From NCBI GenBank assembly GCA_019634025.1, contig JAHQWC010000029.1:1-52336 (forward strand): DNA of 52,336 nt, in the 5' to 3' direction. The translations under genes and the position numbers were made by a program. This stretch comes from Vampirovibrio sp. Its GTDB lineage: Bacteria > Cyanobacteriota > Vampirovibrionia > Vampirovibrionales > Vampirovibrionaceae. The notes below the pieces were generated by a model. The model had not been told where the DNA came from. It was given only the letters and a program-made list of their open reading frames with translations, and did no database searches. Shown here one piece after another: positions 1 through 52,336 of the stretch; within the stretch, counting starts at the first letter, position 1; each line of letters begins with the position of its first letter.

Positions 1-143
1 AATTGAATCTTATATATTGGTATACCATAAATGATGCTCTAATCAGAAGCTTGTTCCACCCTTTTTACACAGCTGTTGCCATCCTCACCTTAAAAACCCT
101 TCGTGCTAGAATGCATAGCATTGTCAGCAGGCTTCATTCACTG

Positions 144-188
144 ATTTAAGTTCCTGCGATTTAAGTTCCTACAATTTAAGTCCCTGCT
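144..188 (+). repeat. Three tandem 15-bp direct repeats just upstream of the first CDS (possible operator or iteron-like site)
   Basis: Read directly: ATTTAAGTTCCTGCG / ATTTAAGTTCCTACA / ATTTAAGTCCCTGCT at 144-158, 159-173 and 174-188. The array ends 28 nt before the ATG at 216. Confidence 0.85.
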
Positions 189-215
189 CCATGCAAAGTT
201 TAGAGGCCCGACGAT

Positions 216-869
216 ATGTTTCAAAGTTTGTATAAACGCCACGGCCAGTACAGCGCCAAAGACCACCTGGCAGACACCGGCCCCAACAGTAAATTTTTGG
301 ATTGGCCGGCCAGTTATGAAGCCGGTATTTGTACCGAAGGCCTTGGGAACTGGGAACTTGAAATTACCGGCATGGTAGAAACCCCCAAAACCCTGGATTT
401 AGCTGCACTGCAACGACTGTCTAAAACCACTCAGAATCGCCGGCTTGTTTCTATTGAAGGGTGGAGTTACCGGGGCGAATGGAGCGGCATTTTGTTTCCG
501 CACCTGTTGCAAGGTCTGGAATTAAAACCCGGCGTGAAATTTGTCCGCCAGGTGAATTTGGCCGGCCAAACGGAGACCATGCCTTTTTCCGTTTTACAGG
601 AAAACCGGGCCATGCTTTGTTATGCCCTGAAAGGCCAAGCCTTACCTCCTTTATACGGCGGCCCGTTACGCCTTTTGGCATTTGACCGCTATAGCTACAA
701 AGGCCTTAGCCAACTAAGCCGCCTGGAATTTACAGATGAAGATTCCCCCGGGCTCTCTAAAGAACGAGGTTTGCCTGTTGACGGTCAAATCCGCCCCGGC
801 AAATACTATGCATTTGACTTGCGGGATGAGCGCCCTATTAAGACCCCTGGCGAAGTCACCGGCTATTAG
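216..869 (+). CDS. Molybdopterin-dependent oxidoreductase domain protein (sulfite oxidase / YedY-MsrP-like Moco-binding fold, short form)
   Basis: 217-aa ORF. Segments 'RRLVSIEGWSYRGEWSGILF', 'AMLCYALKGQALPPLYGGPLRLL' and 'YSYKGLSQLSRLEF' resemble the Oxidored_molyb domain. No obvious signal peptide. Confidence 0.6.
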   Translation: MFQSLYKRHGQYSAKDHLADTGPNSKFLDWPASYEAGICTEGLGNWELEITGMVETPKTLDLAALQRLSKTTQNRRLVSIEGWSYRGEWSGILFPHLLQGLELKPGVKFVRQVNLAGQTETMPFSVLQENRAMLCYALKGQALPPLYGGPLRLLAFDRYSYKGLSQLSRLEFTDEDSPGLSKERGLPVDGQIRPGKYYAFDLRDERPIKTPGEVTGY

Positions 870-919
870 TACGCCTGCTTACCCACCCTCATCTTACAAG
901 CCAGTATTTAACACTTTCC

Positions 920-1585
920 TCAAGAGACCAGCTTAATCAACTCCTGGAAGTTTTGGGCATCCATTTCTTGTCGAATAGTTTCCAGATTCTCGGGCGTTAA
1001 GCTGTAATAGCCCACCAGATGTTTGGTATCCGGGAACCGGAGGTTCTCTGGAAACACCAGGCCAAACCGCTCATAAATCCCCTTTAACCGATGATCTGAC
1101 ATGTAAAAGAAAATATGGTCATAGTTTTTCTCAATGGCCTCGGTGGCCACAAACAAAAACATACACCGCAGGCTGGTCAAACTGCGGTAGGCGTCTAAAA
1201 TACTAAGGGAGTGGCAAATCCCCAGCTTGCCTTGCAACTCTGACGCCAGATTCTGCTCACGAATGACCCCCAGCAGGGTGACCCCTTTTTTATGCTCTTT
1301 TAATTCCCGGAAGCCATAGAGTCCCACTGGCGTATAGACATCGCCGTCCAACATCCCCACGGTGTGCATTTGGGGATCCGTCAGATTGGACAACCAATGA
1401 TCGATGTTTTCCCGAAGCTCTTTTTGGGTGCTTTCCCAGGCCTCTTCTTTCGGCAAGCCCAACACATCCATCCGGTATTTTAAATACCCTTGGGCAAAGC
1501 GTTCATCCGGATGATAGAGTTTCTCTATCAGTTGCTTCGCATCGGCTTCCGGTAATCGGTTTAAAGGCAGTTTGTACAGGAGCAT
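920..1585 (-). CDS. Hypothetical protein, possibly a GNAT-fold / N-acyltransferase-like protein (function uncertain)
   Basis: Clean 221-aa ORF with no competing frame, divergent from the PlsC-type acyltransferase gene. No motif I can name with certainty. Confidence 0.55.
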   Translation of the reverse strand: MLLYKLPLNRLPEADAKQLIEKLYHPDERFAQGYLKYRMDVLGLPKEEAWESTQKELRENIDHWLSNLTDPQMHTVGMLDGDVYTPVGLYGFRELKEHKKGVTLLGVIREQNLASELQGKLGICHSLSILDAYRSLTSLRCMFLFVATEAIEKNYDHIFFYMSDHRLKGIYERFGLVFPENLRFPDTKHLVGYYSLTPENLETIRQEMDAQNFQELIKLVS

Positions 1586-1847
1586 CGGAGATCGGTTGCC
1601 TTACTTTCTAACACCTGATTCTGCAAGAGTTACAATAAGAAGCCCTGTTCGCCTTTTTCGTTTTTTGAAATCAGAAAAAACAGGTACCATTAATATAACT
1701 CCGTCAACAACATACAACAAATCCAAGGGCGAAACCAACTCATACAGGCCTAGCAGGGCTAGGCAGAATCCCAGGCAGAACGACTGTGAACACGCTATTT
1801 AGATTGCCCAATATCTTATTCTCAACCCGTTTGGAGCATCGCCACAC

Positions 1848-3356
1848 TTGAATCCAAACCTTTTCTCCATGCCTTACGCGGTATGGCTGGCGCTGCTCTC
1901 ATTTTGGCCTCGTTCGGATCCCTTTCGATTTTGGCCCGCCAAGCTCAAGCCGTGGTGCTTTCCATACTATCATTGGCTAAACCACCGACATCTGTATGAC
2001 AAGTTCCACCTGAAGCCGGTTCAATTTCCTGAGCACGGCATTGAACAGATAAAGGCCTTGGCAAAACCTGGGAACCATACGCTGTTGGTAAGTAACCACG
2101 TTGGGTATATGGATCCCCATATTTACGTGGAGCTGATGTTTCGCCACCAGTTTCAATTTAAATGGATGGCCGGTATTGAACCCTTTGAAAAAGGCGGCGG
2201 CCTCCACGGCTGGCATATTCAAGGCAGCGGCACCTTTTCGTTGGATCGGGGCGTATTGGATCGCCGTTCGCTACAATACGCTCAGCAGGTCATGGATGAC
2301 GGCCACTATCCTTTGTTTATCTTTCCTGAAGGCGAAGCGGATTACACCTCTGATGTGCTGCGCCCCTTTAGCGAAGGCGCCACACGCTTTGCCTTAAAAA
2401 CGGCGGAGAAGTATAAAGAATCCAGCGAGCCGGTTCATATTGTGCCTCTTGGGGTTCAATACCGGTTTCCTCACGATGCACTGCCGCTACTCCAAGAGAC
2501 ACTGCAAACTTTGCTCCAGGAAGTTTCTGAATCACGGCAAGAACCCAATGCACATGATCTTCACTCGGTACAGTCTGTTTGGGCGGGGGTGCAGACACTT
2601 GCCCAAGCCGATCTGCGGTTTATGGAGTCTCAGTACCCCAGCTATACAGCCAGTGAAAACGGTTCGCTGGAAGAACGCTTGTTTGCCTTAAGAAACCATC
2701 TATTCCAAACCCTCTGCCAAGAACACGACCCAACGCTTCAATCGGCGGATATTAACACCGAGGATTTATACAAAACCAAAAACCGTCTCCGAAGCCTGAT
2801 TGCCAAAAAGCTGTATAGCGCCCGGCCTGCCAAGATTCAGCAAACCCAACTGTTTTTGGAAGATATAAAAGGCAAAGGGGTTGTCCTGCCAAACTGGATG
2901 ATGAACAAGCTGGAAGATTACTGGATTGGGATTGCATATCCTGATGAACCGTTTGAAAAACGATTAAAGCGCTTAAGCGATCATCTGAATACACAACTCC
3001 CCTATTCCTTGGCAGGCGCCCAGGCAGATGCAGAGACACGAACACGCTGGCAGCAACAGTTGAACGATTGCCGCCGGATGAAGCTGTTGACACTGCTGGC
3101 TGAAGATTTGAGCCGGTATGCATCACAAGAACCCAGCCTGGAAGCCCTAGATGACGTGATGGTCAAGCTTGAGATACTTTTGTTTAGCCGATTTGCCTAT
3201 CGCCGGAATAAAACTGCCACGGTACACGTGGGAGAGCCCATTGATGTAAAAGCGTTCGTCGCGGCTCACGAATCCAGCACCAAGAAAGAACAGCTCCTGA
3301 AACTAACGCAGACTGTTCAGCAGGCGGTTAGCCAGTTAAGTGATTCTAAACTTTGA
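1848..3356 (+). CDS. PlsC-family (lysophospholipid/glycerol-phosphate) acyltransferase with a C-terminal extension of about 300 aa
   Basis: HX4D motif 'SNHVGYMDPH' and 'FIFPEGE' block in the N-terminal third. The rest is an alpha-helical extension. TTG start at 1848 (GGAG 11 nt upstream); alternative ATG at 1869. Confidence 0.75.
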   Translation: MNPNLFSMPYAVWLALLSFWPRSDPFRFWPAKLKPWCFPYYHWLNHRHLYDKFHLKPVQFPEHGIEQIKALAKPGNHTLLVSNHVGYMDPHIYVELMFRHQFQFKWMAGIEPFEKGGGLHGWHIQGSGTFSLDRGVLDRRSLQYAQQVMDDGHYPLFIFPEGEADYTSDVLRPFSEGATRFALKTAEKYKESSEPVHIVPLGVQYRFPHDALPLLQETLQTLLQEVSESRQEPNAHDLHSVQSVWAGVQTLAQADLRFMESQYPSYTASENGSLEERLFALRNHLFQTLCQEHDPTLQSADINTEDLYKTKNRLRSLIAKKLYSARPAKIQQTQLFLEDIKGKGVVLPNWMMNKLEDYWIGIAYPDEPFEKRLKRLSDHLNTQLPYSLAGAQADAETRTRWQQQLNDCRRMKLLTLLAEDLSRYASQEPSLEALDDVMVKLEILLFSRFAYRRNKTATVHVGEPIDVKAFVAAHESSTKKEQLLKLTQTVQQAVSQLSDSKL

Positions 3357-4515
3357 TCTCGGCAGCCTGTAAGGCTTTTGTTAGTGTATGCACCACCTGT
3401 TGCTGTTGAGCATCCGTCAAATCGTAGTATAGCGGTAAGGAAAGCGCTTGCTGGTAATACTGCTCTGAATAAGGAAAATCCCCCGGCTTGAATCCAAGGT
3501 CTTGATAATACGGTTGGGTATGCACCGGAATGTAATGGACGTGAACCCCAACCTCTTGGGCGCGCATGGCGTCAAATACCTGACGGCGAATTGCTTTATC
3601 CAGTTGAATGACATAGAGGTGAAATGATGAAGCGGTATCGGGGTGCTGCCATGGTGTTTTGAGCGGCAGATCTTTTAACAACGCATCATACTGACTCGCC
3701 AGCACGCGACGTCTGTCTACAAATTCATCCAGGCGCTTCATCTGGCTTACCCCCAAGGCAGCCTGAATGTCTGTCATCCGGTAATTAAAACCCAGTTCTT
3801 GTTGCTCGTAATACCAGGCGCCTTCTTGTGCATTTTGAAGCAGCGCCTTATCTCGGGTGACCCCATGACTACGCAAACGGCAAAGTTTTTCGTACAGATC
3901 TTTTCGGTTCGTCAGCACCATGCCGCCTTCTCCGGTGGTGATGATTTTGACGGGATGGAAGCTGAACACCGTCATATCAGAATACTGGCAGCCCCCGATT
4001 TTATGACCTTGATAGTCTCCGCCTATTGCATGGGCGGCATCTTCCAGCACGGTAATGCCATATTGCTTGGCCAGTGTTGAAATTGCCTGCATCTCACACG
4101 ATTGGCCACTAAAGTGGACGGGGACGATTATTTTGGGCAGGGTGCCTGATTTTTGGGCCTGGATCAGTTTTTCTTCCAGCGCCGAGACGCTCATATTGTA
4201 GGTTTTTGGATCAATATCTACAAAATCCACTGTGGCGCCACAATAAAGACCACAGTTGGCAGACGCCACGAAGGTGTTGGGACTCGTCCACAACCGATCT
4301 CCCGGCCCCATATCAGCTACCAAACAAGCTATGTGAAGCGCTGCCGTGGCATTGGACATAGCCACTGCGTACCGGGCGCCACAGTATTGGGCGACGGTTT
4401 GTTCAAAAGCCTGAATCGTCGGCCCCTGGGTAATATAGTCGCTTTGCAGTACGTCTACCACCGCCTGAATGTCTTCAGGCGTAATGTGTTGGCGACCGTA
4501 TGGAATATAGGACAT
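3346..4515 (-). CDS. pseC: UDP-4-amino-4,6-dideoxy-N-acetyl-beta-L-altrosamine transaminase (DegT/DnrJ/EryC1 family, PseC-like)
   Basis: N-terminus 'IPYGRQHITPEDIQAVVDVLQSDYITQGPTIQAFE' and 'FSFHPVKIITTGEGGMV' (PLP-Lys region) are typical of PseC-type aminotransferases. Clustered with pseI and pseG. Confidence 0.85.
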   Translation of the reverse strand: MSYIPYGRQHITPEDIQAVVDVLQSDYITQGPTIQAFEQTVAQYCGARYAVAMSNATAALHIACLVADMGPGDRLWTSPNTFVASANCGLYCGATVDFVDIDPKTYNMSVSALEEKLIQAQKSGTLPKIIVPVHFSGQSCEMQAISTLAKQYGITVLEDAAHAIGGDYQGHKIGGCQYSDMTVFSFHPVKIITTGEGGMVLTNRKDLYEKLCRLRSHGVTRDKALLQNAQEGAWYYEQQELGFNYRMTDIQAALGVSQMKRLDEFVDRRRVLASQYDALLKDLPLKTPWQHPDTASSFHLYVIQLDKAIRRQVFDAMRAQEVGVHVHYIPVHTQPYYQDLGFKPGDFPYSEQYYQQALSLPLYYDLTDAQQQQVVHTLTKALQAAEIKV

Positions 4516-4645
4516 CTACAAAACTTTCTGGCGCGAAGGAAGGGACAAAGGCGTATACTTTTTACTTTCCTCTACGATTATACGTAAATCCGCTTTGATT
4601 ATAATCATGGGAACGTTTCCTTGTGATAAATGGCTTGTTTAAACC

Positions 4646-5803
4646 ATGACCACCCCACCCCCTGCATTCACCGAATCAGCGCCTAAAATTTTACTGTTCG
4701 CCCATGATCCCGGCGGGGCCAATACTATCATTCCACTGGTCCAGCCTCTTCAGGAAGCAGGCTATATACCGATGCTTTACGGGAAGCGTTTTGCCCTGGA
4801 AAAGTACCGGCAAGCCGAGCTAGAGGGGGTTACGCTGGAGGCAGACACCGAGGAAGACCTAACGATATTCCTAAAAGAACACCAGCCACATCTTCTCATC
4901 ACCGGCACCAGCGCCAATGACATGACGGAAAAATATCTCTGGCAGGCAGCTCGTTCTCTGAACATTGCAAGTATGGCAGTGCTGGATCAATGGATGAATT
5001 ACGGGATAAGATTTTCAGCGCATGGCATGGACACGCTTCAACATTACCAGGAGAATCCACAACACCCCTACCTGCCGGATACTCTTTGCGTGATGGACGC
5101 CTTTGCCAAAGAGGAGATGACGGCAGCAGGATTGCCCAAAGCACGTATTGAGATTACCGGGCAACCTTACTTTCAGCATCTGCGCCAATCGGTTGCCAAC
5201 CTGAACCGAGAAGCCATTAGAGCCCGACTTGGGGTAACCCCTGAAGAGCGTTTACTTGTTTATGTATCTGAGCCTATTGAACTGTGTCAGGGCGCCTCGA
5301 CACCTTTGGGCTATACGGAAAAAACCATCTTCCAGGCATTATTAAACACACTGGCCCAACTGGATAACCAGCTTACCTCACCGGTGTGTCTACTCATCAA
5401 GGGGCATCCGAAAGAAAGCAGAGAGGCCTATCAGGAGTACATTAACGAAAACACGTTGAAACACATTCGGATTCAACTGGATGACGGGACAACGCCTTGG
5501 GAAGTTGTGGCGGCATCGGATCATTTGATTGGCATGAGCTCTATGCTGCTGATTGAAGCCGCGATTTGCGATAAACCCATAACCAGCATTCAGATTGGCC
5601 TAAGCCAACCGAACCCTCTGGTCCTTTGCCGACAAGGAATATTGCAGCCGATACTAGACGAGTCGACGCTTTTAGAACACTTAAACACTGTGCTGAATGG
5701 CGGAAAATCGGAATCGATTGATTTTCCCATCATCGAGAATCCCGTTGAAAGAATTTTGGCGCTTATCCAGACAAAAGTGAGCCGTTCTTTAACAGCAACC
5801 TAA
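4646..5803 (+). CDS. GT-B-fold protein of unknown specificity (putative glycosyltransferase associated with the nonulosonic-acid locus)
   Basis: 385-aa ORF. The N-terminal 'KILLFAHDPGGANTIIPLVQPL' Rossmann-like start and two-lobed layout resemble MurG/LpxB-like GT-B proteins. Sits between pseC and pseI. Confidence 0.5.
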   Translation: MTTPPPAFTESAPKILLFAHDPGGANTIIPLVQPLQEAGYIPMLYGKRFALEKYRQAELEGVTLEADTEEDLTIFLKEHQPHLLITGTSANDMTEKYLWQAARSLNIASMAVLDQWMNYGIRFSAHGMDTLQHYQENPQHPYLPDTLCVMDAFAKEEMTAAGLPKARIEITGQPYFQHLRQSVANLNREAIRARLGVTPEERLLVYVSEPIELCQGASTPLGYTEKTIFQALLNTLAQLDNQLTSPVCLLIKGHPKESREAYQEYINENTLKHIRIQLDDGTTPWEVVAASDHLIGMSSMLLIEAAICDKPITSIQIGLSQPNPLVLCRQGILQPILDESTLLEHLNTVLNGGKSESIDFPIIENPVERILALIQTKVSRSLTAT

Positions 5804-5842
5804 GTCTTGTTTGCGATAGAACTTACGCAGAGTGCACTCTGA

Positions 5843-6931
5843 CTATTCGATTAAGGCCCAGCTTGCCGGGGTGCCTTTGGGGACATCTTGGCGAACCCGC
5901 TTGCCCAGCAGGTGATCAAAATACTTGGGCGGTAAGCCTTTGCCAGGACGGATGGACCGAAGGTTTTTTTCGGTGATGGGTTCTCCTTTTTGGAGATCGT
6001 CTGAGATGTATAAAGAGCGACGGAATACCATACTGGAGGTTTCTCCAGGGGTACGCTCGTAACATACCCGGCCCATGGCTTGCCAGGCAGTTTTGGTTTC
6101 TTGGACCAATAGCGCCATTTCAGAAGGCTCTAGGGAAAACGCTGCATCTACCCCGCCTTCGGCTCGGGAGAGGGTAAAGTGTTTTTCAATTACCGTGCCG
6201 CCCAGCGCCACAGAAGCCACTGCGGCGCCCACCCCCAGGGTGTGATCTGATAGCCCGACCTGCACATCAAACATATCCCGCAAGTGGGGAATGGTTCTTA
6301 GATTGATGGTGTCTGGGGAAGCCGGGTAACTGCTGGTACATTTGAGGAGGACGAGATCCTTGCAACCCGCTTTTTTAGCCACATCCACCGTTTCGGCAAT
6401 TTCGGCCACACTGGCCATGCCGGTAGAAATAATGACCGGTTTGCCGGTGGCCACCACCTTGCGGATTAAGGCGTGGTCCGTGTTTTCAAACGAGGCGATT
6501 TTATAGAACGGCACATTTAAGTCTTCTAAAAAATCTACCGCCGTTAAATCAAAGGGCGTGCTAAAGACGGTTAAGCCCAGTTCTTTCCCCCGTTTCATCA
6601 ACGGTTCATGCCAGTCCCATGGGGTATGGGCTTTTTCGTACAGCTCGTAGAGGGAGTGACCCTTCCACAAGCTTTTTTCATCATCAATAAAAAACTCGTC
6701 CCGGCGTAGATCCAAGGTCATGGTTTCTGCGGTATAGGTTTGGAGTTTTAAGGCATGGGCGCCGGATCGGGCTGCTGCTTCTACAATTTCAAGGGCGCGA
6801 TCTAGCGATTGGTTATGATTCCCAGACATTTCGGCAATGATAAACGGTTCATGATCCGGGCCAATAGACCGGTTTTCAATCTGGATGCTTGTCGTTGCAG
6901 TCACTGGAGTCATTGCAGTCATAGAGCGCAT
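5843..6931 (-). CDS. pseI: Pseudaminic acid synthase (NeuB family)
   Basis: 'PFIIAEMSGNHNQSLDRALEIVEAAARSGAHALKLQTY', 'GLSDHTLG', and a C-terminal SAF/antifreeze-like domain 'IRPGKGLPPKY'. Same operon as pseG. Confidence 0.88.
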   Translation of the reverse strand: MRSMTAMTPVTATTSIQIENRSIGPDHEPFIIAEMSGNHNQSLDRALEIVEAAARSGAHALKLQTYTAETMTLDLRRDEFFIDDEKSLWKGHSLYELYEKAHTPWDWHEPLMKRGKELGLTVFSTPFDLTAVDFLEDLNVPFYKIASFENTDHALIRKVVATGKPVIISTGMASVAEIAETVDVAKKAGCKDLVLLKCTSSYPASPDTINLRTIPHLRDMFDVQVGLSDHTLGVGAAVASVALGGTVIEKHFTLSRAEGGVDAAFSLEPSEMALLVQETKTAWQAMGRVCYERTPGETSSMVFRRSLYISDDLQKGEPITEKNLRSIRPGKGLPPKYFDHLLGKRVRQDVPKGTPASWALIE

Positions 6932-6938
6932 TCCTTTC

Positions 6939-7550
6939 TTATTCGGATGCTGTGGCAGCCAGAGCTTTACCCATCAAGTCCTTCACCGGCGTTTGCCATC
7001 CTTGGGACAACAACGGCAGATAGGGCTCCTTATCTTTGAGCCGGTGAACCGATCCTCCTGCGATTTGTGGTGTGGGATGGATCTGTCCGGCAATTATATC
7101 CGGCCAAATTTCTTGAAACAAGGTTTCAATAGCATCTGCCAGTTTTTTATAGCTGGTTTCCAGGGTATCCTGCTCAAGATCCATGGGAACTTCTCGTTGC
7201 GCGAGAATGGATCCGGTGTCCAGGTCTGAATCTACCTGATGAATGGTGACGCCCTTGAGGGTGTTTTCTAAAAAACTCCACAGGTTGGGGTCTGAACCTC
7301 GGTTCCAGGGCAGATATGAGATGTGGAGATTGAGGATGCGATGGGGAAGCCGGTTGATGACAGGGGGACGGATAAGATGTCGATATCCGTAACTCACCAC
7401 AATGTCCGCATTGTTCAATACCGGATCGTCTTCTGATATTTTTTCTTCGGTTCTGACAAGGTTGTGGCCTTGGGTTTTTAGCCAGGCAAATAAGCCAGGG
7501 CGTTCGGGTCCCAGCCATAAAATTGTTGAAGCATTACTGAGAGGCTTCAT
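6939..7550 (-). CDS. Formyltransferase-family protein (Fmt/PurN N-terminal fold)
   Basis: 'NLHISYLPWNRGSDPNLWS' (the N-x-H-x-S-L-L-P-x-x-R-G type motif) and 'GVTIHQVDSDLDTGSILAQ'. Its start overlaps the pseG stop by 4 nt (ATGA), which implies translational coupling. Confidence 0.8.
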   Translation of the reverse strand: MKPLSNASTILWLGPERPGLFAWLKTQGHNLVRTEEKISEDDPVLNNADIVVSYGYRHLIRPPVINRLPHRILNLHISYLPWNRGSDPNLWSFLENTLKGVTIHQVDSDLDTGSILAQREVPMDLEQDTLETSYKKLADAIETLFQEIWPDIIAGQIHPTPQIAGGSVHRLKDKEPYLPLLSQGWQTPVKDLMGKALAATASE

Positions 7551-8620
7551 ACCGTCAGCCCCTCTTTATGGTTGCTCTGCTCAATCTCTCTCATGACCTG
7601 AATGACCCGGCTGCACCCCTGCCCGTCAACCAAGGCACTGGCCGCGTTTGACATGGTGATTAAAGCGGACGGATCGTTCATATAGGTCATCACCGCCGCC
7701 TGAATATCGTGGGCTGAGGTTTGATGGGCCACACCGAGATAGTGTGCCGCACCCACGTGATGCAGAGACTGACAGATCTCTGTCTGGTTGTCAGCCAGGC
7801 TGAGGATAACGCTGGGCAAACCCAGACAACACCGCTCCCAGCTTGTGGTGCCGCCGGCGCCGATAAACAAATGGGCTGTCGCCATTTTTTGGGCCATATT
7901 GTCCACATAGTCGTAACAGTGGATATTGGCGTACTGGGTGGCCATAGCATTGATCTCTTGGGCGCGGGGGTTAGTGAGGCCCACAATGGTCTCTAGGGTA
8001 ATGCCTTCGGCCGTTAAAGGGCCTACTGCTTGAATAGCCTTCAGGGATTCTCCGGTGGGGTCGCTGCCGCCAAAAGACATAAGGAGATGAGAGGGTGGTG
8101 CAGATTTTTGCGGCAGGGGTTTTCGATAGGAGGCAAACACCGGGCGCAGCAGTGCATACTGCGGCCCGCATAAAACCTGACAGGTATCCGGCACCCATCC
8201 CTGATACGCAGCCGGGCCTTTTTCCATCAGATTTTGGTTCAGCATTACATCGACTTCGTGAGATCGATTTGCCAGATCGTCAATGGCCATAAGATTTTGT
8301 GTGGCAGCTTTCACAACGCTTTCCCATGTTGCATCCAACGCGTAATGATCCACCACCACCCAGTCTACAGACTGGTCTTTTAAGAAAGCCTGCGTGAGGT
8401 CTGCATCTGTCTGCAGGTTAATATCTGGCGGCAGTGGGTGAACCGGCATCTGTTTTTCATCTTGAAGCCACTGGATCAGGTTTCCCGGCAGTTGTCGGCA
8501 AATAAATTGAACGTGATGGCCTTGCTGTTGTAGTGCCTGCGCCAAAGTCAGACACCGCATGATATGACCGGTGCCGATTTCTACAGAAGCGTCTGCACGA
8601 AAGATGATTTGGTTTGGCAT
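7547..8620 (-). CDS. pseG: UDP-2,4-diacetamido-2,4,6-trideoxy-beta-L-altropyranose hydrolase (PseG, GT-B fold)
   Basis: 'IIFRADASVEIGTGHIMRCLTLAQAL' is the classic PseG N-terminus. I place the start at the internal ATG (8620, 'MPNQIIF'). The ORF track extends to 8752, but the extra 44 aa look non-native. Confidence 0.82.
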   Translation of the reverse strand: MPNQIIFRADASVEIGTGHIMRCLTLAQALQQQGHHVQFICRQLPGNLIQWLQDEKQMPVHPLPPDINLQTDADLTQAFLKDQSVDWVVVDHYALDATWESVVKAATQNLMAIDDLANRSHEVDVMLNQNLMEKGPAAYQGWVPDTCQVLCGPQYALLRPVFASYRKPLPQKSAPPSHLLMSFGGSDPTGESLKAIQAVGPLTAEGITLETIVGLTNPRAQEINAMATQYANIHCYDYVDNMAQKMATAHLFIGAGGTTSWERCCLGLPSVILSLADNQTEICQSLHHVGAAHYLGVAHQTSAHDIQAAVMTYMNDPSALITMSNAASALVDGQGCSRVIQVMREIEQSNHKEGLTV

Positions 8621-8785
8621 GAGACCTAAACGCTCTTTTAAGTTCCAGAACAACGGCATCATAGGAAAAGCAGCCAGAGTCTTCAATAAGCTGCTCAAGA
8701 ATCTCGCACAGTCAAGAATCGTTACATGATGCGCTGTCACTGAACAAGACAAGTATAATATTTTTACTAAGATTTGGATATATTA

Positions 8786-9058
8786 ATGAATATTGCTTCC
8801 ATACCTCAAGTTCCGCAACGTATTGCACTCGTTGGATCTCCCAATTCAAGGAGATCATATAACCCGGCCAATTCTAGACAGCAGACAGTTCCGGTACGAT
8901 CTGGCGCAGCTTGTGAGGCGGCAGTGGGTCTCCTGAGTTGGGCCGGTTTAATTGCCCTTGGGGTGGTTGCCTATTGTTTTATCAAACAGTATCCAGCGCC
9001 GTCTTCGCTCAATGCAGATCAACAAAGACGATTGAAAGAAATTATGAAAGATAAATAG
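8786..9058 (+). CDS. Small hypothetical single-pass membrane protein
   Basis: ATG at 8786 (ORF opens at TTG 8774). One hydrophobic helix, 'GLLSWAGLIALGVVAYCFI'. No recognisable family. Confidence 0.35.
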   Translation: MNIASIPQVPQRIALVGSPNSRRSYNPANSRQQTVPVRSGAACEAAVGLLSWAGLIALGVVAYCFIKQYPAPSSLNADQQRRLKEIMKDK

Positions 9059-9098
9059 GCAGATGGGCGTGTAGGTTTGAGGGTGAGAGAATGGGGGA

Positions 9099-10079
9099 AT
9101 GGAGATTGATGTATTCACCCAGACCATCAAGAATCGCGCGCTGTCGTTGGGATTTGATGTTGTGGGAATTTTGGCGGCAGAGCCAGTAAAGCAACCGGAA
9201 TTTTTACATACCTGGCTGGATCAGGGGTATCAGGCTGGGATGGACTGGATGAAAAACTATATGGACATCCGGCTGAACCCTGCCAGCGAGAAATTGATGC
9301 CGGGGACCAAGAGCATTGTGTGTGTGGCAATGAACTACTATACGCCGGATGCGCCAAACCCGGCCCCGGATGCGGTAAAGATTGCCAAATATGCCCGAGG
9401 AACAGATTACCACCGGGTAATTAAAGACAAGTTGAATGCGCTGTTGAAAGAGATACAAGAGATGCACCCAGGCGTGACGGGCCGAGCATTGACGGACAGT
9501 GCGCCGTTGCCGGAAAAGCCGTTGGCGGTTCAGGCAGGGTTAGGCTGGCTGGGCAAAAACGGGACGGTGATTCACCCACAAAAAGGATCGTTTTTGTTTT
9601 TAGGCGAGCTGTTGCTGGATATTGAGTTGGCGTATGACAACACCCCATTGCCCAACCATTGCGGCACCTGTACCCGGTGTATGGAAGCCTGCCCCACCAA
9701 CGCCATTGTGGCAGACCGGGTGATTGACGCCAACAAATGCATTGCCTATTGGACCATTGAGGCCAAGGGAGAGCCGATTCCACAAAACATTGCAGACAAT
9801 CTGGAAGGCTGGGTGTTTGGCTGTGATATCTGCCAGGACGTGTGCCCGTGGAATCTGAAGTTTGCGGCGCCCACTCCAGAAGAGATGCTGAAACCTCGAC
9901 CTTGGAATATTGCACCCACCGCAACGGATCTGTTAGCTTTAGATGAGGAAGGGTTTGAAGAACGCTACCGGAAGAGCCCACTAAAACGCGCTAAGCTACA
10001 GAATCTTCAGCGTAACGTCCGGGCTGCGGTTCCCAATGCAGTGAGTGCGATGGATCCGTCAGACACATTAGGCGAATAA
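9099..10079 (+). CDS. queG: tRNA epoxyqueuosine(34) reductase
   Basis: 'DYHRVIKDKL', 'GLGWLGKNG', two 4Fe-4S motifs 'CGTCTRCMEACPTNAI' and 'CDICQDVCPWN', and a C-terminal HEAT-like tail. Confidence 0.9.
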   Translation: MEIDVFTQTIKNRALSLGFDVVGILAAEPVKQPEFLHTWLDQGYQAGMDWMKNYMDIRLNPASEKLMPGTKSIVCVAMNYYTPDAPNPAPDAVKIAKYARGTDYHRVIKDKLNALLKEIQEMHPGVTGRALTDSAPLPEKPLAVQAGLGWLGKNGTVIHPQKGSFLFLGELLLDIELAYDNTPLPNHCGTCTRCMEACPTNAIVADRVIDANKCIAYWTIEAKGEPIPQNIADNLEGWVFGCDICQDVCPWNLKFAAPTPEEMLKPRPWNIAPTATDLLALDEEGFEERYRKSPLKRAKLQNLQRNVRAAVPNAVSAMDPSDTLGE

Positions 10080-10201
10080 GCTTACCGTGCAACAATTTGC
10101 TTACAATCCGAGACGCCAAACTACAAAATTGCTACAATAGTCTTGTGAGGAAAAACTGGATTATCAGCACTTCAACAGGTGTGTGAAGGAGGAATATAGT
10201 G

Positions 10202-10378
10202 ATGTCAAAAATGGATGCCAGCCATGGGATTGATGGTGTAGGTGCGGTGGTGATGTTGCCCAAAGCCTTAAGAGGCGGTAAAGACTCAACCCGCAAAACC
10301 ATCTCAACGTTTAAATCGAAGCGACTGCTGTTTTTATTTACCGGCTTGGGGAAGTGGCTGAAGGTCTTTAAGTCTTAA
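10202..10378 (+). CDS. Unannotated small basic protein (58 aa), hypothetical
   Basis: My own translation: MSKMDASHGIDGVGAVVMLPKALRGGKDSTRKTISTFKSKRLLFLFTGLGKWLKVFKS. Strong SD GAAGGAGG ends 9 nt before the ATG. The stop overlaps the convergent EEP gene stop by 4 nt. Below the ORF-track length cut-off. Confidence 0.4.
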   Translation: MSKMDASHGIDGVGAVVMLPKALRGGKDSTRKTISTFKSKRLLFLFTGLGKWLKVFKS

Positions 10379-11367
10379 GATGAAGTTTTCGCATAAAGTC
10401 CAAGGGTAACAATGACCGGTAAGTGATCTGTGCCAAGGTTTACGCCTGTATGGCGAGCAATGGTTTGAAGCTGATGGCTTACTAAAACATGATCGATTGG
10501 GATGCCGACAGGACCAAATTTAGCAGGCCAGCTGGGTTGGAGCCCTTGACCCCATTGGGTGTCGTTGAGTTGCATCCCTGAGAGAATAAGTTGAAACTGT
10601 TTGGCGTAGGGCGTTGTGTTTAAGTCGCCGGCTAAAATGAGGTGAGGGTGGAATTCACCCTGTTGATAGTGTTTGATCCAGTTGTTAATCTGTTTAAATT
10701 CCAGCTGTTCATATTTTTGCGGCATGGGGAGGGGTGGATGGGCGATTAATAAGGTGACGGGGGTTTGATGGACCATGACGTCTGCAACCATAGCGGTTTC
10801 GTTGACCAAGGATGGGTTTGGGCGGGCATGTAGAAACCGATGCTTATTAATGGGGAATTTACTGTAAAGACTGAGGTGTGCGGTCCCTTGGATATGGTGG
10901 GGGTATGGTTTTAGCGCCTCGCTGTTTGTGAGGGCGTTATCCCAGAAGGGGGTTTGTTCGCTAAAACACAGGATATCGGGTTGGGTTTGGCGAATAAATT
11001 CCTCAGTCGCTTCGACATTGTGATTGGTTTTGCCATGAAGGTTGAGGGTGACCAGTTTAAAGGTTTGGTTTTGCGGGGATGAATAGGCCTGGGGAATATA
11101 ATACGGAATTAACGGCTGAATGTTGGTGATGATGCAAGCCGCCAACAGCGTCATTAAACTCATAGACAGCCAGGAGCGCCGGGAAGGGAGCACTAACAAT
11201 ACGAGGAAAACAACCGTTTGAATGGCAAGAAGGTGAACCGTTGCGTGTTGCAACAAGCTATAGGGCCAGGGCAAGGGCATAAACCATTGGGCAACGGTGG
11301 GGACACACAGAATGAGCACCCTTAGCACGCCAAAAAGAACCACGGGGATGAGGAGAAGTCGAATCAC
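10375..11367 (-). CDS. Membrane-anchored endonuclease/exonuclease/phosphatase (EEP) family protein
   Basis: Three or four N-terminal hydrophobic helices, then EEP blocks 'LVTLNLHG', 'DILCFSEQ', 'ILAGDLNTTP' and 'IDHVLVS...GTDHLPV'. Confidence 0.8.
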   Translation of the reverse strand: MIRLLLIPVVLFGVLRVLILCVPTVAQWFMPLPWPYSLLQHATVHLLAIQTVVFLVLLVLPSRRSWLSMSLMTLLAACIITNIQPLIPYYIPQAYSSPQNQTFKLVTLNLHGKTNHNVEATEEFIRQTQPDILCFSEQTPFWDNALTNSEALKPYPHHIQGTAHLSLYSKFPINKHRFLHARPNPSLVNETAMVADVMVHQTPVTLLIAHPPLPMPQKYEQLEFKQINNWIKHYQQGEFHPHLILAGDLNTTPYAKQFQLILSGMQLNDTQWGQGLQPSWPAKFGPVGIPIDHVLVSHQLQTIARHTGVNLGTDHLPVIVTLGLYAKTSS

Positions 11368-11470
11368 AAAGAATTAAATTCCTAGGCTGTTCGTGGAGTT
11401 AGACACTTAATGAATACCACACCCCCTCAACATGTTGAGGGGGTGTGGTAAGTAGTTTACGCGAATACAT

Positions 11471-11573
11471 CGGGGTAGGTAAGAAGGAGGATTGGGTAAA
11501 AACCCAGAAGACAAAAATAATTCCTTCTTACCGAAGGGGCAGAGCCCCTAGAATTAAGTACGCAGGTGCGTAC
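11471..11573 (+). repeat. Family-A structured intergenic repeat, copy 1 (about 100 bp)
   Basis: CGGGGTAGGTAAGAAGG-[variable about 35 nt]-CCTTCTTACCGAAGGGGCAGAGCCCCTAGAATTAAGTACGCAGGTGCGTAC. It abuts the stop codon of the upstream minus-strand CDS. Confidence 0.9.
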
Positions 11574-11941
11574 TAGAATCGGTTCCACCATTTGTAGCCT
11601 TTTTTAAAATAGTCGACAAAGCCGATGGGGGAGCCAAGGACGAAGCCGACGGGAATGGCCACCGGGACGGCAACCAGTTGGGCGGGGGTGAGGTCTTCAT
11701 CGACGATGTATTCGTTGGTGTCACTCACTGCTTCGCCGACTTTTTCGGCGCCGGCGACAATACCGCCTCCCGTACCGGTCACTGCACCGGTGACCAGGCG
11801 TAACGGTAAACTCACGGTGTGCCAGACGGCGGGGTGGTCGGTTTCCCACGGGCCGTCTTCTCCGGCCAGAGCAGGTAGGTTGATGCTGGTGGCCAGAAGC
11901 AGGGTACTGAGGACAAGGCCGGTAAGCTTGGTTTTGTTCAT
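11573..11941 (-). CDS. Small secreted hypothetical protein (signal peptide)
   Basis: Start at the internal ATG 11941 ('MNKTKLTGLVLSTLLLATSINLPALAGE', preceded by GGAGGAACACACC). The ORF-track extension to 12148 lacks coding character. Confidence 0.6.
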   Translation of the reverse strand: MNKTKLTGLVLSTLLLATSINLPALAGEDGPWETDHPAVWHTVSLPLRLVTGAVTGTGGGIVAGAEKVGEAVSDTNEYIVDEDLTPAQLVAVPVAIPVGFVLGSPIGFVDYFKKGYKWWNRF

Positions 11942-12159
11942 GGTGTGTTCCTCCAATGGATTTTTAATCAGTTGAGCGTGGTTCATTACGTTTATTGTAA
12001 GGGGGAACACTTGGGTAGAGGAATGGGGGTATGACAGTTTTGATGTCTGTATGATCTGTGTTGCATTCGCAGGTATTTTCGGCTGGCTGGTTGATAGTCG
12101 GCAAAGCCGACATTGGGGTCCGTTCCCTCCCCCAAACCCCCTCCCCAATTATTTTTTTT

Positions 12160-12199
12160 GGCCTCACTAAAATAGCCTAAAGACTATTTTAGTGAGGCC
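12160..12199. repeat. Perfect 16-bp-stem inverted repeat (GGCCTCACTAAAATAG-8 nt-CTATTTTAGTGAGGCC)
   Basis: Read directly. T8 run on the 5' side of the plus strand. Shares the 'GAGGCC+A-run' module with the family-B repeats, in inverted orientation. Confidence 0.8.
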
Positions 12200-12294
12200 C
12201 TTCATAGAAGAACCCCTAGACTATTGATACCTAGCTATATTACCTGGAAATATTATGAATCAAAGGCATCATAGGCTGCTTTAAAAAGTAAAAA

Positions 12295-12392
12295 GGCCGA
12301 GCAAGCGGCAGTAATGCCGCGTAGCGAGGCCAAAAAAATATCCAGGGCCGGGTATGGGGCCGGACACAGGCCCCAGTGCCAGCTCTGCTGGC
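12295..12392 (-). repeat. Family-B structured element, copy 1 (three hairpins; likely 3'-UTR/terminator module of ffh or a REP-like element)
   Basis: GGCCGAGCAA-GCGGCA-GTAA-TGCCGC-GTAGCGAGGCCAAAAAAATATCCAGGGCCGGGTA-TGGGGCC-GGACACA-GGCCCCA-GT-GCCAGC-TCT-GCTGGC. Lies 40 nt 3' of the ffh stop. On the minus strand the first module reads as hairpin plus T-run. Confidence 0.8.
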
Positions 12393-12431
12393 TATTCTAT
12401 AACGTATATTGGAAACCATTGAAGCCTTAAA

Positions 12432-13910
12432 CTAGCCGAAGGGGAATTTGCCGCCGCCGGGGAGTTTACCACCTGGGAAGCCGCCGGGGAGGCCGCCCAT
12501 ACCGGGAGGCATGCCGCCGAATTGGGACATGTCGGGCTGTTTGTTTTTGCGTTTTTTGTTCTTTTTAGGCATATGCAACCCACCAGGGAGTTTGCCTTTT
12601 TTGGCATCATCGCCCATTTTGGTGAACTGCTTCATCATCATTTTCATTTGGTTAAACTGTTTCAGGAATTTGGAAATGTCTTCGGTTTTCATGCCGCACC
12701 CCTGGGCGATGCGTTGGCGGCGGCTGTTGTCGATGGAATCGGGGTTTTGGCGCTCGTAGGCCGTCATGGAGCTGACCATGGCTTCGATTTTTTTGAGTTC
12801 TTTTTCGCCGCCGTGGGCGATCATTTCTTTCATCTCTTTATTGAGGCCGGGAATAGGAAGCATGCCCAGGACTTGATCCAGGGAGCCCAGCATCTTCATT
12901 TGTTTTTGGATTTTCATGAAGTCTTCTAGGGAGAAGCTTTGCTTGCGCATCTTCTCTTCCATAGCCTTGGCTTCATCCAGGTCAATCGCCTCTTGGGCTT
13001 TTTCCACCAGGCTGAGGACATCGCCCATGCCTAAGATTCGGGAGGCCAGGCGCTCGGGGTGGAAGGCTTCCAGGCCATCTGGTTTTTCGCTGACGCCGAT
13101 GAATTTGATGGGTTTGCCGGTGACCTCGACGACAGAGATGGCGGCGCCGCCTCGGGCATCGCCGTCGAGTTTGGTCATGACGATGCCGGTGACGTCTAGC
13201 TGGGTGTTGAAGGTTTCGGCAACATTGACAGCTTCCTGGCCGGTCATGGAATCGATGACCAGGAGTTTCTCTTGGGGTTTGAGCATGCGTTCGACCATGA
13301 GGAGTTCGGCCATCATGTCGGTATCGATTTGCAGGCGGCCGGCGGTGTCAATGATGAGGGTGTTGTGGCCGTCTGCTTTGGCTTTGTCTAATCCGGATTG
13401 GGCAATGTGGAGGACGTCGGTGGAGCCTTCGACGGTGTGGACGGGGATGTCTACTTGTTTGCCCAGGGAGATGAGCTGGTTGATGGCGGCGGGGCGGTAG
13501 ACGTCTGCAGCGACCAGCAGGGGACTGCGACCCTGTTTGCGGAGTTTGAGAGCGAGTTTACCGGCGGTGGTAGTTTTACCCGAGCCCTGGAGACCGAAGA
13601 GGACGATGATGTTGGGGTGGCCGTCGAGATTGAGGGGTTTGTTTTCGGCCCCGAGGAGCTGGACGAGTTCTTCGTGAACGATTTTGACCAGTTGCTGGCC
13701 GGGCTGGACGTTTTTGAGGACCTCTTCGCCGTCGGCGCGATCTTTGACCCGGGAGATAAAGGCTTTAATGACCCGGAGGCTGACGTCGGCTTCCAGCAAC
13801 GCCCGGCGAACTTCGCGCAGGGCGTCTGACATATTGTCTTGGGTAAGTTGTTTGCCGCCTTTAAGGTTGGAGAAGGCTCCCTGAAGGCGTTCTGAGAGTT
13901 GATCGAACAT
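12432..13910 (-). CDS. ffh: Signal recognition particle protein Ffh
   Basis: N domain 'LSERLQGAFSNLKG', GTPase 'GLQGSGKTTTAGKLA', 'DTAGRL', 'TKLDGDARGGAA', Met-rich M domain, and a Gly/Pro/Lys-rich C-terminal tail. Confidence 0.97.
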   Translation of the reverse strand: MFDQLSERLQGAFSNLKGGKQLTQDNMSDALREVRRALLEADVSLRVIKAFISRVKDRADGEEVLKNVQPGQQLVKIVHEELVQLLGAENKPLNLDGHPNIIVLFGLQGSGKTTTAGKLALKLRKQGRSPLLVAADVYRPAAINQLISLGKQVDIPVHTVEGSTDVLHIAQSGLDKAKADGHNTLIIDTAGRLQIDTDMMAELLMVERMLKPQEKLLVIDSMTGQEAVNVAETFNTQLDVTGIVMTKLDGDARGGAAISVVEVTGKPIKFIGVSEKPDGLEAFHPERLASRILGMGDVLSLVEKAQEAIDLDEAKAMEEKMRKQSFSLEDFMKIQKQMKMLGSLDQVLGMLPIPGLNKEMKEMIAHGGEKELKKIEAMVSSMTAYERQNPDSIDNSRRQRIAQGCGMKTEDISKFLKQFNQMKMMMKQFTKMGDDAKKGKLPGGLHMPKKNKKRKNKQPDMSQFGGMPPGMGGLPGGFPGGKLPGGGKFPFG

Positions 13911-14124
13911 CTGGGCCGGTTCCGGGTTATGGGTTTACGTGTTTACCTTCGTACAAACCGGGGGGGATGACAAGGGATGTGGTAGGTTGTTACGGGAGTT
14001 GGTATTGAATTTGGCTCCAAAATACAGAGTGGTTTTTTGCTGTATTTAGTAAAGTGATGGGGAAGAGTGACTGTCAAATCCTTCAAGTGTGAAAAACTCG
14101 TCACGCTACTCCTTTAAAATTTAC

Positions 14125-14154
14125 TTGATTAATTAGGATAGGTTGGATTATTCT
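14125..14154 (+). promoter_or_regulatory. Candidate sigma70-like promoter for the island operon (TTGATT-18 nt-TATTCT)
   Basis: Hexamers read directly, about 45 nt upstream of the 60-aa ORF. Weak -10, and the AT-rich context gives many look-alikes. Confidence 0.25.
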
Positions 14155-14199
14155 TAAATGCCTTTATCAGGTATGGTCCAAGTTTAAAGAAGATAATTC

Positions 14200-14382
14200 A
14201 TGGATATTTCTAAATTAAGTCATTCTAAATATGTTTCAAAGATTGAGAAGACTAATCAGTTTTACCAATTAACTGCAAAATTTGCTGCCCAAACACAAAA
14301 CACTAAGTTTTATAATAAAGATAATACAAATGATTTTATCGATTTCGATTCAATGAAGACGGGTATCGAGGGTTTAGGTTAG
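14200..14382 (+). CDS. Candidate graspetide (microviridin-like) precursor peptide, 60 aa
   Basis: MDISKLSHSKYVSKIEKTNQFYQLTAKFAAQTQNTKFYNKDNTNDFIDFDSMKTGIEGLG. The N-terminal half is helical and F/Y-containing (leader-like). The C-terminal half is rich in Thr/Ser/Lys and Asp/Glu. First gene of the AT-rich island, co-directional with the ATP-grasp gene. Confidence 0.5.
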   Translation: MDISKLSHSKYVSKIEKTNQFYQLTAKFAAQTQNTKFYNKDNTNDFIDFDSMKTGIEGLG

Positions 14383-14520
14383 TTTTTAATCAGTTTTCAG
14401 GCTTAGATAGTGCTCCTTGGATGAAGCCTAGTTTGCTGATAGAGTGCTGCTTAAATATCAGCACTAGCCGCACAAAACTCAAAAATGCTCTATTTAGACC
14501 CTAGTAAGGAATCAGGACTA

Positions 14521-15597
14521 ATGAAATTTGAGGTTTTTTCTGATCTAAAAGAAGTATCGATCGCTTCCTTATATGATTTAGATGAAGCTAGTATTAAAAG
14601 CTTAGGAGAACAGCTTTATAAATACGGTATCGTTAAGATAAAGCACGATATTGACAGCACGTTGTTAAACAGTTTTAGAGAAGTGGGGTTTTCATTACAT
14701 AAATTACCCTGTCAAGAAAAGGAGAAGCTGACATTTTGTCCTTACATAGGGGAATATACTAATGAATCAAGAGGGTATATTGCTTACGAAAAGTTACCTG
14801 AGTCACCGATAATAGACACTGATATAGAAACATATGTAAAACATAATATGTGGGTATTTTCAGGTGGCCCATTAAATTTATACCCATCTGAAAAACTACT
14901 TCCGTCTGCTAGAAGTATTATTAGAACCAGCCTTAATGAATTGAGACGCACCGGTAATATTATACGGGATTCCTTAATGATCTACTTTGGTGATGAGCAG
15001 AGAAGACTAGAACAAATAACTGCTGCGCAGTTTGATCAATTACATATCCTTTCATTGGAATCTCATAAAGGAATAGATCCTAATAGCTCTAAATTAGATA
15101 AATATTTTCTGCGATTACCAAGCCACAAAGACGTTTACACATTATTTAAGTTGTTGTTGAGTAATCCTATTGGCGGTTTGCAAATTAAGCCTTTAACAGA
15201 AGAAAGGCAAGAGGCAGAAAATTGGTATACCCTTGAAGAGGATGGAGAAGGTTTAGATTATTTCTTTGTTTTCGCAGGAAATTACATGCCACTTTTAACA
15301 GGAAATACTATAAAATCTATTCAGCACAGAGTTATTGGCAATCAAACACAGATGCAAAAAGACCGTTTATCTATTGCTTATGCTTACCGACTCAATATAT
15401 TTGAGCCTTGGGTAAATTTTATCACCGGCCAAATGATAGAGTTTGAAGGGAAGGAGTTGTCTCCGGGGGCATGGTCGCATGTTCTTGGCAAGAATCCTAA
15501 AGCGACCGAAGAAGATTTATACTTAAACCTTCAACAACGTTGGAAGGGATTAAAGAATTTGCACAGCTACGTTAACACATTAGAATCAAGTACCTAA
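14521..15597 (+). CDS. 2-oxoglutarate/Fe(II)-dependent oxygenase (IPNS/2OG-FeII_Oxy superfamily)
   Basis: Facial triad context 'LPSHKDVYTLFKLLL...GGLQIK' (H-x-D), then 'IQHRVIG' (distal His) and 'DRLSIAYAYR' (2OG-binding Arg-x-Ser). Start placed at ATG 14521 (AAGGA 10 nt upstream); the ORF opens at 14485. Confidence 0.75.
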   Translation: MKFEVFSDLKEVSIASLYDLDEASIKSLGEQLYKYGIVKIKHDIDSTLLNSFREVGFSLHKLPCQEKEKLTFCPYIGEYTNESRGYIAYEKLPESPIIDTDIETYVKHNMWVFSGGPLNLYPSEKLLPSARSIIRTSLNELRRTGNIIRDSLMIYFGDEQRRLEQITAAQFDQLHILSLESHKGIDPNSSKLDKYFLRLPSHKDVYTLFKLLLSNPIGGLQIKPLTEERQEAENWYTLEEDGEGLDYFFVFAGNYMPLLTGNTIKSIQHRVIGNQTQMQKDRLSIAYAYRLNIFEPWVNFITGQMIEFEGKELSPGAWSHVLGKNPKATEEDLYLNLQQRWKGLKNLHSYVNTLESST

Positions 15598-15624
15598 CTA
15601 ATGATAGGAATTATGTGTTGAGTA

Positions 15625-16707
15625 ATGACTGTTCTAATTCTTGCTCCTGACTGGGAGCCACATTATCAATATATTCAACCTATTCTTCTTAAGAGGAAGG
15701 TGGATTTTGTAAGGCTTTCAGGGGAATCATACCCAGAGTATTGTGCAGCATCATTTGAGCTTTCAGATAGCAGCTCAAATACTTATTTCCTGCAAGACGG
15801 TAAAAAGTTTTATTCGTCAGATATACTCTCTGTGTGGAATCCTTATCTGACCTCCTCTAAGCCCATTGATGTGAACGATCCTTATCATAAGAAGTCGTTA
15901 GAAAAAGAGTCTGATTATCTGTTGGACGCTTTATATAGAACGATGGATACAGCTGTTTGGGTGAATCATATTGAGGCGGATAAAAGAGCGAACAAACTAT
16001 GCCAATTGACACAGGCGAAAGAAGTTGGTTTTATAGTGCCGGATACCTATATTGGTAATGATGTGGAGCAAGCCAAAAACTTTATTTCAAAGCATTCAGA
16101 CTTGTGTATTAAAAATCTTGCTCTCCCCCATACAATGCGTTCAAAAAATCACTTTGAGAAATTCGTTAGCCATTATCGTTGGGTCAGAGATAGCTTTAAA
16201 AAGCAGAATAAAGTACCTTTATTCTGGTCATTAGAGGAATACTTAAATGCAAATAAGATAAAAGTACCCACAAAGCGAGTCGATCAAAAAACATTATTAG
16301 AAAACATTGATCTGTTGAGTTATTCCCCAGCTATTATTCAGGCTTATATTCCAAAGTTATATGAGTTGAGAGTGACGGTTGTTGGCAACAAGATTTTTCC
16401 TTGTGCGATCTATTCCCAAGAGCATGCTTCAACACAAGAAGACTGGCGGGTTTCTCAAGATGAGATTTCATTTAAACATATTTCTCTTCCTACTGAAATT
16501 GAAGAAAAGTGTTTTCATCTCATGAAAAAACTGAATCTTGAATTTGGCGCCATCGATATGATTGTGACCCCTGAAAAAGAATATTATTTCCTGGAAGTCA
16601 ATACAACGCATGTGGGTTGGGGATATATTGATCATAGAGCCAGCTTGAACATTGGCGAAGCGTTGGTTGATTTGCTGGCCTGCCCTGATGGGAATAAATT
16701 GAACTGA
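15625..16707 (+). CDS. MvdC/MvdD-family ATP-grasp peptide ligase (graspetide maturase)
   Basis: 'MTVLILAPD', 'ILSVWNP', 'ANKLCQLTQAKEVGFIVPDTYIGN', 'YELRVTVVGNKIFPCAIYSQEHASTQEDWR' and 'LNLEFGAIDMIVTPEKEYYFLEVN' parallel the blocks I recall from microviridin ligases MvdD/MdnC. Confidence 0.8.
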   Translation: MTVLILAPDWEPHYQYIQPILLKRKVDFVRLSGESYPEYCAASFELSDSSSNTYFLQDGKKFYSSDILSVWNPYLTSSKPIDVNDPYHKKSLEKESDYLLDALYRTMDTAVWVNHIEADKRANKLCQLTQAKEVGFIVPDTYIGNDVEQAKNFISKHSDLCIKNLALPHTMRSKNHFEKFVSHYRWVRDSFKKQNKVPLFWSLEEYLNANKIKVPTKRVDQKTLLENIDLLSYSPAIIQAYIPKLYELRVTVVGNKIFPCAIYSQEHASTQEDWRVSQDEISFKHISLPTEIEEKCFHLMKKLNLEFGAIDMIVTPEKEYYFLEVNTTHVGWGYIDHRASLNIGEALVDLLACPDGNKLN

Positions 16708-16744
16708 AATAATTAACCTCTGTTGCTGATAGTTACCCAATTTT

Positions 16745-16861
16745 TGTCATTCCCGCGAAGGCGGGAATCCATTCTGCGGAATCGTGAAGAAGCTTTACCC
16801 GGTAGCACCGAAAGATAATGGCAAGTGCTACCAATGGATTCCCGCCTTCGCGGGAATGACA
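16745..16861. mobile_element. 117-bp MITE-like element with perfect 28-bp terminal inverted repeats
   Basis: Left TIR TGTCATTCCCGCGAAGGCGGGAATCCAT (16745-16772) is the exact reverse complement of 16834-16861. Each TIR contains the palindrome ATTCCCGC-GAAG-GCGGGAAT. There is an internal 8-bp stem GGTAGCAC/GTGCTACC. No transposase. Confidence 0.85.
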
Positions 16862-16994
16862 ATCTAACGTTTGAAGACTAACGGCAGAAACACTTTTCCA
16901 GATGAAGTAAATTGACATCCCCTCAAACCTGAATACTTTTTATCCAGGGAAACCAGGAGGTACAACCAAAACAAAAAAGAGGGGAATATAACTT

Positions 16995-17513
16995 ATGAAC
17001 GCCCATCATCTCAGCGAAAAGCAGCAAAAAGCCGTCCGGCTCCTCAGCCGACCAGAAGATTATAAACTCACCCACCAGCAGGTCGCCAAAACCGTCGGCG
17101 TCGATCGCCGCACACTCTTTACCTGGAGAAGAAAGCCCGAATTCCAGCAAGCCATGCGCCTCGCCGCACAAGCCGCCATGCCCCTGGTCATGCAAGATAT
17201 CCACCGCAACCTCTGCGGTCAGGCCGTTCAGGGCGATCTCCAGGCCATTCGCCTGGTCCTCAAACTCTACGGCCAGCTGGATAAACACATGGAGGGTAAC
17301 CTCTGGCCCTACCCCACCAAACAGCACACCGCCCAACCCGATCTCTCCGAACCGGATCCCACCGCCAAAAAAGAAGCCCTCATTCAGTCAGCCTTAGAAG
17401 AAGTCCTGTTTTTCTATGAAGATCAAGACAACCCGCCAAACCCAGTACCCACCCAATTTTCTCAAAGGCCAGTCTTTCAACCGGATCCCAAAGATCCCAA
17501 ATTAAAAATTTAA
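16995..17513 (+). CDS. Phage-type helix-turn-helix DNA-binding protein (terminase-small-subunit-like / phBC6A51-type HTH), likely a mobile-element remnant
   Basis: 'LSEKQQKAVRLLSRPEDYKLTHQQVAKTVGVDRRTLFTWRRKPEFQQAMR' matches the HTH layout common in phage small-terminase/HTH genes. Good SD (GAGGGGA). Pro-rich disordered tail. Confidence 0.5.
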   Translation: MNAHHLSEKQQKAVRLLSRPEDYKLTHQQVAKTVGVDRRTLFTWRRKPEFQQAMRLAAQAAMPLVMQDIHRNLCGQAVQGDLQAIRLVLKLYGQLDKHMEGNLWPYPTKQHTAQPDLSEPDPTAKKEALIQSALEEVLFFYEDQDNPPNPVPTQFSQRPVFQPDPKDPKLKI

Positions 17514-17536
17514 AAAAAGATCCCAAAGATCCCAAA
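17484..17536 (+). repeat. Duplicated 18-mer GATCCCAAAGATCCCAAA (each a 9-bp tandem) spanning the stop codon of the HTH gene
   Basis: GATCCCAAA at 17484, 17493, 17519 and 17528. The two 18-mers are separated by the A/T-rich spacer TTAAAAATTTAAAAAAA. Confidence 0.8.
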
Positions 17537-17575
17537 CTAATTTTGATTCTCTCCCAAAAGAACCTCCTCATACCA

Positions 17576-17595
17576 ATGCCCTTAATTAAGGGCAT
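17576..17595. repeat. Perfect 20-bp palindrome ATGCCCTTAATTAAGGGCAT
   Basis: Read directly. Lies between the HTH gene and family-B copy 2. Confidence 0.85.
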
Positions 17596-17626
17596 ATACA
17601 GAAATCTTGTCCCAACTTTGTAAAAT

Positions 17627-17722
17627 GGCCGAGCGAACAGCCGTCAGGCTGTGAGCGAGGCCAAAAAAATAGCCAGGGCCGGGTGTGGGGCAGGAACAGG
17701 CCCCAGTGCCGGCGGAGCCGGC
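17627..17722 (-). repeat. Family-B structured element, copy 2
   Basis: GGCCGAGCGA-ACAGCC-GTCA-GGCTGT-GAGCGAGGCCAAAAAAATAGCCAGGGCCGGGTG-TGGGGC-AGGAACAG-GCCCCA-GT-GCCGGC-GGA-GCCGGC. Same orientation as copy 1. Lies 97 nt 3' of the stop of the TPS-domain gene. Confidence 0.8.
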
Positions 17723-17818
17723 TGTTCCAAAGAGTATAGCCGAAGCAATTAAATACCCTTAATCAAGGTGATCCCGCAGGAGGTCCTTCTTTTCACTTAG
17801 GACAACGGAGCTCAGAAA

Positions 17819-20800
17819 TTAATGCAGCAGGTTAAGAATTTTTTGCCACAGGGAATTATGTTGGTTTACCTCAGCCTCAGCAGGCTGAACAGCCAGTGCC
17901 GACGCAGTATTTTGGCGCGGGACAATCGGCGTAAATGTCGTTTTTGGCGGCGGCACGGTATCCTGTGGAGTAATGGTAGGGTTGCTAGATTGAGGCGTCG
18001 TTTGAACCTTAGACGCAACAGGCTTGGTGCCAATAATTTGGTGGGTGCGGGTGTCCATCACCGCCACAGAAGAACGGGCGCGGGTGGCAATGAAGAGTTG
18101 GTTGTTTTGAGCATCCAACGCCAAACCATAAGGATTGCCGGGCAGAGGGGTGGTTTTATTGACTTGGAGGGTTTGGGTATTAAAGGTAGTAATGGTGTTT
18201 TCCAGGAAGTTGGCAACGTAGGCGGTGTGGGTAGATTCATCGATGACGATACCGCGAGGGCCCGCACCGGTGGGAATGGTGCCGACAACTTTGTCGGTGG
18301 CAGGATCAATGACCGTCACGCCGTCAGCGCCGTAGGTGGTAACAAACAAGTAACCGGCAGATTCATCAAAAGCCGCCTGGACGGGCTTGGCGCCGACGTC
18401 GATGGTATTGATGACTTTACGGGTGGTGGTGTCAATGATAGAGACGGAGTTGCTACCAAAATTAGCCGTGTAGGCTTTGGTGCCTTGGACGTTAACCACA
18501 ATGTTTTTAGGCCGTTGGCCCACGTTAATTTCGTCCAGGATGTCGTAGGTGGTGGCATCAACCACGCTGACGGTGTGGTTATTGGTGTTAGCAACATAGA
18601 GACGATTGGTGGGTCGGTGCAGGGTAGTGCTGGTAGGGCCTCGGCCAGGGCCAAGGGGAATGGTAGCAACGACCTGCTGGGTGTTGGGGTTAATGACCGT
18701 GACGGTATCGCCATAGGTATGGCTGACGTAGGCAACGTTGCCGGTGTCAGTACTAGCCAACTGGAAACCACCGTTTTGGTAAGCGATAGTGGGGAAATGG
18801 TTGGTAAGGGTATTAGACACCGGGACAAAGCCGGGCTCTTGAGGGAGCTGGTGGGCGATTTGGGTGGTGTCGATATGGGCAAAGTTGTAATCATACTGCT
18901 GAAGCTGTTGGGTTGGTTCGGCTTGTTGAACAAGGCTGTTGTCCCCTTCGGGGAGCTGCTGAAGCGGAGAGGGGTCAAACCCGTTATCAGGGTTGGGCAA
19001 AGTAGTAAGGGTCAAGGTGCCATTACCATCCACAGCCACAGCGCCGTCTTGAACAATACCGCCGCTGACGCCAGCGACATTAGCAGTAATGGCGATCTCG
19101 GCGCCATCACCAAAAATGGCGCCGGTATTCACAGAATTACCCGCATTAATGGTGAGGTTTTTGGCCGTCACCCACTGAGGACCGTTGGTCAGAGTGGCAG
19201 TATTGGTGTTACCGGAAAGATCTGCAGTGGTAGCGCCGGCGCCTTCGCCAAAGTTCCAGCCACCAGCCAGATTCGTCTCAGGTCCGGTCACAACCGTGCC
19301 TTGACCACTGTTATAGCTCGCTTGAACCTGTGCGGTAGACAAATCGGTATTGTAAATCCTAACTTCATCCATATACCCGTGGAGGTTTTGACCACCACAA
19401 CACTGCCGGGCGCCAATGCGAAGGTCGTTGGCCGTGCTAAGAATATTGCCGGTTTCAGCACCCGCCGGAGCAATGGTTTCCAGCAATGTACCGTTTTGGT
19501 AGAACGTCCAATTTGTCCCGTCATACACAAAAGCCGCATGCACCCAGTCGCTGGCGGTTTTAGCCTGGGTGCCGCCCCAAGACCAACTTCCACCCGATAC
19601 CGTATCTACTGCAGCTTGGTAGAGGTTGCCATTAACAGCATATTCATAGACACCCTCTTTGTTGACGATCATCTCGGACGTGTTAGTAAGGAGATTGATC
19701 CAGGCTTCAATGGTCATGGTGTCGTTGGTGATATCGAGACTGGGAGAATTGAGAGCTATCAGATGATCGTTGCCGCCGTCAAAGAAAAGCGCGTCACGGC
19801 CCAGAAAGACGGACTGGCCAGTAGCAATATAGTTGCCATTGGTGTTGAACGTAAGATTATAAATGCCGGCTGCACCAACCTGACCGGTGAGATCAATATC
19901 GCCGATAAGGGTGATATCGTTATTGAGACTGGCGCTGCCAATGCTGACGGTGTTGGCCGTAATACGCCCCAGCTCTGCAGAGGAGACATCGAGACGAGTA
20001 CCGGCAACATCGTTATTATCCACAGCGCCAGAAACGGCAATGCCGGGGTCGCTTGTAGAGGGAAGGAGAGAAACGGTACCGGTGGTGCCAGCATCGATGG
20101 CGTTATTAATATCCACGGTGGCGCCGGTAAGGGAAATATCGCCACCATTTGAGGTAATCGTAGCGCCGACGGTAATGCCGCCAACATCGTCACTGCCGCC
20201 CGCACCGACACCGGATGCATCGGCAATAAGATTAATATCACCACCATTGGTAGTCAGGGCGGAGGTGATATCAATGTCGTTGCCTGCCCTGAGGGTGAGA
20301 GAATTACCCGCGGTAACGCCGTTGAGGGTCCAGGGGGTTTCTACAGAGATATCGTTGGAGGCTTCCAGTAAGACGTTGGCAAAGCCGTTGAAGCTGGAGG
20401 CGAGAAAGACGGATTCGCCGCCACTGTTATCGGCGTCGGTGTATGGCACCGTGGCGCTACCCGCCGGACCGGCGGCGCGGATACGAATGTCAGTAGGATC
20501 AATCAGGATAGTTCCATCGGCGCCGTTATTTGCCTGCCCGAAAGCAGTACCTGCAAACAGGACAGTATCCACAGCACTAAGTTCGATGAAGCCACCGTCG
20601 CCGGAGATATCACCACCTCGGGCATCCACCACGGCGTTTTGCTCAAAGGTGGTGTCGCCGTCAGACCAAACCAGAATCTCTCCACCACTGCTGTTTTCGC
20701 CATTACCTTTGGCCGAGGTGAGACTGCCTTCCCTTAAGGTTACCTGGTTGCTGGCGTTAATATCAATGAACCCACCGTCCACATCGGTCTTACCGTCTGC

Positions 20801-21679
20801 AATGAGGCGGCCCTGTTGTTCCACCACGTCGCCCTGAATGGTGATGCTGCCGTTTTTGTCGTTGATATGGGTGGCCTGGATAACGCCGTCTAAATTGACC
20901 ACCTGGGACAAGAGCTTGTCCTGAACCTTCTCGTGAAGTTGAGCTTGGAGGTTGATAGTATTGGCGGTAATGTCGCCGGTGTTGGTAATGGATTTTTGGA
21001 TCTGGGCGACCTCTTGCTGTAAGACTTCATCTACAGTGACATCCAGGATCACATTGTTTGCCAGATGGACCCGAACCTGATCACCCACAGCCAGATGAAT
21101 CTGGCCGTCTGGAGCGGTGAGGGATCCACCGTTGGTGACAGACTGACTGATGAGGGTGATAAAGCCACCCGGGGTGGTTTCGATGACGCCGTTGTTAAGG
21201 ATGGCAGCAGGTTGATCCGAGGGCTGAAGCGCATCTGTCGTAAATAGCCATGAGCCGTTTGGGTTACCGAGGTAATGTTGGTTTTGAATGGGGAGGGTAC
21301 TGGCCAAAAAGCCGCCGGTATTAACCTGAGCAGTGGCGGACAAGGTGATGCCTGCAGGGTTAACCAAAAGCACCTGACCATTGCTGTTGAGGGCACCACT
21401 GATGAGACTGTTGCCACCGAGGACTTGGTTGAGGATGCTGGAGGTGGTGTTGGGCAGGAAGAAATTAACGGTTTCGCTGGCGCCCACGTTGAAGGTTTGG
21501 TAATTGACGATGGCCTGGTTGGATTTGGAGGTAACGTTGAGCACCGAGCCGGCTTCTTGAATGTGGACATCGCCAGAGACGACCTGCCATCCGGCAGGCA
21601 GGGCATAGGCACTGTGGGTATGAGCCGACAACACACTGAGCAAACCCAGGAGAACCTGAACCACAAATGCTTTTTGCAT
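17819..21679 (-). CDS. Large secreted TPS-domain (filamentous-haemagglutinin N-terminal domain) exoprotein with beta-helix repeats, a LamG/ConA-like domain and a C-terminal YVTN-type beta-propeller
   Basis: Signal peptide 'MQKAFVVQVLLGLLSVLSAHTHSAYA' (start 21679; the ORF track extends to 21832). TPS block 'SNQAIVNYQTFNVGASETVNFFLPNTTSSILNQVLGGNSLISGALNSNGQVLLVNPAGI'. LamG-like 'ALFFDGGNDHLI...MTIEAWINL...MDEVRIYN'. About seven 'YV.N...N.VSVID..T..V' blades. Confidence 0.85.
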   Translation of the reverse strand: MQKAFVVQVLLGLLSVLSAHTHSAYALPAGWQVVSGDVHIQEAGSVLNVTSKSNQAIVNYQTFNVGASETVNFFLPNTTSSILNQVLGGNSLISGALNSNGQVLLVNPAGITLSATAQVNTGGFLASTLPIQNQHYLGNPNGSWLFTTDALQPSDQPAAILNNGVIETTPGGFITLISQSVTNGGSLTAPDGQIHLAVGDQVRVHLANNVILDVTVDEVLQQEVAQIQKSITNTGDITANTINLQAQLHEKVQDKLLSQVVNLDGVIQATHINDKNGSITIQGDVVEQQGRLIADGKTDVDGGFIDINASNQVTLREGSLTSAKGNGENSSGGEILVWSDGDTTFEQNAVVDARGGDISGDGGFIELSAVDTVLFAGTAFGQANNGADGTILIDPTDIRIRAAGPAGSATVPYTDADNSGGESVFLASSFNGFANVLLEASNDISVETPWTLNGVTAGNSLTLRAGNDIDITSALTTNGGDINLIADASGVGAGGSDDVGGITVGATITSNGGDISLTGATVDINNAIDAGTTGTVSLLPSTSDPGIAVSGAVDNNDVAGTRLDVSSAELGRITANTVSIGSASLNNDITLIGDIDLTGQVGAAGIYNLTFNTNGNYIATGQSVFLGRDALFFDGGNDHLIALNSPSLDITNDTMTIEAWINLLTNTSEMIVNKEGVYEYAVNGNLYQAAVDTVSGGSWSWGGTQAKTASDWVHAAFVYDGTNWTFYQNGTLLETIAPAGAETGNILSTANDLRIGARQCCGGQNLHGYMDEVRIYNTDLSTAQVQASYNSGQGTVVTGPETNLAGGWNFGEGAGATTADLSGNTNTATLTNGPQWVTAKNLTINAGNSVNTGAIFGDGAEIAITANVAGVSGGIVQDGAVAVDGNGTLTLTTLPNPDNGFDPSPLQQLPEGDNSLVQQAEPTQQLQQYDYNFAHIDTTQIAHQLPQEPGFVPVSNTLTNHFPTIAYQNGGFQLASTDTGNVAYVSHTYGDTVTVINPNTQQVVATIPLGPGRGPTSTTLHRPTNRLYVANTNNHTVSVVDATTYDILDEINVGQRPKNIVVNVQGTKAYTANFGSNSVSIIDTTTRKVINTIDVGAKPVQAAFDESAGYLFVTTYGADGVTVIDPATDKVVGTIPTGAGPRGIVIDESTHTAYVANFLENTITTFNTQTLQVNKTTPLPGNPYGLALDAQNNQLFIATRARSSVAVMDTRTHQIIGTKPVASKVQTTPQSSNPTITPQDTVPPPKTTFTPIVPRQNTASALAVQPAEAEVNQHNSLWQKILNLLH

Positions 21680-22174
21680 GACCCCGCACACGGAATTAAA
21701 CAGCCCAAAGAGCCGGGCAAGGCCCGGGACGAAATCTTCTTTGAGGACCGTCCAGGTAATGAGCCGGCCCCCGGAAAACAGCAAGAACCGATGGCAATTG
21801 CTGCCGCTGCGGATGAGTTTATGGTGTTGCAATGGATTTACCTCGGCAATTTGAGGTGTTCAGCATCTTCACGGCTAATTGAGTATCGGCAACCCATGTG
21901 GTGATTTCCATCGAAAGGACTAGATCTCCATAGAATGGAGGAGACAGATTAGGGTGACAGTTACCAACGAGAGTAACCCGTATTTTCAAACGCTTGTGTC
22001 GCTTGTATTTAGATGCGATTTGCGTAAACCGACGTCATGCATTACAATTGTCGTGTGAGTGAATCCAGCCAATAGGCTTTTGTTTAGGTTGAACCAACTT
22101 TTAGTCGCGTCGTCCTAAATTGACTGCGCAGACAATTGTGTGAACAAGTGTGAGAACACCGTGGAGGATGTGCC

Positions 22175-22762
22175 ATGAGACTTGCTCCTGTGATGGGACC
22201 TGGAATGGAACAGCGTCAAAGATGCGTGGGAATTTTTACGCCCCGGATGGGAAATACAGCCGTGTTTGCCGGACAGCAGAGTGATGGTCAGAACACCGTA
22301 AATTCTGGGACTTATGATTTAGAAAAGGTGCCTCTAGAAAATGCACAATGGACCTTGACCCGGCAAGCAGTGGAAGAATCGCTGGATGTGGTGCCACCGG
22401 GAAGCGTTGAAAGTCAGCAGAAAGCAACTATTATGCCTGCTGCGAACCCTACAGGGATTGGCAGCAATAAGGTATTGTCAGCAATGGCTAAAGACAGCGG
22501 TAAGACAGAAGAAATGCGGATGCTGGCCACCCGAGGATTAGACAACCATGGTGACCTGTATCAGGTGTGGCAGGTGTTTCGTAAGATAGTGCCCATTGAC
22601 GCTACCCACCAAGGACTGGTGACGGTACATTTGTTACGGCAACAACTGACCGACGTTGATGAAAAAGCCGGTAATCCAAGCCAAAGTAATGCTAAAAAAC
22701 GGGAAGGGCATGAGCAGCACAATAATCACCCGCTCAGCCGAAAGTTTGTAGGTCACTCCTAA
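22175..22762 (+). CDS. Hypothetical protein (uncertain; its 3' end overlaps the convergent Yip1 gene by 129 nt)
   Basis: GGAGG 7 nt upstream of the ATG. No recognisable motifs. The last 40 aa or so look like antisense read-through of the Yip1 gene. Confidence 0.3.
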   Translation: MRLAPVMGPGMEQRQRCVGIFTPRMGNTAVFAGQQSDGQNTVNSGTYDLEKVPLENAQWTLTRQAVEESLDVVPPGSVESQQKATIMPAANPTGIGSNKVLSAMAKDSGKTEEMRMLATRGLDNHGDLYQVWQVFRKIVPIDATHQGLVTVHLLRQQLTDVDEKAGNPSQSNAKKREGHEQHNNHPLSRKFVGHS

Positions 22763-23275
22763 CGCCAGGGCAAACAGCACGACGCTCCACAACCAAATGC
22801 CCAAGCCTGCCAGTACATTAAGGGTGATGCCAAACCCGCCCAAGCCGATTTTGAGGAGGGCCAACGGCCCCATGAAAAACCAGGGCAGGGTAGAAAGTGC
22901 CGACAGTGTGAGGAAGGTACGGAGCCGGGAATGGCTAGTAAAAGCGTAGGCCACCATGTTAAGCAATGACCCGATGGAGAACCAGACAAAGAGACCAAAA
23001 ACTGCTTTAAGCGGGATCTCAAACGCCAGGGACAAGGGATCGGCACTGGCTTTGAGGACGAAGGTGAGAACCGGCGCCATGCCGGACACCAGAAGAATAA
23101 AGATCATGCCATAGAAGAGCTGGAGACCGGTGGGTTCAACCTCTTGGAGCTTCTGGAATGTTTTGACCGGATGAAAGAGGGTACCGTAGAACAGGTTGAA
23201 AAAGCCGCCCTGATTCTCATCAGTGTCACCGTCTGACGGGAGCATGAAGTAGTCTGCTGGATTGGAAGTCGTCAT
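22634..23275 (-). CDS. Yip1-domain integral membrane protein
   Basis: Cytosolic N-terminus 'FFNLFYGTLFHPVKTFQKL' followed by five hydrophobic helices. Immediately downstream of sppA (9-nt gap). Confidence 0.6.
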   Translation of the reverse strand: MTTSNPADYFMLPSDGDTDENQGGFFNLFYGTLFHPVKTFQKLQEVEPTGLQLFYGMIFILLVSGMAPVLTFVLKASADPLSLAFEIPLKAVFGLFVWFSIGSLLNMVAYAFTSHSRLRTFLTLSALSTLPWFFMGPLALLKIGLGGFGITLNVLAGLGIWLWSVVLFALALGVTYKLSAERVIIVLLMPFPFFSITLAWITGFFINVGQLLP

Positions 23276-23284
23276 GGCAGGCCC

Positions 23285-24355
23285 CTATTCCATAATCCAC
23301 AGGGGTTGGTTGGGGTGGCGCATGCTGAAGGGCACCATGCCGTCGAAGGCTTCATCTAATGGGTTGGCCGCCTTGGGTGGGCGAATGGGGGTATGGCTGG
23401 AGAGGCCCAAGAAATCTTTGAGGGTGTAGCTGTCGGTATAACGCTCTAAGGGGAGGAGCTCGCCTTTGGAGCGACCAACATCGCCGGAGCGCTCTTTGGA
23501 CATTTTATCCAGTAGCTTGTGGGCCACATGCATATCGCCAATTTCGTCGACGAGGCCCATCTTTTGGGCTTCGGTAGCCACCAAAACCCGACCATCGGCA
23601 ACGGAGGTGATTTTGTCGGTCCAGGTAGCTTTTTCCGCCGGATCTTTAATGCCCATGGCTTTGAGGCGGCCTTCCAAAACGGCATTGAGGAATTGGTCGT
23701 AGCTGATGTCGATCATGTCTTGCACCAGGTTCAGTTCATCCTGGCGAACCTCGCGGTAGGGGTTGAGGAGATCTTTGAAGTGACCACTTTTGATGGTGTG
23801 GGATCTGACGCCAAGTTTGTCTGTCATCAACCGCTTGAAATTGAGAGTGGAAATGATGACACCGATGGAGCCGGTGAGGGTACCGGGATTGGAGACGATT
23901 TTATCGGCGGCGCAGGCGGTGTAATACCCGCCGCTGGCGGCGACATCTCCAAAAGACACCACCACCGGTTTTTTATCGCGCACCCGAACCACAGCGGCGT
24001 GGAGCTCTTGGCTCATACCTACGGTGCCGCCAGGAGAGTTAATGCGAAGGAGAACCCCTAACACATTGTCATCTTTCAGTGCTTTTTCCAGACCTTTGCG
24101 AGCTTTGACGGCAGAGGAATCGTTATCAAACAGGCCTTCTTCACCATCCATCATGATGGGGCCGTTGAGATCCACCAACATAAGGTGCTTGCCTTTAAAG
24201 TTGCTGATGACTGAGGCCGCAAGACTGCCGGATTCTTCGCCTTCCACCACCTCAGTGGAGGTTGTGTCTGCGGGATTAAGGATGGCGTTGAAGACGCCGA
24301 CGGCCAATGCCAGAATGCAGACAGCAAATAACGCAATGGGAAGTTTTTTGGTCAT
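23285..24355 (-). CDS. sppA: Signal peptide peptidase SppA, 36K type (S49 family)
   Basis: N-terminal anchor, 'LLRINSPGGTVGMSQEL', 'ASGGYYTACAADKIVSNPGTLTGSIGV', 'KSGHFKD'. Confidence 0.9.
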   Translation of the reverse strand: MTKKLPIALFAVCILALAVGVFNAILNPADTTSTEVVEGEESGSLAASVISNFKGKHLMLVDLNGPIMMDGEEGLFDNDSSAVKARKGLEKALKDDNVLGVLLRINSPGGTVGMSQELHAAVVRVRDKKPVVVSFGDVAASGGYYTACAADKIVSNPGTLTGSIGVIISTLNFKRLMTDKLGVRSHTIKSGHFKDLLNPYREVRQDELNLVQDMIDISYDQFLNAVLEGRLKAMGIKDPAEKATWTDKITSVADGRVLVATEAQKMGLVDEIGDMHVAHKLLDKMSKERSGDVGRSKGELLPLERYTDSYTLKDFLGLSSHTPIRPPKAANPLDEAFDGMVPFSMRHPNQPLWIME

Positions 24356-24622
24356 CAGTGGGGATCCCTATTTAAACCTGTATACCTAAATGCTTCATAT
24401 CCGCTTGAACAAACACGCCTTCAGGGGTGGGCGGTTTCGCCTCATGTGTAATTGGTTATTATTGTACTATTTTTTCTGCATTGAGGTTTTCCTTTTTTCG
24501 CAAAAAGACAAAAAGAATGGTCCGTTGGACTGCCTTGCATCGTGTAGGTGATCCGTCTAAAGTGAGGGATGGGTGAATGACCTTAATAAACTAGAGGGTG
24601 AAAAAACGGACAGGAGACGGCC

Positions 24623-26200
24623 ATGATTTCCAGAGTGTATTCGGCGGCCATTGCGGGATTGGACGCACAAAAGGTAACTGTTGAGGTAGATTTGGCCAGC
24701 GGGATTCCGGGGGTGTTTATTGTGGGGCTACCTGATGCAGCGGTGAATGAATCGAAAGAGCGGGTGAAATCGGCCATTAAAAATAGCGAATTTGCCTTTC
24801 CCCTAAAGCGGGTGGTGATTAATTTGGCGCCAGCCGATATTAAAAAAGAGGGCACGGTGTTTGACTTACCCCTGGCGGTAGGGGTATTACTGGCTAGTGA
24901 GGCGTTAATGCCCACGGAGTTTTTGGAGAAGACATGCTTTGCCGGGGAAGTGTCGTTGGAGGGATCGTTGCGGCCTATTGCCGGGACACTGTCAATGGCA
25001 TTGATGGCCCGAGAAGAGGGCATGGAATATTTGGTGGTGCCGGAAGAAAACATGCTGGAAGCTTCTTTGGTGGAAGGTATTACGGTGTTTGGGTTAAAGC
25101 ACTTAAAAGATTTGCCGGTGTTTTTGGTGCATCCCCATACCTTTAGCAAGCCAGTGGACCGGCAAACGTTGATGGCCAAAGCCAAAAGTAGAGTGTCGCC
25201 TTACGGGGTGGATTTTGCCGACGTGAAAGGGCATGCCCATGCCAAGCGGGCATTAGAGATTGCCGCCAGTGGGGGGCACAACGTGGTGATGGTGGGGCCG
25301 CCGGGGAGTGGAAAGTCGATGTTGGCCAAGGCGTTTGTGGGAATTTTGCCGGGGCTGAGCTTTGATGAGATGTTAGAGGTGAGCCGCATTTATAGTGTGG
25401 CCGGGATGTTGAGCCAACAGGAGGGACTGATTTTTCATCGGCCGTTTCGATCACCTCACCATTCGGCCTCGGCACCCGGCATTGCGGGAGGCGGCAGTAA
25501 CCCCAAACCCGGAGAGATGACATTGGCTCACCGGGGAGTGTTGTTTTTGGACGAGTTTGTGGAGTTTTCTCGCAATGCGTTAGAAGTATTGCGCCAACCC
25601 TTGGAGAACGGTGAGGTGACCATTAGCCGGGCGCAGCAAAACGTAACTTATCCGGCAAAGTTTATGCTGATGGCAGCGTTGAACCCCTGCCCATGTGGGT
25701 TTAAGGGAGACAATGTAAAAACGTGTACGTGCAGTGATACCCAGGTGCAGCGGTATATCAGCAAAATATCGGGGCCGCTGTTGGACCGGATCGATATTCA
25801 GTTGGAGATTCCCCGGTTGACGGACAAAGAGTTGCTGGAGAAGCCGGGAGCAGAGGGAGAGACGTCTGAGACTATTCGGGCTCGGGTTGAAGCGGCAAGA
25901 GAGATTCAGAAAAGACGTTTTGAAAGCACCGGGGTACTGTGCAATGCAGAGATGACACCGGGACAGATTCAGGAATTTTGTGTGTTAGATGATGGGAGCA
26001 AGGAATTGATGCAACGGGCGGCGCAGCGGATGCATTTGAGCGCCCGGGCGTTTGACCGGATTTTACGATTGGCCAGAACCTTGGCGGATTTAGAAAGCGT
26101 TGAAGCGGTGGCGTCTACGCACCTGGCTGAGGCGCTGCAGTACCGAGCATTGGAACGATTGTATCAGCCACGAGGCAATGCCGCAGCAGCGCTAGTGTAA
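24623..26200 (+). CDS. comM: YifB/ComM-family Mg-chelatase-like ATPase
   Basis: Lon-like N domain 'INLAPADIKKEG..FDLPLA', Walker A 'MVGPPGSGKSMLA', 'GVLFLDEF', zinc-knuckle 'NPCPCG', 'LSARAFDRILRLARTLADL'. Confidence 0.93.
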   Translation: MISRVYSAAIAGLDAQKVTVEVDLASGIPGVFIVGLPDAAVNESKERVKSAIKNSEFAFPLKRVVINLAPADIKKEGTVFDLPLAVGVLLASEALMPTEFLEKTCFAGEVSLEGSLRPIAGTLSMALMAREEGMEYLVVPEENMLEASLVEGITVFGLKHLKDLPVFLVHPHTFSKPVDRQTLMAKAKSRVSPYGVDFADVKGHAHAKRALEIAASGGHNVVMVGPPGSGKSMLAKAFVGILPGLSFDEMLEVSRIYSVAGMLSQQEGLIFHRPFRSPHHSASAPGIAGGGSNPKPGEMTLAHRGVLFLDEFVEFSRNALEVLRQPLENGEVTISRAQQNVTYPAKFMLMAALNPCPCGFKGDNVKTCTCSDTQVQRYISKISGPLLDRIDIQLEIPRLTDKELLEKPGAEGETSETIRARVEAAREIQKRRFESTGVLCNAEMTPGQIQEFCVLDDGSKELMQRAAQRMHLSARAFDRILRLARTLADLESVEAVASTHLAEALQYRALERLYQPRGNAAAALV

Positions 26201-26211
26201 ACGAATCTGTT

Positions 26212-26313
26212 CGGGGTAGGTAAGAAGGTGGGTTGACGGAAAAATCCGCTCAGTAAGAATAATCCCTTCTTACCGAAGGGGCAGAGTCCCTAGAATAGGT
26301 ATGCGGTGCATAC
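26212..26313 (+). repeat. Family-A structured intergenic repeat, copy 2
   Basis: CGGGGTAGGTAAGAAGG-[variable]-CCCTTCTTACCGAAGGGGCAGAGTCCCTAGAATAGGTATGCGGTGCATAC. It abuts the stop codon (26316-26318) of the halogenase-like gene. Confidence 0.9.
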
Positions 26314-26315
26314 TA

Positions 26316-27494
26316 CTAGCTGATGTAGCCGTAGCCCATTTGCTCATCGACGATTTCCCAGGTGATGGGGGAAAAGCCGTAAGCCGGAGCGGTGTGAAGG
26401 ACGCCTTTGCTTTTGAGGGTTTTATAGGCCGCCATCATGTCTTTAAACTCTTTGCGTTTATCCAGGCGTTTTTTGGTTTTTTTGGTGGCTTCTTTCCAAA
26501 ACTTAGAGTCATGGTTAGAGCCGCCTTGATAATAGTAACTGATAACATCTTCCATCTCTTGCACAGCCTTTACGAAGGCAGCATTTGTTTTTTCGGCGCA
26601 GACGCCAGCCATCATGTAATCATAGAAGAGGCGAGCGGCGTAAATATAGACGAAGATAGAGTTGGCTACCAAAGGCTCGAAGAACAGGGCTTTGTTGCCG
26701 TTTTTACACACCCGGCCTTCTACCAGGTTGTTGGTGTAATAGCATTTGAAGACAAACTCTTTGTCCTCCAAGCTGTCCACCCCTAAAATCTGCTTCATGT
26801 CTTCACCGACTTCCTCTTTGGACGTGATGCTGTCGTTATACATGTAGCCATAGGTCTTACGAGACTTGAGGGGAACACCGAACATCCAGCCGTGTTTCGT
26901 GGCGATGTGATCGGTGTAGGGTTCATATTGAAAATCGGTGACGTTATGAATCTGGCACCGGTTCACCGGGGTACAATCACTCATGGTATAGTTTTCGTAG
27001 CTGGTGGGAAAGCCCATGCAGTCGATAAGGAAATCGAAGGTGTGCTCGGCGCCGTCAATGGTAACGACCACGTTGTCGGGACGGTTAGACACGTTTGTGA
27101 CATCGCCTTCGATAACTCGAAACTGTTTTGGCCAGAGTTTTTCCAGCCGCTCATAAACAAAATCTTTGAAGTGGAAATTATTGAAATGGATGGCGGTGTT
27201 GCCGTCCAACAAAGGGTTGACCCAAGAGTTATCGCGCCAACCTTCAAACTTGCTACCAAACTTGAGGGTGGCATCCAGGGCGTCTAAGTCAGACTCATTG
27301 CCTAGAAAGAAATGCGTGCCACGTTCTAACAAACCTACAAAGCCGCCATTGGTGCTTTCACCGATGCCCAGAATGGGCTTGGCCGGATTGTGAATGGAAT
27401 AGATCTCCCAGCTGTCATCCAACCAGGTGCAAAAGTGGATTAAACTCAACAAGCCAGCAGAGCCGACGCCGACAACAGCTAATTTACGTTTCAT
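26316..27494 (-). CDS. Tryptophan-halogenase-family FAD-dependent protein (short form, function unknown)
   Basis: Dinucleotide fold 'KLAVVGVGSAGL', 'HGWMFGVPLKSRKTYGYMY' (a variant of the WxWxIP block), and 'ALFFEPLVANSI' (compare FxEPLxSxG). 392 aa, shorter than PrnA/RebH-type enzymes. Confidence 0.5.
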   Translation of the reverse strand: MKRKLAVVGVGSAGLLSLIHFCTWLDDSWEIYSIHNPAKPILGIGESTNGGFVGLLERGTHFFLGNESDLDALDATLKFGSKFEGWRDNSWVNPLLDGNTAIHFNNFHFKDFVYERLEKLWPKQFRVIEGDVTNVSNRPDNVVVTIDGAEHTFDFLIDCMGFPTSYENYTMSDCTPVNRCQIHNVTDFQYEPYTDHIATKHGWMFGVPLKSRKTYGYMYNDSITSKEEVGEDMKQILGVDSLEDKEFVFKCYYTNNLVEGRVCKNGNKALFFEPLVANSIFVYIYAARLFYDYMMAGVCAEKTNAAFVKAVQEMEDVISYYYQGGSNHDSKFWKEATKKTKKRLDKRKEFKDMMAAYKTLKSKGVLHTAPAYGFSPITWEIVDEQMGYGYIS

Positions 27495-27573
27495 AGGACT
27501 TTACGATTGCCTCACAATAACCTATCTTCTTGGACTTTTAGTTTCGGATTTTAATCTGACAGCATAGTTAGCC

Positions 27574-27676
27574 CGGGGTAGGTAAGAAGAAGGAATAGCT
27601 GGAAAGCTAAGTGAAATAGAGAAATTCCTTCTTACCGAAGGGGCGGAGCCCCTATAATTAATACGCATGTGCGTAT
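27574..27676 (+). repeat. Family-A structured intergenic repeat, copy 3
   Basis: CGGGGTAGGTAAGAAGAAGG-[variable]-TTCCTTCTTACCGAAGGGGCGGAGCCCCTATAATTAATACGCATGTGCGTAT. Confidence 0.9.
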
Positions 27677-28094
27677 CATTTCTCAAACAAATATGTGCAC
27701 AACAGCCCCCGAATGATACAGGGATCTATATAAATTAAAACATTTTGAGCAGGGAATTGCCTCATCCGATATACCGAAGATAGGCTCTTTTTATAAAAAT
27801 TAACGATATTTTGTGCCTCGATTGTTGTTACTACATCCCATCAGAAATCAAGTTCCTCATGGAAAAGGATTCCCCTTTTCAATTTTTCAGGTACACTTCT
27901 TAATTGATTCACTAAATCGTCAATTAATTGACTAAATAGATTCGTGAGTCGACTGGGGGTATAAGTTGCGATTTGTGCGTTGTGTGCACAGATTGTTTTG
28001 TTTTACTGGTTTTGTTTTTTGCTTTTTGCATATTCCAATCGTGTAGGCCGGAGGTTTTTATTTGGCTTCCCAATCGGCGGAAACGCTTTTGAAA

Positions 28095-31000
28095 ATGAAT
28101 TTCGGCACCATCAAAAAGATGGCGAAGCCCGGTGGGTGGCGTCGTGGGTATGGGTACTTTCGGGATAAAAAAGCAGCAGACGTAAAACTGACCAAGACCG
28201 GCGTGTCTGCCAAGGTGAAGGGGAATTACAAGTCTCATTACACTGTGGGCCTTACCTTTGAAAAAGAAGGGATTACCCCGGAGTGCAGCTGCCCTTTGGA
28301 TGAGCCCTGGTGCAAACATGCCGTATCTGTGGCGCTGACTGCCGTTGATCAACAACTATGGGAACAGTTTTGGAAGCTTCCTTTGGATGACGGACTGGAT
28401 GCCGATGAGATTGCGGAGACTTTTGAGGGAAATTACCGTATCTATTTTGATCCCAAGCGTAAACCAAAGAAGATCAGCATCCAGTTTGTAGACCGCGACG
28501 AAGGAATGACTATTGCCAAACTGGAGCCGGTATTGAGAACCGCTTTAGACTTACAAAACAGCGGGCAGGTGGATTTTTCCGAATCGGAAAAACGGGAATT
28601 CGGCCTGATGAAGTTTTTGATGGAGCGAGGGCTGAATAAGGCGTCTAAAGACTGGTTTGATCTCAACATCTCAGACACCGACGGGTTGATGAAGCACCTG
28701 AGCGTGATGGAAGACGTTTGCACCAACAGCAATGAGCGGATTACCTTTATGCAGGAGCCTCTGAAGCTGCTGATGTCCGTCAATGTTTCGATGGCGGGCA
28801 ATGTGCTGGTATCCCTGCATTGGCATCGAAAAGACAACGATGATTTTTATCCGTTGGAAGAGATGACGATGTTTAACCGCAATGCCCCGTGGGCCATTCG
28901 AAAAAACAAGATTTACCCCTTATCCAACACGTTGCAAAAGCTGCCGAACCATTTAACCAAGAGTACCTTTTCAGATATTCGCGACAGTGACGGCGGCAAG
29001 TTTATGTATGAAGAGCTGCCCAAGCTACGCAAACTGGTAGAAGTAGACGAAGCGGATATTGTAGACCAACTGCGGCTGGAAGATCGTCCGTTTGAAAAGA
29101 TTTTGAATCTGGAACTGGTGGATGAAGCCACCCTAAAGATTCGAGCCAGCTTGGATTTTTCATACGACGGGGTTAACGTTCCTTTTAGCCGATCCGCACC
29201 AGATTCGCCCTACGTAATGGTGGTGAAAAAAGAAACCGAGACAATTTACTGGTTAAAACGAGACTATAAAGCCGAACGAGCTGCTTATGAAATGCTGTTG
29301 GAAGGCCGTTTGGATCCGGTGCAGACTAACTTTTTAAGCGCCGAAGGCGATGACGCCATTGATTTTTACAACGATGTATTCCCCTCGTTAGGATCTGAGT
29401 GGTCTTTAAAGCATGACGAGGAAGCCTTTAAGACCATGAAAGTGGCCTCTAGCCCCTTGAAGGTGAACGCTCAGATTGATTTTTACGAGGCGGTGGATCA
29501 CTTTACGATGAAAACAGTATGCACCTTGGGAGATAAGGTGCTGGATATTGAAGAAGTGCAACGCTACCTGATGCAGGGGAAAAAGTATTTCTTTTTACCT
29601 GGCGAGGGCTATGTGGAAGTGCCGTTGGCCTCCATTTTGCAGTATGCCAAGACTCTGCAGCATTTTGATGCAGAGAAAATTGGCACCGACGCCCAGGGGT
29701 TTGATATTCATAAAATTCAAACCTTTAAAGCCGGACTGATTGGGGAATTGGTGGATCAAGGGGTGGAACTGGACCTGAGTGAGAAGTTCCAGAAGTTCTG
29801 GGATCTAATCTCCTCCTTCAGCCATTTGGAAGATATTCCGGTGCCGGAAAAAGTGAACGCCGAGCTGCGACCTTACCAGAAACAAGGGTTTAACTGGCTG
29901 TGGTTCTTGTACAGCTATGGGTTGGACGGGATTTTGGCCGATGATATGGGGCTGGGTAAAACATTACAGGCCTTGGTGATGCTGCAGCACGCCAAAGATC
30001 AGGACGGCGGTAAGCCCAACCTGATTGTGTGCCCTACATCGGTGGTTTATAACTGGATGAGCGAAATCCGAAAATTTACCCCGGAACTCACCGTGATGAA
30101 TTTGACCGGACCGGATCGCCATACGCTTTATAAAAAGATTGAAGACGCGGATATTATTTTAACCAGCTACGCCATTTTACGCCGGGATATTAAGGCGTTG
30201 AAAAACTATCCCTTCCGGTGCGTTATTTTGGACGAATCGCAGAACATTAAAAACTTTGAGGCGCAGACCGCCAAGGCGGCCAAGCAGTTACAATCGACCA
30301 ACCGTCTGGCCATGTCGGGCACGCCTATTGAAAACCGCCTGGTTGAGTTGTGGTCGGTGTTTGACTTTTTGATGCCGTCCTTCCTGTATGACATTGATGA
30401 ATTCCGATACCGGTTTGTGGTGCCCATTGAAGAAAAAGGCAACATTGACGCCGAACGCCGGTTACGCCAACAGGTAGCGCCGTTTATTTTACGACGGTTG
30501 AAGAAAGACGTGGCTAAAGATCTGCCGGCCAAGGTGGAAAACATTACCTACTGCGAACTGACCGAAAAGCAGCAGGATCTTTATCTGGATATTCTGGAAA
30601 AATCCAGGGACGAAGTGTTTGCCGCCGCGGCAGACGGCGGGACAAACAAAAACTCGATTTTTGCCGTACTGCGCCGCCTGCAACAAATTTGCTGCCACCC
30701 CCGCCTCATTGGCGATATGGCCAATGGTGTGGATGAATCGGGCAAGTACGAGGTACTGAAAGAAAAACTGAGAGAGATTGTGGAAAACGGCCACCGGGTG
30801 TTGCTGTTTAGCCAGTTTGTAGAGATGTTGAAGATTGTCCGCAGCTCGTTAGAGGTGGAAGGTATTCCGTATGAGTACCTGACTGGGGAAACCAAAGCCG
30901 AGGAACGGCAAAATATTGTGGACCGGTTTAACCGGGATGAATCGATCCCCATTTGCCTGATGAGCTTGAAAGCCGGCGGTACGGGGATTAACCTGACCGG

Positions 31001-31259
31001 CGCGGATTACGTGATTATTTACGATCCGTGGTGGAACCCGGCGGCTGAAGATCAGGCCATTGACCGGGCCCACCGGATTGGCCAGACCAAGAACGTGTTT
31101 GTGTACCGGATGGTGTGTAAGGGCACGGTGGAAGACAAGATTTTGGCCCTACAAGAAACCAAGCGGGATTTGGTGGACAGCATTATTTCTGCGGATCAGG
31201 GCAAGGGCAAAGCGTTGTCGTTTAACGACTTGAAGTCGATTCTGACTCCCGATTTTTAA
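28095..31259 (+). CDS. SWIM zinc-finger / SNF2-family helicase (bacterial SNF2_assoc architecture)
   Basis: SWIM 'CSCPLDEPWCKHAVSV'. Helicase motifs 'ILADDMGLGKTLQA', 'VILDESQNIKN', 'SGTPIENR', 'LLFSQF', 'GGTGINLTGADYVIIYDPWWNPAAEDQAIDRAHRIGQ'. Start set at ATG 28095 (the ORF opens at 28062). Confidence 0.9.
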   Translation: MNFGTIKKMAKPGGWRRGYGYFRDKKAADVKLTKTGVSAKVKGNYKSHYTVGLTFEKEGITPECSCPLDEPWCKHAVSVALTAVDQQLWEQFWKLPLDDGLDADEIAETFEGNYRIYFDPKRKPKKISIQFVDRDEGMTIAKLEPVLRTALDLQNSGQVDFSESEKREFGLMKFLMERGLNKASKDWFDLNISDTDGLMKHLSVMEDVCTNSNERITFMQEPLKLLMSVNVSMAGNVLVSLHWHRKDNDDFYPLEEMTMFNRNAPWAIRKNKIYPLSNTLQKLPNHLTKSTFSDIRDSDGGKFMYEELPKLRKLVEVDEADIVDQLRLEDRPFEKILNLELVDEATLKIRASLDFSYDGVNVPFSRSAPDSPYVMVVKKETETIYWLKRDYKAERAAYEMLLEGRLDPVQTNFLSAEGDDAIDFYNDVFPSLGSEWSLKHDEEAFKTMKVASSPLKVNAQIDFYEAVDHFTMKTVCTLGDKVLDIEEVQRYLMQGKKYFFLPGEGYVEVPLASILQYAKTLQHFDAEKIGTDAQGFDIHKIQTFKAGLIGELVDQGVELDLSEKFQKFWDLISSFSHLEDIPVPEKVNAELRPYQKQGFNWLWFLYSYGLDGILADDMGLGKTLQALVMLQHAKDQDGGKPNLIVCPTSVVYNWMSEIRKFTPELTVMNLTGPDRHTLYKKIEDADIILTSYAILRRDIKALKNYPFRCVILDESQNIKNFEAQTAKAAKQLQSTNRLAMSGTPIENRLVELWSVFDFLMPSFLYDIDEFRYRFVVPIEEKGNIDAERRLRQQVAPFILRRLKKDVAKDLPAKVENITYCELTEKQQDLYLDILEKSRDEVFAAAADGGTNKNSIFAVLRRLQQICCHPRLIGDMANGVDESGKYEVLKEKLREIVENGHRVLLFSQFVEMLKIVRSSLEVEGIPYEYLTGETKAEERQNIVDRFNRDESIPICLMSLKAGGTGINLTGADYVIIYDPWWNPAAEDQAIDRAHRIGQTKNVFVYRMVCKGTVEDKILALQETKRDLVDSIISADQGKGKALSFNDLKSILTPDF

Positions 31260-31350
31260 AATTATTAAACTTTTCGGATCCGGGTTTAAAACACCTGAAA
31301 AAACCGCTAAGATGAAAGATAAAGTGATCCTCTTTTTTGAGGCTGATGCA

Positions 31351-31764
31351 ATGGTGAAACGCTTTTACCCAAAATCTATTGCATGTGCGCTGGTCTTTAG
31401 CCTTCTGACACTAGGCTTTTGCTGCTTTGAAATGGGTGTATCGGCCAGCCACGAGTGCTGCCCGGACAGCCAGCCAACGCATCAAAGCTCTGGTGCGGAC
31501 TCGGAAGATCCTACCCCGTTCTGCGGGATGGTGGCGATGGATCATACCCGAGCCCTTGGCTCAAGCATTGATACATCCAACGTTTCCACCACACCAGAGA
31601 CATTAACCCTTGCCGGGCCTGTCCCGGTCCTTTCGATTGAAGCCTTACTCTGTGCCACCGGCTCATCACAAAAGCCCGCCTGGAAGGCGCTCACGTTTAT
31701 ACAAGACCAGTCGGACCGATACCTAGACTTACAACGCCTACAGGTAGACCACTTTGTTGCTTAA
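31351..31764 (+). CDS. Hypothetical membrane-anchored/secreted Cys-containing protein
   Basis: Start at ATG 31351 (GAGG 8 nt upstream). N-terminal hydrophobic segment 'IACALVFSLLTLGFCCF', then 'SHECCPD' and 'PFCGM'. No family recognised. Confidence 0.5.
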   Translation: MVKRFYPKSIACALVFSLLTLGFCCFEMGVSASHECCPDSQPTHQSSGADSEDPTPFCGMVAMDHTRALGSSIDTSNVSTTPETLTLAGPVPVLSIEALLCATGSSQKPAWKALTFIQDQSDRYLDLQRLQVDHFVA

Positions 31765-31808
31765 GTTCAATAACTATTGATTTATAAGCAACAAAGGAGA
31801 ACTTTCTC

Positions 31809-31931
31809 ATGAAGAAAATGCTGTATATTGCGTTAGCCATGGGCATCTATCACGTGTCCGCCAACCTGCCGGTGCTGGCCGCTTCGGCCTGCTGCGGCGG
31901 CGGACCTTGCTGCCCCGGACCTTGCTGCTAA
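31809..31931 (+). CDS. Unannotated 40-aa secreted cysteine-rich peptide (mature part about 14 aa with three vicinal Cys pairs)
   Basis: My own translation: MKKMLYIALAMGIYHVSANLPVLAAS-ACCGGGPCCPGPCC. SD AAAGGAG 7-8 nt upstream, with a stem-loop just downstream. Below the ORF-track cut-off. Confidence 0.55.
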   Translation: MKKMLYIALAMGIYHVSANLPVLAASACCGGGPCCPGPCC

Positions 31932-31953
31932 TCCATAATTAGCGGTTAAACCG

Positions 31954-31988
31954 AAGCCCCTGTTTTCCAAACCGGAAAGCGGGGGCTT
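31954..31988. terminator. Stem-loop between the convergent Cys-peptide gene and pilD (possible bidirectional terminator)
   Basis: AAGCCCC-TG-TTTCC-AAACC-GGAAA-GCG-GGGGCTT. Only a short T tract follows. Confidence 0.45.
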
Positions 31989-32016
31989 TAGGTTATAAGT
32001 TATCAAGAATCTTCGA

Positions 32017-33066
32017 TTAAGCCGCAGGTGTGGTAAACAACGTTTGGGTTAAAAAGCCCAATACTTCTTGGCCCCAAAAGATTGCCACCAGGATTCCCAC
32101 GATTAAAGACGGGCCTAAGGGCATGTAGGTGAAGCTTTGGCTTTGGCGGGTTTGGCGGAGGAACACCACCAAGCAAACTAAAGACAGCACGATGGATGCC
32201 AGCACCAGGCCGATGGTGACGGGGTTGGGGAGGCCCCACAGGGTAATGAACATAGGGAGTATGCCGAACACCACCCCACCGGTAATGGAGCCCAGGGATA
32301 AATAATCTTTTTTCTGGATCCACTGAATCATCAACATGGGGATGGCCGGCACCGACTGCACAATGAAGCCCAACAGCAGCGCCACAACCGTCAGCTCCCA
32401 GCCCAAGAAAGCGCCGGCGCCCATCATCAGGTGGGTGTCGCCGTGGCCAAAGCCTTCGGTGCCAAAGACGGCTTCACTGAGTAAGATGAGTCCTTCAAAG
32501 AAGATCAGGGCCAAAAACACGCCCAATAGGGCAGAGATGAATGCATCGGGGATGGTGAAGGCTACTATTCCCATATCAATCGGGATGCCATCGCCCCCAC
32601 GACCTGCCAGATTAAGAGCGCTGTATATGAGCCCTGCCGGAATCAACGGCAAGGAGTTGACCTGAAAGATCAGGCTTTCTCGAAAATCGGTGATGGTAAT
32701 GACCATGAGGTTGGAAATTAAAAACAGCAAAAATAAGGTTTGCAGCGATAGTCCAAAGGACCAGAAGGTAAAGGCAAACAACAGACCTGTAGCCATTTCC
32801 ACCAGCGGGTATTGCATGCTGATGGGATCCTTGCAGTGTAGGCATTGCCCCCGCAATAGCAGATAGCTGAGGATAGGGATATTTTCAAACGCTGTTAAAG
32901 GCCGATGACAGTTGGGGCAGCGCGATGACGGCATGACAATGGATTGATCGTTTAAAAACCGCAGCCCCACCACATTGAGAAAGCTGCCCACGATGGCCCC
33001 GAGGACAAACCCCAGCCCAATCATGAGGGGCGTTAAATGCGAGGGAACCGTGAGCATGAGGGACAT
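32017..33066 (-). CDS. pilD: Prepilin peptidase / N-methyltransferase (A24 family)
   Basis: Zinc-binding 'CPNCHRPLTAFENIPILSYLLLRGQCLHCKDPIS', catalytic Asp regions 'ITDFRE' and 'GFGHGDTHLMMGAGAFLGW', multiple TM helices. Confidence 0.88.
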   Translation of the reverse strand: MSLMLTVPSHLTPLMIGLGFVLGAIVGSFLNVVGLRFLNDQSIVMPSSRCPNCHRPLTAFENIPILSYLLLRGQCLHCKDPISMQYPLVEMATGLLFAFTFWSFGLSLQTLFLLFLISNLMVITITDFRESLIFQVNSLPLIPAGLIYSALNLAGRGGDGIPIDMGIVAFTIPDAFISALLGVFLALIFFEGLILLSEAVFGTEGFGHGDTHLMMGAGAFLGWELTVVALLLGFIVQSVPAIPMLMIQWIQKKDYLSLGSITGGVVFGILPMFITLWGLPNPVTIGLVLASIVLSLVCLVVFLRQTRQSQSFTYMPLGPSLIVGILVAIFWGQEVLGFLTQTLFTTPAA

Positions 33067-33081
33067 GTGTTACCTGCCACT

Positions 33082-33927
33082 TTATACTTTGGAATCTGAT
33101 ACCGCTTCTGAAGATTTCGGCGCAAAGTTATTGCCTTCCGGTCGGGCGTCTTCCAGGGAAATCGTCAGCTGATCCAGCGCTTTACGAAGACGTCTGCTGA
33201 CCTGCATTTGAGAGATTCCCATGACCTCGGCAATTTCAGTTTGACTCATATCTTTAAAATAAGTCATCCGAACCACTTCCTGGTATTCCGGCTTCAGCTG
33301 GTCAATGGCCTGTTCTACCAGCATGCGGTTTTCCTGTCCCATCAGCAGTTCCTGGTTTTTATCATCTACCAGGCGCTCTATATATTGGGTTTCAGAATCG
33401 GATTCGCTCATCACAAACTGATCGAGAGAAATGAGCTGCTTACGACGCTCTACCTCTTGCACCTGTACCACTTTGTCCACCGGGCACTGTAACTCTTCGG
33501 CAATCTCCAGATCGGTGGGGGAGCGGCCCAAGTCATCGGAAAGTTTTTGGACAATCATATTCATGCGGTAATACAGTTCGTATACCTGCCGTGGCGCTTT
33601 GATCATGGCGCTTTTGTCTCGCAGGTAATGGCGGATTTCGCCGGTAATGAGGTAAGTGGCATAGGTTTTAAAACTGGTGCCGGCCAGGGGATCAAATTTT
33701 TCTACGGCCTTCATCAGGCCGATGTTGCCTACCTGGATGAGATCTTCTACCGGGTCGGTGCTACGCCGAGCCAGACCGTAGGCAATTTTTTTGACGTACG
33801 GCATGACCTGCCGCACAATTTTGTCTCGGAGCTGCTCTTTTTTCAGGCCGTCTTCCACCAGCAAATACTGGTGGAGATCGTCGGTCAACTCCTCGTTGAA
33901 AATCGCCTCGTTTGATCCTTTGGACAA
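33082..33927 (-). CDS. RNA polymerase sigma factor, SigB/SigF/SigG (group 3) type
   Basis: Region 2 'DLIQVGNIGLMKAVEKFDP..GTSFKTYATYLITGEIRHYLRD', region 3, and region 4 'SQTEIAEVMGISQMQVSRRLRKAL'. Confidence 0.88.
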   Translation of the reverse strand: MSKGSNEAIFNEELTDDLHQYLLVEDGLKKEQLRDKIVRQVMPYVKKIAYGLARRSTDPVEDLIQVGNIGLMKAVEKFDPLAGTSFKTYATYLITGEIRHYLRDKSAMIKAPRQVYELYYRMNMIVQKLSDDLGRSPTDLEIAEELQCPVDKVVQVQEVERRKQLISLDQFVMSESDSETQYIERLVDDKNQELLMGQENRMLVEQAIDQLKPEYQEVVRMTYFKDMSQTEIAEVMGISQMQVSRRLRKALDQLTISLEDARPEGNNFAPKSSEAVSDSKV

Positions 33928-34126
33928 AGTCTTGATCCCGTCTATTATGAGTTGATTATACCATTTTGAACTCGGTTCAAACGGGCCGAACTCAACTTGA
34001 TTTCACCGCTTCTTTCGGCTAAAAGTGAGCCTAGAGGCTGCTTATCCCAATCCAGACCCGCAGCCCTGAAATCCTCTATTCAATGGACACTTTTCCAGCG
34101 CGTTACCTCAAAAAGGAGTTCACCCG

Positions 34127-35044
34127 ATGGCAACCTCCCCTTCAGCCAATCCTTCATCTGTTGAACCCACCTCAAAAGGCAACAAAACCATTTTAGTGGC
34201 GGAACATGCCGGTTTTTGCCATGGGGTGAAACGGGCGGTGGAAAACACGCTGAAATTGGGGGATGAGAGCGATAAGAAAGTCTATGTCATCGGCAAGCTG
34301 ATTCATAACCAGCAGGTGATTGATCAGATGGGTGAAAAAGAGATTGTCACCGTGAGCTCCCTGGACGAAGTGCCTGCCGGCAGCATTTGCGTGGTGAGAA
34401 CCCACGGCGCACCGCCGGAGATTGTGAGCCAGGCCGAAGCAAAAGGCGTGGATGTGTCTGACGCCACTTGCCCCGATGTCCGGCTGGTACAAAACAAAGC
34501 GATTCAACTGGCGGAAGAAGGATACACCGTGGTGGTGGTGGGCAAAGAAGATCATCCGGAAATTGTTGGCATTACCGCCCACGCTGGTGAAGTAAATGGC
34601 GCCCGGATTATTACCATTAACCACCCCGACGACATTAAAGCTCGGTTGCAGGGACTGCCGACTCGCCGAATTGGTGTGGTCTCCCAAACCACCCAGATGG
34701 AAGAAACGTTTTTCCAGATGGTGAAAGAACTATCTAAAGTGGCCAAAGAGTTAAAGGTTTTTAACACCATTTGTCCTGCCACCTATTTTCGTCAAAACGC
34801 GGCTGCCGAGCTGGCGTCCAAGGTTGATTTTATGGTGGTGATTGGCGGCAAGATGAGCTCGAACACCACACACCTGGCTGATTTATGTAAGACCGAAGGG
34901 ACGCAAGCCATTCATGTGGAAACCTATAAAGAGCTGGAAGGTTGCCAAGGTTTAATGGATGCCAAGGTCGTTGGCGTCACCGCAGGCGCCTCAACACCAG
35001 ACTGGATTATTGAAGAAGTCATTGACTATCTGAAGTCCCTGTAA
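34127..35044 (+). CDS. ispH: 4-hydroxy-3-methylbut-2-enyl diphosphate reductase
   Basis: 'GFCHGVKRAV', 'VRTHGAPPE', 'DATCPDV', 'SQTTQ', 'TICPATYFRQ', 'SSNTTHL'. SD AAAGGAG. Confidence 0.93.
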   Translation: MATSPSANPSSVEPTSKGNKTILVAEHAGFCHGVKRAVENTLKLGDESDKKVYVIGKLIHNQQVIDQMGEKEIVTVSSLDEVPAGSICVVRTHGAPPEIVSQAEAKGVDVSDATCPDVRLVQNKAIQLAEEGYTVVVVGKEDHPEIVGITAHAGEVNGARIITINHPDDIKARLQGLPTRRIGVVSQTTQMEETFFQMVKELSKVAKELKVFNTICPATYFRQNAAAELASKVDFMVVIGGKMSSNTTHLADLCKTEGTQAIHVETYKELEGCQGLMDAKVVGVTAGASTPDWIIEEVIDYLKSL

Positions 35045-35186
35045 CAAAATAAGCACCACTTCCATACTTGTCGTAGAATACCGATCAATTTCTAAAGATA
35101 GACGACAAGATCCCAAACAAAAAACTTAAAGTGTCCATCCACCCCAGAAAGCACCTAACGAATAACCAAAGGAGATCATTGACAAC

Positions 35187-36302
35187 GTGACGTTAAGTAT
35201 TATTGACCCGCTGAACAGCGAAGATGTAGATCCAAAAATGGAAAGCGCTCGGCAAGACTTTGCCAGCCTTTTAGAAGAGAGCTTTAAAACAGAATATACC
35301 CCCGGCAGCATTGTGGTCGGCGAGATTCTGAAAGTCGAAAAAGATTGCTTGATGGTGGATGTGGGTGGTAAGTCCGAAGGGGTGGTGCCGATTCACGAGA
35401 TTCCGGATCGCCACAATATTGAGAATTTGGCCGATGTCTATGAAGCCGGTCAGGTCAAAGAATTTTATGTCCTTAGTGAGTTTGATGATGACACACCATT
35501 TTTACTGTCCGTTCGTAGGGTCAATGCCTGGAAGAACTGGCACAAACTCAGTGAGATGAAAGAAAACAATGACACCGTTGAAGCCAAGGTAGCCGGCATT
35601 ACCAAAGGTGGCATTTTGGTTCGGGTGATGGAGCTGAAAGGCTTTATTCCGGCCAGCCAATTGCGGGTGGCCAAAACCTTGAACGACTTGGTGGGCGACA
35701 CATTACCCGCCAAAATTCTGGAAGTGGACCGGACCAAGAACAAGCTGGTCCTCAGCCATCGCCAAGCCATTTTTGAAGAGAAAGCTGCCCTTCGGAAAGA
35801 AACCCTGAGCAAGCTGAACGAAGGCGACGTGGTGAACGGTGAAATCGTCAAAGTAACTGACTTCGGGGTATTTGTAGACATCAACGGTATTGACGGCCTG
35901 CTGCCCTTAAGTGAAATTACCTGGCGGCGAATCAAGCATCCGTCTGAAGTGTTGGCATTAGGCCAACAGATCCAGGTTCAGGTGTTGACCGTAGATCAAG
36001 AGCTTCAACGCATTAGCCTGAGCCTAAAGCGGATGGAAACAGACCCTTGGCAAACGGTTGCCGATAAATTTAGTGTAGGTGACGAGTTTGAAGGACAAGT
36101 CACCAAGCTGTTAAACTCCGGTGTTCTAGTAGAGCTTACTCCAGGCGTAGAAGCATTTTGCGCTTATATTCCCGGCAACAAAATCTTCTTCCTAGACGAA
36201 CGCTACCCGTTTGAGATTGTCTCCATTCAGAGCCATGACCGGAAGATTACCCTGGAATACCGGGGTACATTAAACGCACCAGCCACTGCTCAAGGGTATT
36301 AA
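35187..36302 (+). CDS. rpsA: 30S ribosomal protein S1 (four S1 domains)
   Basis: Repeated S1 OB-fold blocks ('GSIVVGEILKVEKDCLMVDVG', 'VEAKVAGITKGGILV', 'VVNGEIVKVTDFGVFVDI', 'EFEGQVTKLLNSGVLVEL'). GTG start with GGAG 11 nt upstream; alternative ATG at 35238. Confidence 0.88.
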   Translation: MTLSIIDPLNSEDVDPKMESARQDFASLLEESFKTEYTPGSIVVGEILKVEKDCLMVDVGGKSEGVVPIHEIPDRHNIENLADVYEAGQVKEFYVLSEFDDDTPFLLSVRRVNAWKNWHKLSEMKENNDTVEAKVAGITKGGILVRVMELKGFIPASQLRVAKTLNDLVGDTLPAKILEVDRTKNKLVLSHRQAIFEEKAALRKETLSKLNEGDVVNGEIVKVTDFGVFVDINGIDGLLPLSEITWRRIKHPSEVLALGQQIQVQVLTVDQELQRISLSLKRMETDPWQTVADKFSVGDEFEGQVTKLLNSGVLVELTPGVEAFCAYIPGNKIFFLDERYPFEIVSIQSHDRKITLEYRGTLNAPATAQGY

Positions 36303-36345
36303 CCTAACCTTAAAGCCCGGACTCAAACAATGGTTTGATTAAGTC

Positions 36346-36446
36346 CGGGGTAGGTAAGAAGACGGATTAACTTTTTAGCCTTTAAATAGCCATTCTTTCT
36401 TCTTACCGAAGGTGCGGAGCCCCTAGATAGATACGCATGTGCGTAG
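36346..36446 (+). repeat. Family-A structured intergenic repeat, copy 4
   Basis: CGGGGTAGGTAAGAAGACGG-[variable]-TTTCTTCTTACCGAAGGTGCGGAGCCCCTAGATAGATACGCATGTGCGTAG. Its 5' end is shared with a hairpin CCCGGACT...AGTCCGGG (36316-36349) that follows the rpsA stop. Confidence 0.9.
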
Positions 36447-36447
36447 T

Positions 36448-36476
36448 TTGACACTAATGTATGTGGTTGCTATAGT
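36448..36476 (+). promoter_or_regulatory. Near-consensus sigma70-type promoter for rplU-rpmA
   Basis: TTGACA (36448-36453), exact 17-nt spacer, TATAGT (36471-36476). About 80-nt leader before the rplU ATG. Confidence 0.6.
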
Positions 36477-36558
36477 AAGCTTCCTATGCGATGGGTTTTA
36501 TGCCCAACCTCCGGTGTCCATTGAATTTTAGACCAGAAGTTAAGGACCAACAGACGTC

Positions 36559-37200
36559 ATGTACGCCATTATTGATCTCAACGGAAAACAAGTCCAAGTA
36601 GAAGAAGGACGCTACGTTTACGTAGACCGCCTGCCCTACAACGAAGGGGATACGGTGGATTTGGAAAACGTATTGATGGTAGTGGACGGCAAAGACAGTT
36701 TAGTCGGCGCTCCTACGGTTGACGGTGCAGCGGTGAAGGCCAAATTGCTATCACACCGGCGCGGCCCCAAGACGATTGTGTATAAAATGCGTTGTAAAAA
36801 AGGCTACCGCCGTAAGAATGGTCACCGCCAAGAGCTAAGCCAGCTGCAGATTGACGTGATTGAGTTCCCCGGCAAAAAAGCCAGCCCCAAGAAGGCTGAA
36901 GAAAAAGCTGCGCCAGCGAAAGCAAAACCTGCAAAAAAGGCTGATGAGAAGGCCGCTACGGTAGATACCCCAGCGAAAACCGCCGAGAAAAAGCCAGCCG
37001 AAAAGAAACCCACCGCCAAAAAACCGGCGGCTGATAAAACTGACAAAAAAGAAGCAAAGCCGGCTAAGGCTTCTACCAAAGCTTCAGCCGATAAAGCAGA
37101 CAAGCCAGCGAAAGCTGAAAAATCTGCAACGGAGAAAAAGCCGGCGGCTAAAAAAACCACTAAGTCTAAAGCAGATAAACCTGAGCAGAAGGAATCCTAG
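36559..37200 (+). CDS. rplU: 50S ribosomal protein L21 with a Lys/Ala/Pro-rich C-terminal extension of about 110 aa
   Basis: 'MYAIIDLNGKQVQVEEGRYVYVDRL...KTIVYKMRCKKGYRRKNGHRQ' is canonical L21. The tail is 'KKASPKKAEEKAAPAKAKPAKKADEK...'. Confidence 0.93.
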   Translation: MYAIIDLNGKQVQVEEGRYVYVDRLPYNEGDTVDLENVLMVVDGKDSLVGAPTVDGAAVKAKLLSHRRGPKTIVYKMRCKKGYRRKNGHRQELSQLQIDVIEFPGKKASPKKAEEKAAPAKAKPAKKADEKAATVDTPAKTAEKKPAEKKPTAKKPAADKTDKKEAKPAKASTKASADKADKPAKAEKSATEKKPAAKKTTKSKADKPEQKES

Positions 37201-37203
37201 GTC

Positions 37204-37458
37204 ATGGCTCATAAAAAAGGGGTAGGCTCCACAAAAAACGGACGCGACAGCGAATCTAAACGGCTGGGCGTTAAAAAGTACGGCGGCGAATTGGTCAAAG
37301 CCGGTAACATTCTGGTTCGTCAGCGCGGCACCAAGTATCACCCCGGCACAAACGTAGGTATCGGCGGAGATGACACCCTGTTTGCCTTGGCAGGCGGACA
37401 CGTCAAGTTTGAGCGTCACCGCAAAAAATCTTTAAAAGTGACGGTAGTACCTGCCTAG
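37204..37458 (+). CDS. rpmA: 50S ribosomal protein L27
   Basis: '[57 protein letters not shown]'. Confidence 0.97.
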
Positions 37459-37490
37459 CAGCAGCTTCCACACTCTAAAATTTCAAAAAG

Positions 37491-37517
37491 CCGACCTATC
37501 TTATAGAGTCGGTTTTT
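37491..37517 (+). terminator. Rho-independent terminator of rplU-rpmA
   Basis: CCGACCTAT-CTT-ATAGAGTCGG stem (one bulge) followed by TTTTTT. Confidence 0.7.
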
Positions 37518-37541
37518 TAGGACCCCTTTTTATCAACGGGG

Positions 37542-38480
37542 TTAGATTGCCTGTTGGTCTGACCGTTTAAATCCATAGCGACGATACGCTTTTTCTCGTT
37601 GGGCTGCCAAATAAGAACTGTCTTTAGGACCATGGCTAAATAACTGGCTAGTTACATCTTGTAACAACGTCGCATCGTCAATAGCTTGTTCATCTGTGGA
37701 TAAAATATTCAGAATCTCTTCAGCATCCTGATGCCCAGTGATCGGAAGGCCTACATCTTGACTGTTCTCTTCCTGTAGACTATCAAACGCTGTATTCTTT
37801 TCTTCATTAACAGTATCACTGTCGTTGTTAAGCCCTATAGATATCTCAGCGGAATCAGACTGTTGTTTAAACTGTTCTGCAAGACCGTGCACCCGTTCTT
37901 TCAAACGATCCAGTTCTGCCAGAGCCACTTTGAACTGATTTTGAGTGACATATCCGGTGGCCTGAGTCGCAGCAGACAACGAAGCAGTAGAAGGTCGAGC
38001 ACTATTAGAGTCTGAAGAAGACTCAGGGTGTTTGAGTTGAGTGGATTGAGAGATAGGACTTTTTACTGGGGGGCCAAGAGGCTCTTTTGAGGTAGATTCA
38101 GTAACATCTGCCTGGCTTTCTTGGGAAACGGCTGCATCAATTTTTCTGAGACAGTGGACACACAGAGGTTCTACACTGTAGACATTCAACATCGCCGAAT
38201 CGCAAACGTAACACACCCCTTTCTTCAGCCCGGATAAGGAAGCAATATCTGTTTTACCTAGACGGTAGAGAAGGGTTTTACGAACGACCTCTCGGGACAT
38301 CCCTGTAGCTCGGGCCAATCTTAGAAAATCAATGCTTCGAATCGCATGGCCAATCCGGGAAAACGCTTCTTCAAAATAGGCCTGCTCTTCACCCACACAT
38401 TCACCACATAACTTGGCATTTCCCTGCCGGTTGAACGGTTTATTACATTGACGGCAATTGACCAACGACATTATAAGCAA
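37542..38480 (-). CDS. Zinc-ribbon protein with HTH-like segment and a long Ser/Asp/Gln-rich disordered tail (N-terminus reminiscent of YvyF-type proteins)
   Basis: 'NCRQCNKPF...KLCGECVGEEQAYFEEAFSRI' plus a second 'CYVCDS...CVHC' ribbon. The YvyF similarity is from memory only. Confidence 0.45.
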   Translation of the reverse strand: MLIMSLVNCRQCNKPFNRQGNAKLCGECVGEEQAYFEEAFSRIGHAIRSIDFLRLARATGMSREVVRKTLLYRLGKTDIASLSGLKKGVCYVCDSAMLNVYSVEPLCVHCLRKIDAAVSQESQADVTESTSKEPLGPPVKSPISQSTQLKHPESSSDSNSARPSTASLSAATQATGYVTQNQFKVALAELDRLKERVHGLAEQFKQQSDSAEISIGLNNDSDTVNEEKNTAFDSLQEENSQDVGLPITGHQDAEEILNILSTDEQAIDDATLLQDVTSQLFSHGPKDSSYLAAQREKAYRRYGFKRSDQQAI

Positions 38481-38571
38481 GACCCTTCAGTATGTTTGCC
38501 ACACCAACTATACAGTTGTCTTTATATTTGTTATCGGCCTATACTGAAAATAGTTTAGGGTATAGCATTAG

Positions 38572-39603
38572 ATGATTACCGATATAAAACTCGACTCACT
38601 GATTTCTTCGTCACAGGCAGAGGCGCTTATTACGCTGAAATGTTCAGCAGATGAACGCGACTATTGGTTTGAACAATTAACACCCAACCAAATGGATGTA
38701 AACAGTCTGGCTGTCATTATTGAAGCCATTCAACACCACTGTACGGCCACCCCCACACTAAACGGCAGCGTTCTTGACATTAGCGGAACGGGGATGAGTC
38801 CTCTGGCCTCTTACAACACCTACATCACGTCCGCCTTTATTCTGATGGCTGGTGGCGTCAAGGTCACCAAGTTCTGTGCTCCCCCATCAATGACGCCTCA
38901 GACCCAGGCATTGTTCAATACATTAGGCGTGGATAACCATATCCCATGGGAAAAATGGTCCGCCATCTTTCACGAAACCAACTTGGCTTTTCATTTTTTC
39001 GACCAGTTCTACAGCGCATCCCTCCTACCTTTTGGCGATGCCTTAAGTTCATATCGAGAAAAAACCGGGAAAACGACGATTTTTCACTATCTGTTTCCTC
39101 TTATAAGCCCTATTAGCGCTAGTTACCGGATTCTAGGCGTAGCAAACTCATTGATGCATCCGCTGTTAACCGAGTATTTGGCCAAAAGAACTCGTTGCCG
39201 TAAAGGGCTCATTGTCTGTGGCTTTATGGACGCCTCTAAACATCCGCTGGACGAGTTAAGCCCTTACGGTACAACTAGTTTATTCGAAGTCAGAGGTATT
39301 CGGGCAAAACGAAACATCCTTCAAACAAGCTATACAAGCCCCTTAAACATTAAAGCTATGCCAAGCCTTTCCAGTGATGAAGCTTTAACCATGTTTAACC
39401 AACTCATCCGGGGCCAAGACACCGATTCGATATACTATTGGCTAGTATGTTTAGCCACTGGTGCAGGGTTTTATGCCGCCAACAAAACCAAGACCATTTC
39501 TGAGGGCGTAGATCTTGCCCAGGAGCTATTAAAGACCAATCGAGTAGAAAAAGCCTTGGAATGCTTTAAGGCAAGCGTAGCCAGTCATAAAAAAGCTGAC
39601 TGA
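38572..39603 (+). CDS. Divergent anthranilate phosphoribosyltransferase-like (glycosyl transferase family 3 / TrpD fold) protein lacking canonical catalytic motifs
   Basis: Colinear with TrpD: 'DISGTGMSPLASYNTYITSAFILMAGGVKVTKF' (TrpD has GTGGDG...KHGN), 'TIFHYLFPLISP', 'ILGV', 'LIVCG...LDELSPYGTTSLFEV', 'LATGAGFYAANKTKTISEGVDLAQELL'. Confidence 0.6.
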   Translation: MITDIKLDSLISSSQAEALITLKCSADERDYWFEQLTPNQMDVNSLAVIIEAIQHHCTATPTLNGSVLDISGTGMSPLASYNTYITSAFILMAGGVKVTKFCAPPSMTPQTQALFNTLGVDNHIPWEKWSAIFHETNLAFHFFDQFYSASLLPFGDALSSYREKTGKTTIFHYLFPLISPISASYRILGVANSLMHPLLTEYLAKRTRCRKGLIVCGFMDASKHPLDELSPYGTTSLFEVRGIRAKRNILQTSYTSPLNIKAMPSLSSDEALTMFNQLIRGQDTDSIYYWLVCLATGAGFYAANKTKTISEGVDLAQELLKTNRVEKALECFKASVASHKKAD

Positions 39604-39708
39604 GAGACCCAGCTTTTGTCTGTTCCCCATTGTTGTTTCCAAGTACATTTTCCCGATTAAGCTTTTTCCCTGGAACCGGATGCGATACAATACCAGGAAT
39701 ACTGGAGT

Positions 39709-41118
39709 ATGAAGCCCATGTTGCCTACAGATTCGGCGCTCAATCAAGAAGAGAAAATCCAATCCGAAGGACACTCACCGACTGCCAATGCCACAAGCCT
39801 TATGACCCACCCCACAACTACCCTCACTGCTCAAGACCGCCTGGAAAAACTGGGGGTGGATTTGTCCAAATATCAGTTTATTGATCAGCGGGAAAACTTT
39901 AAGCCCATTATTTCTCGTAAGTGGCGAGAGTTATCTGCCGCCGTGCTACAGGCGATTGTGCAAAAAACTGCGGGTTTTGCCCCGGACCCCTGGATGTTAA
40001 CCCATATTGTCACCACTCGATGTAACTATAGCTGTGGGTTTTGCTCTTTTGCAGACACCTTAAACGCCAAACACAACGAGCTGACCCTGGAAGAAATTGA
40101 GCAGGTTTACGCCACCATTGGGCGGAACCTGAACGTGATTGTCTATTCCGGCGGGGAAACCACGCTGAATCGGAATTTAGCCCCCATTATTGAAGCCGCT
40201 TACCGGCTGACCCCGGTAAAGTCTGTTTATATTATCTCCAACGCCTGGAAACCGGATTTGTTATTCCAGATTACCCACCGGGTAATGCAGCGCTGCCCCA
40301 ACCTGCACCTAACCTGGAGTTTAAGTATTGAAGGGCCCAAAGAGCACAATAACAGTATTCGCCACACGCATGCGGAAAGCTGGGATGCCTGGCAAAACAC
40401 CATTGACACCATGGAAGGCTTGAAGCGACTACGAGAAAAATATGGGTACGACCAACTGGACGTGCAGCTGTGTACAGTTTGTACGCCGGATAACATCCAT
40501 GTGATGGACGACTGGTATGCCATGATTGCCAAAGAACTGCAGCCGGACAAGTGGAACCTGAACTTGATGCGCCGCAGCGTCCAGATGAGTAACTCTGATC
40601 TGGCCACCTTTGAGGATCGTCGCAAACAGCAGGCTTTAGAACCTTTTGAACAGAAGTACGTGGAAATTACCGAGGCGCTCCGGGAAGATGTCATCAACGG
40701 GAAAATCAAATTTAACTATCACACGGCGACTGCCCTGGAAGGCAAAGTAAAAGCGGCGCTGGATTTGATTAGCCAGGAAGAAAACCGCCGGATGGTGCAA
40801 CAGCAACCGCCTACTTTTGGCTGTAAGGCCGGGACTCACGGTGCATTTATCGGCAGTGAGGGTGAACTGGGGGGGTGCGAAGAATTTGTGATGAACCCGT
40901 CAGACACCAAATCTTTTGGGAACCTTCGGGATGTGGGCTATGACTTTCAAAAACTGTGGCACTCCGGCACCGCCCAAAAATACCGGGAGCTGGCCGGGAA
41001 ATCTGACGAATGCGTTGGGTGTACGCTGGAAAGTCAGCGAAACTACCCCTCTGTTCTGGCGTCGCCCAAAAATATGGGGCGGGCAGTGAAGATCGCCATG
41101 AAAATGGATCAGCAGTAG
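39709..41118 (+). CDS. Radical SAM enzyme with a C-terminal SPASM/twitch-like Cys-rich domain
   Basis: 'TTRCNYSCGFCSF' (CX3CX2C), 'VYSGGETTL', and C-terminal 'FGCKAGTHGAFIGSEGELGGCEEF...ECVGCTLESQ'. Confidence 0.85.
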   Translation: MKPMLPTDSALNQEEKIQSEGHSPTANATSLMTHPTTTLTAQDRLEKLGVDLSKYQFIDQRENFKPIISRKWRELSAAVLQAIVQKTAGFAPDPWMLTHIVTTRCNYSCGFCSFADTLNAKHNELTLEEIEQVYATIGRNLNVIVYSGGETTLNRNLAPIIEAAYRLTPVKSVYIISNAWKPDLLFQITHRVMQRCPNLHLTWSLSIEGPKEHNNSIRHTHAESWDAWQNTIDTMEGLKRLREKYGYDQLDVQLCTVCTPDNIHVMDDWYAMIAKELQPDKWNLNLMRRSVQMSNSDLATFEDRRKQQALEPFEQKYVEITEALREDVINGKIKFNYHTATALEGKVKAALDLISQEENRRMVQQQPPTFGCKAGTHGAFIGSEGELGGCEEFVMNPSDTKSFGNLRDVGYDFQKLWHSGTAQKYRELAGKSDECVGCTLESQRNYPSVLASPKNMGRAVKIAMKMDQQ

Positions 41119-41196
41119 GCGAGGTTGAACAGCGCAAGTTCAACATCAACAAGAGCAACATCAACAAGTTCAACCTTAATAGGGGCTTAAAGACAG

Positions 41197-43131
41197 ATGT
41201 GTGGGATTTTCGGCCTATGTGGCATCAGCGGGAAACCTGTCTCTGTTTCTACACAAGAGATGGCGACATCCTTACAGTTGATGCAGCACCGGGGGCCCAA
41301 TGCCGGACGGCTGGCTTTGTTTGGCGGTGAGGAAGAACCGCCGTTATTACTCGAATTGGACAAGATTCCCAATAAGGCTAAAGCACCCTTGGCGGCAGAT
41401 GTTGCAACAACTCTTGCCCTGGGCCATCGTCGGCTTTCGATTATCGACCTGTCTGAGGCGGCGCATCAGCCGATGGCCTCTGGTTCAGGTCGGTTTTGGA
41501 TGACTTATAACGGTGAACTGTATAACTACCGGGAGTTGCGGGAAGAATTAAAAACCAAAGGGTTCACGTTCACGACACAATCTGACACCGAGGTTTTGCT
41601 GGCGTTGTATGAAGCCGAAGGTGCTGGCATGGTGAGCCGGTTGAACGGCATGTTTGCTCTGGCCATCTGGGATACTCAGGATCGCGCCTTATTTTTGGCA
41701 CGGGATCGCTATGGCATCAAGCCGTTATACACAACCCGGATGCCGGATGGCGCTATTGCCTTTGCATCAGAGGTAAAGAGCTTGCTGGCCTTACCAGGAG
41801 TCACTCAAGAATTAAACCCCCAAGGTCTATACGAGCACTTTACCTTCCAGACCACCCTGTTTGAAAAAACCTTGGTGAAAAACATCAGCCTGTTAGAGGC
41901 CGGGAGCTTTGTGATGATTAGCCCGGAGCAAAACACTTGGCACCAAGAAAAGTACTGGGAGCCGGTGTTTCAGGATACGCCTTACAACCCCAACCATTTG
42001 CAACGGTATACGCAGGATGTTCGTGAGTGTTTGGAACAAGCTATTTCTCGCCAACTGGTGGGCGAGGTACCTATTGGCGCTTTTTTGAGCGGCGGGATGG
42101 ATACCGGGGCCATTACGGCGGTGGCTGGGCGGCAAATTGAAAATTTAAACACCTTTACCTGCGGCTTTGATACCCGTGGTGTGACGGAGATGGAGCAGTA
42201 TACCGATGAGCGTGTTGAGGCCCAAGCCTTGGCGCAAACACTGGGAAGCCATCACCACGAGATGGTCCTGGATCACCAAGCCTTGCCGCAGTCCTTGGAA
42301 CGCCTGGTGTGGCATCTGGATGACTTTCGGGCCGGCATCAGCTACCAGAACGAGCGGATCAATGAACTGGTGAGCCAACATGTCACTGTGGTACTGTCCG
42401 GCGTGGGCGGGGACGAACTGTTTGCCGGCTACCCATGGCGGCATCAACCGTTGCTGTCGCTTACAGATTCAAAGGCATTTTCGGATGCTTACTATCAGCA
42501 CTGGGCCCGGCTGCTGAGTGATGCGCAGAAACAACAGCTATTTTCTAAAAAGATATTGGCGGGGTTAACGGAGCCTGACACCAAGACCGCTTTTAATAGG
42601 GTGCTTGGCCGCTGCCAGGCCCAACACCCACTACACAAAGCCCTGGGCTATGAGATGACGACATTCTTGCAAGGCTTGCTGATTGTAGATGATCGCCTGA
42701 GTATGGCTCACAGTATTGAGCTGCGGGTGCCGTTTTTGGATAACGACTTGGTGGATCTATGCCTGAGCCTGCCTGCCGAGACAAAGCTATCGCCAGACGG
42801 AACGCCCAAGGCCATTTTAAAAGAAGCCTTAGAAGGTCTGCTGCCGGATGAGGTGATTCATCGCCGTAAGCAAGGCTTTACGCCGCCGGAAATGACGTGG
42901 TTCCGGGGGCCGACTCGAGGGTACGTGGAAGAGATGCTGTTGAGTGACCAGGCCATAGAACGCGGCTTGTTTGAACCAGATGCCTTAAAACACCTCATCA
43001 CTGAGCACATGGACGGCCATGCCAACCATCGGTTTTTGATTTGGTCGCTGTTGTGCTTAGAGCAATGGCAGCGATTGTTCCTGGACCAGGACGCCCTATC
43101 ACCTCCAAAATCCACGCAATCAGTAATATAA
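41197..43131 (+). CDS. Asparagine synthase (glutamine-hydrolysing) family amidotransferase
   Basis: Ntn Cys 'MCGIFGL', 'GHRRLSIIDLS..AHQPM', 'YNGELYNY', PP-loop 'GAFLSGGMDTGAI', 'LSGVGGDELFAGY'. Confidence 0.9.
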   Translation: MCGIFGLCGISGKPVSVSTQEMATSLQLMQHRGPNAGRLALFGGEEEPPLLLELDKIPNKAKAPLAADVATTLALGHRRLSIIDLSEAAHQPMASGSGRFWMTYNGELYNYRELREELKTKGFTFTTQSDTEVLLALYEAEGAGMVSRLNGMFALAIWDTQDRALFLARDRYGIKPLYTTRMPDGAIAFASEVKSLLALPGVTQELNPQGLYEHFTFQTTLFEKTLVKNISLLEAGSFVMISPEQNTWHQEKYWEPVFQDTPYNPNHLQRYTQDVRECLEQAISRQLVGEVPIGAFLSGGMDTGAITAVAGRQIENLNTFTCGFDTRGVTEMEQYTDERVEAQALAQTLGSHHHEMVLDHQALPQSLERLVWHLDDFRAGISYQNERINELVSQHVTVVLSGVGGDELFAGYPWRHQPLLSLTDSKAFSDAYYQHWARLLSDAQKQQLFSKKILAGLTEPDTKTAFNRVLGRCQAQHPLHKALGYEMTTFLQGLLIVDDRLSMAHSIELRVPFLDNDLVDLCLSLPAETKLSPDGTPKAILKEALEGLLPDEVIHRRKQGFTPPEMTWFRGPTRGYVEEMLLSDQAIERGLFEPDALKHLITEHMDGHANHRFLIWSLLCLEQWQRLFLDQDALSPPKSTQSVI

Positions 43132-43185
43132 GCGAAAGAGTGTAAAATATAACACTGTAAGGGTCATAGAGAAGGCAGGTTTTAT

Positions 43186-43836
43186 ATGGAGCAGCCTCAA
43201 GAAGGCATTCACTCAACAGCGTTGGTATACCCTGGCGTCACCCTGGGCGATTTGGTGCGAGTGGGAGCTTACGTTATTTTGGGAGAACCTGAGCAGAGCA
43301 AACAACCTGGGGAAGTGGCTTTAACCATTGGCCCTTTGTCTAAGATCCGGTCTCATACAGTGATATATGCCGGCAACACCATTGGAGAGGGCTTCCAGAC
43401 CGGGCACAACGTCTTGGTGCGCGAAGATAACGAAATTGCCGAAGATGTCAGTATTGGCTCCGGCACGGTGGTAGAGCACCACGTAAAGATTGGCCGGGGC
43501 GTCCGGCTACATTCGCAGGTGTTTGTGCCGGAATACAGCATTTTAGAGGATGAGGCCTGGCTGGGCCCGAATGTGGTGCTGACCAACGCCAAATACCCTC
43601 AGTCTCAACAGGTTAAATCGACTTTGAAAGGCCCCCACATCAAAACCTTTGCCAAAATCGGCGCCAACAGCACCCTGCTGCCTGGCATTACCATTGGCGC
43701 TCATGCCCTGGTGGGCGCAGGATCTGTGGTCACTAAAGACGTGCCAGATTACGCCGTGGTGAGCGGTAATCCTGCTAAAGTGATCAATGACATACGAGAT
43801 CTACCATACGAAATCGCGGCAGAAATGATTCAATAA
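43186..43836 (+). CDS. Left-handed beta-helix (hexapeptide-repeat) acyl/acetyltransferase
   Basis: Repeated [LIV]-G-x4 hexapeptides ('IGSGTVVEHHVKIGRGVRL', 'IGANSTLLPGITIGAHALVGAGSVV') and a terminal 'VVSGNPAKVI'. Confidence 0.85.
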   Translation: MEQPQEGIHSTALVYPGVTLGDLVRVGAYVILGEPEQSKQPGEVALTIGPLSKIRSHTVIYAGNTIGEGFQTGHNVLVREDNEIAEDVSIGSGTVVEHHVKIGRGVRLHSQVFVPEYSILEDEAWLGPNVVLTNAKYPQSQQVKSTLKGPHIKTFAKIGANSTLLPGITIGAHALVGAGSVVTKDVPDYAVVSGNPAKVINDIRDLPYEIAAEMIQ

Positions 43837-44238
43837 ACCCAACCTTAACTGGAAATAGAGCGCACTTTTGGCTTAGAGGGCCAGCATATACCAGAGATCG
43901 GCTAATGCTTCGCGCATTGAAATCATCACGCGCTGAACTTCTTCAACCGTATGGCTCAACTCCCGGGAGATCATATGTTCAATGGCTTTCATCGATAATG
44001 TCTTCTTATCTTCTCTTAAGACTTCTCAAAAAATATGTGGAATTATGGGTTGTAATTACTGGACACGCTGGACTAAAAACACCTGAAGGAAGAAAGTTGA
44101 CAGACCACAAATGGAATACTGGCCGCTCTATTGCCTGACAAACTGTTACTTCATTAAAAATTCTAGCAAAAAACAGCAATTCCGGGCGTCTTCCGGTGGA
44201 TTCTTAATATCCTCTTTATCCGGCTTTTGATAGGCTTA

Positions 44239-44278
44239 TACGCACATGCGTAATTATTTAGGGGATCCACCCCTTTGG
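44239..44278 (-). repeat. Family-A repeat, truncated inverted copy (3' module only)
   Basis: TACGCACATGCGTAATTATTTAGGGGATCCACCCCTTTGG is the reverse complement of the palindrome plus GGGGC/GCCCC modules. The GGTAAGAAG hairpin is absent. Confidence 0.7.
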
Positions 44279-44347
44279 CATGATGCAAATTGGTATTAAT
44301 GATATAAAGCGCTAAAAATCATTCCTCTTCATAAAGTATCTTATCGT

Positions 44348-45574
44348 ATGAATTCACCCCTCCGCATCCTCTATATCTGCCATGAAGGCGCGCTCTACGG
44401 ATCGCAGCAAAGCTTGCTACTCATCCTGAGAAACCTGGACAGACAGAAGTTTCAGCCCATTGTCTCTATTGCTCGCCCCGGTCCACTCAATAAAATTTTG
44501 GAAGAAGAACTGAATATCCCGGTGTTGAGCCATAAACGCCTGCAATGGTTTAAACATGACCGCCGCAACCTGTTTAAGCGCATTGGCGATCTGATTGCCT
44601 TACAAGTCAACAGCTACATTGCCCCTTGGAAATTGGCCAGACATATTCAGCAGTATGATATTCACTTGGTACACACCAACTCTGTGGTCTCCCTGGAAGG
44701 TCCCATTGCCGCCATGCTGGCCCGAGTACCTCATATCTGGCATATCCGGGAGCTGTTTATGGAAGATAACCCCAAGCTCAACGCCGTTTTAGGAAAACGT
44801 TTAACCCGGTTATTTATCCACCACCTGTCCAGCCGGGTTTTCTGTATTTCTGAGGCGGTTAAGGCCCAATTCAAGCCTTACTTAAAGCAATACCCCGCAA
44901 AATACCCACGCATCTACAACGCTTTAAACTTACCTGAGGAGGTTAGGTCAAAAGCGGGATCGCCTGTCTTCCAAATTGGCTACGTCGGAAGATTATCCGC
45001 AGGTAAACGGTTCCACGATTTAGTAGACGCCATGGCCTTGATTCGACAGGAGACACAAACCTCTTTTCATCTCACTGTTGCCGGAACCTTTGTTGACATG
45101 CCTTACGAAGCCCTGGTCAAAGATAAAATTGCCGCTCACCAGTTGGAGCCTTACATCACGTTGATGGGTCATCAGGCGGACCTGGAACCTATTTACCAAT
45201 CGTTGGACGTGCTGGTGGTGCCATCGTTAAACGAGCCCTTTGGCCGAGTGGTCATTGAGGCAATGGCTCGTCAGATCCCCTGTATTGCCGCCAAAGCAGG
45301 CGGCATCCCGGAGATTATTGATGAAAACAAGACAGGATACCTATTTGCACCTAAAGATGTCCGCACATTAGCAAACATTCTTAAGGAAGCAATGACAGCA
45401 CCGGACAAACTCATTACAATGGGTGCCCATGCGCGAGAAGCGGTGGCAAACCGTTTTGGCGTAACACAACAGATGGAACATGTCCAAGCCTGCTATATTA
45501 GGACTTACAGAGAATGTGCAATAACGACGCAGATACGAGGAACGAGCAGCGCAAGCAAGGAGCGTACTCAATAG
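44348..45574 (+). CDS. Glycosyltransferase family 4 (GT-B, retaining)
   Basis: 'RILYICHEGALYGSQ', 'YVGRLSAGKR', 'VVPSLNEPFGRVVIEAMA...PCIA...GGIPEII'. Confidence 0.88.
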   Translation: MNSPLRILYICHEGALYGSQQSLLLILRNLDRQKFQPIVSIARPGPLNKILEEELNIPVLSHKRLQWFKHDRRNLFKRIGDLIALQVNSYIAPWKLARHIQQYDIHLVHTNSVVSLEGPIAAMLARVPHIWHIRELFMEDNPKLNAVLGKRLTRLFIHHLSSRVFCISEAVKAQFKPYLKQYPAKYPRIYNALNLPEEVRSKAGSPVFQIGYVGRLSAGKRFHDLVDAMALIRQETQTSFHLTVAGTFVDMPYEALVKDKIAAHQLEPYITLMGHQADLEPIYQSLDVLVVPSLNEPFGRVVIEAMARQIPCIAAKAGGIPEIIDENKTGYLFAPKDVRTLANILKEAMTAPDKLITMGAHAREAVANRFGVTQQMEHVQACYIRTYRECAITTQIRGTSSASKERTQ

Positions 45575-45669
45575 TACGTGACGCCGCTGAGCAGCACAGT
45601 GACGAAGTAAATGCGAGTTAGAGTGCATTCTCTGTGGGTCCTAAATCTGAGTGTTTTTCCGGAGGAATA

Positions 45670-47019
45670 ATGTTCAACGGCGTCCGAAAAAACTCACCCC
45701 ACATCCGTATAGGCATTGTCCTAGACAAGGCTTTTCCCATTGATTGGCGCACCGAACAGCAAGCCAAAAGCCTGGTGAAAGCTGGTTATGAGGTACATAT
45801 TTTATGCGTTCAGACTCACACCTCGCAACCTGCCGAGGAACTGATGGACGGCATCCACATTCACCGGGTTCGGCCTGAGGCGGTAAGCTGCCGACTGCCG
45901 TTTTTCAACGTCAAGTCCCAGCTGCCGTACCAGGGGTTGTTGAAAAAAGTGAATCAAAAACTTTGGAACATTGATACAGTATGGCATACGCTGATAAGCC
46001 GCCTGGCAGAGCGTTACCAAATTGACGTATTTCACGTTTCAAACCTTCGACTAGTGGGCACAGCCCTGGATGTTGGCGGGAAATACGGCCTGCGGGTGGT
46101 GGCAGACTTGCGGGAGCATTACCCGCTCCTCCCGGACGCCCTCTCTCCCCAAGAAGCGTTGGCATCGAGAAAAGAATGGCAGCTCATTGAAAAGTTTTCC
46201 GCCTGGGGTGTCGATCGCATTTTAACCGTCCATCCCGGTTCTCGGGATCGGCTTGTTAAACACGGCATCCGGCCTCAAAAAATGGCCTTAATGCCCAAAG
46301 CTATTGATGCGGATCACTTCCTTTCCATTGAGCCGGACCTGGACATTACCCGACAGTTCCACTCAAACTTTCTGGTGACCTATGTAGGACCGTTAGACGG
46401 TCGGCACCGGGGGGTTCAAACAATATTGGACGCTGTTATTCTCCTGAAGCGGGAAATTCCGGAGCTCAAATTTGTGGCCCTTTCTCCTCTGGGTTCAGGC
46501 CACGAGCAATACGTCCAAGAACTCATCGCTTCCCGGGTGCAACGTCACGGCCTTCATCAAGATGCCTTTGTGTTTGAGCAGGCCGATGAAGAAGTCATCG
46601 CCTCAATTATGCAGGCCAGCGACCTGTGTGTATGCCCCTATTTGGAGACCGACGAGACACGGTGGTCACTCCCTGAAAGCCTGTTACTCTACCACTTGTT
46701 TAAAAAGCCCATTCTGGCTTCCAATACCACATTGTTGCAACATTACATTGAGGAAAGCGGCGGCGGAGATACCTTTAAGGCAGAAGACACCGGCGAGCTG
46801 GCCACCAAAATTGGCTGGGTGTACTTAAATGACAAGCTACGCAGAGAGTGGGGCGAGCAGGGCCACCACCATGTGATGACCCATCATCGGTGGAATGACC
46901 TGGCTCCTCAGTTTGTACAGCTTTATGATGATATGCTGCGCCGAAAACGCCACACCCACGGCCCGGTGCTAACACCTAAAGCAAGAGCTGCCAACAAGAA
47001 GCCCGTTGAAGCGGTCTGA
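45670..47019 (+). CDS. Glycosyltransferase family 4-like protein
   Basis: 'IRIGIVLDKAFPIDWRTEQQAKSLVKAGYEVHIL', 'YVGPLDGRHRG', 'LCVCPYLETDET'. Start set at ATG 45670 (GGAGG just upstream); the ORF opens at GTG 45634. Confidence 0.75.
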   Translation: MFNGVRKNSPHIRIGIVLDKAFPIDWRTEQQAKSLVKAGYEVHILCVQTHTSQPAEELMDGIHIHRVRPEAVSCRLPFFNVKSQLPYQGLLKKVNQKLWNIDTVWHTLISRLAERYQIDVFHVSNLRLVGTALDVGGKYGLRVVADLREHYPLLPDALSPQEALASRKEWQLIEKFSAWGVDRILTVHPGSRDRLVKHGIRPQKMALMPKAIDADHFLSIEPDLDITRQFHSNFLVTYVGPLDGRHRGVQTILDAVILLKREIPELKFVALSPLGSGHEQYVQELIASRVQRHGLHQDAFVFEQADEEVIASIMQASDLCVCPYLETDETRWSLPESLLLYHLFKKPILASNTTLLQHYIEESGGGDTFKAEDTGELATKIGWVYLNDKLRREWGEQGHHHVMTHHRWNDLAPQFVQLYDDMLRRKRHTHGPVLTPKARAANKKPVEAV

Positions 47020-47044
47020 GGGGTATCCTCTTAGGACACCCCTC
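47018..47044. terminator. Stem-loop between the convergent GT4 and aldehyde dehydrogenase genes
   Basis: GAGGGGT-A-TCCT-CTT-AGGA-C-ACCCCTC. Overlaps the GT4 stop codon. No U-tract on either strand. Confidence 0.3.
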
Positions 47045-47059
47045 AAACTAGTTCGAAAG

Positions 47060-48583
47060 TTAATCTACGTCGATCTGAGCGCGCTGCAGGCTGTCGCTGT
47101 AATCTACAAACATGGACTTCCATTCGGTAAAGTAATCCAGGCAGGCTTCACCCATCTCTCGGTGACCGTTGCCGGTGTTTTTGGTTCCGCCAAAGGGCAG
47201 GTGCACCTCGGCACCAATGGTGGGCGCGTTGACGTAGGTCAAGCCGGATTCTAAGTCCCGCAGAGCCTCGAACGCCTGATTGACGTTCTTGGTGTAAATG
47301 GACGTAGACAGGCCATACTCAATGTCATTGGCCACCTGAATGGCTTCTTGGAAACTATTTACCGGAATCAACGCCGTCACCGGGCCAAAGATCTCTTCCT
47401 GGGCAATGCGCATATTGGGTTTGACGTTGCCAAACAACGTGGGTTGGATAAACCAGCCTGGACCAGCAGCGGTATCTCGCTGACCACCTGTTAAGAGCTC
47501 TGCGCCTTCGTTCTTGCCGATTTCGATGTATTCCAGAATGCCTTTCATGGCGGCTTCATTGACAACGGGTCCTACGGTTACGCCATCATTTAACCCGTAG
47601 CCAAGCTTCATGGCATTGATCTTCTCGATCATCTGTTTTTTGACTTCTTCATACACGGCCTGATGAACAATGATCCGGCTGGTGGCGGTACACCGCTGGC
47701 CAGAGGTGCCAAAGGCTCCCCACACCACGCCGTCAATGGCCAAGTCCAGGTTGGCGTCATCCATAATGATGGTGGCGTTTTTACCGCCCATCTCCATGGA
47801 GCAGCGTTTAAACGTCGGGGCGCAGCCTTCGTTGACTTTGCGGCCCACGTCCGTTGAGCCGGTAAAGGAGATTAAGGCCACATCGGGGTGTTGAATTAAG
47901 GCGTTTCCCACGGCGCTTCCGCCGCCGGAAACATAGTTGAGCACGCCAGGGGGTAGACCGGCTTCTTCTAAAATCTCGACCAACCGCATGGCGAGTAACG
48001 GCGTGTCGCTGGCAGGTTTAATCACAGCCGTGTTGCCGCAAATCAAGGCAGGGAAAATTTTCCAGCTGGGAATGGCAATGGGGAAATTCCACGGGGTAAT
48101 GAGTCCTACTACGCCCAAAGGCATCCGGGTGGTCATACAAAACTTGTTGTGGAGTTCTGAGGGCATGGTATTCCCCAGCAACCGACGGCCTTCGCCAGCC
48201 ATAAAATAGGCGGTGTCAATGGCTTCCTGGACATCGCCACGGGTTTCAGCCAAAACTTTACCCATCTCGCGGGTCATCTCACGGGCCAAGGCCTCTTTAC
48301 GTTGCACTAACAGCTCAGCTGCCTTAAATAAAATCTCGCCCCGCTTCGGCGCCGGAGTCAGCCGCCAGCCGTTATAAGCTTTTTTAGCTGCCGCCACGGC
48401 GGCATCAATGTCTTCTTTGGCAGAGGCAGGAAAGGTCCCAATGACATCAGATGGATCGGCTGGGTTATTCACCTCAAAGGTTTTTCCAGACTTGGCCGGA
48501 ACCCATTTGCCATCAATAAAGTTCTTATAGTCGCCGGTTTGTCCTTTTGCGGCAGTGTCAGAAGTCGGTTGTGTGGTTGCCAT
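47060..48583 (-). CDS. NAD(P)+-dependent aldehyde dehydrogenase family protein
   Basis: 'NFIDGKWV', 'ITPWNFP', 'FTGSTDVG', 'MEMGGKNA', catalytic Cys 'GQRCTATSR', 'EEIFGPV'. Start at ATG 48583 ('MATTQP'); the ORF opens at 48604. Confidence 0.9.
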   Translation of the reverse strand: MATTQPTSDTAAKGQTGDYKNFIDGKWVPAKSGKTFEVNNPADPSDVIGTFPASAKEDIDAAVAAAKKAYNGWRLTPAPKRGEILFKAAELLVQRKEALAREMTREMGKVLAETRGDVQEAIDTAYFMAGEGRRLLGNTMPSELHNKFCMTTRMPLGVVGLITPWNFPIAIPSWKIFPALICGNTAVIKPASDTPLLAMRLVEILEEAGLPPGVLNYVSGGGSAVGNALIQHPDVALISFTGSTDVGRKVNEGCAPTFKRCSMEMGGKNATIIMDDANLDLAIDGVVWGAFGTSGQRCTATSRIIVHQAVYEEVKKQMIEKINAMKLGYGLNDGVTVGPVVNEAAMKGILEYIEIGKNEGAELLTGGQRDTAAGPGWFIQPTLFGNVKPNMRIAQEEIFGPVTALIPVNSFQEAIQVANDIEYGLSTSIYTKNVNQAFEALRDLESGLTYVNAPTIGAEVHLPFGGTKNTGNGHREMGEACLDYFTEWKSMFVDYSDSLQRAQIDVD

Positions 48584-48823
48584 GTGCGCGTCTCTCCTGT
48601 TCATAAATAGGTGTCCACTCTGTCCATTTATTGTATCTTATAGCGGTGTTTCCTTGTACACATCCTTTAACTATGGCAGGCCGCAAACCGGTATTACTTA
48701 CCGCTATAGGGAAGAATCAACTATAATATCCTTGACAGCTAATTCCGGCGGCAGGTTCTTCCAAAAACACCCGTATCCATCCAGTCCCGGGTTGCACATG
48801 AACAGAAAGGTACTTCACAGAAT

Positions 48824-50188
48824 ATGAGAAGCGTATGGCTCATGCTGGTTGCCCTGGGGTTGGGGTTAAAACGGCACTGGCATATTTTGCTCACTATCTT
48901 ATTGGGCTTTATGGCAGGGTGGATGTTTCCGTACGAAGAGTACATTTATGTGCCGCTGTATGAATTCTTTTATGAGGTCGCCGATATGGGCGGTCAGGTG
49001 TTCATCCGACTCATCACCATGATCGTCCTGCCGTTGGTCATCAGCTCGTTGATCATTGGCGTGTCCTCTTTGGGAGATACTCGGCAGTTGGGGGTTTTAG
49101 GGAGTAAGGTACTCTCGCTGTTTATCATGTTTATGGTGGTGGCCTCTCTAATTGGGACCGGGCTAGGCCTGTTTTTCAAACCCGGCAAACACGTCAAAGC
49201 CTCTATTGAAAATCACCAGACCCAGCTGGCAGACTTTTCTGCGCATCAAACTGACGTGGACTTGGCTCTGAAACAAAACAACCAAGACTTAAAACAACTG
49301 TTCTTTAATATGATCCCCAGCAATCCTATCGAATCTCTGGTCAAAATGGATCTGGTACCGGTGATTGTGTTTACCCTGTTATTTGGGGTGGCCATTGCCT
49401 ATATTGGAGATGCCGGCACGCCACTTGTATCGTTTTTCGAATCGGTATTTACGGCCACCATGAAGCTGACAGACTGGATCATGGTGCTTTCACCTTTAGG
49501 GGTCTTCTTCCTCAGTTTTGTTACCGTCACCAAAACGGGACCTCAGGTCTTTATGGAGCTGTCTTGGTTTATTTTGGTGATGATTGCAGCTTTCCTGGTC
49601 CAGGTGCTTATTGTGTTTCCAGTGGCTTTGCGGCTACTGGCGCGAATCGACTTTTCGCAGCTCTATAGCGCAGTTTCTGAAGCCCTGATGGTGGCCTTCG
49701 GCACCGCCAGCAGCAGCGCCACCTTGCCGGTGACCATTGCCTGCTGTGAGCGCCAAGCCGGTATTTCGAACCGTATTGCCAGCTTTGTTCTGCCCACTGG
49801 GGCTTCCATCAACAAAACCGGAACCACCATGTTTGAGGTGGTGGCGGTTTTGTTTTTAATGCAGGCCTATGGTGTAGAGTTGGAGCTCCCCACCATCATC
49901 CTCATCAGCGTGTTTGCCGTCATCGCATCTATTGGAACTGCTGGGGTACCTAGCGCCGGTATTATCACTATGGCCATTGTGCTGAACAGTATTGGCGAGA
50001 ACTTTAACCCCAACCTGTTTCCTCTGGGCATCGCCATGTTATGGTCGGTGGACCGGGTAGTGGATATGTGCCGCACCACCGTGAATGTATTAAGTAGCTG
50101 TGTGGTGGCTGCCATTGTAGCTGCCGGCGAAGGCGAGCTGAACCGCGATGTCCTCTCGAACAAAACCGCCGGACCCGGCGTCATATAA
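48824..50188 (+). CDS. Dicarboxylate/amino acid:cation symporter (DAACS, GltP/GltT-like)
   Basis: 'RLITMIVLPLVISSLI', 'FGTASSSATLPVT', 'LPTGASINKTGT', 'DRVVDMCRTTVNV'. Confidence 0.9.
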   Translation: MRSVWLMLVALGLGLKRHWHILLTILLGFMAGWMFPYEEYIYVPLYEFFYEVADMGGQVFIRLITMIVLPLVISSLIIGVSSLGDTRQLGVLGSKVLSLFIMFMVVASLIGTGLGLFFKPGKHVKASIENHQTQLADFSAHQTDVDLALKQNNQDLKQLFFNMIPSNPIESLVKMDLVPVIVFTLLFGVAIAYIGDAGTPLVSFFESVFTATMKLTDWIMVLSPLGVFFLSFVTVTKTGPQVFMELSWFILVMIAAFLVQVLIVFPVALRLLARIDFSQLYSAVSEALMVAFGTASSSATLPVTIACCERQAGISNRIASFVLPTGASINKTGTTMFEVVAVLFLMQAYGVELELPTIILISVFAVIASIGTAGVPSAGIITMAIVLNSIGENFNPNLFPLGIAMLWSVDRVVDMCRTTVNVLSSCVVAAIVAAGEGELNRDVLSNKTAGPGVI

Positions 50189-50260
50189 AATAAACTACAA
50201 GCTTTGATATAACATGTGTTGTATAACTTCTAATCAAGTTCCCCAAAGGACCTTCTACCC

Positions 50261-51682
50261 GTGCTAAATAGCCCTGTTCAAAAAAAACCACTGTCTCTGG
50301 CTCTCTATCTAGCCGTCTTGTTAGTATTCATTACAAGCGTAACCTCCGTTACTGCAAAACCCCAAAATACTAAAAAGCCATCACCCATTCATGAAAACCG
50401 CATTCAAGACCCGACCGAAGTAGACGGCCAGTTGATGATGCTGCAAAGAACCCCGGCAGATACCGAATTTATGGAAAGCAACGACGCGTTAGAAACAGCC
50501 CGGGTCGTTCGCAAAGTGGGCACCATAAACGTCCTATCAGAGTCTACGCCAAAATCCGGTACCGTTGACCCGCCCAAACATGACGCCTTTTTAGAACCAC
50601 AATTACTGCCGGACAAGATTGACTACAGCGCAGATTATTTGCAAGGCACCGAAAAAGAGAATGGCGAAGAGTACTTGGCTGAAGAGGATCCCTTCAAAGA
50701 GTCTCTACCAGAGCCAGAGAATGAAACCACCACCGTTACGGAAATTCTTGAGGAAAACAATACGTTTCAACCAGACACCTCAGAAACCGACTTTCCAGAA
50801 AATGCTAATGCGCCTGTTCTAGACGAAGCAACAATAGAGAGCATCGCTGAGGAAACTACAAAAGAAACTACAGATGTTTTAGAGGGTGAAGAGAACAGCG
50901 ACACGTCTGACGATGCTGAAATTGCAGAAGACACCGAAGACAATAGCGTTGAAGAAGAACCAGATCCAGAAATTGAGATTGAAGAAGAAGCGGCATCTGA
51001 AATTGTGGTGGAAACCCCACTGACCGAAGAAGAAGAAGCACGTGAACTCTACAACCGGGGAGTTGAGATGTTTCAGGTGGCCCAAGTACAGGGCGAGCGA
51101 AACAACGCCGCTGGGCAAAAAGACTTGCTGAAACGAGCCATCAAAAACTTTAAAGAGGCCCTGAAGTTGGACAACACCCTGGTAGAAGCCCAAAGTAACA
51201 TTGGCTTTGCTTATTTAACCCAAAAGAGAGAAAAGAAAGCCATTAAAGCCTTTTATAAAGCCCTGGCCATGAATCCCAACCACCTCAATACTCTCAACGG
51301 CTTAGCCACAACGTATGCAATGATGGAAAAAATTGATCCTGCCGTGAAGACGTTTGAAAAGCTCACCACATTAGATCCCGGTAATGATCAATACTTTTTT
51401 AATATGGGCGCCGCCTTGCAACGCAACAAACGCTTTGAAGACGCCCAAAAAGCATATGGAGAAGCCCTACGACTCAACCCCAAGGACCAGCGCAGCATGT
51501 TTAACCTGGCCACCCTACACGAAAACCAGGGAGACTATGACTTGGCCAAAGACCATTATGAAAAAGCAAAAGACGTGTCGATTAGCAACCCGGTTGGACT
51601 GGAAGCCGTCCGGCGGATTGAAGAGATTGACCGGTACTTTGAAGCCTTAAAAGCCAACGAAACAGCTTCAGAAGAAGATTAA
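50261..51682 (+). CDS. Secreted/anchored TPR-repeat protein with a long acidic low-complexity linker
   Basis: GTG start. Signal-like 'LSLALYLAVLLVFITSVTSVTA', an E/D/T-rich region of about 200 aa, then four or five TPR units ('AIKAFYKALAMNPNH', 'AQKAYGEALRLNPKD', 'AKDHYEKA'). Confidence 0.8.
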   Translation: MLNSPVQKKPLSLALYLAVLLVFITSVTSVTAKPQNTKKPSPIHENRIQDPTEVDGQLMMLQRTPADTEFMESNDALETARVVRKVGTINVLSESTPKSGTVDPPKHDAFLEPQLLPDKIDYSADYLQGTEKENGEEYLAEEDPFKESLPEPENETTTVTEILEENNTFQPDTSETDFPENANAPVLDEATIESIAEETTKETTDVLEGEENSDTSDDAEIAEDTEDNSVEEEPDPEIEIEEEAASEIVVETPLTEEEEARELYNRGVEMFQVAQVQGERNNAAGQKDLLKRAIKNFKEALKLDNTLVEAQSNIGFAYLTQKREKKAIKAFYKALAMNPNHLNTLNGLATTYAMMEKIDPAVKTFEKLTTLDPGNDQYFFNMGAALQRNKRFEDAQKAYGEALRLNPKDQRSMFNLATLHENQGDYDLAKDHYEKAKDVSISNPVGLEAVRRIEEIDRYFEALKANETASEED

Positions 51683-51727
51683 TTACCCCCAGACGTGTGA
51701 GACCGTAACAGAGAAAAAAGTGAAAAA

Positions 51728-52336
51728 ATGCACCCAGGAACCCTTAAAAAAAGCATTGTTCTAAACCGCTGGCTCATCGGCAGCTATTTGGTGATGAGTA
51801 TGGTTGCCTGCCAACTACCCTTAGTCAAGTTGGTTTGGCCGGGTTGGCAATGGATAGGCCTGATGTTCGTCGCGATTACCAGCTTGGCAGTGAACGAGTG
51901 GCTCCTCAAAGTCCTGTACAAAGCCAGCGAAGACAACGAAAAACGCCTGGAAAAGCTGACGGTGGTGTTCCCCATATTTTTGGCGTTAATCACCCTCTCC
52001 GCCTACGCAGTCACCGGCGATCCTCTGCTGACAGGGTTTATGGCCTTACCGGTTTTACAGGCGCATGTAGTCGGGCTAGGCAAGCTGGCCAAGCGCCTAT
52101 TTATGGGGATGTTGAGCTTCACTCTCCTTAGTGTGCTGGTAGGATACCCAAAACCCAGTTTAGTATTAGCGCAAAACCCCCTACTCCTCAGCTTAGCAGT
52201 CATCCCGCTGATGGTCACGTTATATCAATATGGCAAAGTCATTTGCGGTTTGGTCCGCATCACCCACAGTCAGGTGAACCACCTGCAATCTTTGGCGGCC
52301 ACCGATGGGCTGACCGGGTTGATTAACCGCCGCCAG
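51728..52336 (+). CDS. Membrane-anchored diguanylate cyclase (GGDEF), 5' partial that runs off the window
   Basis: My own translation: an open frame from ATG 51728 to the window end, with 5-6 hydrophobic helices. It ends in 'LAATDGLTGLINRRQ', the conserved entry to GGDEF domains. Confidence 0.7.
   Translation, partial: MHPGTLKKSIVLNRWLIGSYLVMSMVACQLPLVKLVWPGWQWIGLMFVAITSLAVNEWLLKVLYKASEDNEKRLEKLTVVFPIFLALITLSAYAVTGDPLLTGFMALPVLQAHVVGLGKLAKRLFMGMLSFTLLSVLVGYPKPSLVLAQNPLLLSLAVIPLMVTLYQYGKVICGLVRITHSQVNHLQSLAATDGLTGLINRRQ

Follow-up and report, generated by a model that had tools for sequence, protein, structure and literature searches.

We consider it rather likely, from comparisons of sequence and predicted structure, that the 52,336-nucleotide stretch of Vampirovibrio sp. 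DNA analyzed here (the window) carries a minimal, horizontally acquired cassette for a graspetide-class RiPP, in which an Fe(II)/2-oxoglutarate (2OG) oxygenase oxidizes the same peptide that an ATP-grasp ligase cyclizes. The graspetide class of RiPPs is growing fast, and the characterization of its secondary tailoring has only just begun: the published cases of a 2OG oxygenase in a graspetide cluster are two, from 2025 and 2026. The cassette would add a third, unrelated oxygenase family to these. As far as we checked, an oxygenase of the PF03171/DIOX_N type has not been reported in a graspetide cluster in the literature. We present the cassette as a genome-mining lead for specialists and do not claim a new type of system. 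Its three genes occupy about 2.5 kb and should be easy to synthesize and express, and a second, divergent homologous cassette is available for comparison (locus L083, see below).

Composition and boundaries of the island

The AT-rich island spans positions 14001–16710 and has a GC content of 0.361, compared with 0.501 for the remainder of the window. Across this remainder, 500-bp windows had a standard deviation of 0.033 and a minimum of 0.382, and no other extended low-GC stretch was found in the 52 kb. Codon usage shows the same contrast: GC3 is 0.28 for the peptide gene, 0.32 for the oxygenase gene and 0.36 for the ligase gene, but 0.59–0.70 for ffh, queG, comM, a TPS-domain gene and an HTH gene. 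The sequence-only reading had described a sharp drop in GC between about 14.0 and 16.7 kb. This is borne out by the windowed GC values, which together with codon usage show the island to be compositionally foreign. The island was probably acquired by horizontal transfer.

As had also been described, the island holds three co-directional ORFs, all on the plus strand, which encode a 60-aa peptide, an oxygenase and an ATP-grasp protein. They are intact and of full length when compared with their homologues, and the assembly of a second sequencing run (Logan) contains DNA identical to that of the island. Neither a protease nor a transporter/exporter nor an immunity gene was found among the island genes, in agreement with the earlier description of a minimal cluster that lacks transporter and protease. 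On the left, ffh (12432–13910) lies on the minus strand, and the divergent intergenic region between it and the peptide gene (13911–14199) is presumed to contain the plus-strand promoter of the cassette. A consensus promoter scan gave no plus-strand match in this spacer, and its matches over 13900–17100 did not exceed the shuffle expectation. An isolated IS-type HTH ORF is located near the island.

The right edge of the island is marked by a perfect 30-nt inverted repeat that makes up a MITE-like hairpin of 119 nt (16744–16862, with arms at 16744–16773 and 16833–16862) and begins 36 nt past the ligase stop codon. The hairpin (−82.9 kcal/mol, z = −8.9) may mark the transcript end or act as a stabilizer. 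This element had been called a MITE; the perfect inverted repeat is indeed present, but it occurs as a single copy within the window, so that its mobility is at most conjectural. The same DNA, assembled independently in Logan, is interrupted in the first arm of the repeat, at window base 16770.

The candidate precursor and the two enzymes

The first gene (14200–14382, plus strand) encodes a candidate precursor peptide of 60 aa, MDISKLSHSKYVSKIEKTNQFYQLTAKFAAQTQNTKFYNKDNTNDFIDFDSMKTGIEGLG, so designated because of its ORF, codon usage and position. We propose a leader of approximately residues 1–30 and a core of approximately residues 31–60. The proposed core contains four Thr, one Ser and three Lys as possible donors (eight in all) and four Asp and one Glu as possible acceptors (five in all), a composition that would fit a graspetide. 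The peptide also contains T35-x5-D41, a spacing that we take to be that of the Thr–Asp ester of microviridin. When the 384-bp AT-rich spacer was shuffled, 4.4% of the shuffles contained an ORF of at least 60 aa by chance, so that length on its own is weak evidence for a gene. The codon-usage score of the peptide is 0.264 per codon, compared with 0.279 ± 0.086 for in-frame chunks of the enzyme genes, −0.42 ± 0.17 for off-frame chunks and −0.17 to −0.74 for the five other frames of the peptide itself; its coding signature matches that of both enzyme genes. The public collection, in its NCBI-derived part, also lists the peptide as a 60-aa protein.

At loci L083 and L001, which encode the two closest homologues of the ligase, an ORF of 60–64 aa lies immediately before the ligase gene. 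The precursor candidates of the window, L083 and L001 show neither BLAST similarity nor conserved columns. The earlier expectation that the 60-aa ORF is conserved beside ligase homologues therefore holds for size and position at these two loci, but not for sequence. A leader motif common to the related precursors was not found: a motif of the PFxxxF type is present in many relatives, and the window peptide has only QFYQLTAKF, without the Pro of PFxxxF.

The third gene (15625–16707, plus strand) encodes a 360-aa ATP-grasp macrocyclase of the graspetide type, assigned to the MvdC/MvdD family by profiles, PDB matches and fold. It carries MTVLIL, ELRVTVVGNKIFPCAIYSQEHASTQEDWR and FGAIDMIVTPEKEYYFLEVN, and all ligase motif blocks quoted in the sequence-only reading are present in the translation. 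The NCBIfam models TIGR04185, TIGR04187 and TIGR04184 match with E values of 4.5e-54, 8.8e-46 and 2.4e-41, compared with 1.7e-9 for RimK; expressed in bits, the RiPP maturase models score about 100–184 and RimK 37. The scores of the ligase for TIGR04185 and TIGR04184 do not reach the equivalog cut-offs, and it is therefore a divergent member of the family rather than an orthologue of MvdC or MvdD. Its PDB sequence matches, with E values down to 4.5e-31, are MdnB, AMdnB, CdnC, MdnC, PruB and PsnB, all of them graspetide ligases. The same six proteins account for the best 32 Foldseek matches of the AF2 model (pLDDT 88.8), with E values from 1e-26 to 1e-16 and TM scores on the target of 0.78–0.89, followed by RimK and LysX at about 1e-13. 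By sequence and modeled fold, the ligase is a graspetide macrocyclase of the MdnB/MdnC/AMdnB/CdnC/PsnB type and not RimK, and the earlier placement with the MvdC/MvdD-type macrocyclases rather than with RimK/GshB agrees with all three lines of comparison.

All residues that are invariant in 26 relatives (K124, K163, E247, R249, D311, E324 and N326) are kept, and the ligase has the ATP/Mg residues of graspetide ligases. The D-W-R loop is located at D273–R275; the corresponding D(F/W)R motif is essential in PsnB. From its position and conservation, R249 probably corresponds to PsnB Arg213. The ligase differs from its relatives in the near-invariant Arg pair of the VWNRR motif (residues 73–74), which is replaced by Pro-Tyr (VWNPY) and at which MdnB aligns VWTRR. 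By the same reasoning, PsnB Arg72, a residue that contacts the core peptide, probably has its counterpart in this pair. The NPNGQW loop is altered as well, to NTTHVGW. At L083, WNRR is changed to WNLR and NPNGQW to NARRATW; both oxygenase-linked ligases thus depart from two motifs that are near-invariant elsewhere.

The middle gene (14521–15597, plus strand) encodes a 358-aa Fe(II)/2OG oxygenase of the PF03171 type. An alternative start at 14485 would extend the ORF to 370 aa (14485–15597), but the ATG at 14521 is the likelier start, since it is preceded by AAGGAA and corresponds to the form in the public collection (P0106), and since residues 1–14 of the model are disordered. The PF03171 match (E 5.5e-7) lies above the gathering score, and the DIOX_N match is weak. 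We found the motifs H214-K-D216, H281-R-V and R294-L-S296, and the HxD...H...RxS pattern (H214/D216/H281/R294/S296) is conserved across an alignment of the 8-member family. The AF2 model (pLDDT 81.7) adopts a double-stranded beta-helix fold that matches T7H best (E 3e-18), then CC_0200, IPNS, ANS, EFE, T6ODM, GA2ox and TropC; these structural neighbors are all small-molecule enzymes. The intact HKD...HRV...RLS triad, the PF03171 match and the fold support the earlier identification of this gene product as a 2OG/Fe(II) oxygenase. Judged by sequence searches, it is nearly an orphan, with seven relatives among 1.84 billion representative proteins. PF13640 does not match the window oxygenase or any of these seven.

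Related loci, proposed pathway and alternative readings

The second-closest relative of the oxygenase, P0108 (31% identity, E 4.7e-35), is encoded at L083, 233 bp from the closest homologue of the window ligase (39% identity), which is preceded by a 60-aa ORF. This locus also forms an island of 30–38% GC beside a flank of about 50% GC. Its genes are convergent, compared with the co-directional arrangement in the window; with this different gene order and the low identity, the linkage has thus persisted through rearrangement and deep divergence. Recurrence of the peptide–oxygenase–ligase set, as put forward in the sequence-only reading, was thus observed as linkage at a second locus, but in a rearranged order. 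The closest relative, P0107 (locus L082; 30% identity, E 3.8e-37), is preceded by a peptide of 66 aa whose leader is of the mersacidin/lichenicidin type (TIGR03898, E 8.9e-19), and an ABC exporter gene lies downstream. Given these contexts of P0107 and P0108, the three closest members of the clade, including the window enzyme, are all found in RiPP surroundings. The oxygenase was present at none of 80 genome loci with ligase relatives, and L001, the third member of the ligase subclade, has no oxygenase within its 1.9-kb contig. No ATP-grasp genes adjoin the oxygenase relatives P0109–P0112, and no identifiable RiPP gene was found near P0113.

In the pathway that we propose, the product of the 60-aa gene would be the precursor, with its N-terminal half as the leader through which it docks to the ATP-grasp enzyme. 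Using ATP, the ligase would phosphorylate side-chain carboxylates of core Asp/Glu residues and then close omega-ester rings with Thr/Ser and/or omega-amide rings with Lys. The oxygenase would oxidize the same peptide, most likely by hydroxylation of a core side chain, either before cyclization, like SmaO (PMC12186529), or after it, like CorC (PMC13097080). Leader removal and export, if any, would be host functions. That both enzymes act on this peptide is our inference, as are the residues concerned and the sequence in which the enzymes would act. Points against this pathway are the dissimilar precursor sequences, the altered VWNRR and NPNGQW motifs of the ligase, the absence of the oxygenase from the 80 loci and from L001, the gene neighborhoods of P0109–P0113, the small-molecule enzymes among which its fold falls, and the lack of protease, exporter and immunity genes in the island. 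More tentatively, the window oxygenase, together with its two closest relatives, might represent an unrecognized, very rare clade of the IPNS/T7H fold that was recruited to more than one RiPP class (graspetide in the window and at L083, lanthipeptide-type at L082). It could introduce a modification new to the graspetide scaffold, for example hydroxylation of Asn, Asp, Lys or aliphatic residues, desaturation or an oxidative cross-link, and may have co-evolved with a ligase of altered core-binding motifs.

It seems unlikely that, beside a graspetide pair of peptide and ligase, the oxygenase mainly assists the ligase as an obligate partner or activator, whether or not it also hydroxylates the product. 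The parallel is CorC, which binds CorB and is required for full CorB activity (PMC13097080), and the WNRR and NPNGQW changes in the window and L083 ligases could mean partner dependence, the WNRR pair probably including the PsnB Arg72 counterpart. However, the catalytic and 2OG-binding motif is complete throughout the family, so that catalysis is expected, and the window oxygenase belongs to PF03171 whereas CorC belongs to PF13640. We also regard it as doubtful that the oxygenase is a passenger of the island, with a small molecule or some other protein as its substrate and no role in peptide maturation. Such a role would fit its best structural matches, all small-molecule enzymes, the neighborhoods of P0109–P0113 and its absence from the 80 other ligase loci. 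It fits poorly with the position of the gene inside the operon, between precursor and ligase and 27 nt ahead of the ligase gene, with the linkage to ligase and peptide that was kept at L083 despite 31% and 39% identity and another gene order, and with the presence of the closest relative, P0107, in another RiPP cluster.

It appears very unlikely that the cassette is left over from mobile DNA and is inactive or in decay. Such a state would fit the absence of the conserved Arg pair from the ligase, the lack of accessory genes, and the MITE-like repeat and isolated IS-type HTH ORF that adjoin the island; against decay, the three ORFs are intact and of full length relative to their homologues, the peptide ORF retains its coding signature, the catalytic residues of both enzymes are intact, and identical DNA was recovered in the assembly of a second sequencing run. 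Least probable of all, and hardly credible, is a RimK/GshB-like identity of the ATP-grasp enzyme, with a substrate other than a ribosomal precursor. Pfam alone gives weak sub-threshold matches that include RimK, and some sources label relatives as 'RimK-type', but the NCBIfam RiPP maturase models score well above the 37 bits of RimK, all PDB sequence matches and the best 32 fold matches are graspetide macrocyclases, and the D(F/W)R loop and the conserved Arg at a PsnB Arg213-like position are present. We rejected this identity on the NCBIfam scores, the PDB sequence matches and the fold search. Returning to the preferred reading, an oxygenase acting on the peptide would mean new chemistry on the graspetide scaffold and a function for a near-orphan clade that also occurs beside a lanthipeptide-type precursor. 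If the oxygenase compensates for the missing Arg pair of the ligase, the cassette would extend the newly described partner-dependent graspetide biosynthesis.

Comparison with known systems

The sequence-only reading had regarded a graspetide tailored by an oxygenase as undescribed. This is contradicted by SmaO/SmaX (PMC12186529, 2025) and by corallotide CorC (PMC13097080, 2026). Corallotide is a group 15 graspetide from Corallococcus that is hydroxylated by the PF13640 enzyme CorC (Carter et al. 2026, PMC13097080), and the co-occurrence tables of a 2026 graspetide survey list PF13640 only. CorABCD and the window cassette both pair a graspetide synthetase with a dedicated Fe(II)/2OG oxygenase that is divergent and almost confined to that cluster architecture; CorC hydroxylates a ribosomal peptide, and the same role is predicted in the window. 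They differ in the oxygenase family (PF13640 versus PF03171 with an IPNS/T7H-type N-terminal domain), in the beta-lactamase-fold protein CorD, which has no counterpart gene in the island, in the precursor (large, with five repeats and KIVAD motifs, versus a non-repetitive 60-aa peptide) and in the host, Corallococcus being unlike the window host.

SmaO belongs to a group-18 graspetide cluster and beta-hydroxylates Asp on the linear peptide (JACS 2025, PMC12186529). The Sma system (SmaA/B/O/X) thus also combines a graspetide cluster with an Fe(II)/2OG oxygenase, one that acts on the precursor. SmaO–SmaX pairs span several RiPP classes (PMC12186529), and the window clade appears to do likewise, with graspetide and lanthipeptide-type leaders. 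In contrast to the Sma system, the island lacks an HD-domain SmaX partner, a GG-motif leader and a PCAT transporter, and its peptide has no DG/GD motif; SmaO was compared by its published description.

The closest solved ligases are those of microviridin (MdnA/MdnB/MdnC, group 1), with E values of 4.5e-31 for MdnB, 8.4e-31 for AMdnB and 1.1e-22 for MdnC and TM scores of 0.8–0.86. Here too the ligase gene comes after that of the precursor, and Thr, Lys and Asp are abundant in the core. However, microviridin uses the paired ligases MdnB and MdnC, whereas the island has a single ligase of about 22–25% identity in which the VWTRR Arg pair is missing, and the PFFARFL leader, the TxKYPSDWEEY core, the acetyltransferase and the ABC transporter are absent from the island.

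Oxygenases of PF03171, the Pfam family of the window enzyme, had been noted in lanthipeptide clusters, none of them characterized (Walker et al. 2020, PMC7268733). They too lie beside RiPP precursors, as does P0107, but those clusters have no ATP-grasp ligase. With the class of IPNS, thymine-7-hydroxylase and ethylene-forming enzyme (DIOX_N + 2OG-FeII_Oxy), the window enzyme shares the fold, the iron triad and the RxS motif. Identity to these enzymes is 16–19%, and the substrates of the known members are small molecules or a free tripeptide rather than ribosomal precursors, while the conserved C-terminal PGAW segment and the long terminal helix are features of the window clade.

The low-GC island and its borders

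We could confirm the sharp drop in base composition that the sequence-only reading had described by eye. The island (14001–16710) has a GC content of 36.1%, compared with 50.1% across the remaining window. In 500-bp windows outside the island, the GC content shows a standard deviation of 3.3% and never falls below 38%, and there is no second multi-kilobase low-GC stretch elsewhere in the 52-kb window. The GC3 values of the peptide, oxygenase and ligase genes are 0.28, 0.32 and 0.36, versus 0.59–0.70 in five neighbouring genes. Because both measures set it apart from its surroundings, the island is foreign by composition. The only other short low-GC patch (27501–28250, GC 0.38–0.42) adjoins a tryptophan-halogenase-family gene (PF04820, E = 4.6e-31) at 26316–28000.

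The island encodes three co-directional plus-strand ORFs: a 60-aa peptide (14200–14382), an Fe(II)/2OG oxygenase (14485–15597) and an ATP-grasp ligase (15625–16707). All motifs quoted for them earlier are present. For the oxygenase, the start at 14521 is likelier, as it follows AAGGAA and the resulting 358-aa protein is the form recorded in the public protein collection. The spacing of the oxygenase and ligase genes is operon-like (27 nt). Promoter-like matches at the island are no more frequent than in shuffled sequence, and we found no plus-strand terminator 3' of the ligase gene, since every terminator-like match lies on the minus strand. An attenuator stem-loop in the peptide–oxygenase spacer was considered and rejected, as the structure there does not exceed that of shuffled sequences (z = 0.51). 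Neither tRNA genes nor Rfam matches occur in the window. A defence-system reading of the island was likewise discarded, because PADLOC gives no match for any island protein.

On the left, the island is flanked by ffh (12432–13910, minus strand, SRP54 domains), and on the right by a 119-nt element bounded by a perfect 30-nt inverted repeat (16744–16773 and 16833–16862, with the core GTCATTCCCGCGAAGGCGGGAATCC). The repeat at 16744–16862 is predicted to form a hairpin of -82.9 kcal/mol (z = -8.9). The label 'MITE' is plausible for this element but unproven because it occurs as a single copy in the window; none of the 92 fetched loci contains its terminal repeat. No direct repeats flanking the island were found.

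Just past the hairpin lies an isolated 172-aa ORF (16995–17513) with host-like GC and an HTH domain of the IS-transposase type (PF13022, E = 2.5e-17), without an adjoining transposase catalytic gene. Its 3' end is spanned by a 22-nt direct repeat (GATCCCAAAGATCCCAAATTAA) at 17484–17505 and 17519–17540. Further along, a 1337-aa protein (17819–21832, minus strand) with a TPS (two-partner secretion) domain, Laminin_G_3 and a C-terminal beta-propeller resembles a large secreted exoprotein or adhesin.

A divergent graspetide-type ligase and its candidate precursor

Pfam alone left the family of the window ligase ambiguous: MvdD-N, RimK and others all matched below threshold. The NCBIfam scores were much clearer: 184 bits for MvdC (E = 4.5e-54), 157 for TIGR04187, 142 for MvdD and 102 for grasp-with-spasm, whereas the non-RiPP families RimK and glutathione synthase reached 37 and 17 bits. 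A sequence search of the PDB returned graspetide macrocyclases only (MdnB 4.5e-31, AMdnB 8.4e-31, CdnC 2.4e-24, MdnC 1.1e-22, then PruB and PsnB). The same enzymes fill the top 32 places (E 1e-26 to 1e-16) of a Foldseek search with the AlphaFold2 model (pLDDT 88.8, pTM 0.87), with RimK, LysX and ArgX ranking next at about E 1e-13 and 12–14% identity. The grouping with RimK or GshB that had been named as incompatible with a graspetide cluster is thus not seen, since NCBIfam, PDB sequences and predicted fold all clearly favour the graspetide enzymes. Judged by sequence and model, the window enzyme is a graspetide-type ligase, but it is divergent, with scores under the MvdC and MvdD equivalog cut-offs and no more than 39% identity to any protein found.

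The window ligase retains the residues invariant in 26 relatives and the D-W-R loop, corresponding to the D(F/W)R motif, whose essential role has been shown in PsnB. Going by position only, R249 probably corresponds to PsnB Arg213. The two near-invariant arginines of the 'VWNRR' motif are missing; the window ligase reads VWNPY (residues 70–74, 15832–15846) where MdnB aligns VWTRR. This pair probably includes, by position and conservation only, a residue equivalent to PsnB Arg72, which contacts the core peptide and is conserved in 12 graspetide groups. The loop following the Mg-binding E-x-N reads NTTHVGW instead of the usual NPNGQW (residues 325–333, 16597–16623). The ligase of L083, a contig described below, departs in parallel from other graspetide ligases (WNLR, NARRATW). 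These departures may reflect either an altered handling of the substrate or a defect. A 45-aa insertion (residues ~168–215) was dismissed as a trait specific to the ligase subclade (window, L083 and L001), as it is common to several relatives without a linked oxygenase.

For the candidate precursor, a 60-codon ORF arises in the AT-rich spacer in 4.4% of shuffles. In codon usage, the window ORF scores 0.264 per codon, matching in-frame segments of the two enzyme genes (0.279 ± 0.086) and lying far from off-frame ones (-0.42 ± 0.17) and from its five other reading frames. The NCBI-derived part of the public collection contains an identical 60-aa protein. The peptide contains neither Cys nor Pro, and residues 31–60 (QTQNTKFYNKDNTNDFIDFDSMKTGIEGLG) include 4 Thr, 1 Ser, 3 Lys, 4 Asp and 1 Glu. 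In many relatives of the ligase, the upstream ORF combines a PFxxxF-like leader with an acidic, hydroxyl-rich tail, while the window peptide has only QFYQLTAKF. We found no similarity among the candidate precursors of the window, L083 and L001, either by BLAST or by MAFFT. Conservation of the ORF beside homologous ligases, which the sequence-only reading had expected of a true precursor, is therefore neither contradicted nor cleanly confirmed: by sequence comparison, the candidate peptides of the subclade are conserved in size and position, but not in sequence.

A rare oxygenase and its linkage to RiPP genes

The window oxygenase matches PF03171 above the gathering score and DIOX_N weakly. Compared with plant DOXC enzymes, H214-x-D216, H281 and R294-x-S296 occupy the positions of the iron and 2OG ligands, and the family alignment shows them conserved. 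The best fold matches of the model (pLDDT 81.7, pTM 0.84) are all small-molecule enzymes, namely thymine-7-hydroxylase, CC_0200, an IPNS homologue, anthocyanidin synthase, EFE, T6ODM and GA2ox, with 16–19% identity. A word-indexed search of 5.8 billion proteins returned the query alone, and exhaustive HMMER comparison with 1.84 billion cluster representatives identified seven relatives (P0107–P0113), with three entries at E < 1e-30 including the query itself. The only further hits of a profile search with the family alignment were eukaryotic DOXC enzymes, and tblastn against 72,556 plasmids gave no match. The window oxygenase is thus nearly an orphan. PF03171 recognises all eight members of the family, PF13640 none of them.

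The second-closest relative, P0108 (31% identity, E = 4.7e-35), is encoded on the 8-kb contig L083 (NCBI GCA_020357715.1, JAHLSW010049436.1). Its gene (1965–3110) is separated by 233 bp from a convergent ATP-grasp gene (3343–4440), which encodes the protein that matches the window ligase better than any other we found (39% full-length identity; TIGR04185, 1.1e-50). Upstream of this ligase gene, at a distance of 18 bp, is a 60-aa ORF (4459–4641) that has a good ribosome-binding site; its peptide starts with MNLL and ends in ...SDGCICGC. This cluster, too, resides in an island of 30–38% GC, next to a flank of ~50% GC. It also includes an orphan 461-aa protein (523–1908), for which Pfam, NCBIfam, PADLOC and the PDB give no match.

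The closest relative, P0107 (30% identity, E = 3.8e-37), lies on the high-GC contig L082 (Logan SRR23018250; locus 2308–6945), in the order 66-aa peptide, 480-aa MBL-fold protein, oxygenase and ABC exporter gene. The peptide has a leader of the mersacidin/lichenicidin type-2 lantibiotic family (TIGR03898, E = 8.9e-19, above cut-off) and a Cys/Pro-rich core; no LanM is visible on the contig. The locus may represent an uncharacterised RiPP type. The MBL-fold protein proved to be unrelated to the 461-aa orphan of L083. An IS3-type transposase is located upstream.

All three closest members of the oxygenase clade (window, P0107 and P0108) therefore occur in RiPP contexts, two of them with this ligase subclade and in differing gene orders. 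Of all the evidence for a functional link, this recurrence weighs most heavily. However, several observations count against its generality. P0109–P0112 are not beside ATP-grasp genes, and no RiPP gene is identifiable near P0113. Tblastn with the oxygenase and the peptide found no relatives in 80 genome loci with ligase relatives or in L001, which carries the third ligase of the subclade (36–38% identity) with a 62–64-aa ORF directly upstream and no oxygenase within its 1.9-kb contig. Wider sampling by a metagenome scan with the ligase subclade alignment yielded a single, uninformative 1.1-kb fragment.

A Logan assembly of run SRR12681089 has a 2568-bp contig identical to window 14203–16770, breaking inside the hairpin, and an L083-type oxygenase gene occurs in this run too. 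The window and L083 cassettes therefore co-occur in one sample. Possibly the two cassettes share a genome; the tetranucleotide correlation between L083 and the window (r = 0.77) lies in the range covered by self as well as non-self controls. By tblastx, the window is syntenic with L090 alone (48800–52336 with L090:9700–13100, GCA_029866025.1; 52–60% amino-acid identity). Since this contig also encodes P0111, a distant family member, ~0.5–4 kb from the syntenic block, there are hints that the oxygenase family is enriched in the lineage of the window's host.

Proposed pathway and comparison with described systems

The analysis shows the gene content, enzyme families, folds, motifs, operon-like spacing, foreign composition and recurrent linkage; the pathway proposed here is inferred from established graspetide biochemistry. 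The peptide leader would dock on the ligase, and Asp/Glu carboxylates would be phosphorylated and then captured by Thr/Ser or Lys. The oxygenase would hydroxylate a core residue or oxidise it in another way, acting like SmaO on the linear peptide or like CorC after cyclisation. The three oxygenase-linked cores (Asn/Asp-rich in the window, ...DGCICGC in L083, Cys/Pro-rich in L082) share no obvious target residue that would point to the site of oxidation. By analogy with CorC and CorB, the oxygenase may also be a partner of the ligase.

The sequence-only reading had regarded an oxygenase-tailored graspetide as not yet described. This is out of date. SmaO/SmaX of a group-18 graspetide cluster convert Asp to aminomalonate (PMC12186529), and in corallotide (group 15) CorC makes 5-hydroxylated Lys isopeptides and also activates CorB (PMC13097080). 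A survey of 17,967 graspetide clusters noted low-frequency oxidative enzymes (PMC13097080); PF13640 is the sole 2OG family in its co-occurrence tables, and PF03171 and PF14226 do not occur in the portion of its supplementary text that was compared. The truncated supplementary data of this 2026 survey contain neither the window peptide nor the L083 peptide, which is not conclusive. Uncharacterised PF03171 enzymes have previously been reported from lanthipeptide clusters (PMC7268733). The earlier interpretation was thus right in kind and overstated in its novelty. The window cassette lacks the defining features of each of the corallotide, Sma and microviridin systems, and we would class it as a graspetide cluster whose tailoring enzyme comes from a new family.

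Follow-up and report, generated by a model that had tools for sequence, protein, structure and literature searches.

A 60-residue candidate graspetide precursor encoded upstream of an oxygenase gene and an ATP-grasp ligase gene in a low-GC island of Vampirovibrio sp.

The microviridin system consists of the precursor MdnA/MvdE, the ligase MdnC/MvdD, which forms esters, and the ligase MdnB/MvdC, which forms an amide. PFFARFL is the recognition motif of the microviridin leader (PMC8939145). Graspetide precursors in general are hypervariable and diverge very quickly, and unrelated precursors adjoin closely similar ligases; the leader signature Phhx(1,2)h is missing in about half of them, and GG is likewise missing in about half (PMC8939145). 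2OG/Fe(II) oxygenases are documented in graspetide clusters, with peptidyl-Asp β-hydroxylation and Lys δ-hydroxylation as the precedents (PMC12186529, PMC13097080). Specifically, corallotide (graspetide group 15; PMC13097080) is encoded with the precursor CorA, the ligase CorB and the 2OG/Fe(II) oxygenase CorC, which hydroxylates the lactam Lys at the δ position in the KxxxD motif of corallotide. In the SmaA/SmaO/SmaX system (graspetide group 18; PMC12186529), β-hydroxylation of Asp is followed by aminomalonate formation, and SmaO requires Asp before Gly (DGDG) just after the GG cleavage site. The graspetide clusters of candidate-phyla-radiation (CPR) bacteria and Melainabacteria, which correspond to branches 1-2 of the ATP-grasp enzymes in Makarova et al. 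(2022; PMC8939145), hold the nearest relatives (30–38% identity) of the ligase described here. These clusters are minimal, comprising a ligase and an adjoining 55–110-aa ORF, and they carry DUF6624; they are probably the DUF6624-associated groups, e.g., group 42 of Carter et al. 2026. Where the precursor gene follows the ligase gene, the precursors read LP[ILV]TFxFGE...TxFxGEESI..GGYDTD, and where it precedes the ligase gene they read P[VIL][TS]FG.

The locus compared with these systems lies in a stretch of 52,336 nt, which was analyzed as a whole and is hereafter called the window. Composition profiles showed a low-GC island at ~14000–16745 with 32–40% GC, versus 44–58% GC in the remainder of the window, where no second low-GC segment was present. 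Three plus-strand genes, namely the 60-aa ORF, an oxygenase gene and an ATP-grasp ligase gene in this order, make up the entire coding content of the island (Table 1); 138 nt separate the first two and 27 nt the last two. The left edge of the island is located ~200 nt 5′ of the 60-aa ORF, and given that low-GC DNA reaches this far upstream, the ORF appears to have arrived together with the enzymes. No protease or transporter gene was found in the island, and no RNA family was found in the whole window with Rfam. In gene content, the island differs from microviridin clusters, which have two ATP-grasp ligases and usually a GNAT acetyltransferase, in that it holds one ligase and an oxygenase, and it differs from the CPR/Melainabacteria clusters in that an oxygenase takes the place of DUF6624. 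The HD-domain partner enzyme and the PCAT transporter of the Sma system are also absent from it. With the corallotide cluster, the island shares the pairing of a graspetide ligase with a divergent 2OG/Fe(II) oxygenase whose homologues beyond the cluster are few or absent, whereas the corallotide cluster has a β-lactamase-fold gene, is restricted to Corallococcus, and encodes a precursor of ~22 kDa with five repeats.

Table 1. Coordinates of the low-GC island features and of the flanking genes in the window.
Feature	Position	Strand	Remarks
ffh	12432-13910	minus	Left neighbour of the island
Shine-Dalgarno-like AAGAAG	14187..14192	+	7 nt 5′ of the ATG at 14200; read from the sequence
60-aa ATG ORF, putative graspetide precursor	14200..14382	+	Stop included; MDISKLSHSKYVSKIEKTNQFYQLTAKFAAQTQNTKFYNKDNTNDFIDFDSMKTGIEGLG
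Predicted leader, residues 4-34	14209..14301	+	One modelled helix (AlphaFold2 single-sequence model)
Aromatic/hydrophobic segment, residues 18-31	14251-14292		TNQFYQLTAKFAAQ
Predicted core, residues 35-57	14302..14370	+	TKFYNKDNTNDFIDFDSMKTGIE; from composition and motif regexes; coil at 35-48 in the model
7-bp hairpin with 9-nt loop in the 138-nt spacer	14443-14449 / 14459-14465	+	AGTGCTG / CAGCACT; -8.7 kcal/mol
2OG/Fe(II) oxygenase gene, 358 aa	14521..15597	+	Alternative ATG at 14485 gives 370 aa
H202-K-D204 of the oxygenase iron triad	from 15124
Oxygenase H269 within IQHRV	15319-15333
Oxygenase RxS motif R282-L-S284 within RLSIAY	15364-15381
Graspetide-type ATP-grasp ligase gene, 360 aa	15625..16707	+	'Long form' with ~40-residue insertion
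~115 bp element with 25-nt inverted repeats	16746..16860		GTCATTCCCGCGAAGGCGGGAATCC / GGATTCCCGCCTTCGCGGGAATGAC; right edge of the island
ORF with transposase-type HTH domain	16995-17513		Right neighbour of the island

The 60-aa ORF had been proposed from the DNA letters as a precursor with a leader/core layout resembling that of microviridin precursors, and the ORF and its quoted residues were present at exactly the coordinates given. The 610 nt that separate ffh from the oxygenase gene contain five plus-strand ORFs of at least 20 aa; the 60-aa ORF is the longest (the rest have 23–36 aa), and it alone combines a coding signal with cross-linkable residues. Its length was not significant: when the 531-nt low-GC spacer was shuffled by mononucleotide, an ATG ORF of 60 aa or longer appeared in one frame or another in 9.8% of the shuffles. 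With the two island genes as the training set for a codon model, the 60-aa ORF had a log-likelihood of +12.4 bits versus −1.9 ± 5.0 bits in random open frames matched in base composition, and the fraction of such frames reaching +12.4 bits was 0.0015. The five other frames over the ORF scored −19 to −54 in the same model, and the score of the ORF equalled or exceeded those of cross-validated windows of the two true island genes. When the model was trained on either island gene alone, p values of 0.004–0.014 were obtained. The AAGAAG upstream of the ATG equals the ribosome-binding sites of the enzyme genes in quality, e.g., AAGGAA before the oxygenase start. As a weak negative result, no sigma-70-like promoter was called on the plus strand from ffh to the ORF. 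Given its codon usage and the AAGAAG, together with the helix-then-coil model and the donor/acceptor-rich tail described below, the 60-aa ORF looks like a real gene and is probably translated.

We next consider the ligase. Among NCBIfam models it matched the MvdC family (4.5e-54), the SAV_5884 subfamily (8.8e-46), the MvdD family (2.4e-41) and the grasp-with-spasm model (5.3e-29), and it stayed far below the equivalog cut-off in all four of these RiPP-maturase models; for instance, it scored 184 bits against the MvdC model, whose cut-off is 425, and is thus not an equivalog. RimK, LysX and glutathione-synthase models gave far lower scores. Its PDB matches were MdnB (5IG8, 4.5e-31), AMdnB (8.4e-31), CdnC (2.4e-24) and MdnC (5IG9, 1.1e-22), the names of the structures being taken from PMC10452190. 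The pre-ATP-grasp domain PF21068 (MvdD-type N-domain) was detected with 22.3 bits, just below the 27-bit cut-off. In an alignment with relatives (28 sequences), the ligase retained all 15 invariant columns, and the kept positions include K124, K163, Q239, K244, E247, R249, D273, R275, D311, E324 and N326; one deviation was seen, NTTHVGW where the relatives read NPNGQW. The nearest relative among 5.8e9 proteins showed 36–38% identity. On these matches, the 360-aa protein is to be classed as a ribosomal-peptide (graspetide) ATP-grasp maturase encoded by an intact gene. The amide-forming MdnB/MvdC type scored slightly above the ester-forming type, which hints at Lys-Asp/Glu lactams, although similarity this distant does not predict linkage chemistry.

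The oxygenase belongs to PF03171 (E 5.5e-7, 30.3 bits versus a cut-off of 23) and gave a weak Pfam signal for DIOX_N; CorC, in contrast, is a PF13640 protein. Its HxD...H and RxS motifs align to those of plant 2-ODD structures, and the gene is intact. No homologue was found at E ≤ 1e-5, marking it as an orphan sequence, and its single-sequence AlphaFold2 model had a pLDDT of 34. PF03171 is absent from the protein co-occurrence tables of >20,000 predicted graspetide clusters. The original prediction had named the Asn/Asp-rich stretch of the peptide as a plausible oxygenase substrate, and since 2OG oxygenases are documented in graspetide clusters, this idea is reasonable by precedent. The Sma system provides such a precedent for an Asp-rich stretch, its 2OG/Fe(II) oxygenase hydroxylating an Asp of the precursor. 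The peptide studied here, however, has neither the DG dipeptide, which was absent according to motif regexes, nor the GG site that SmaO acts next to. As for corallotide and its KxxxD motif, the peptide contains a single KxxxE (K53-E57), and the ligase is MdnB-like.

The nearest ligases come from CPR bacteria, Melainabacteria/Vampirovibrionales and unbinned metagenomes, and their surroundings show where a precursor is to be expected. Upstream of the closest ligase overall (P0003 at locus L001; 36–38% identity), at a distance of 68 nt, lies a 62-aa ORF whose product ends in ...EFTTKSNGSNDSPDNN. Among ligases found in genomes, the closest is that of L013, a MAG of Vampirovibrionales (34%), and it is preceded at ~60–100 nt by a 64-aa ORF with the end ...TYSNKEKQTTATETGGSIGQ. 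Upstream small ORFs were also found at L015, L016 and L019, the last with three paralogues. In a CPR clade, a conserved 55–70-aa ORF lies immediately downstream of the ligase and is followed by DUF6624; these downstream ORFs are homologous to one another, with E values of 1e-7 to 1e-20. The ORFs at these related loci indicate that a precursor-sized ORF beside the ligase is the rule. The ORF in the window thus lies upstream, where a precursor is to be expected, and the oxygenase gene separates it from the ligase gene. This agrees with the description in PMC8939145 of precursors of at most 150 aa, in the same direction as the ligase and its first or second neighbour, the 60-aa ORF being the second neighbour upstream. 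In addition, the ligase genes of L013 and L015 are lower in GC than their own contigs, as in the window. Note that the close ligase homologues L009, L010 and L011 are on short contigs, which gave no information on precursors; L012 was discarded as a different, MNIO-containing cluster.

In leader sequence, the peptide departs from these neighbours. A Pro-hydrophobic motif (LP[ILV]TF.., P[VIL][TS]FG, PFAL or PFIC), equivalent to the signature Phhx(1,2)h described in PMC8939145, is carried by 12 of the 12 candidate precursors beside related ligases. The 60-aa peptide contains no proline and therefore has neither PFFARFL nor Phhx(1,2)h; within its first 30 residues, the Pro-less hhxh string F21-Y22-Q23-L24 is present. 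A GG-type leader/core cleavage motif is likewise absent, the only small-residue doublet being A29-A30. The peptide fits neither of the precursor patterns of the CPR/Melainabacteria clusters, and neither profile nor BLASTP comparisons connected it with the precursor families of the nearest ligase clades. Specifically, a profile built from the 12 candidate precursors was run against the 434 small ORFs of the window (hmmsearch --max); the best E value for any of them was 1.4, and the 60-aa ORF was not among the top. BLASTP of the peptide against the L001 peptide and the other neighbours' candidate precursors gave no alignment, and no ORF resembling the relatives' precursors was found elsewhere in the 52-kb window. 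An hmmscan of the ORF retrieved no family in Pfam-A at E ≤ 0.1 or in NCBIfam at E ≤ 1. The alignment with graspetide precursor families that had been suggested as a check failed with HMMs, with the 12-precursor profile and with BLASTP alike. Resemblances by eye, such as QFYQL with PFFGQL/PFAL and AKFAAQTQN with PKFGQKTHN, were without statistical support and were set aside.

Searches of larger collections gave a similar outcome. In a word-indexed search of 5.8e9 clustered proteins, the peptide matched itself only, and phmmer, which uses no word index, returned from 1.84e9 representatives the query and one 746-aa repeat protein (E 3.5e-4). The latter has four repeated 35-aa stretches and was regarded as a composition/repeat artefact. 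GTDB genomes and JGI metagenomes, when scanned for degenerate DNA encoding the peptide, yielded no match, and in the 930 kb of 92 related ATP-grasp loci, tblastn with the peptide and with the oxygenase produced no hit at E ≤ 1. Taken over every protein and DNA collection searched, neither a homologous island nor a homologous peptide was found.

The layout of the peptide was examined with AlphaFold2 in single-sequence mode and by composition. The model (mean pLDDT 67) shows a helix at residues 4–34 and coil at 35–48, and confidence in the helix is best at residues 11–30 (block pLDDT 77–88). The aromatic/hydrophobic segment 18–31, which had been called probably helical, falls inside this modelled helix. 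The leader region 4–34 has a net charge of +3. The tail 35–57 contains seven Ser/Thr/Lys donors (T35, K36, K40, T43, S51, K53 and T54) and five acceptors (D41, D45, D48, D50 and E57), i.e., 12 cross-linkable residues out of 23, and five of the seven acidic residues of the peptide are located after position 34. Such a composition occurred in 0.43% of random open frames matched in composition to the ORF (p ~0.004, with thresholds chosen post hoc on data already seen) and in 1–2% of 23-aa windows of the island proteins, bearing out the description of the C-terminal half as packed with donors and acceptors. Many donor-acceptor pairs 3–9 residues apart are present in residues 35–57, in line with the donors and acceptors at ring-forming distances of graspetide cores. 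T35 and D41 are spaced i/i+6, and this is also the spacing of Thr-Asp esters in microviridins. The proposed layout, a helical N-terminal leader followed by a disordered cross-linkable C-terminal core, is thus supported by model and composition.

The assignment to the microviridin type did not survive. The peptide matched no microviridin precursor HMM at Pfam-A E ≤ 0.1 or NCBIfam E ≤ 1, where we take Pfam Inhibitor_I10 PF12559 and the NCBIfam ATP-grasp target RiPP model to be the curated microviridin/marinostatin precursor models. The nearest strings to PFFARFL are QFYQL (20–24) and AKFAA (26–30), a regex for the core motif TxKxPSDx(D/E)(D/E) found no match, and the island has a single ligase and no acetyltransferase gene. 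Reading TKFY... as an analogous core fared no better, as T, Y and D are all that TKFYNKD has in common with TxKYPSD, and it is not followed by an acidic pair. What the locus shares with the microviridin system is a small putative precursor gene upstream of an ATP-grasp ligase gene, and a predicted helical aromatic-rich leader followed by a predicted core with Thr/Ser/Lys as donors and Asp/Glu as acceptors. Microviridin enzymes are also the top matches of the ligase, both among solved structures and in NCBIfam; the oxygenase has no counterpart in the microviridin system. Judged by sequence, the peptide falls outside the microviridin precursor family, and the resemblance comes down to leader/core logic, a coincidental T...Y..D and the relatives of the ligase.

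Given that the two closest long-form ligases (34–38%) also have 62–64-aa ORFs directly upstream, we consider it fairly likely that the 60-aa ORF is translated into the precursor peptide of a three-gene graspetide cluster that was acquired horizontally. Context and layout support the ORF as the only credible substrate for the adjacent graspetide-type ligase, and the peptide would then found its own precursor family within the known graspetide class. Counted against this reading are the absence of a homologue, of the Pro motif, of GG, of a protease or transporter gene and of a promoter call, as well as the non-significant ORF length, the post hoc thresholds and the single-sequence basis of the model. 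If the reading is correct, the N-terminal ~34 residues would form an amphipathic helix whose aromatic face (F21/Y22/L24/F28) docks on the ligase, as graspetide leaders do. With ATP, the ligase would activate the Asp/Glu side chains among the acceptors in the disordered C-terminal part, and the activated acids would close onto the Thr, Ser and Lys donors to give one or more lactone/lactam rings; the oxygenase may add a hydroxyl to a residue of the peptide before or after ring closure. A bolder version, which we put forward tentatively and regard as doubtful, is that the island represents a previously unseen graspetide group with a Pro-less and GG-less leader, a core of Lys-Asp/Glu lactams and/or Thr-Asp lactones and a peptide hydroxylase that is an orphan of the IPNS/2-ODD type (PF03171), the leader being recognized by a highly diverged ligase with at most 38% identity to anything known and closest to the MdnB type.

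The main competing explanation is that the ORF represents an open frame that arose by chance in an AT-rich spacer and that the island is incomplete or decaying, the precursor being absent or encoded outside the 52-kb window. The frequency of 60-codon ATG ORFs in spacer shuffles (~10%), the peptide's lack of homologues in the protein and DNA collections searched, the missing Pro-containing motif of the 12 related candidates and the lack of a promoter-like site upstream are all compatible with this, and some ATP-grasp branches have no findable precursor near the ligase (PMC8939145). However, codon usage like that of the island genes is rare even among open frames (p ~0.0015), a Shine-Dalgarno-like site stands at optimal spacing, a helix followed by an acidic and hydroxyl-rich tail is improbable by chance, and the ~200 nt of low-GC DNA upstream suggests that the ORF came with the enzymes. 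Decay is also at odds with two intact enzyme genes that have kept all their catalytic residues. A chance frame thus seems unlikely to us.

If the ORF is a real gene, its product might still be a small protein other than the substrate, such as a partner or chaperone, a regulatory peptide or an immunity peptide. Partner-dependent graspetide synthetases exist (rosaritide MirC; PMC13097080), the small non-precursor LPL family accompanies some ATP-grasp loci (PMC8939145), and a single long helix is predicted for about half of the peptide. We regard this as improbable, since neither the island nor the window offers another candidate substrate, the 26 residues at the C-terminus are disordered in the model and packed with the residue types that graspetide ligases join, and the same-position ORFs of relatives are similar in size and tails. 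Alternatively, the ATP-grasp enzyme and the oxygenase could act together on small molecules, with ligation of amino acids or dipeptides and hydroxylation, in a pathway to which the ORF is irrelevant. Such a pathway would suit the oxygenase, because PF03171/DIOX_N-type enzymes act mostly on small molecules, its best structural matches by sequence are plant 2-ODDs, and its family is not among the co-occurring proteins of the >20,000 predicted graspetide clusters. It suits the ligase poorly, whose best matches are all ribosomal-peptide maturases, with RimK, LysX and glutathione-synthase types far lower, and which has the MvdD-type pre-ATP-grasp N-domain signal; we consider this pathway very improbable.

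If the peptide is made and modified, the graspetide precursor reading would provide a compact and easily expressed three-gene pathway. Its precursor would be unrelated to any of the ~200 described precursor families, and its leader would lack the Pro-hydrophobic motif thought to activate graspetide ligases. The oxygenase would be a new peptide hydroxylase from PF03171, a 2OG oxygenase family not yet linked to graspetides, and genome-mining tools such as RODEO, which rely on leader/core motifs, would need broader rules. Should the tentative assignment to a previously unseen group be correct, a new leader-recognition mode and new tailoring chemistry would be added. If the ORF is unused, the locus is an orphan ligase-plus-oxygenase pair. 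Either outcome has no bearing on microviridin biology itself.

The spacer between the ORF and the oxygenase gene contains the stem-loop that had been read as an arrangement for over-expressing the precursor. The hairpin exists at 14443–14465; its proposed role as an over-expression device does not hold, since it is at chance level and without terminator features. Inverted repeats of at least 7 nt number 32 per 3.2 kb here (~1 per 100 nt), a rival pairing (14434-41 / 14456-63) overlaps it, no U-run follows, and a scan for terminator-like sites listed none there. The folding of the 138-nt spacer was no better than that of shuffles (z = +1.28). A role as attenuator or terminator was rejected on the same grounds, and the hairpin is probably not a functional element. 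At the other end of the island, the ~115 bp repeat element is the only feature 3′ of the ligase gene, and its palindromic core was present in 2 copies versus 0.04 expected by chance.

The ATP-grasp genes related to the window ligase at two other loci, L013 and L015, also had a lower GC content than the contigs around them (0.40 versus 0.50 and 0.47 versus 0.59, respectively), a deficit of approximately 10-12 points in these Vampirovibrionales and Melainabacteria metagenome-assembled genomes (MAGs). Because these genes, like the low-GC island in the window, lie below the GC content of their contigs, the results suggest that the clade of the window ligase moves as small AT-rich cassettes. The coordinates of all features are listed in the table.

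Features of the window and of loci carrying related ATP-grasp genes
Sequence	Coordinates	Strand	Feature
Window	14521-15597	+	2OG/Fe(II) oxygenase gene
Window	16600-16625	+	Ligase residues 326-333
Window	16746-16860		~115-bp element with 25-nt inverted repeats at its ends, each palindromic in turn
Window	16995-17513		172-aa ORF, insertion-element/terminase-type HTH domain (PF13022, E 2.5e-17)
Window	17819-21832	-	1337-aa ORF, repetitive, GC-skewed gene
Window	17822-20152	+	776-aa ORF, antisense mirror of the 1337-aa ORF
L012	509-3956		ATP-grasp homologue P0012, then 82-aa ORF, then MNIO enzyme (MbnB_TglH_ChrH, PF05114)
L013	5965-7074		Related ATP-grasp gene
L015	6001-7050		Related ATP-grasp gene
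L019	5052-5997		Upstream of a single ATP-grasp gene, a tandem run of three divergent small ORFs (63, 81 and 107 aa)

The ~115-bp element, which has the appearance of a MITE or REP-type repeat, marks the island's right edge exactly. The palindromic core of its repeats, ATTCCCGC-N4-GCGGGAAT, is present in two copies, both within the element and none elsewhere in the window, where 0.04 would be expected by chance. Note that the element produces spurious ORFs reading ...IPAFAGMT.... The HTH ORF, which lies immediately to the right of the island and has a host-like GC content of 57-58%, may be left over from the vehicle that brought the island in.

Within the island, the ligase deviates from E-(I/V)-N-P-N-G-Q-W, a strongly conserved motif at the C-terminal end of its family, in that it reads E-V-N-T-T-H-V-G-W with a one-residue insertion. 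The oxygenase is an orphan: a search of 5.8e9 proteins yielded no homologue at E<=1e-5. Plant 2-ODD structures matched it only at E ~0.03. Its HxD...H and RxS motifs are both intact, and AlphaFold2 without an alignment gave a pLDDT of 34.

Since every one of the three small ORFs of L019, from a Melainabacteria MAG, carries an (L/K/Q)P(V/I/L)TFG leader motif, this locus looks like a multi-precursor graspetide locus. L012, where a 286-aa unknown protein overlaps the start of P0012, is apparently a hybrid cluster combining ATP-grasp and MNIO enzymes.

For the 776-aa ORF elsewhere in the window, the likeliest reading is a shadow ORF of the GC-skewed repetitive gene on the opposite strand.
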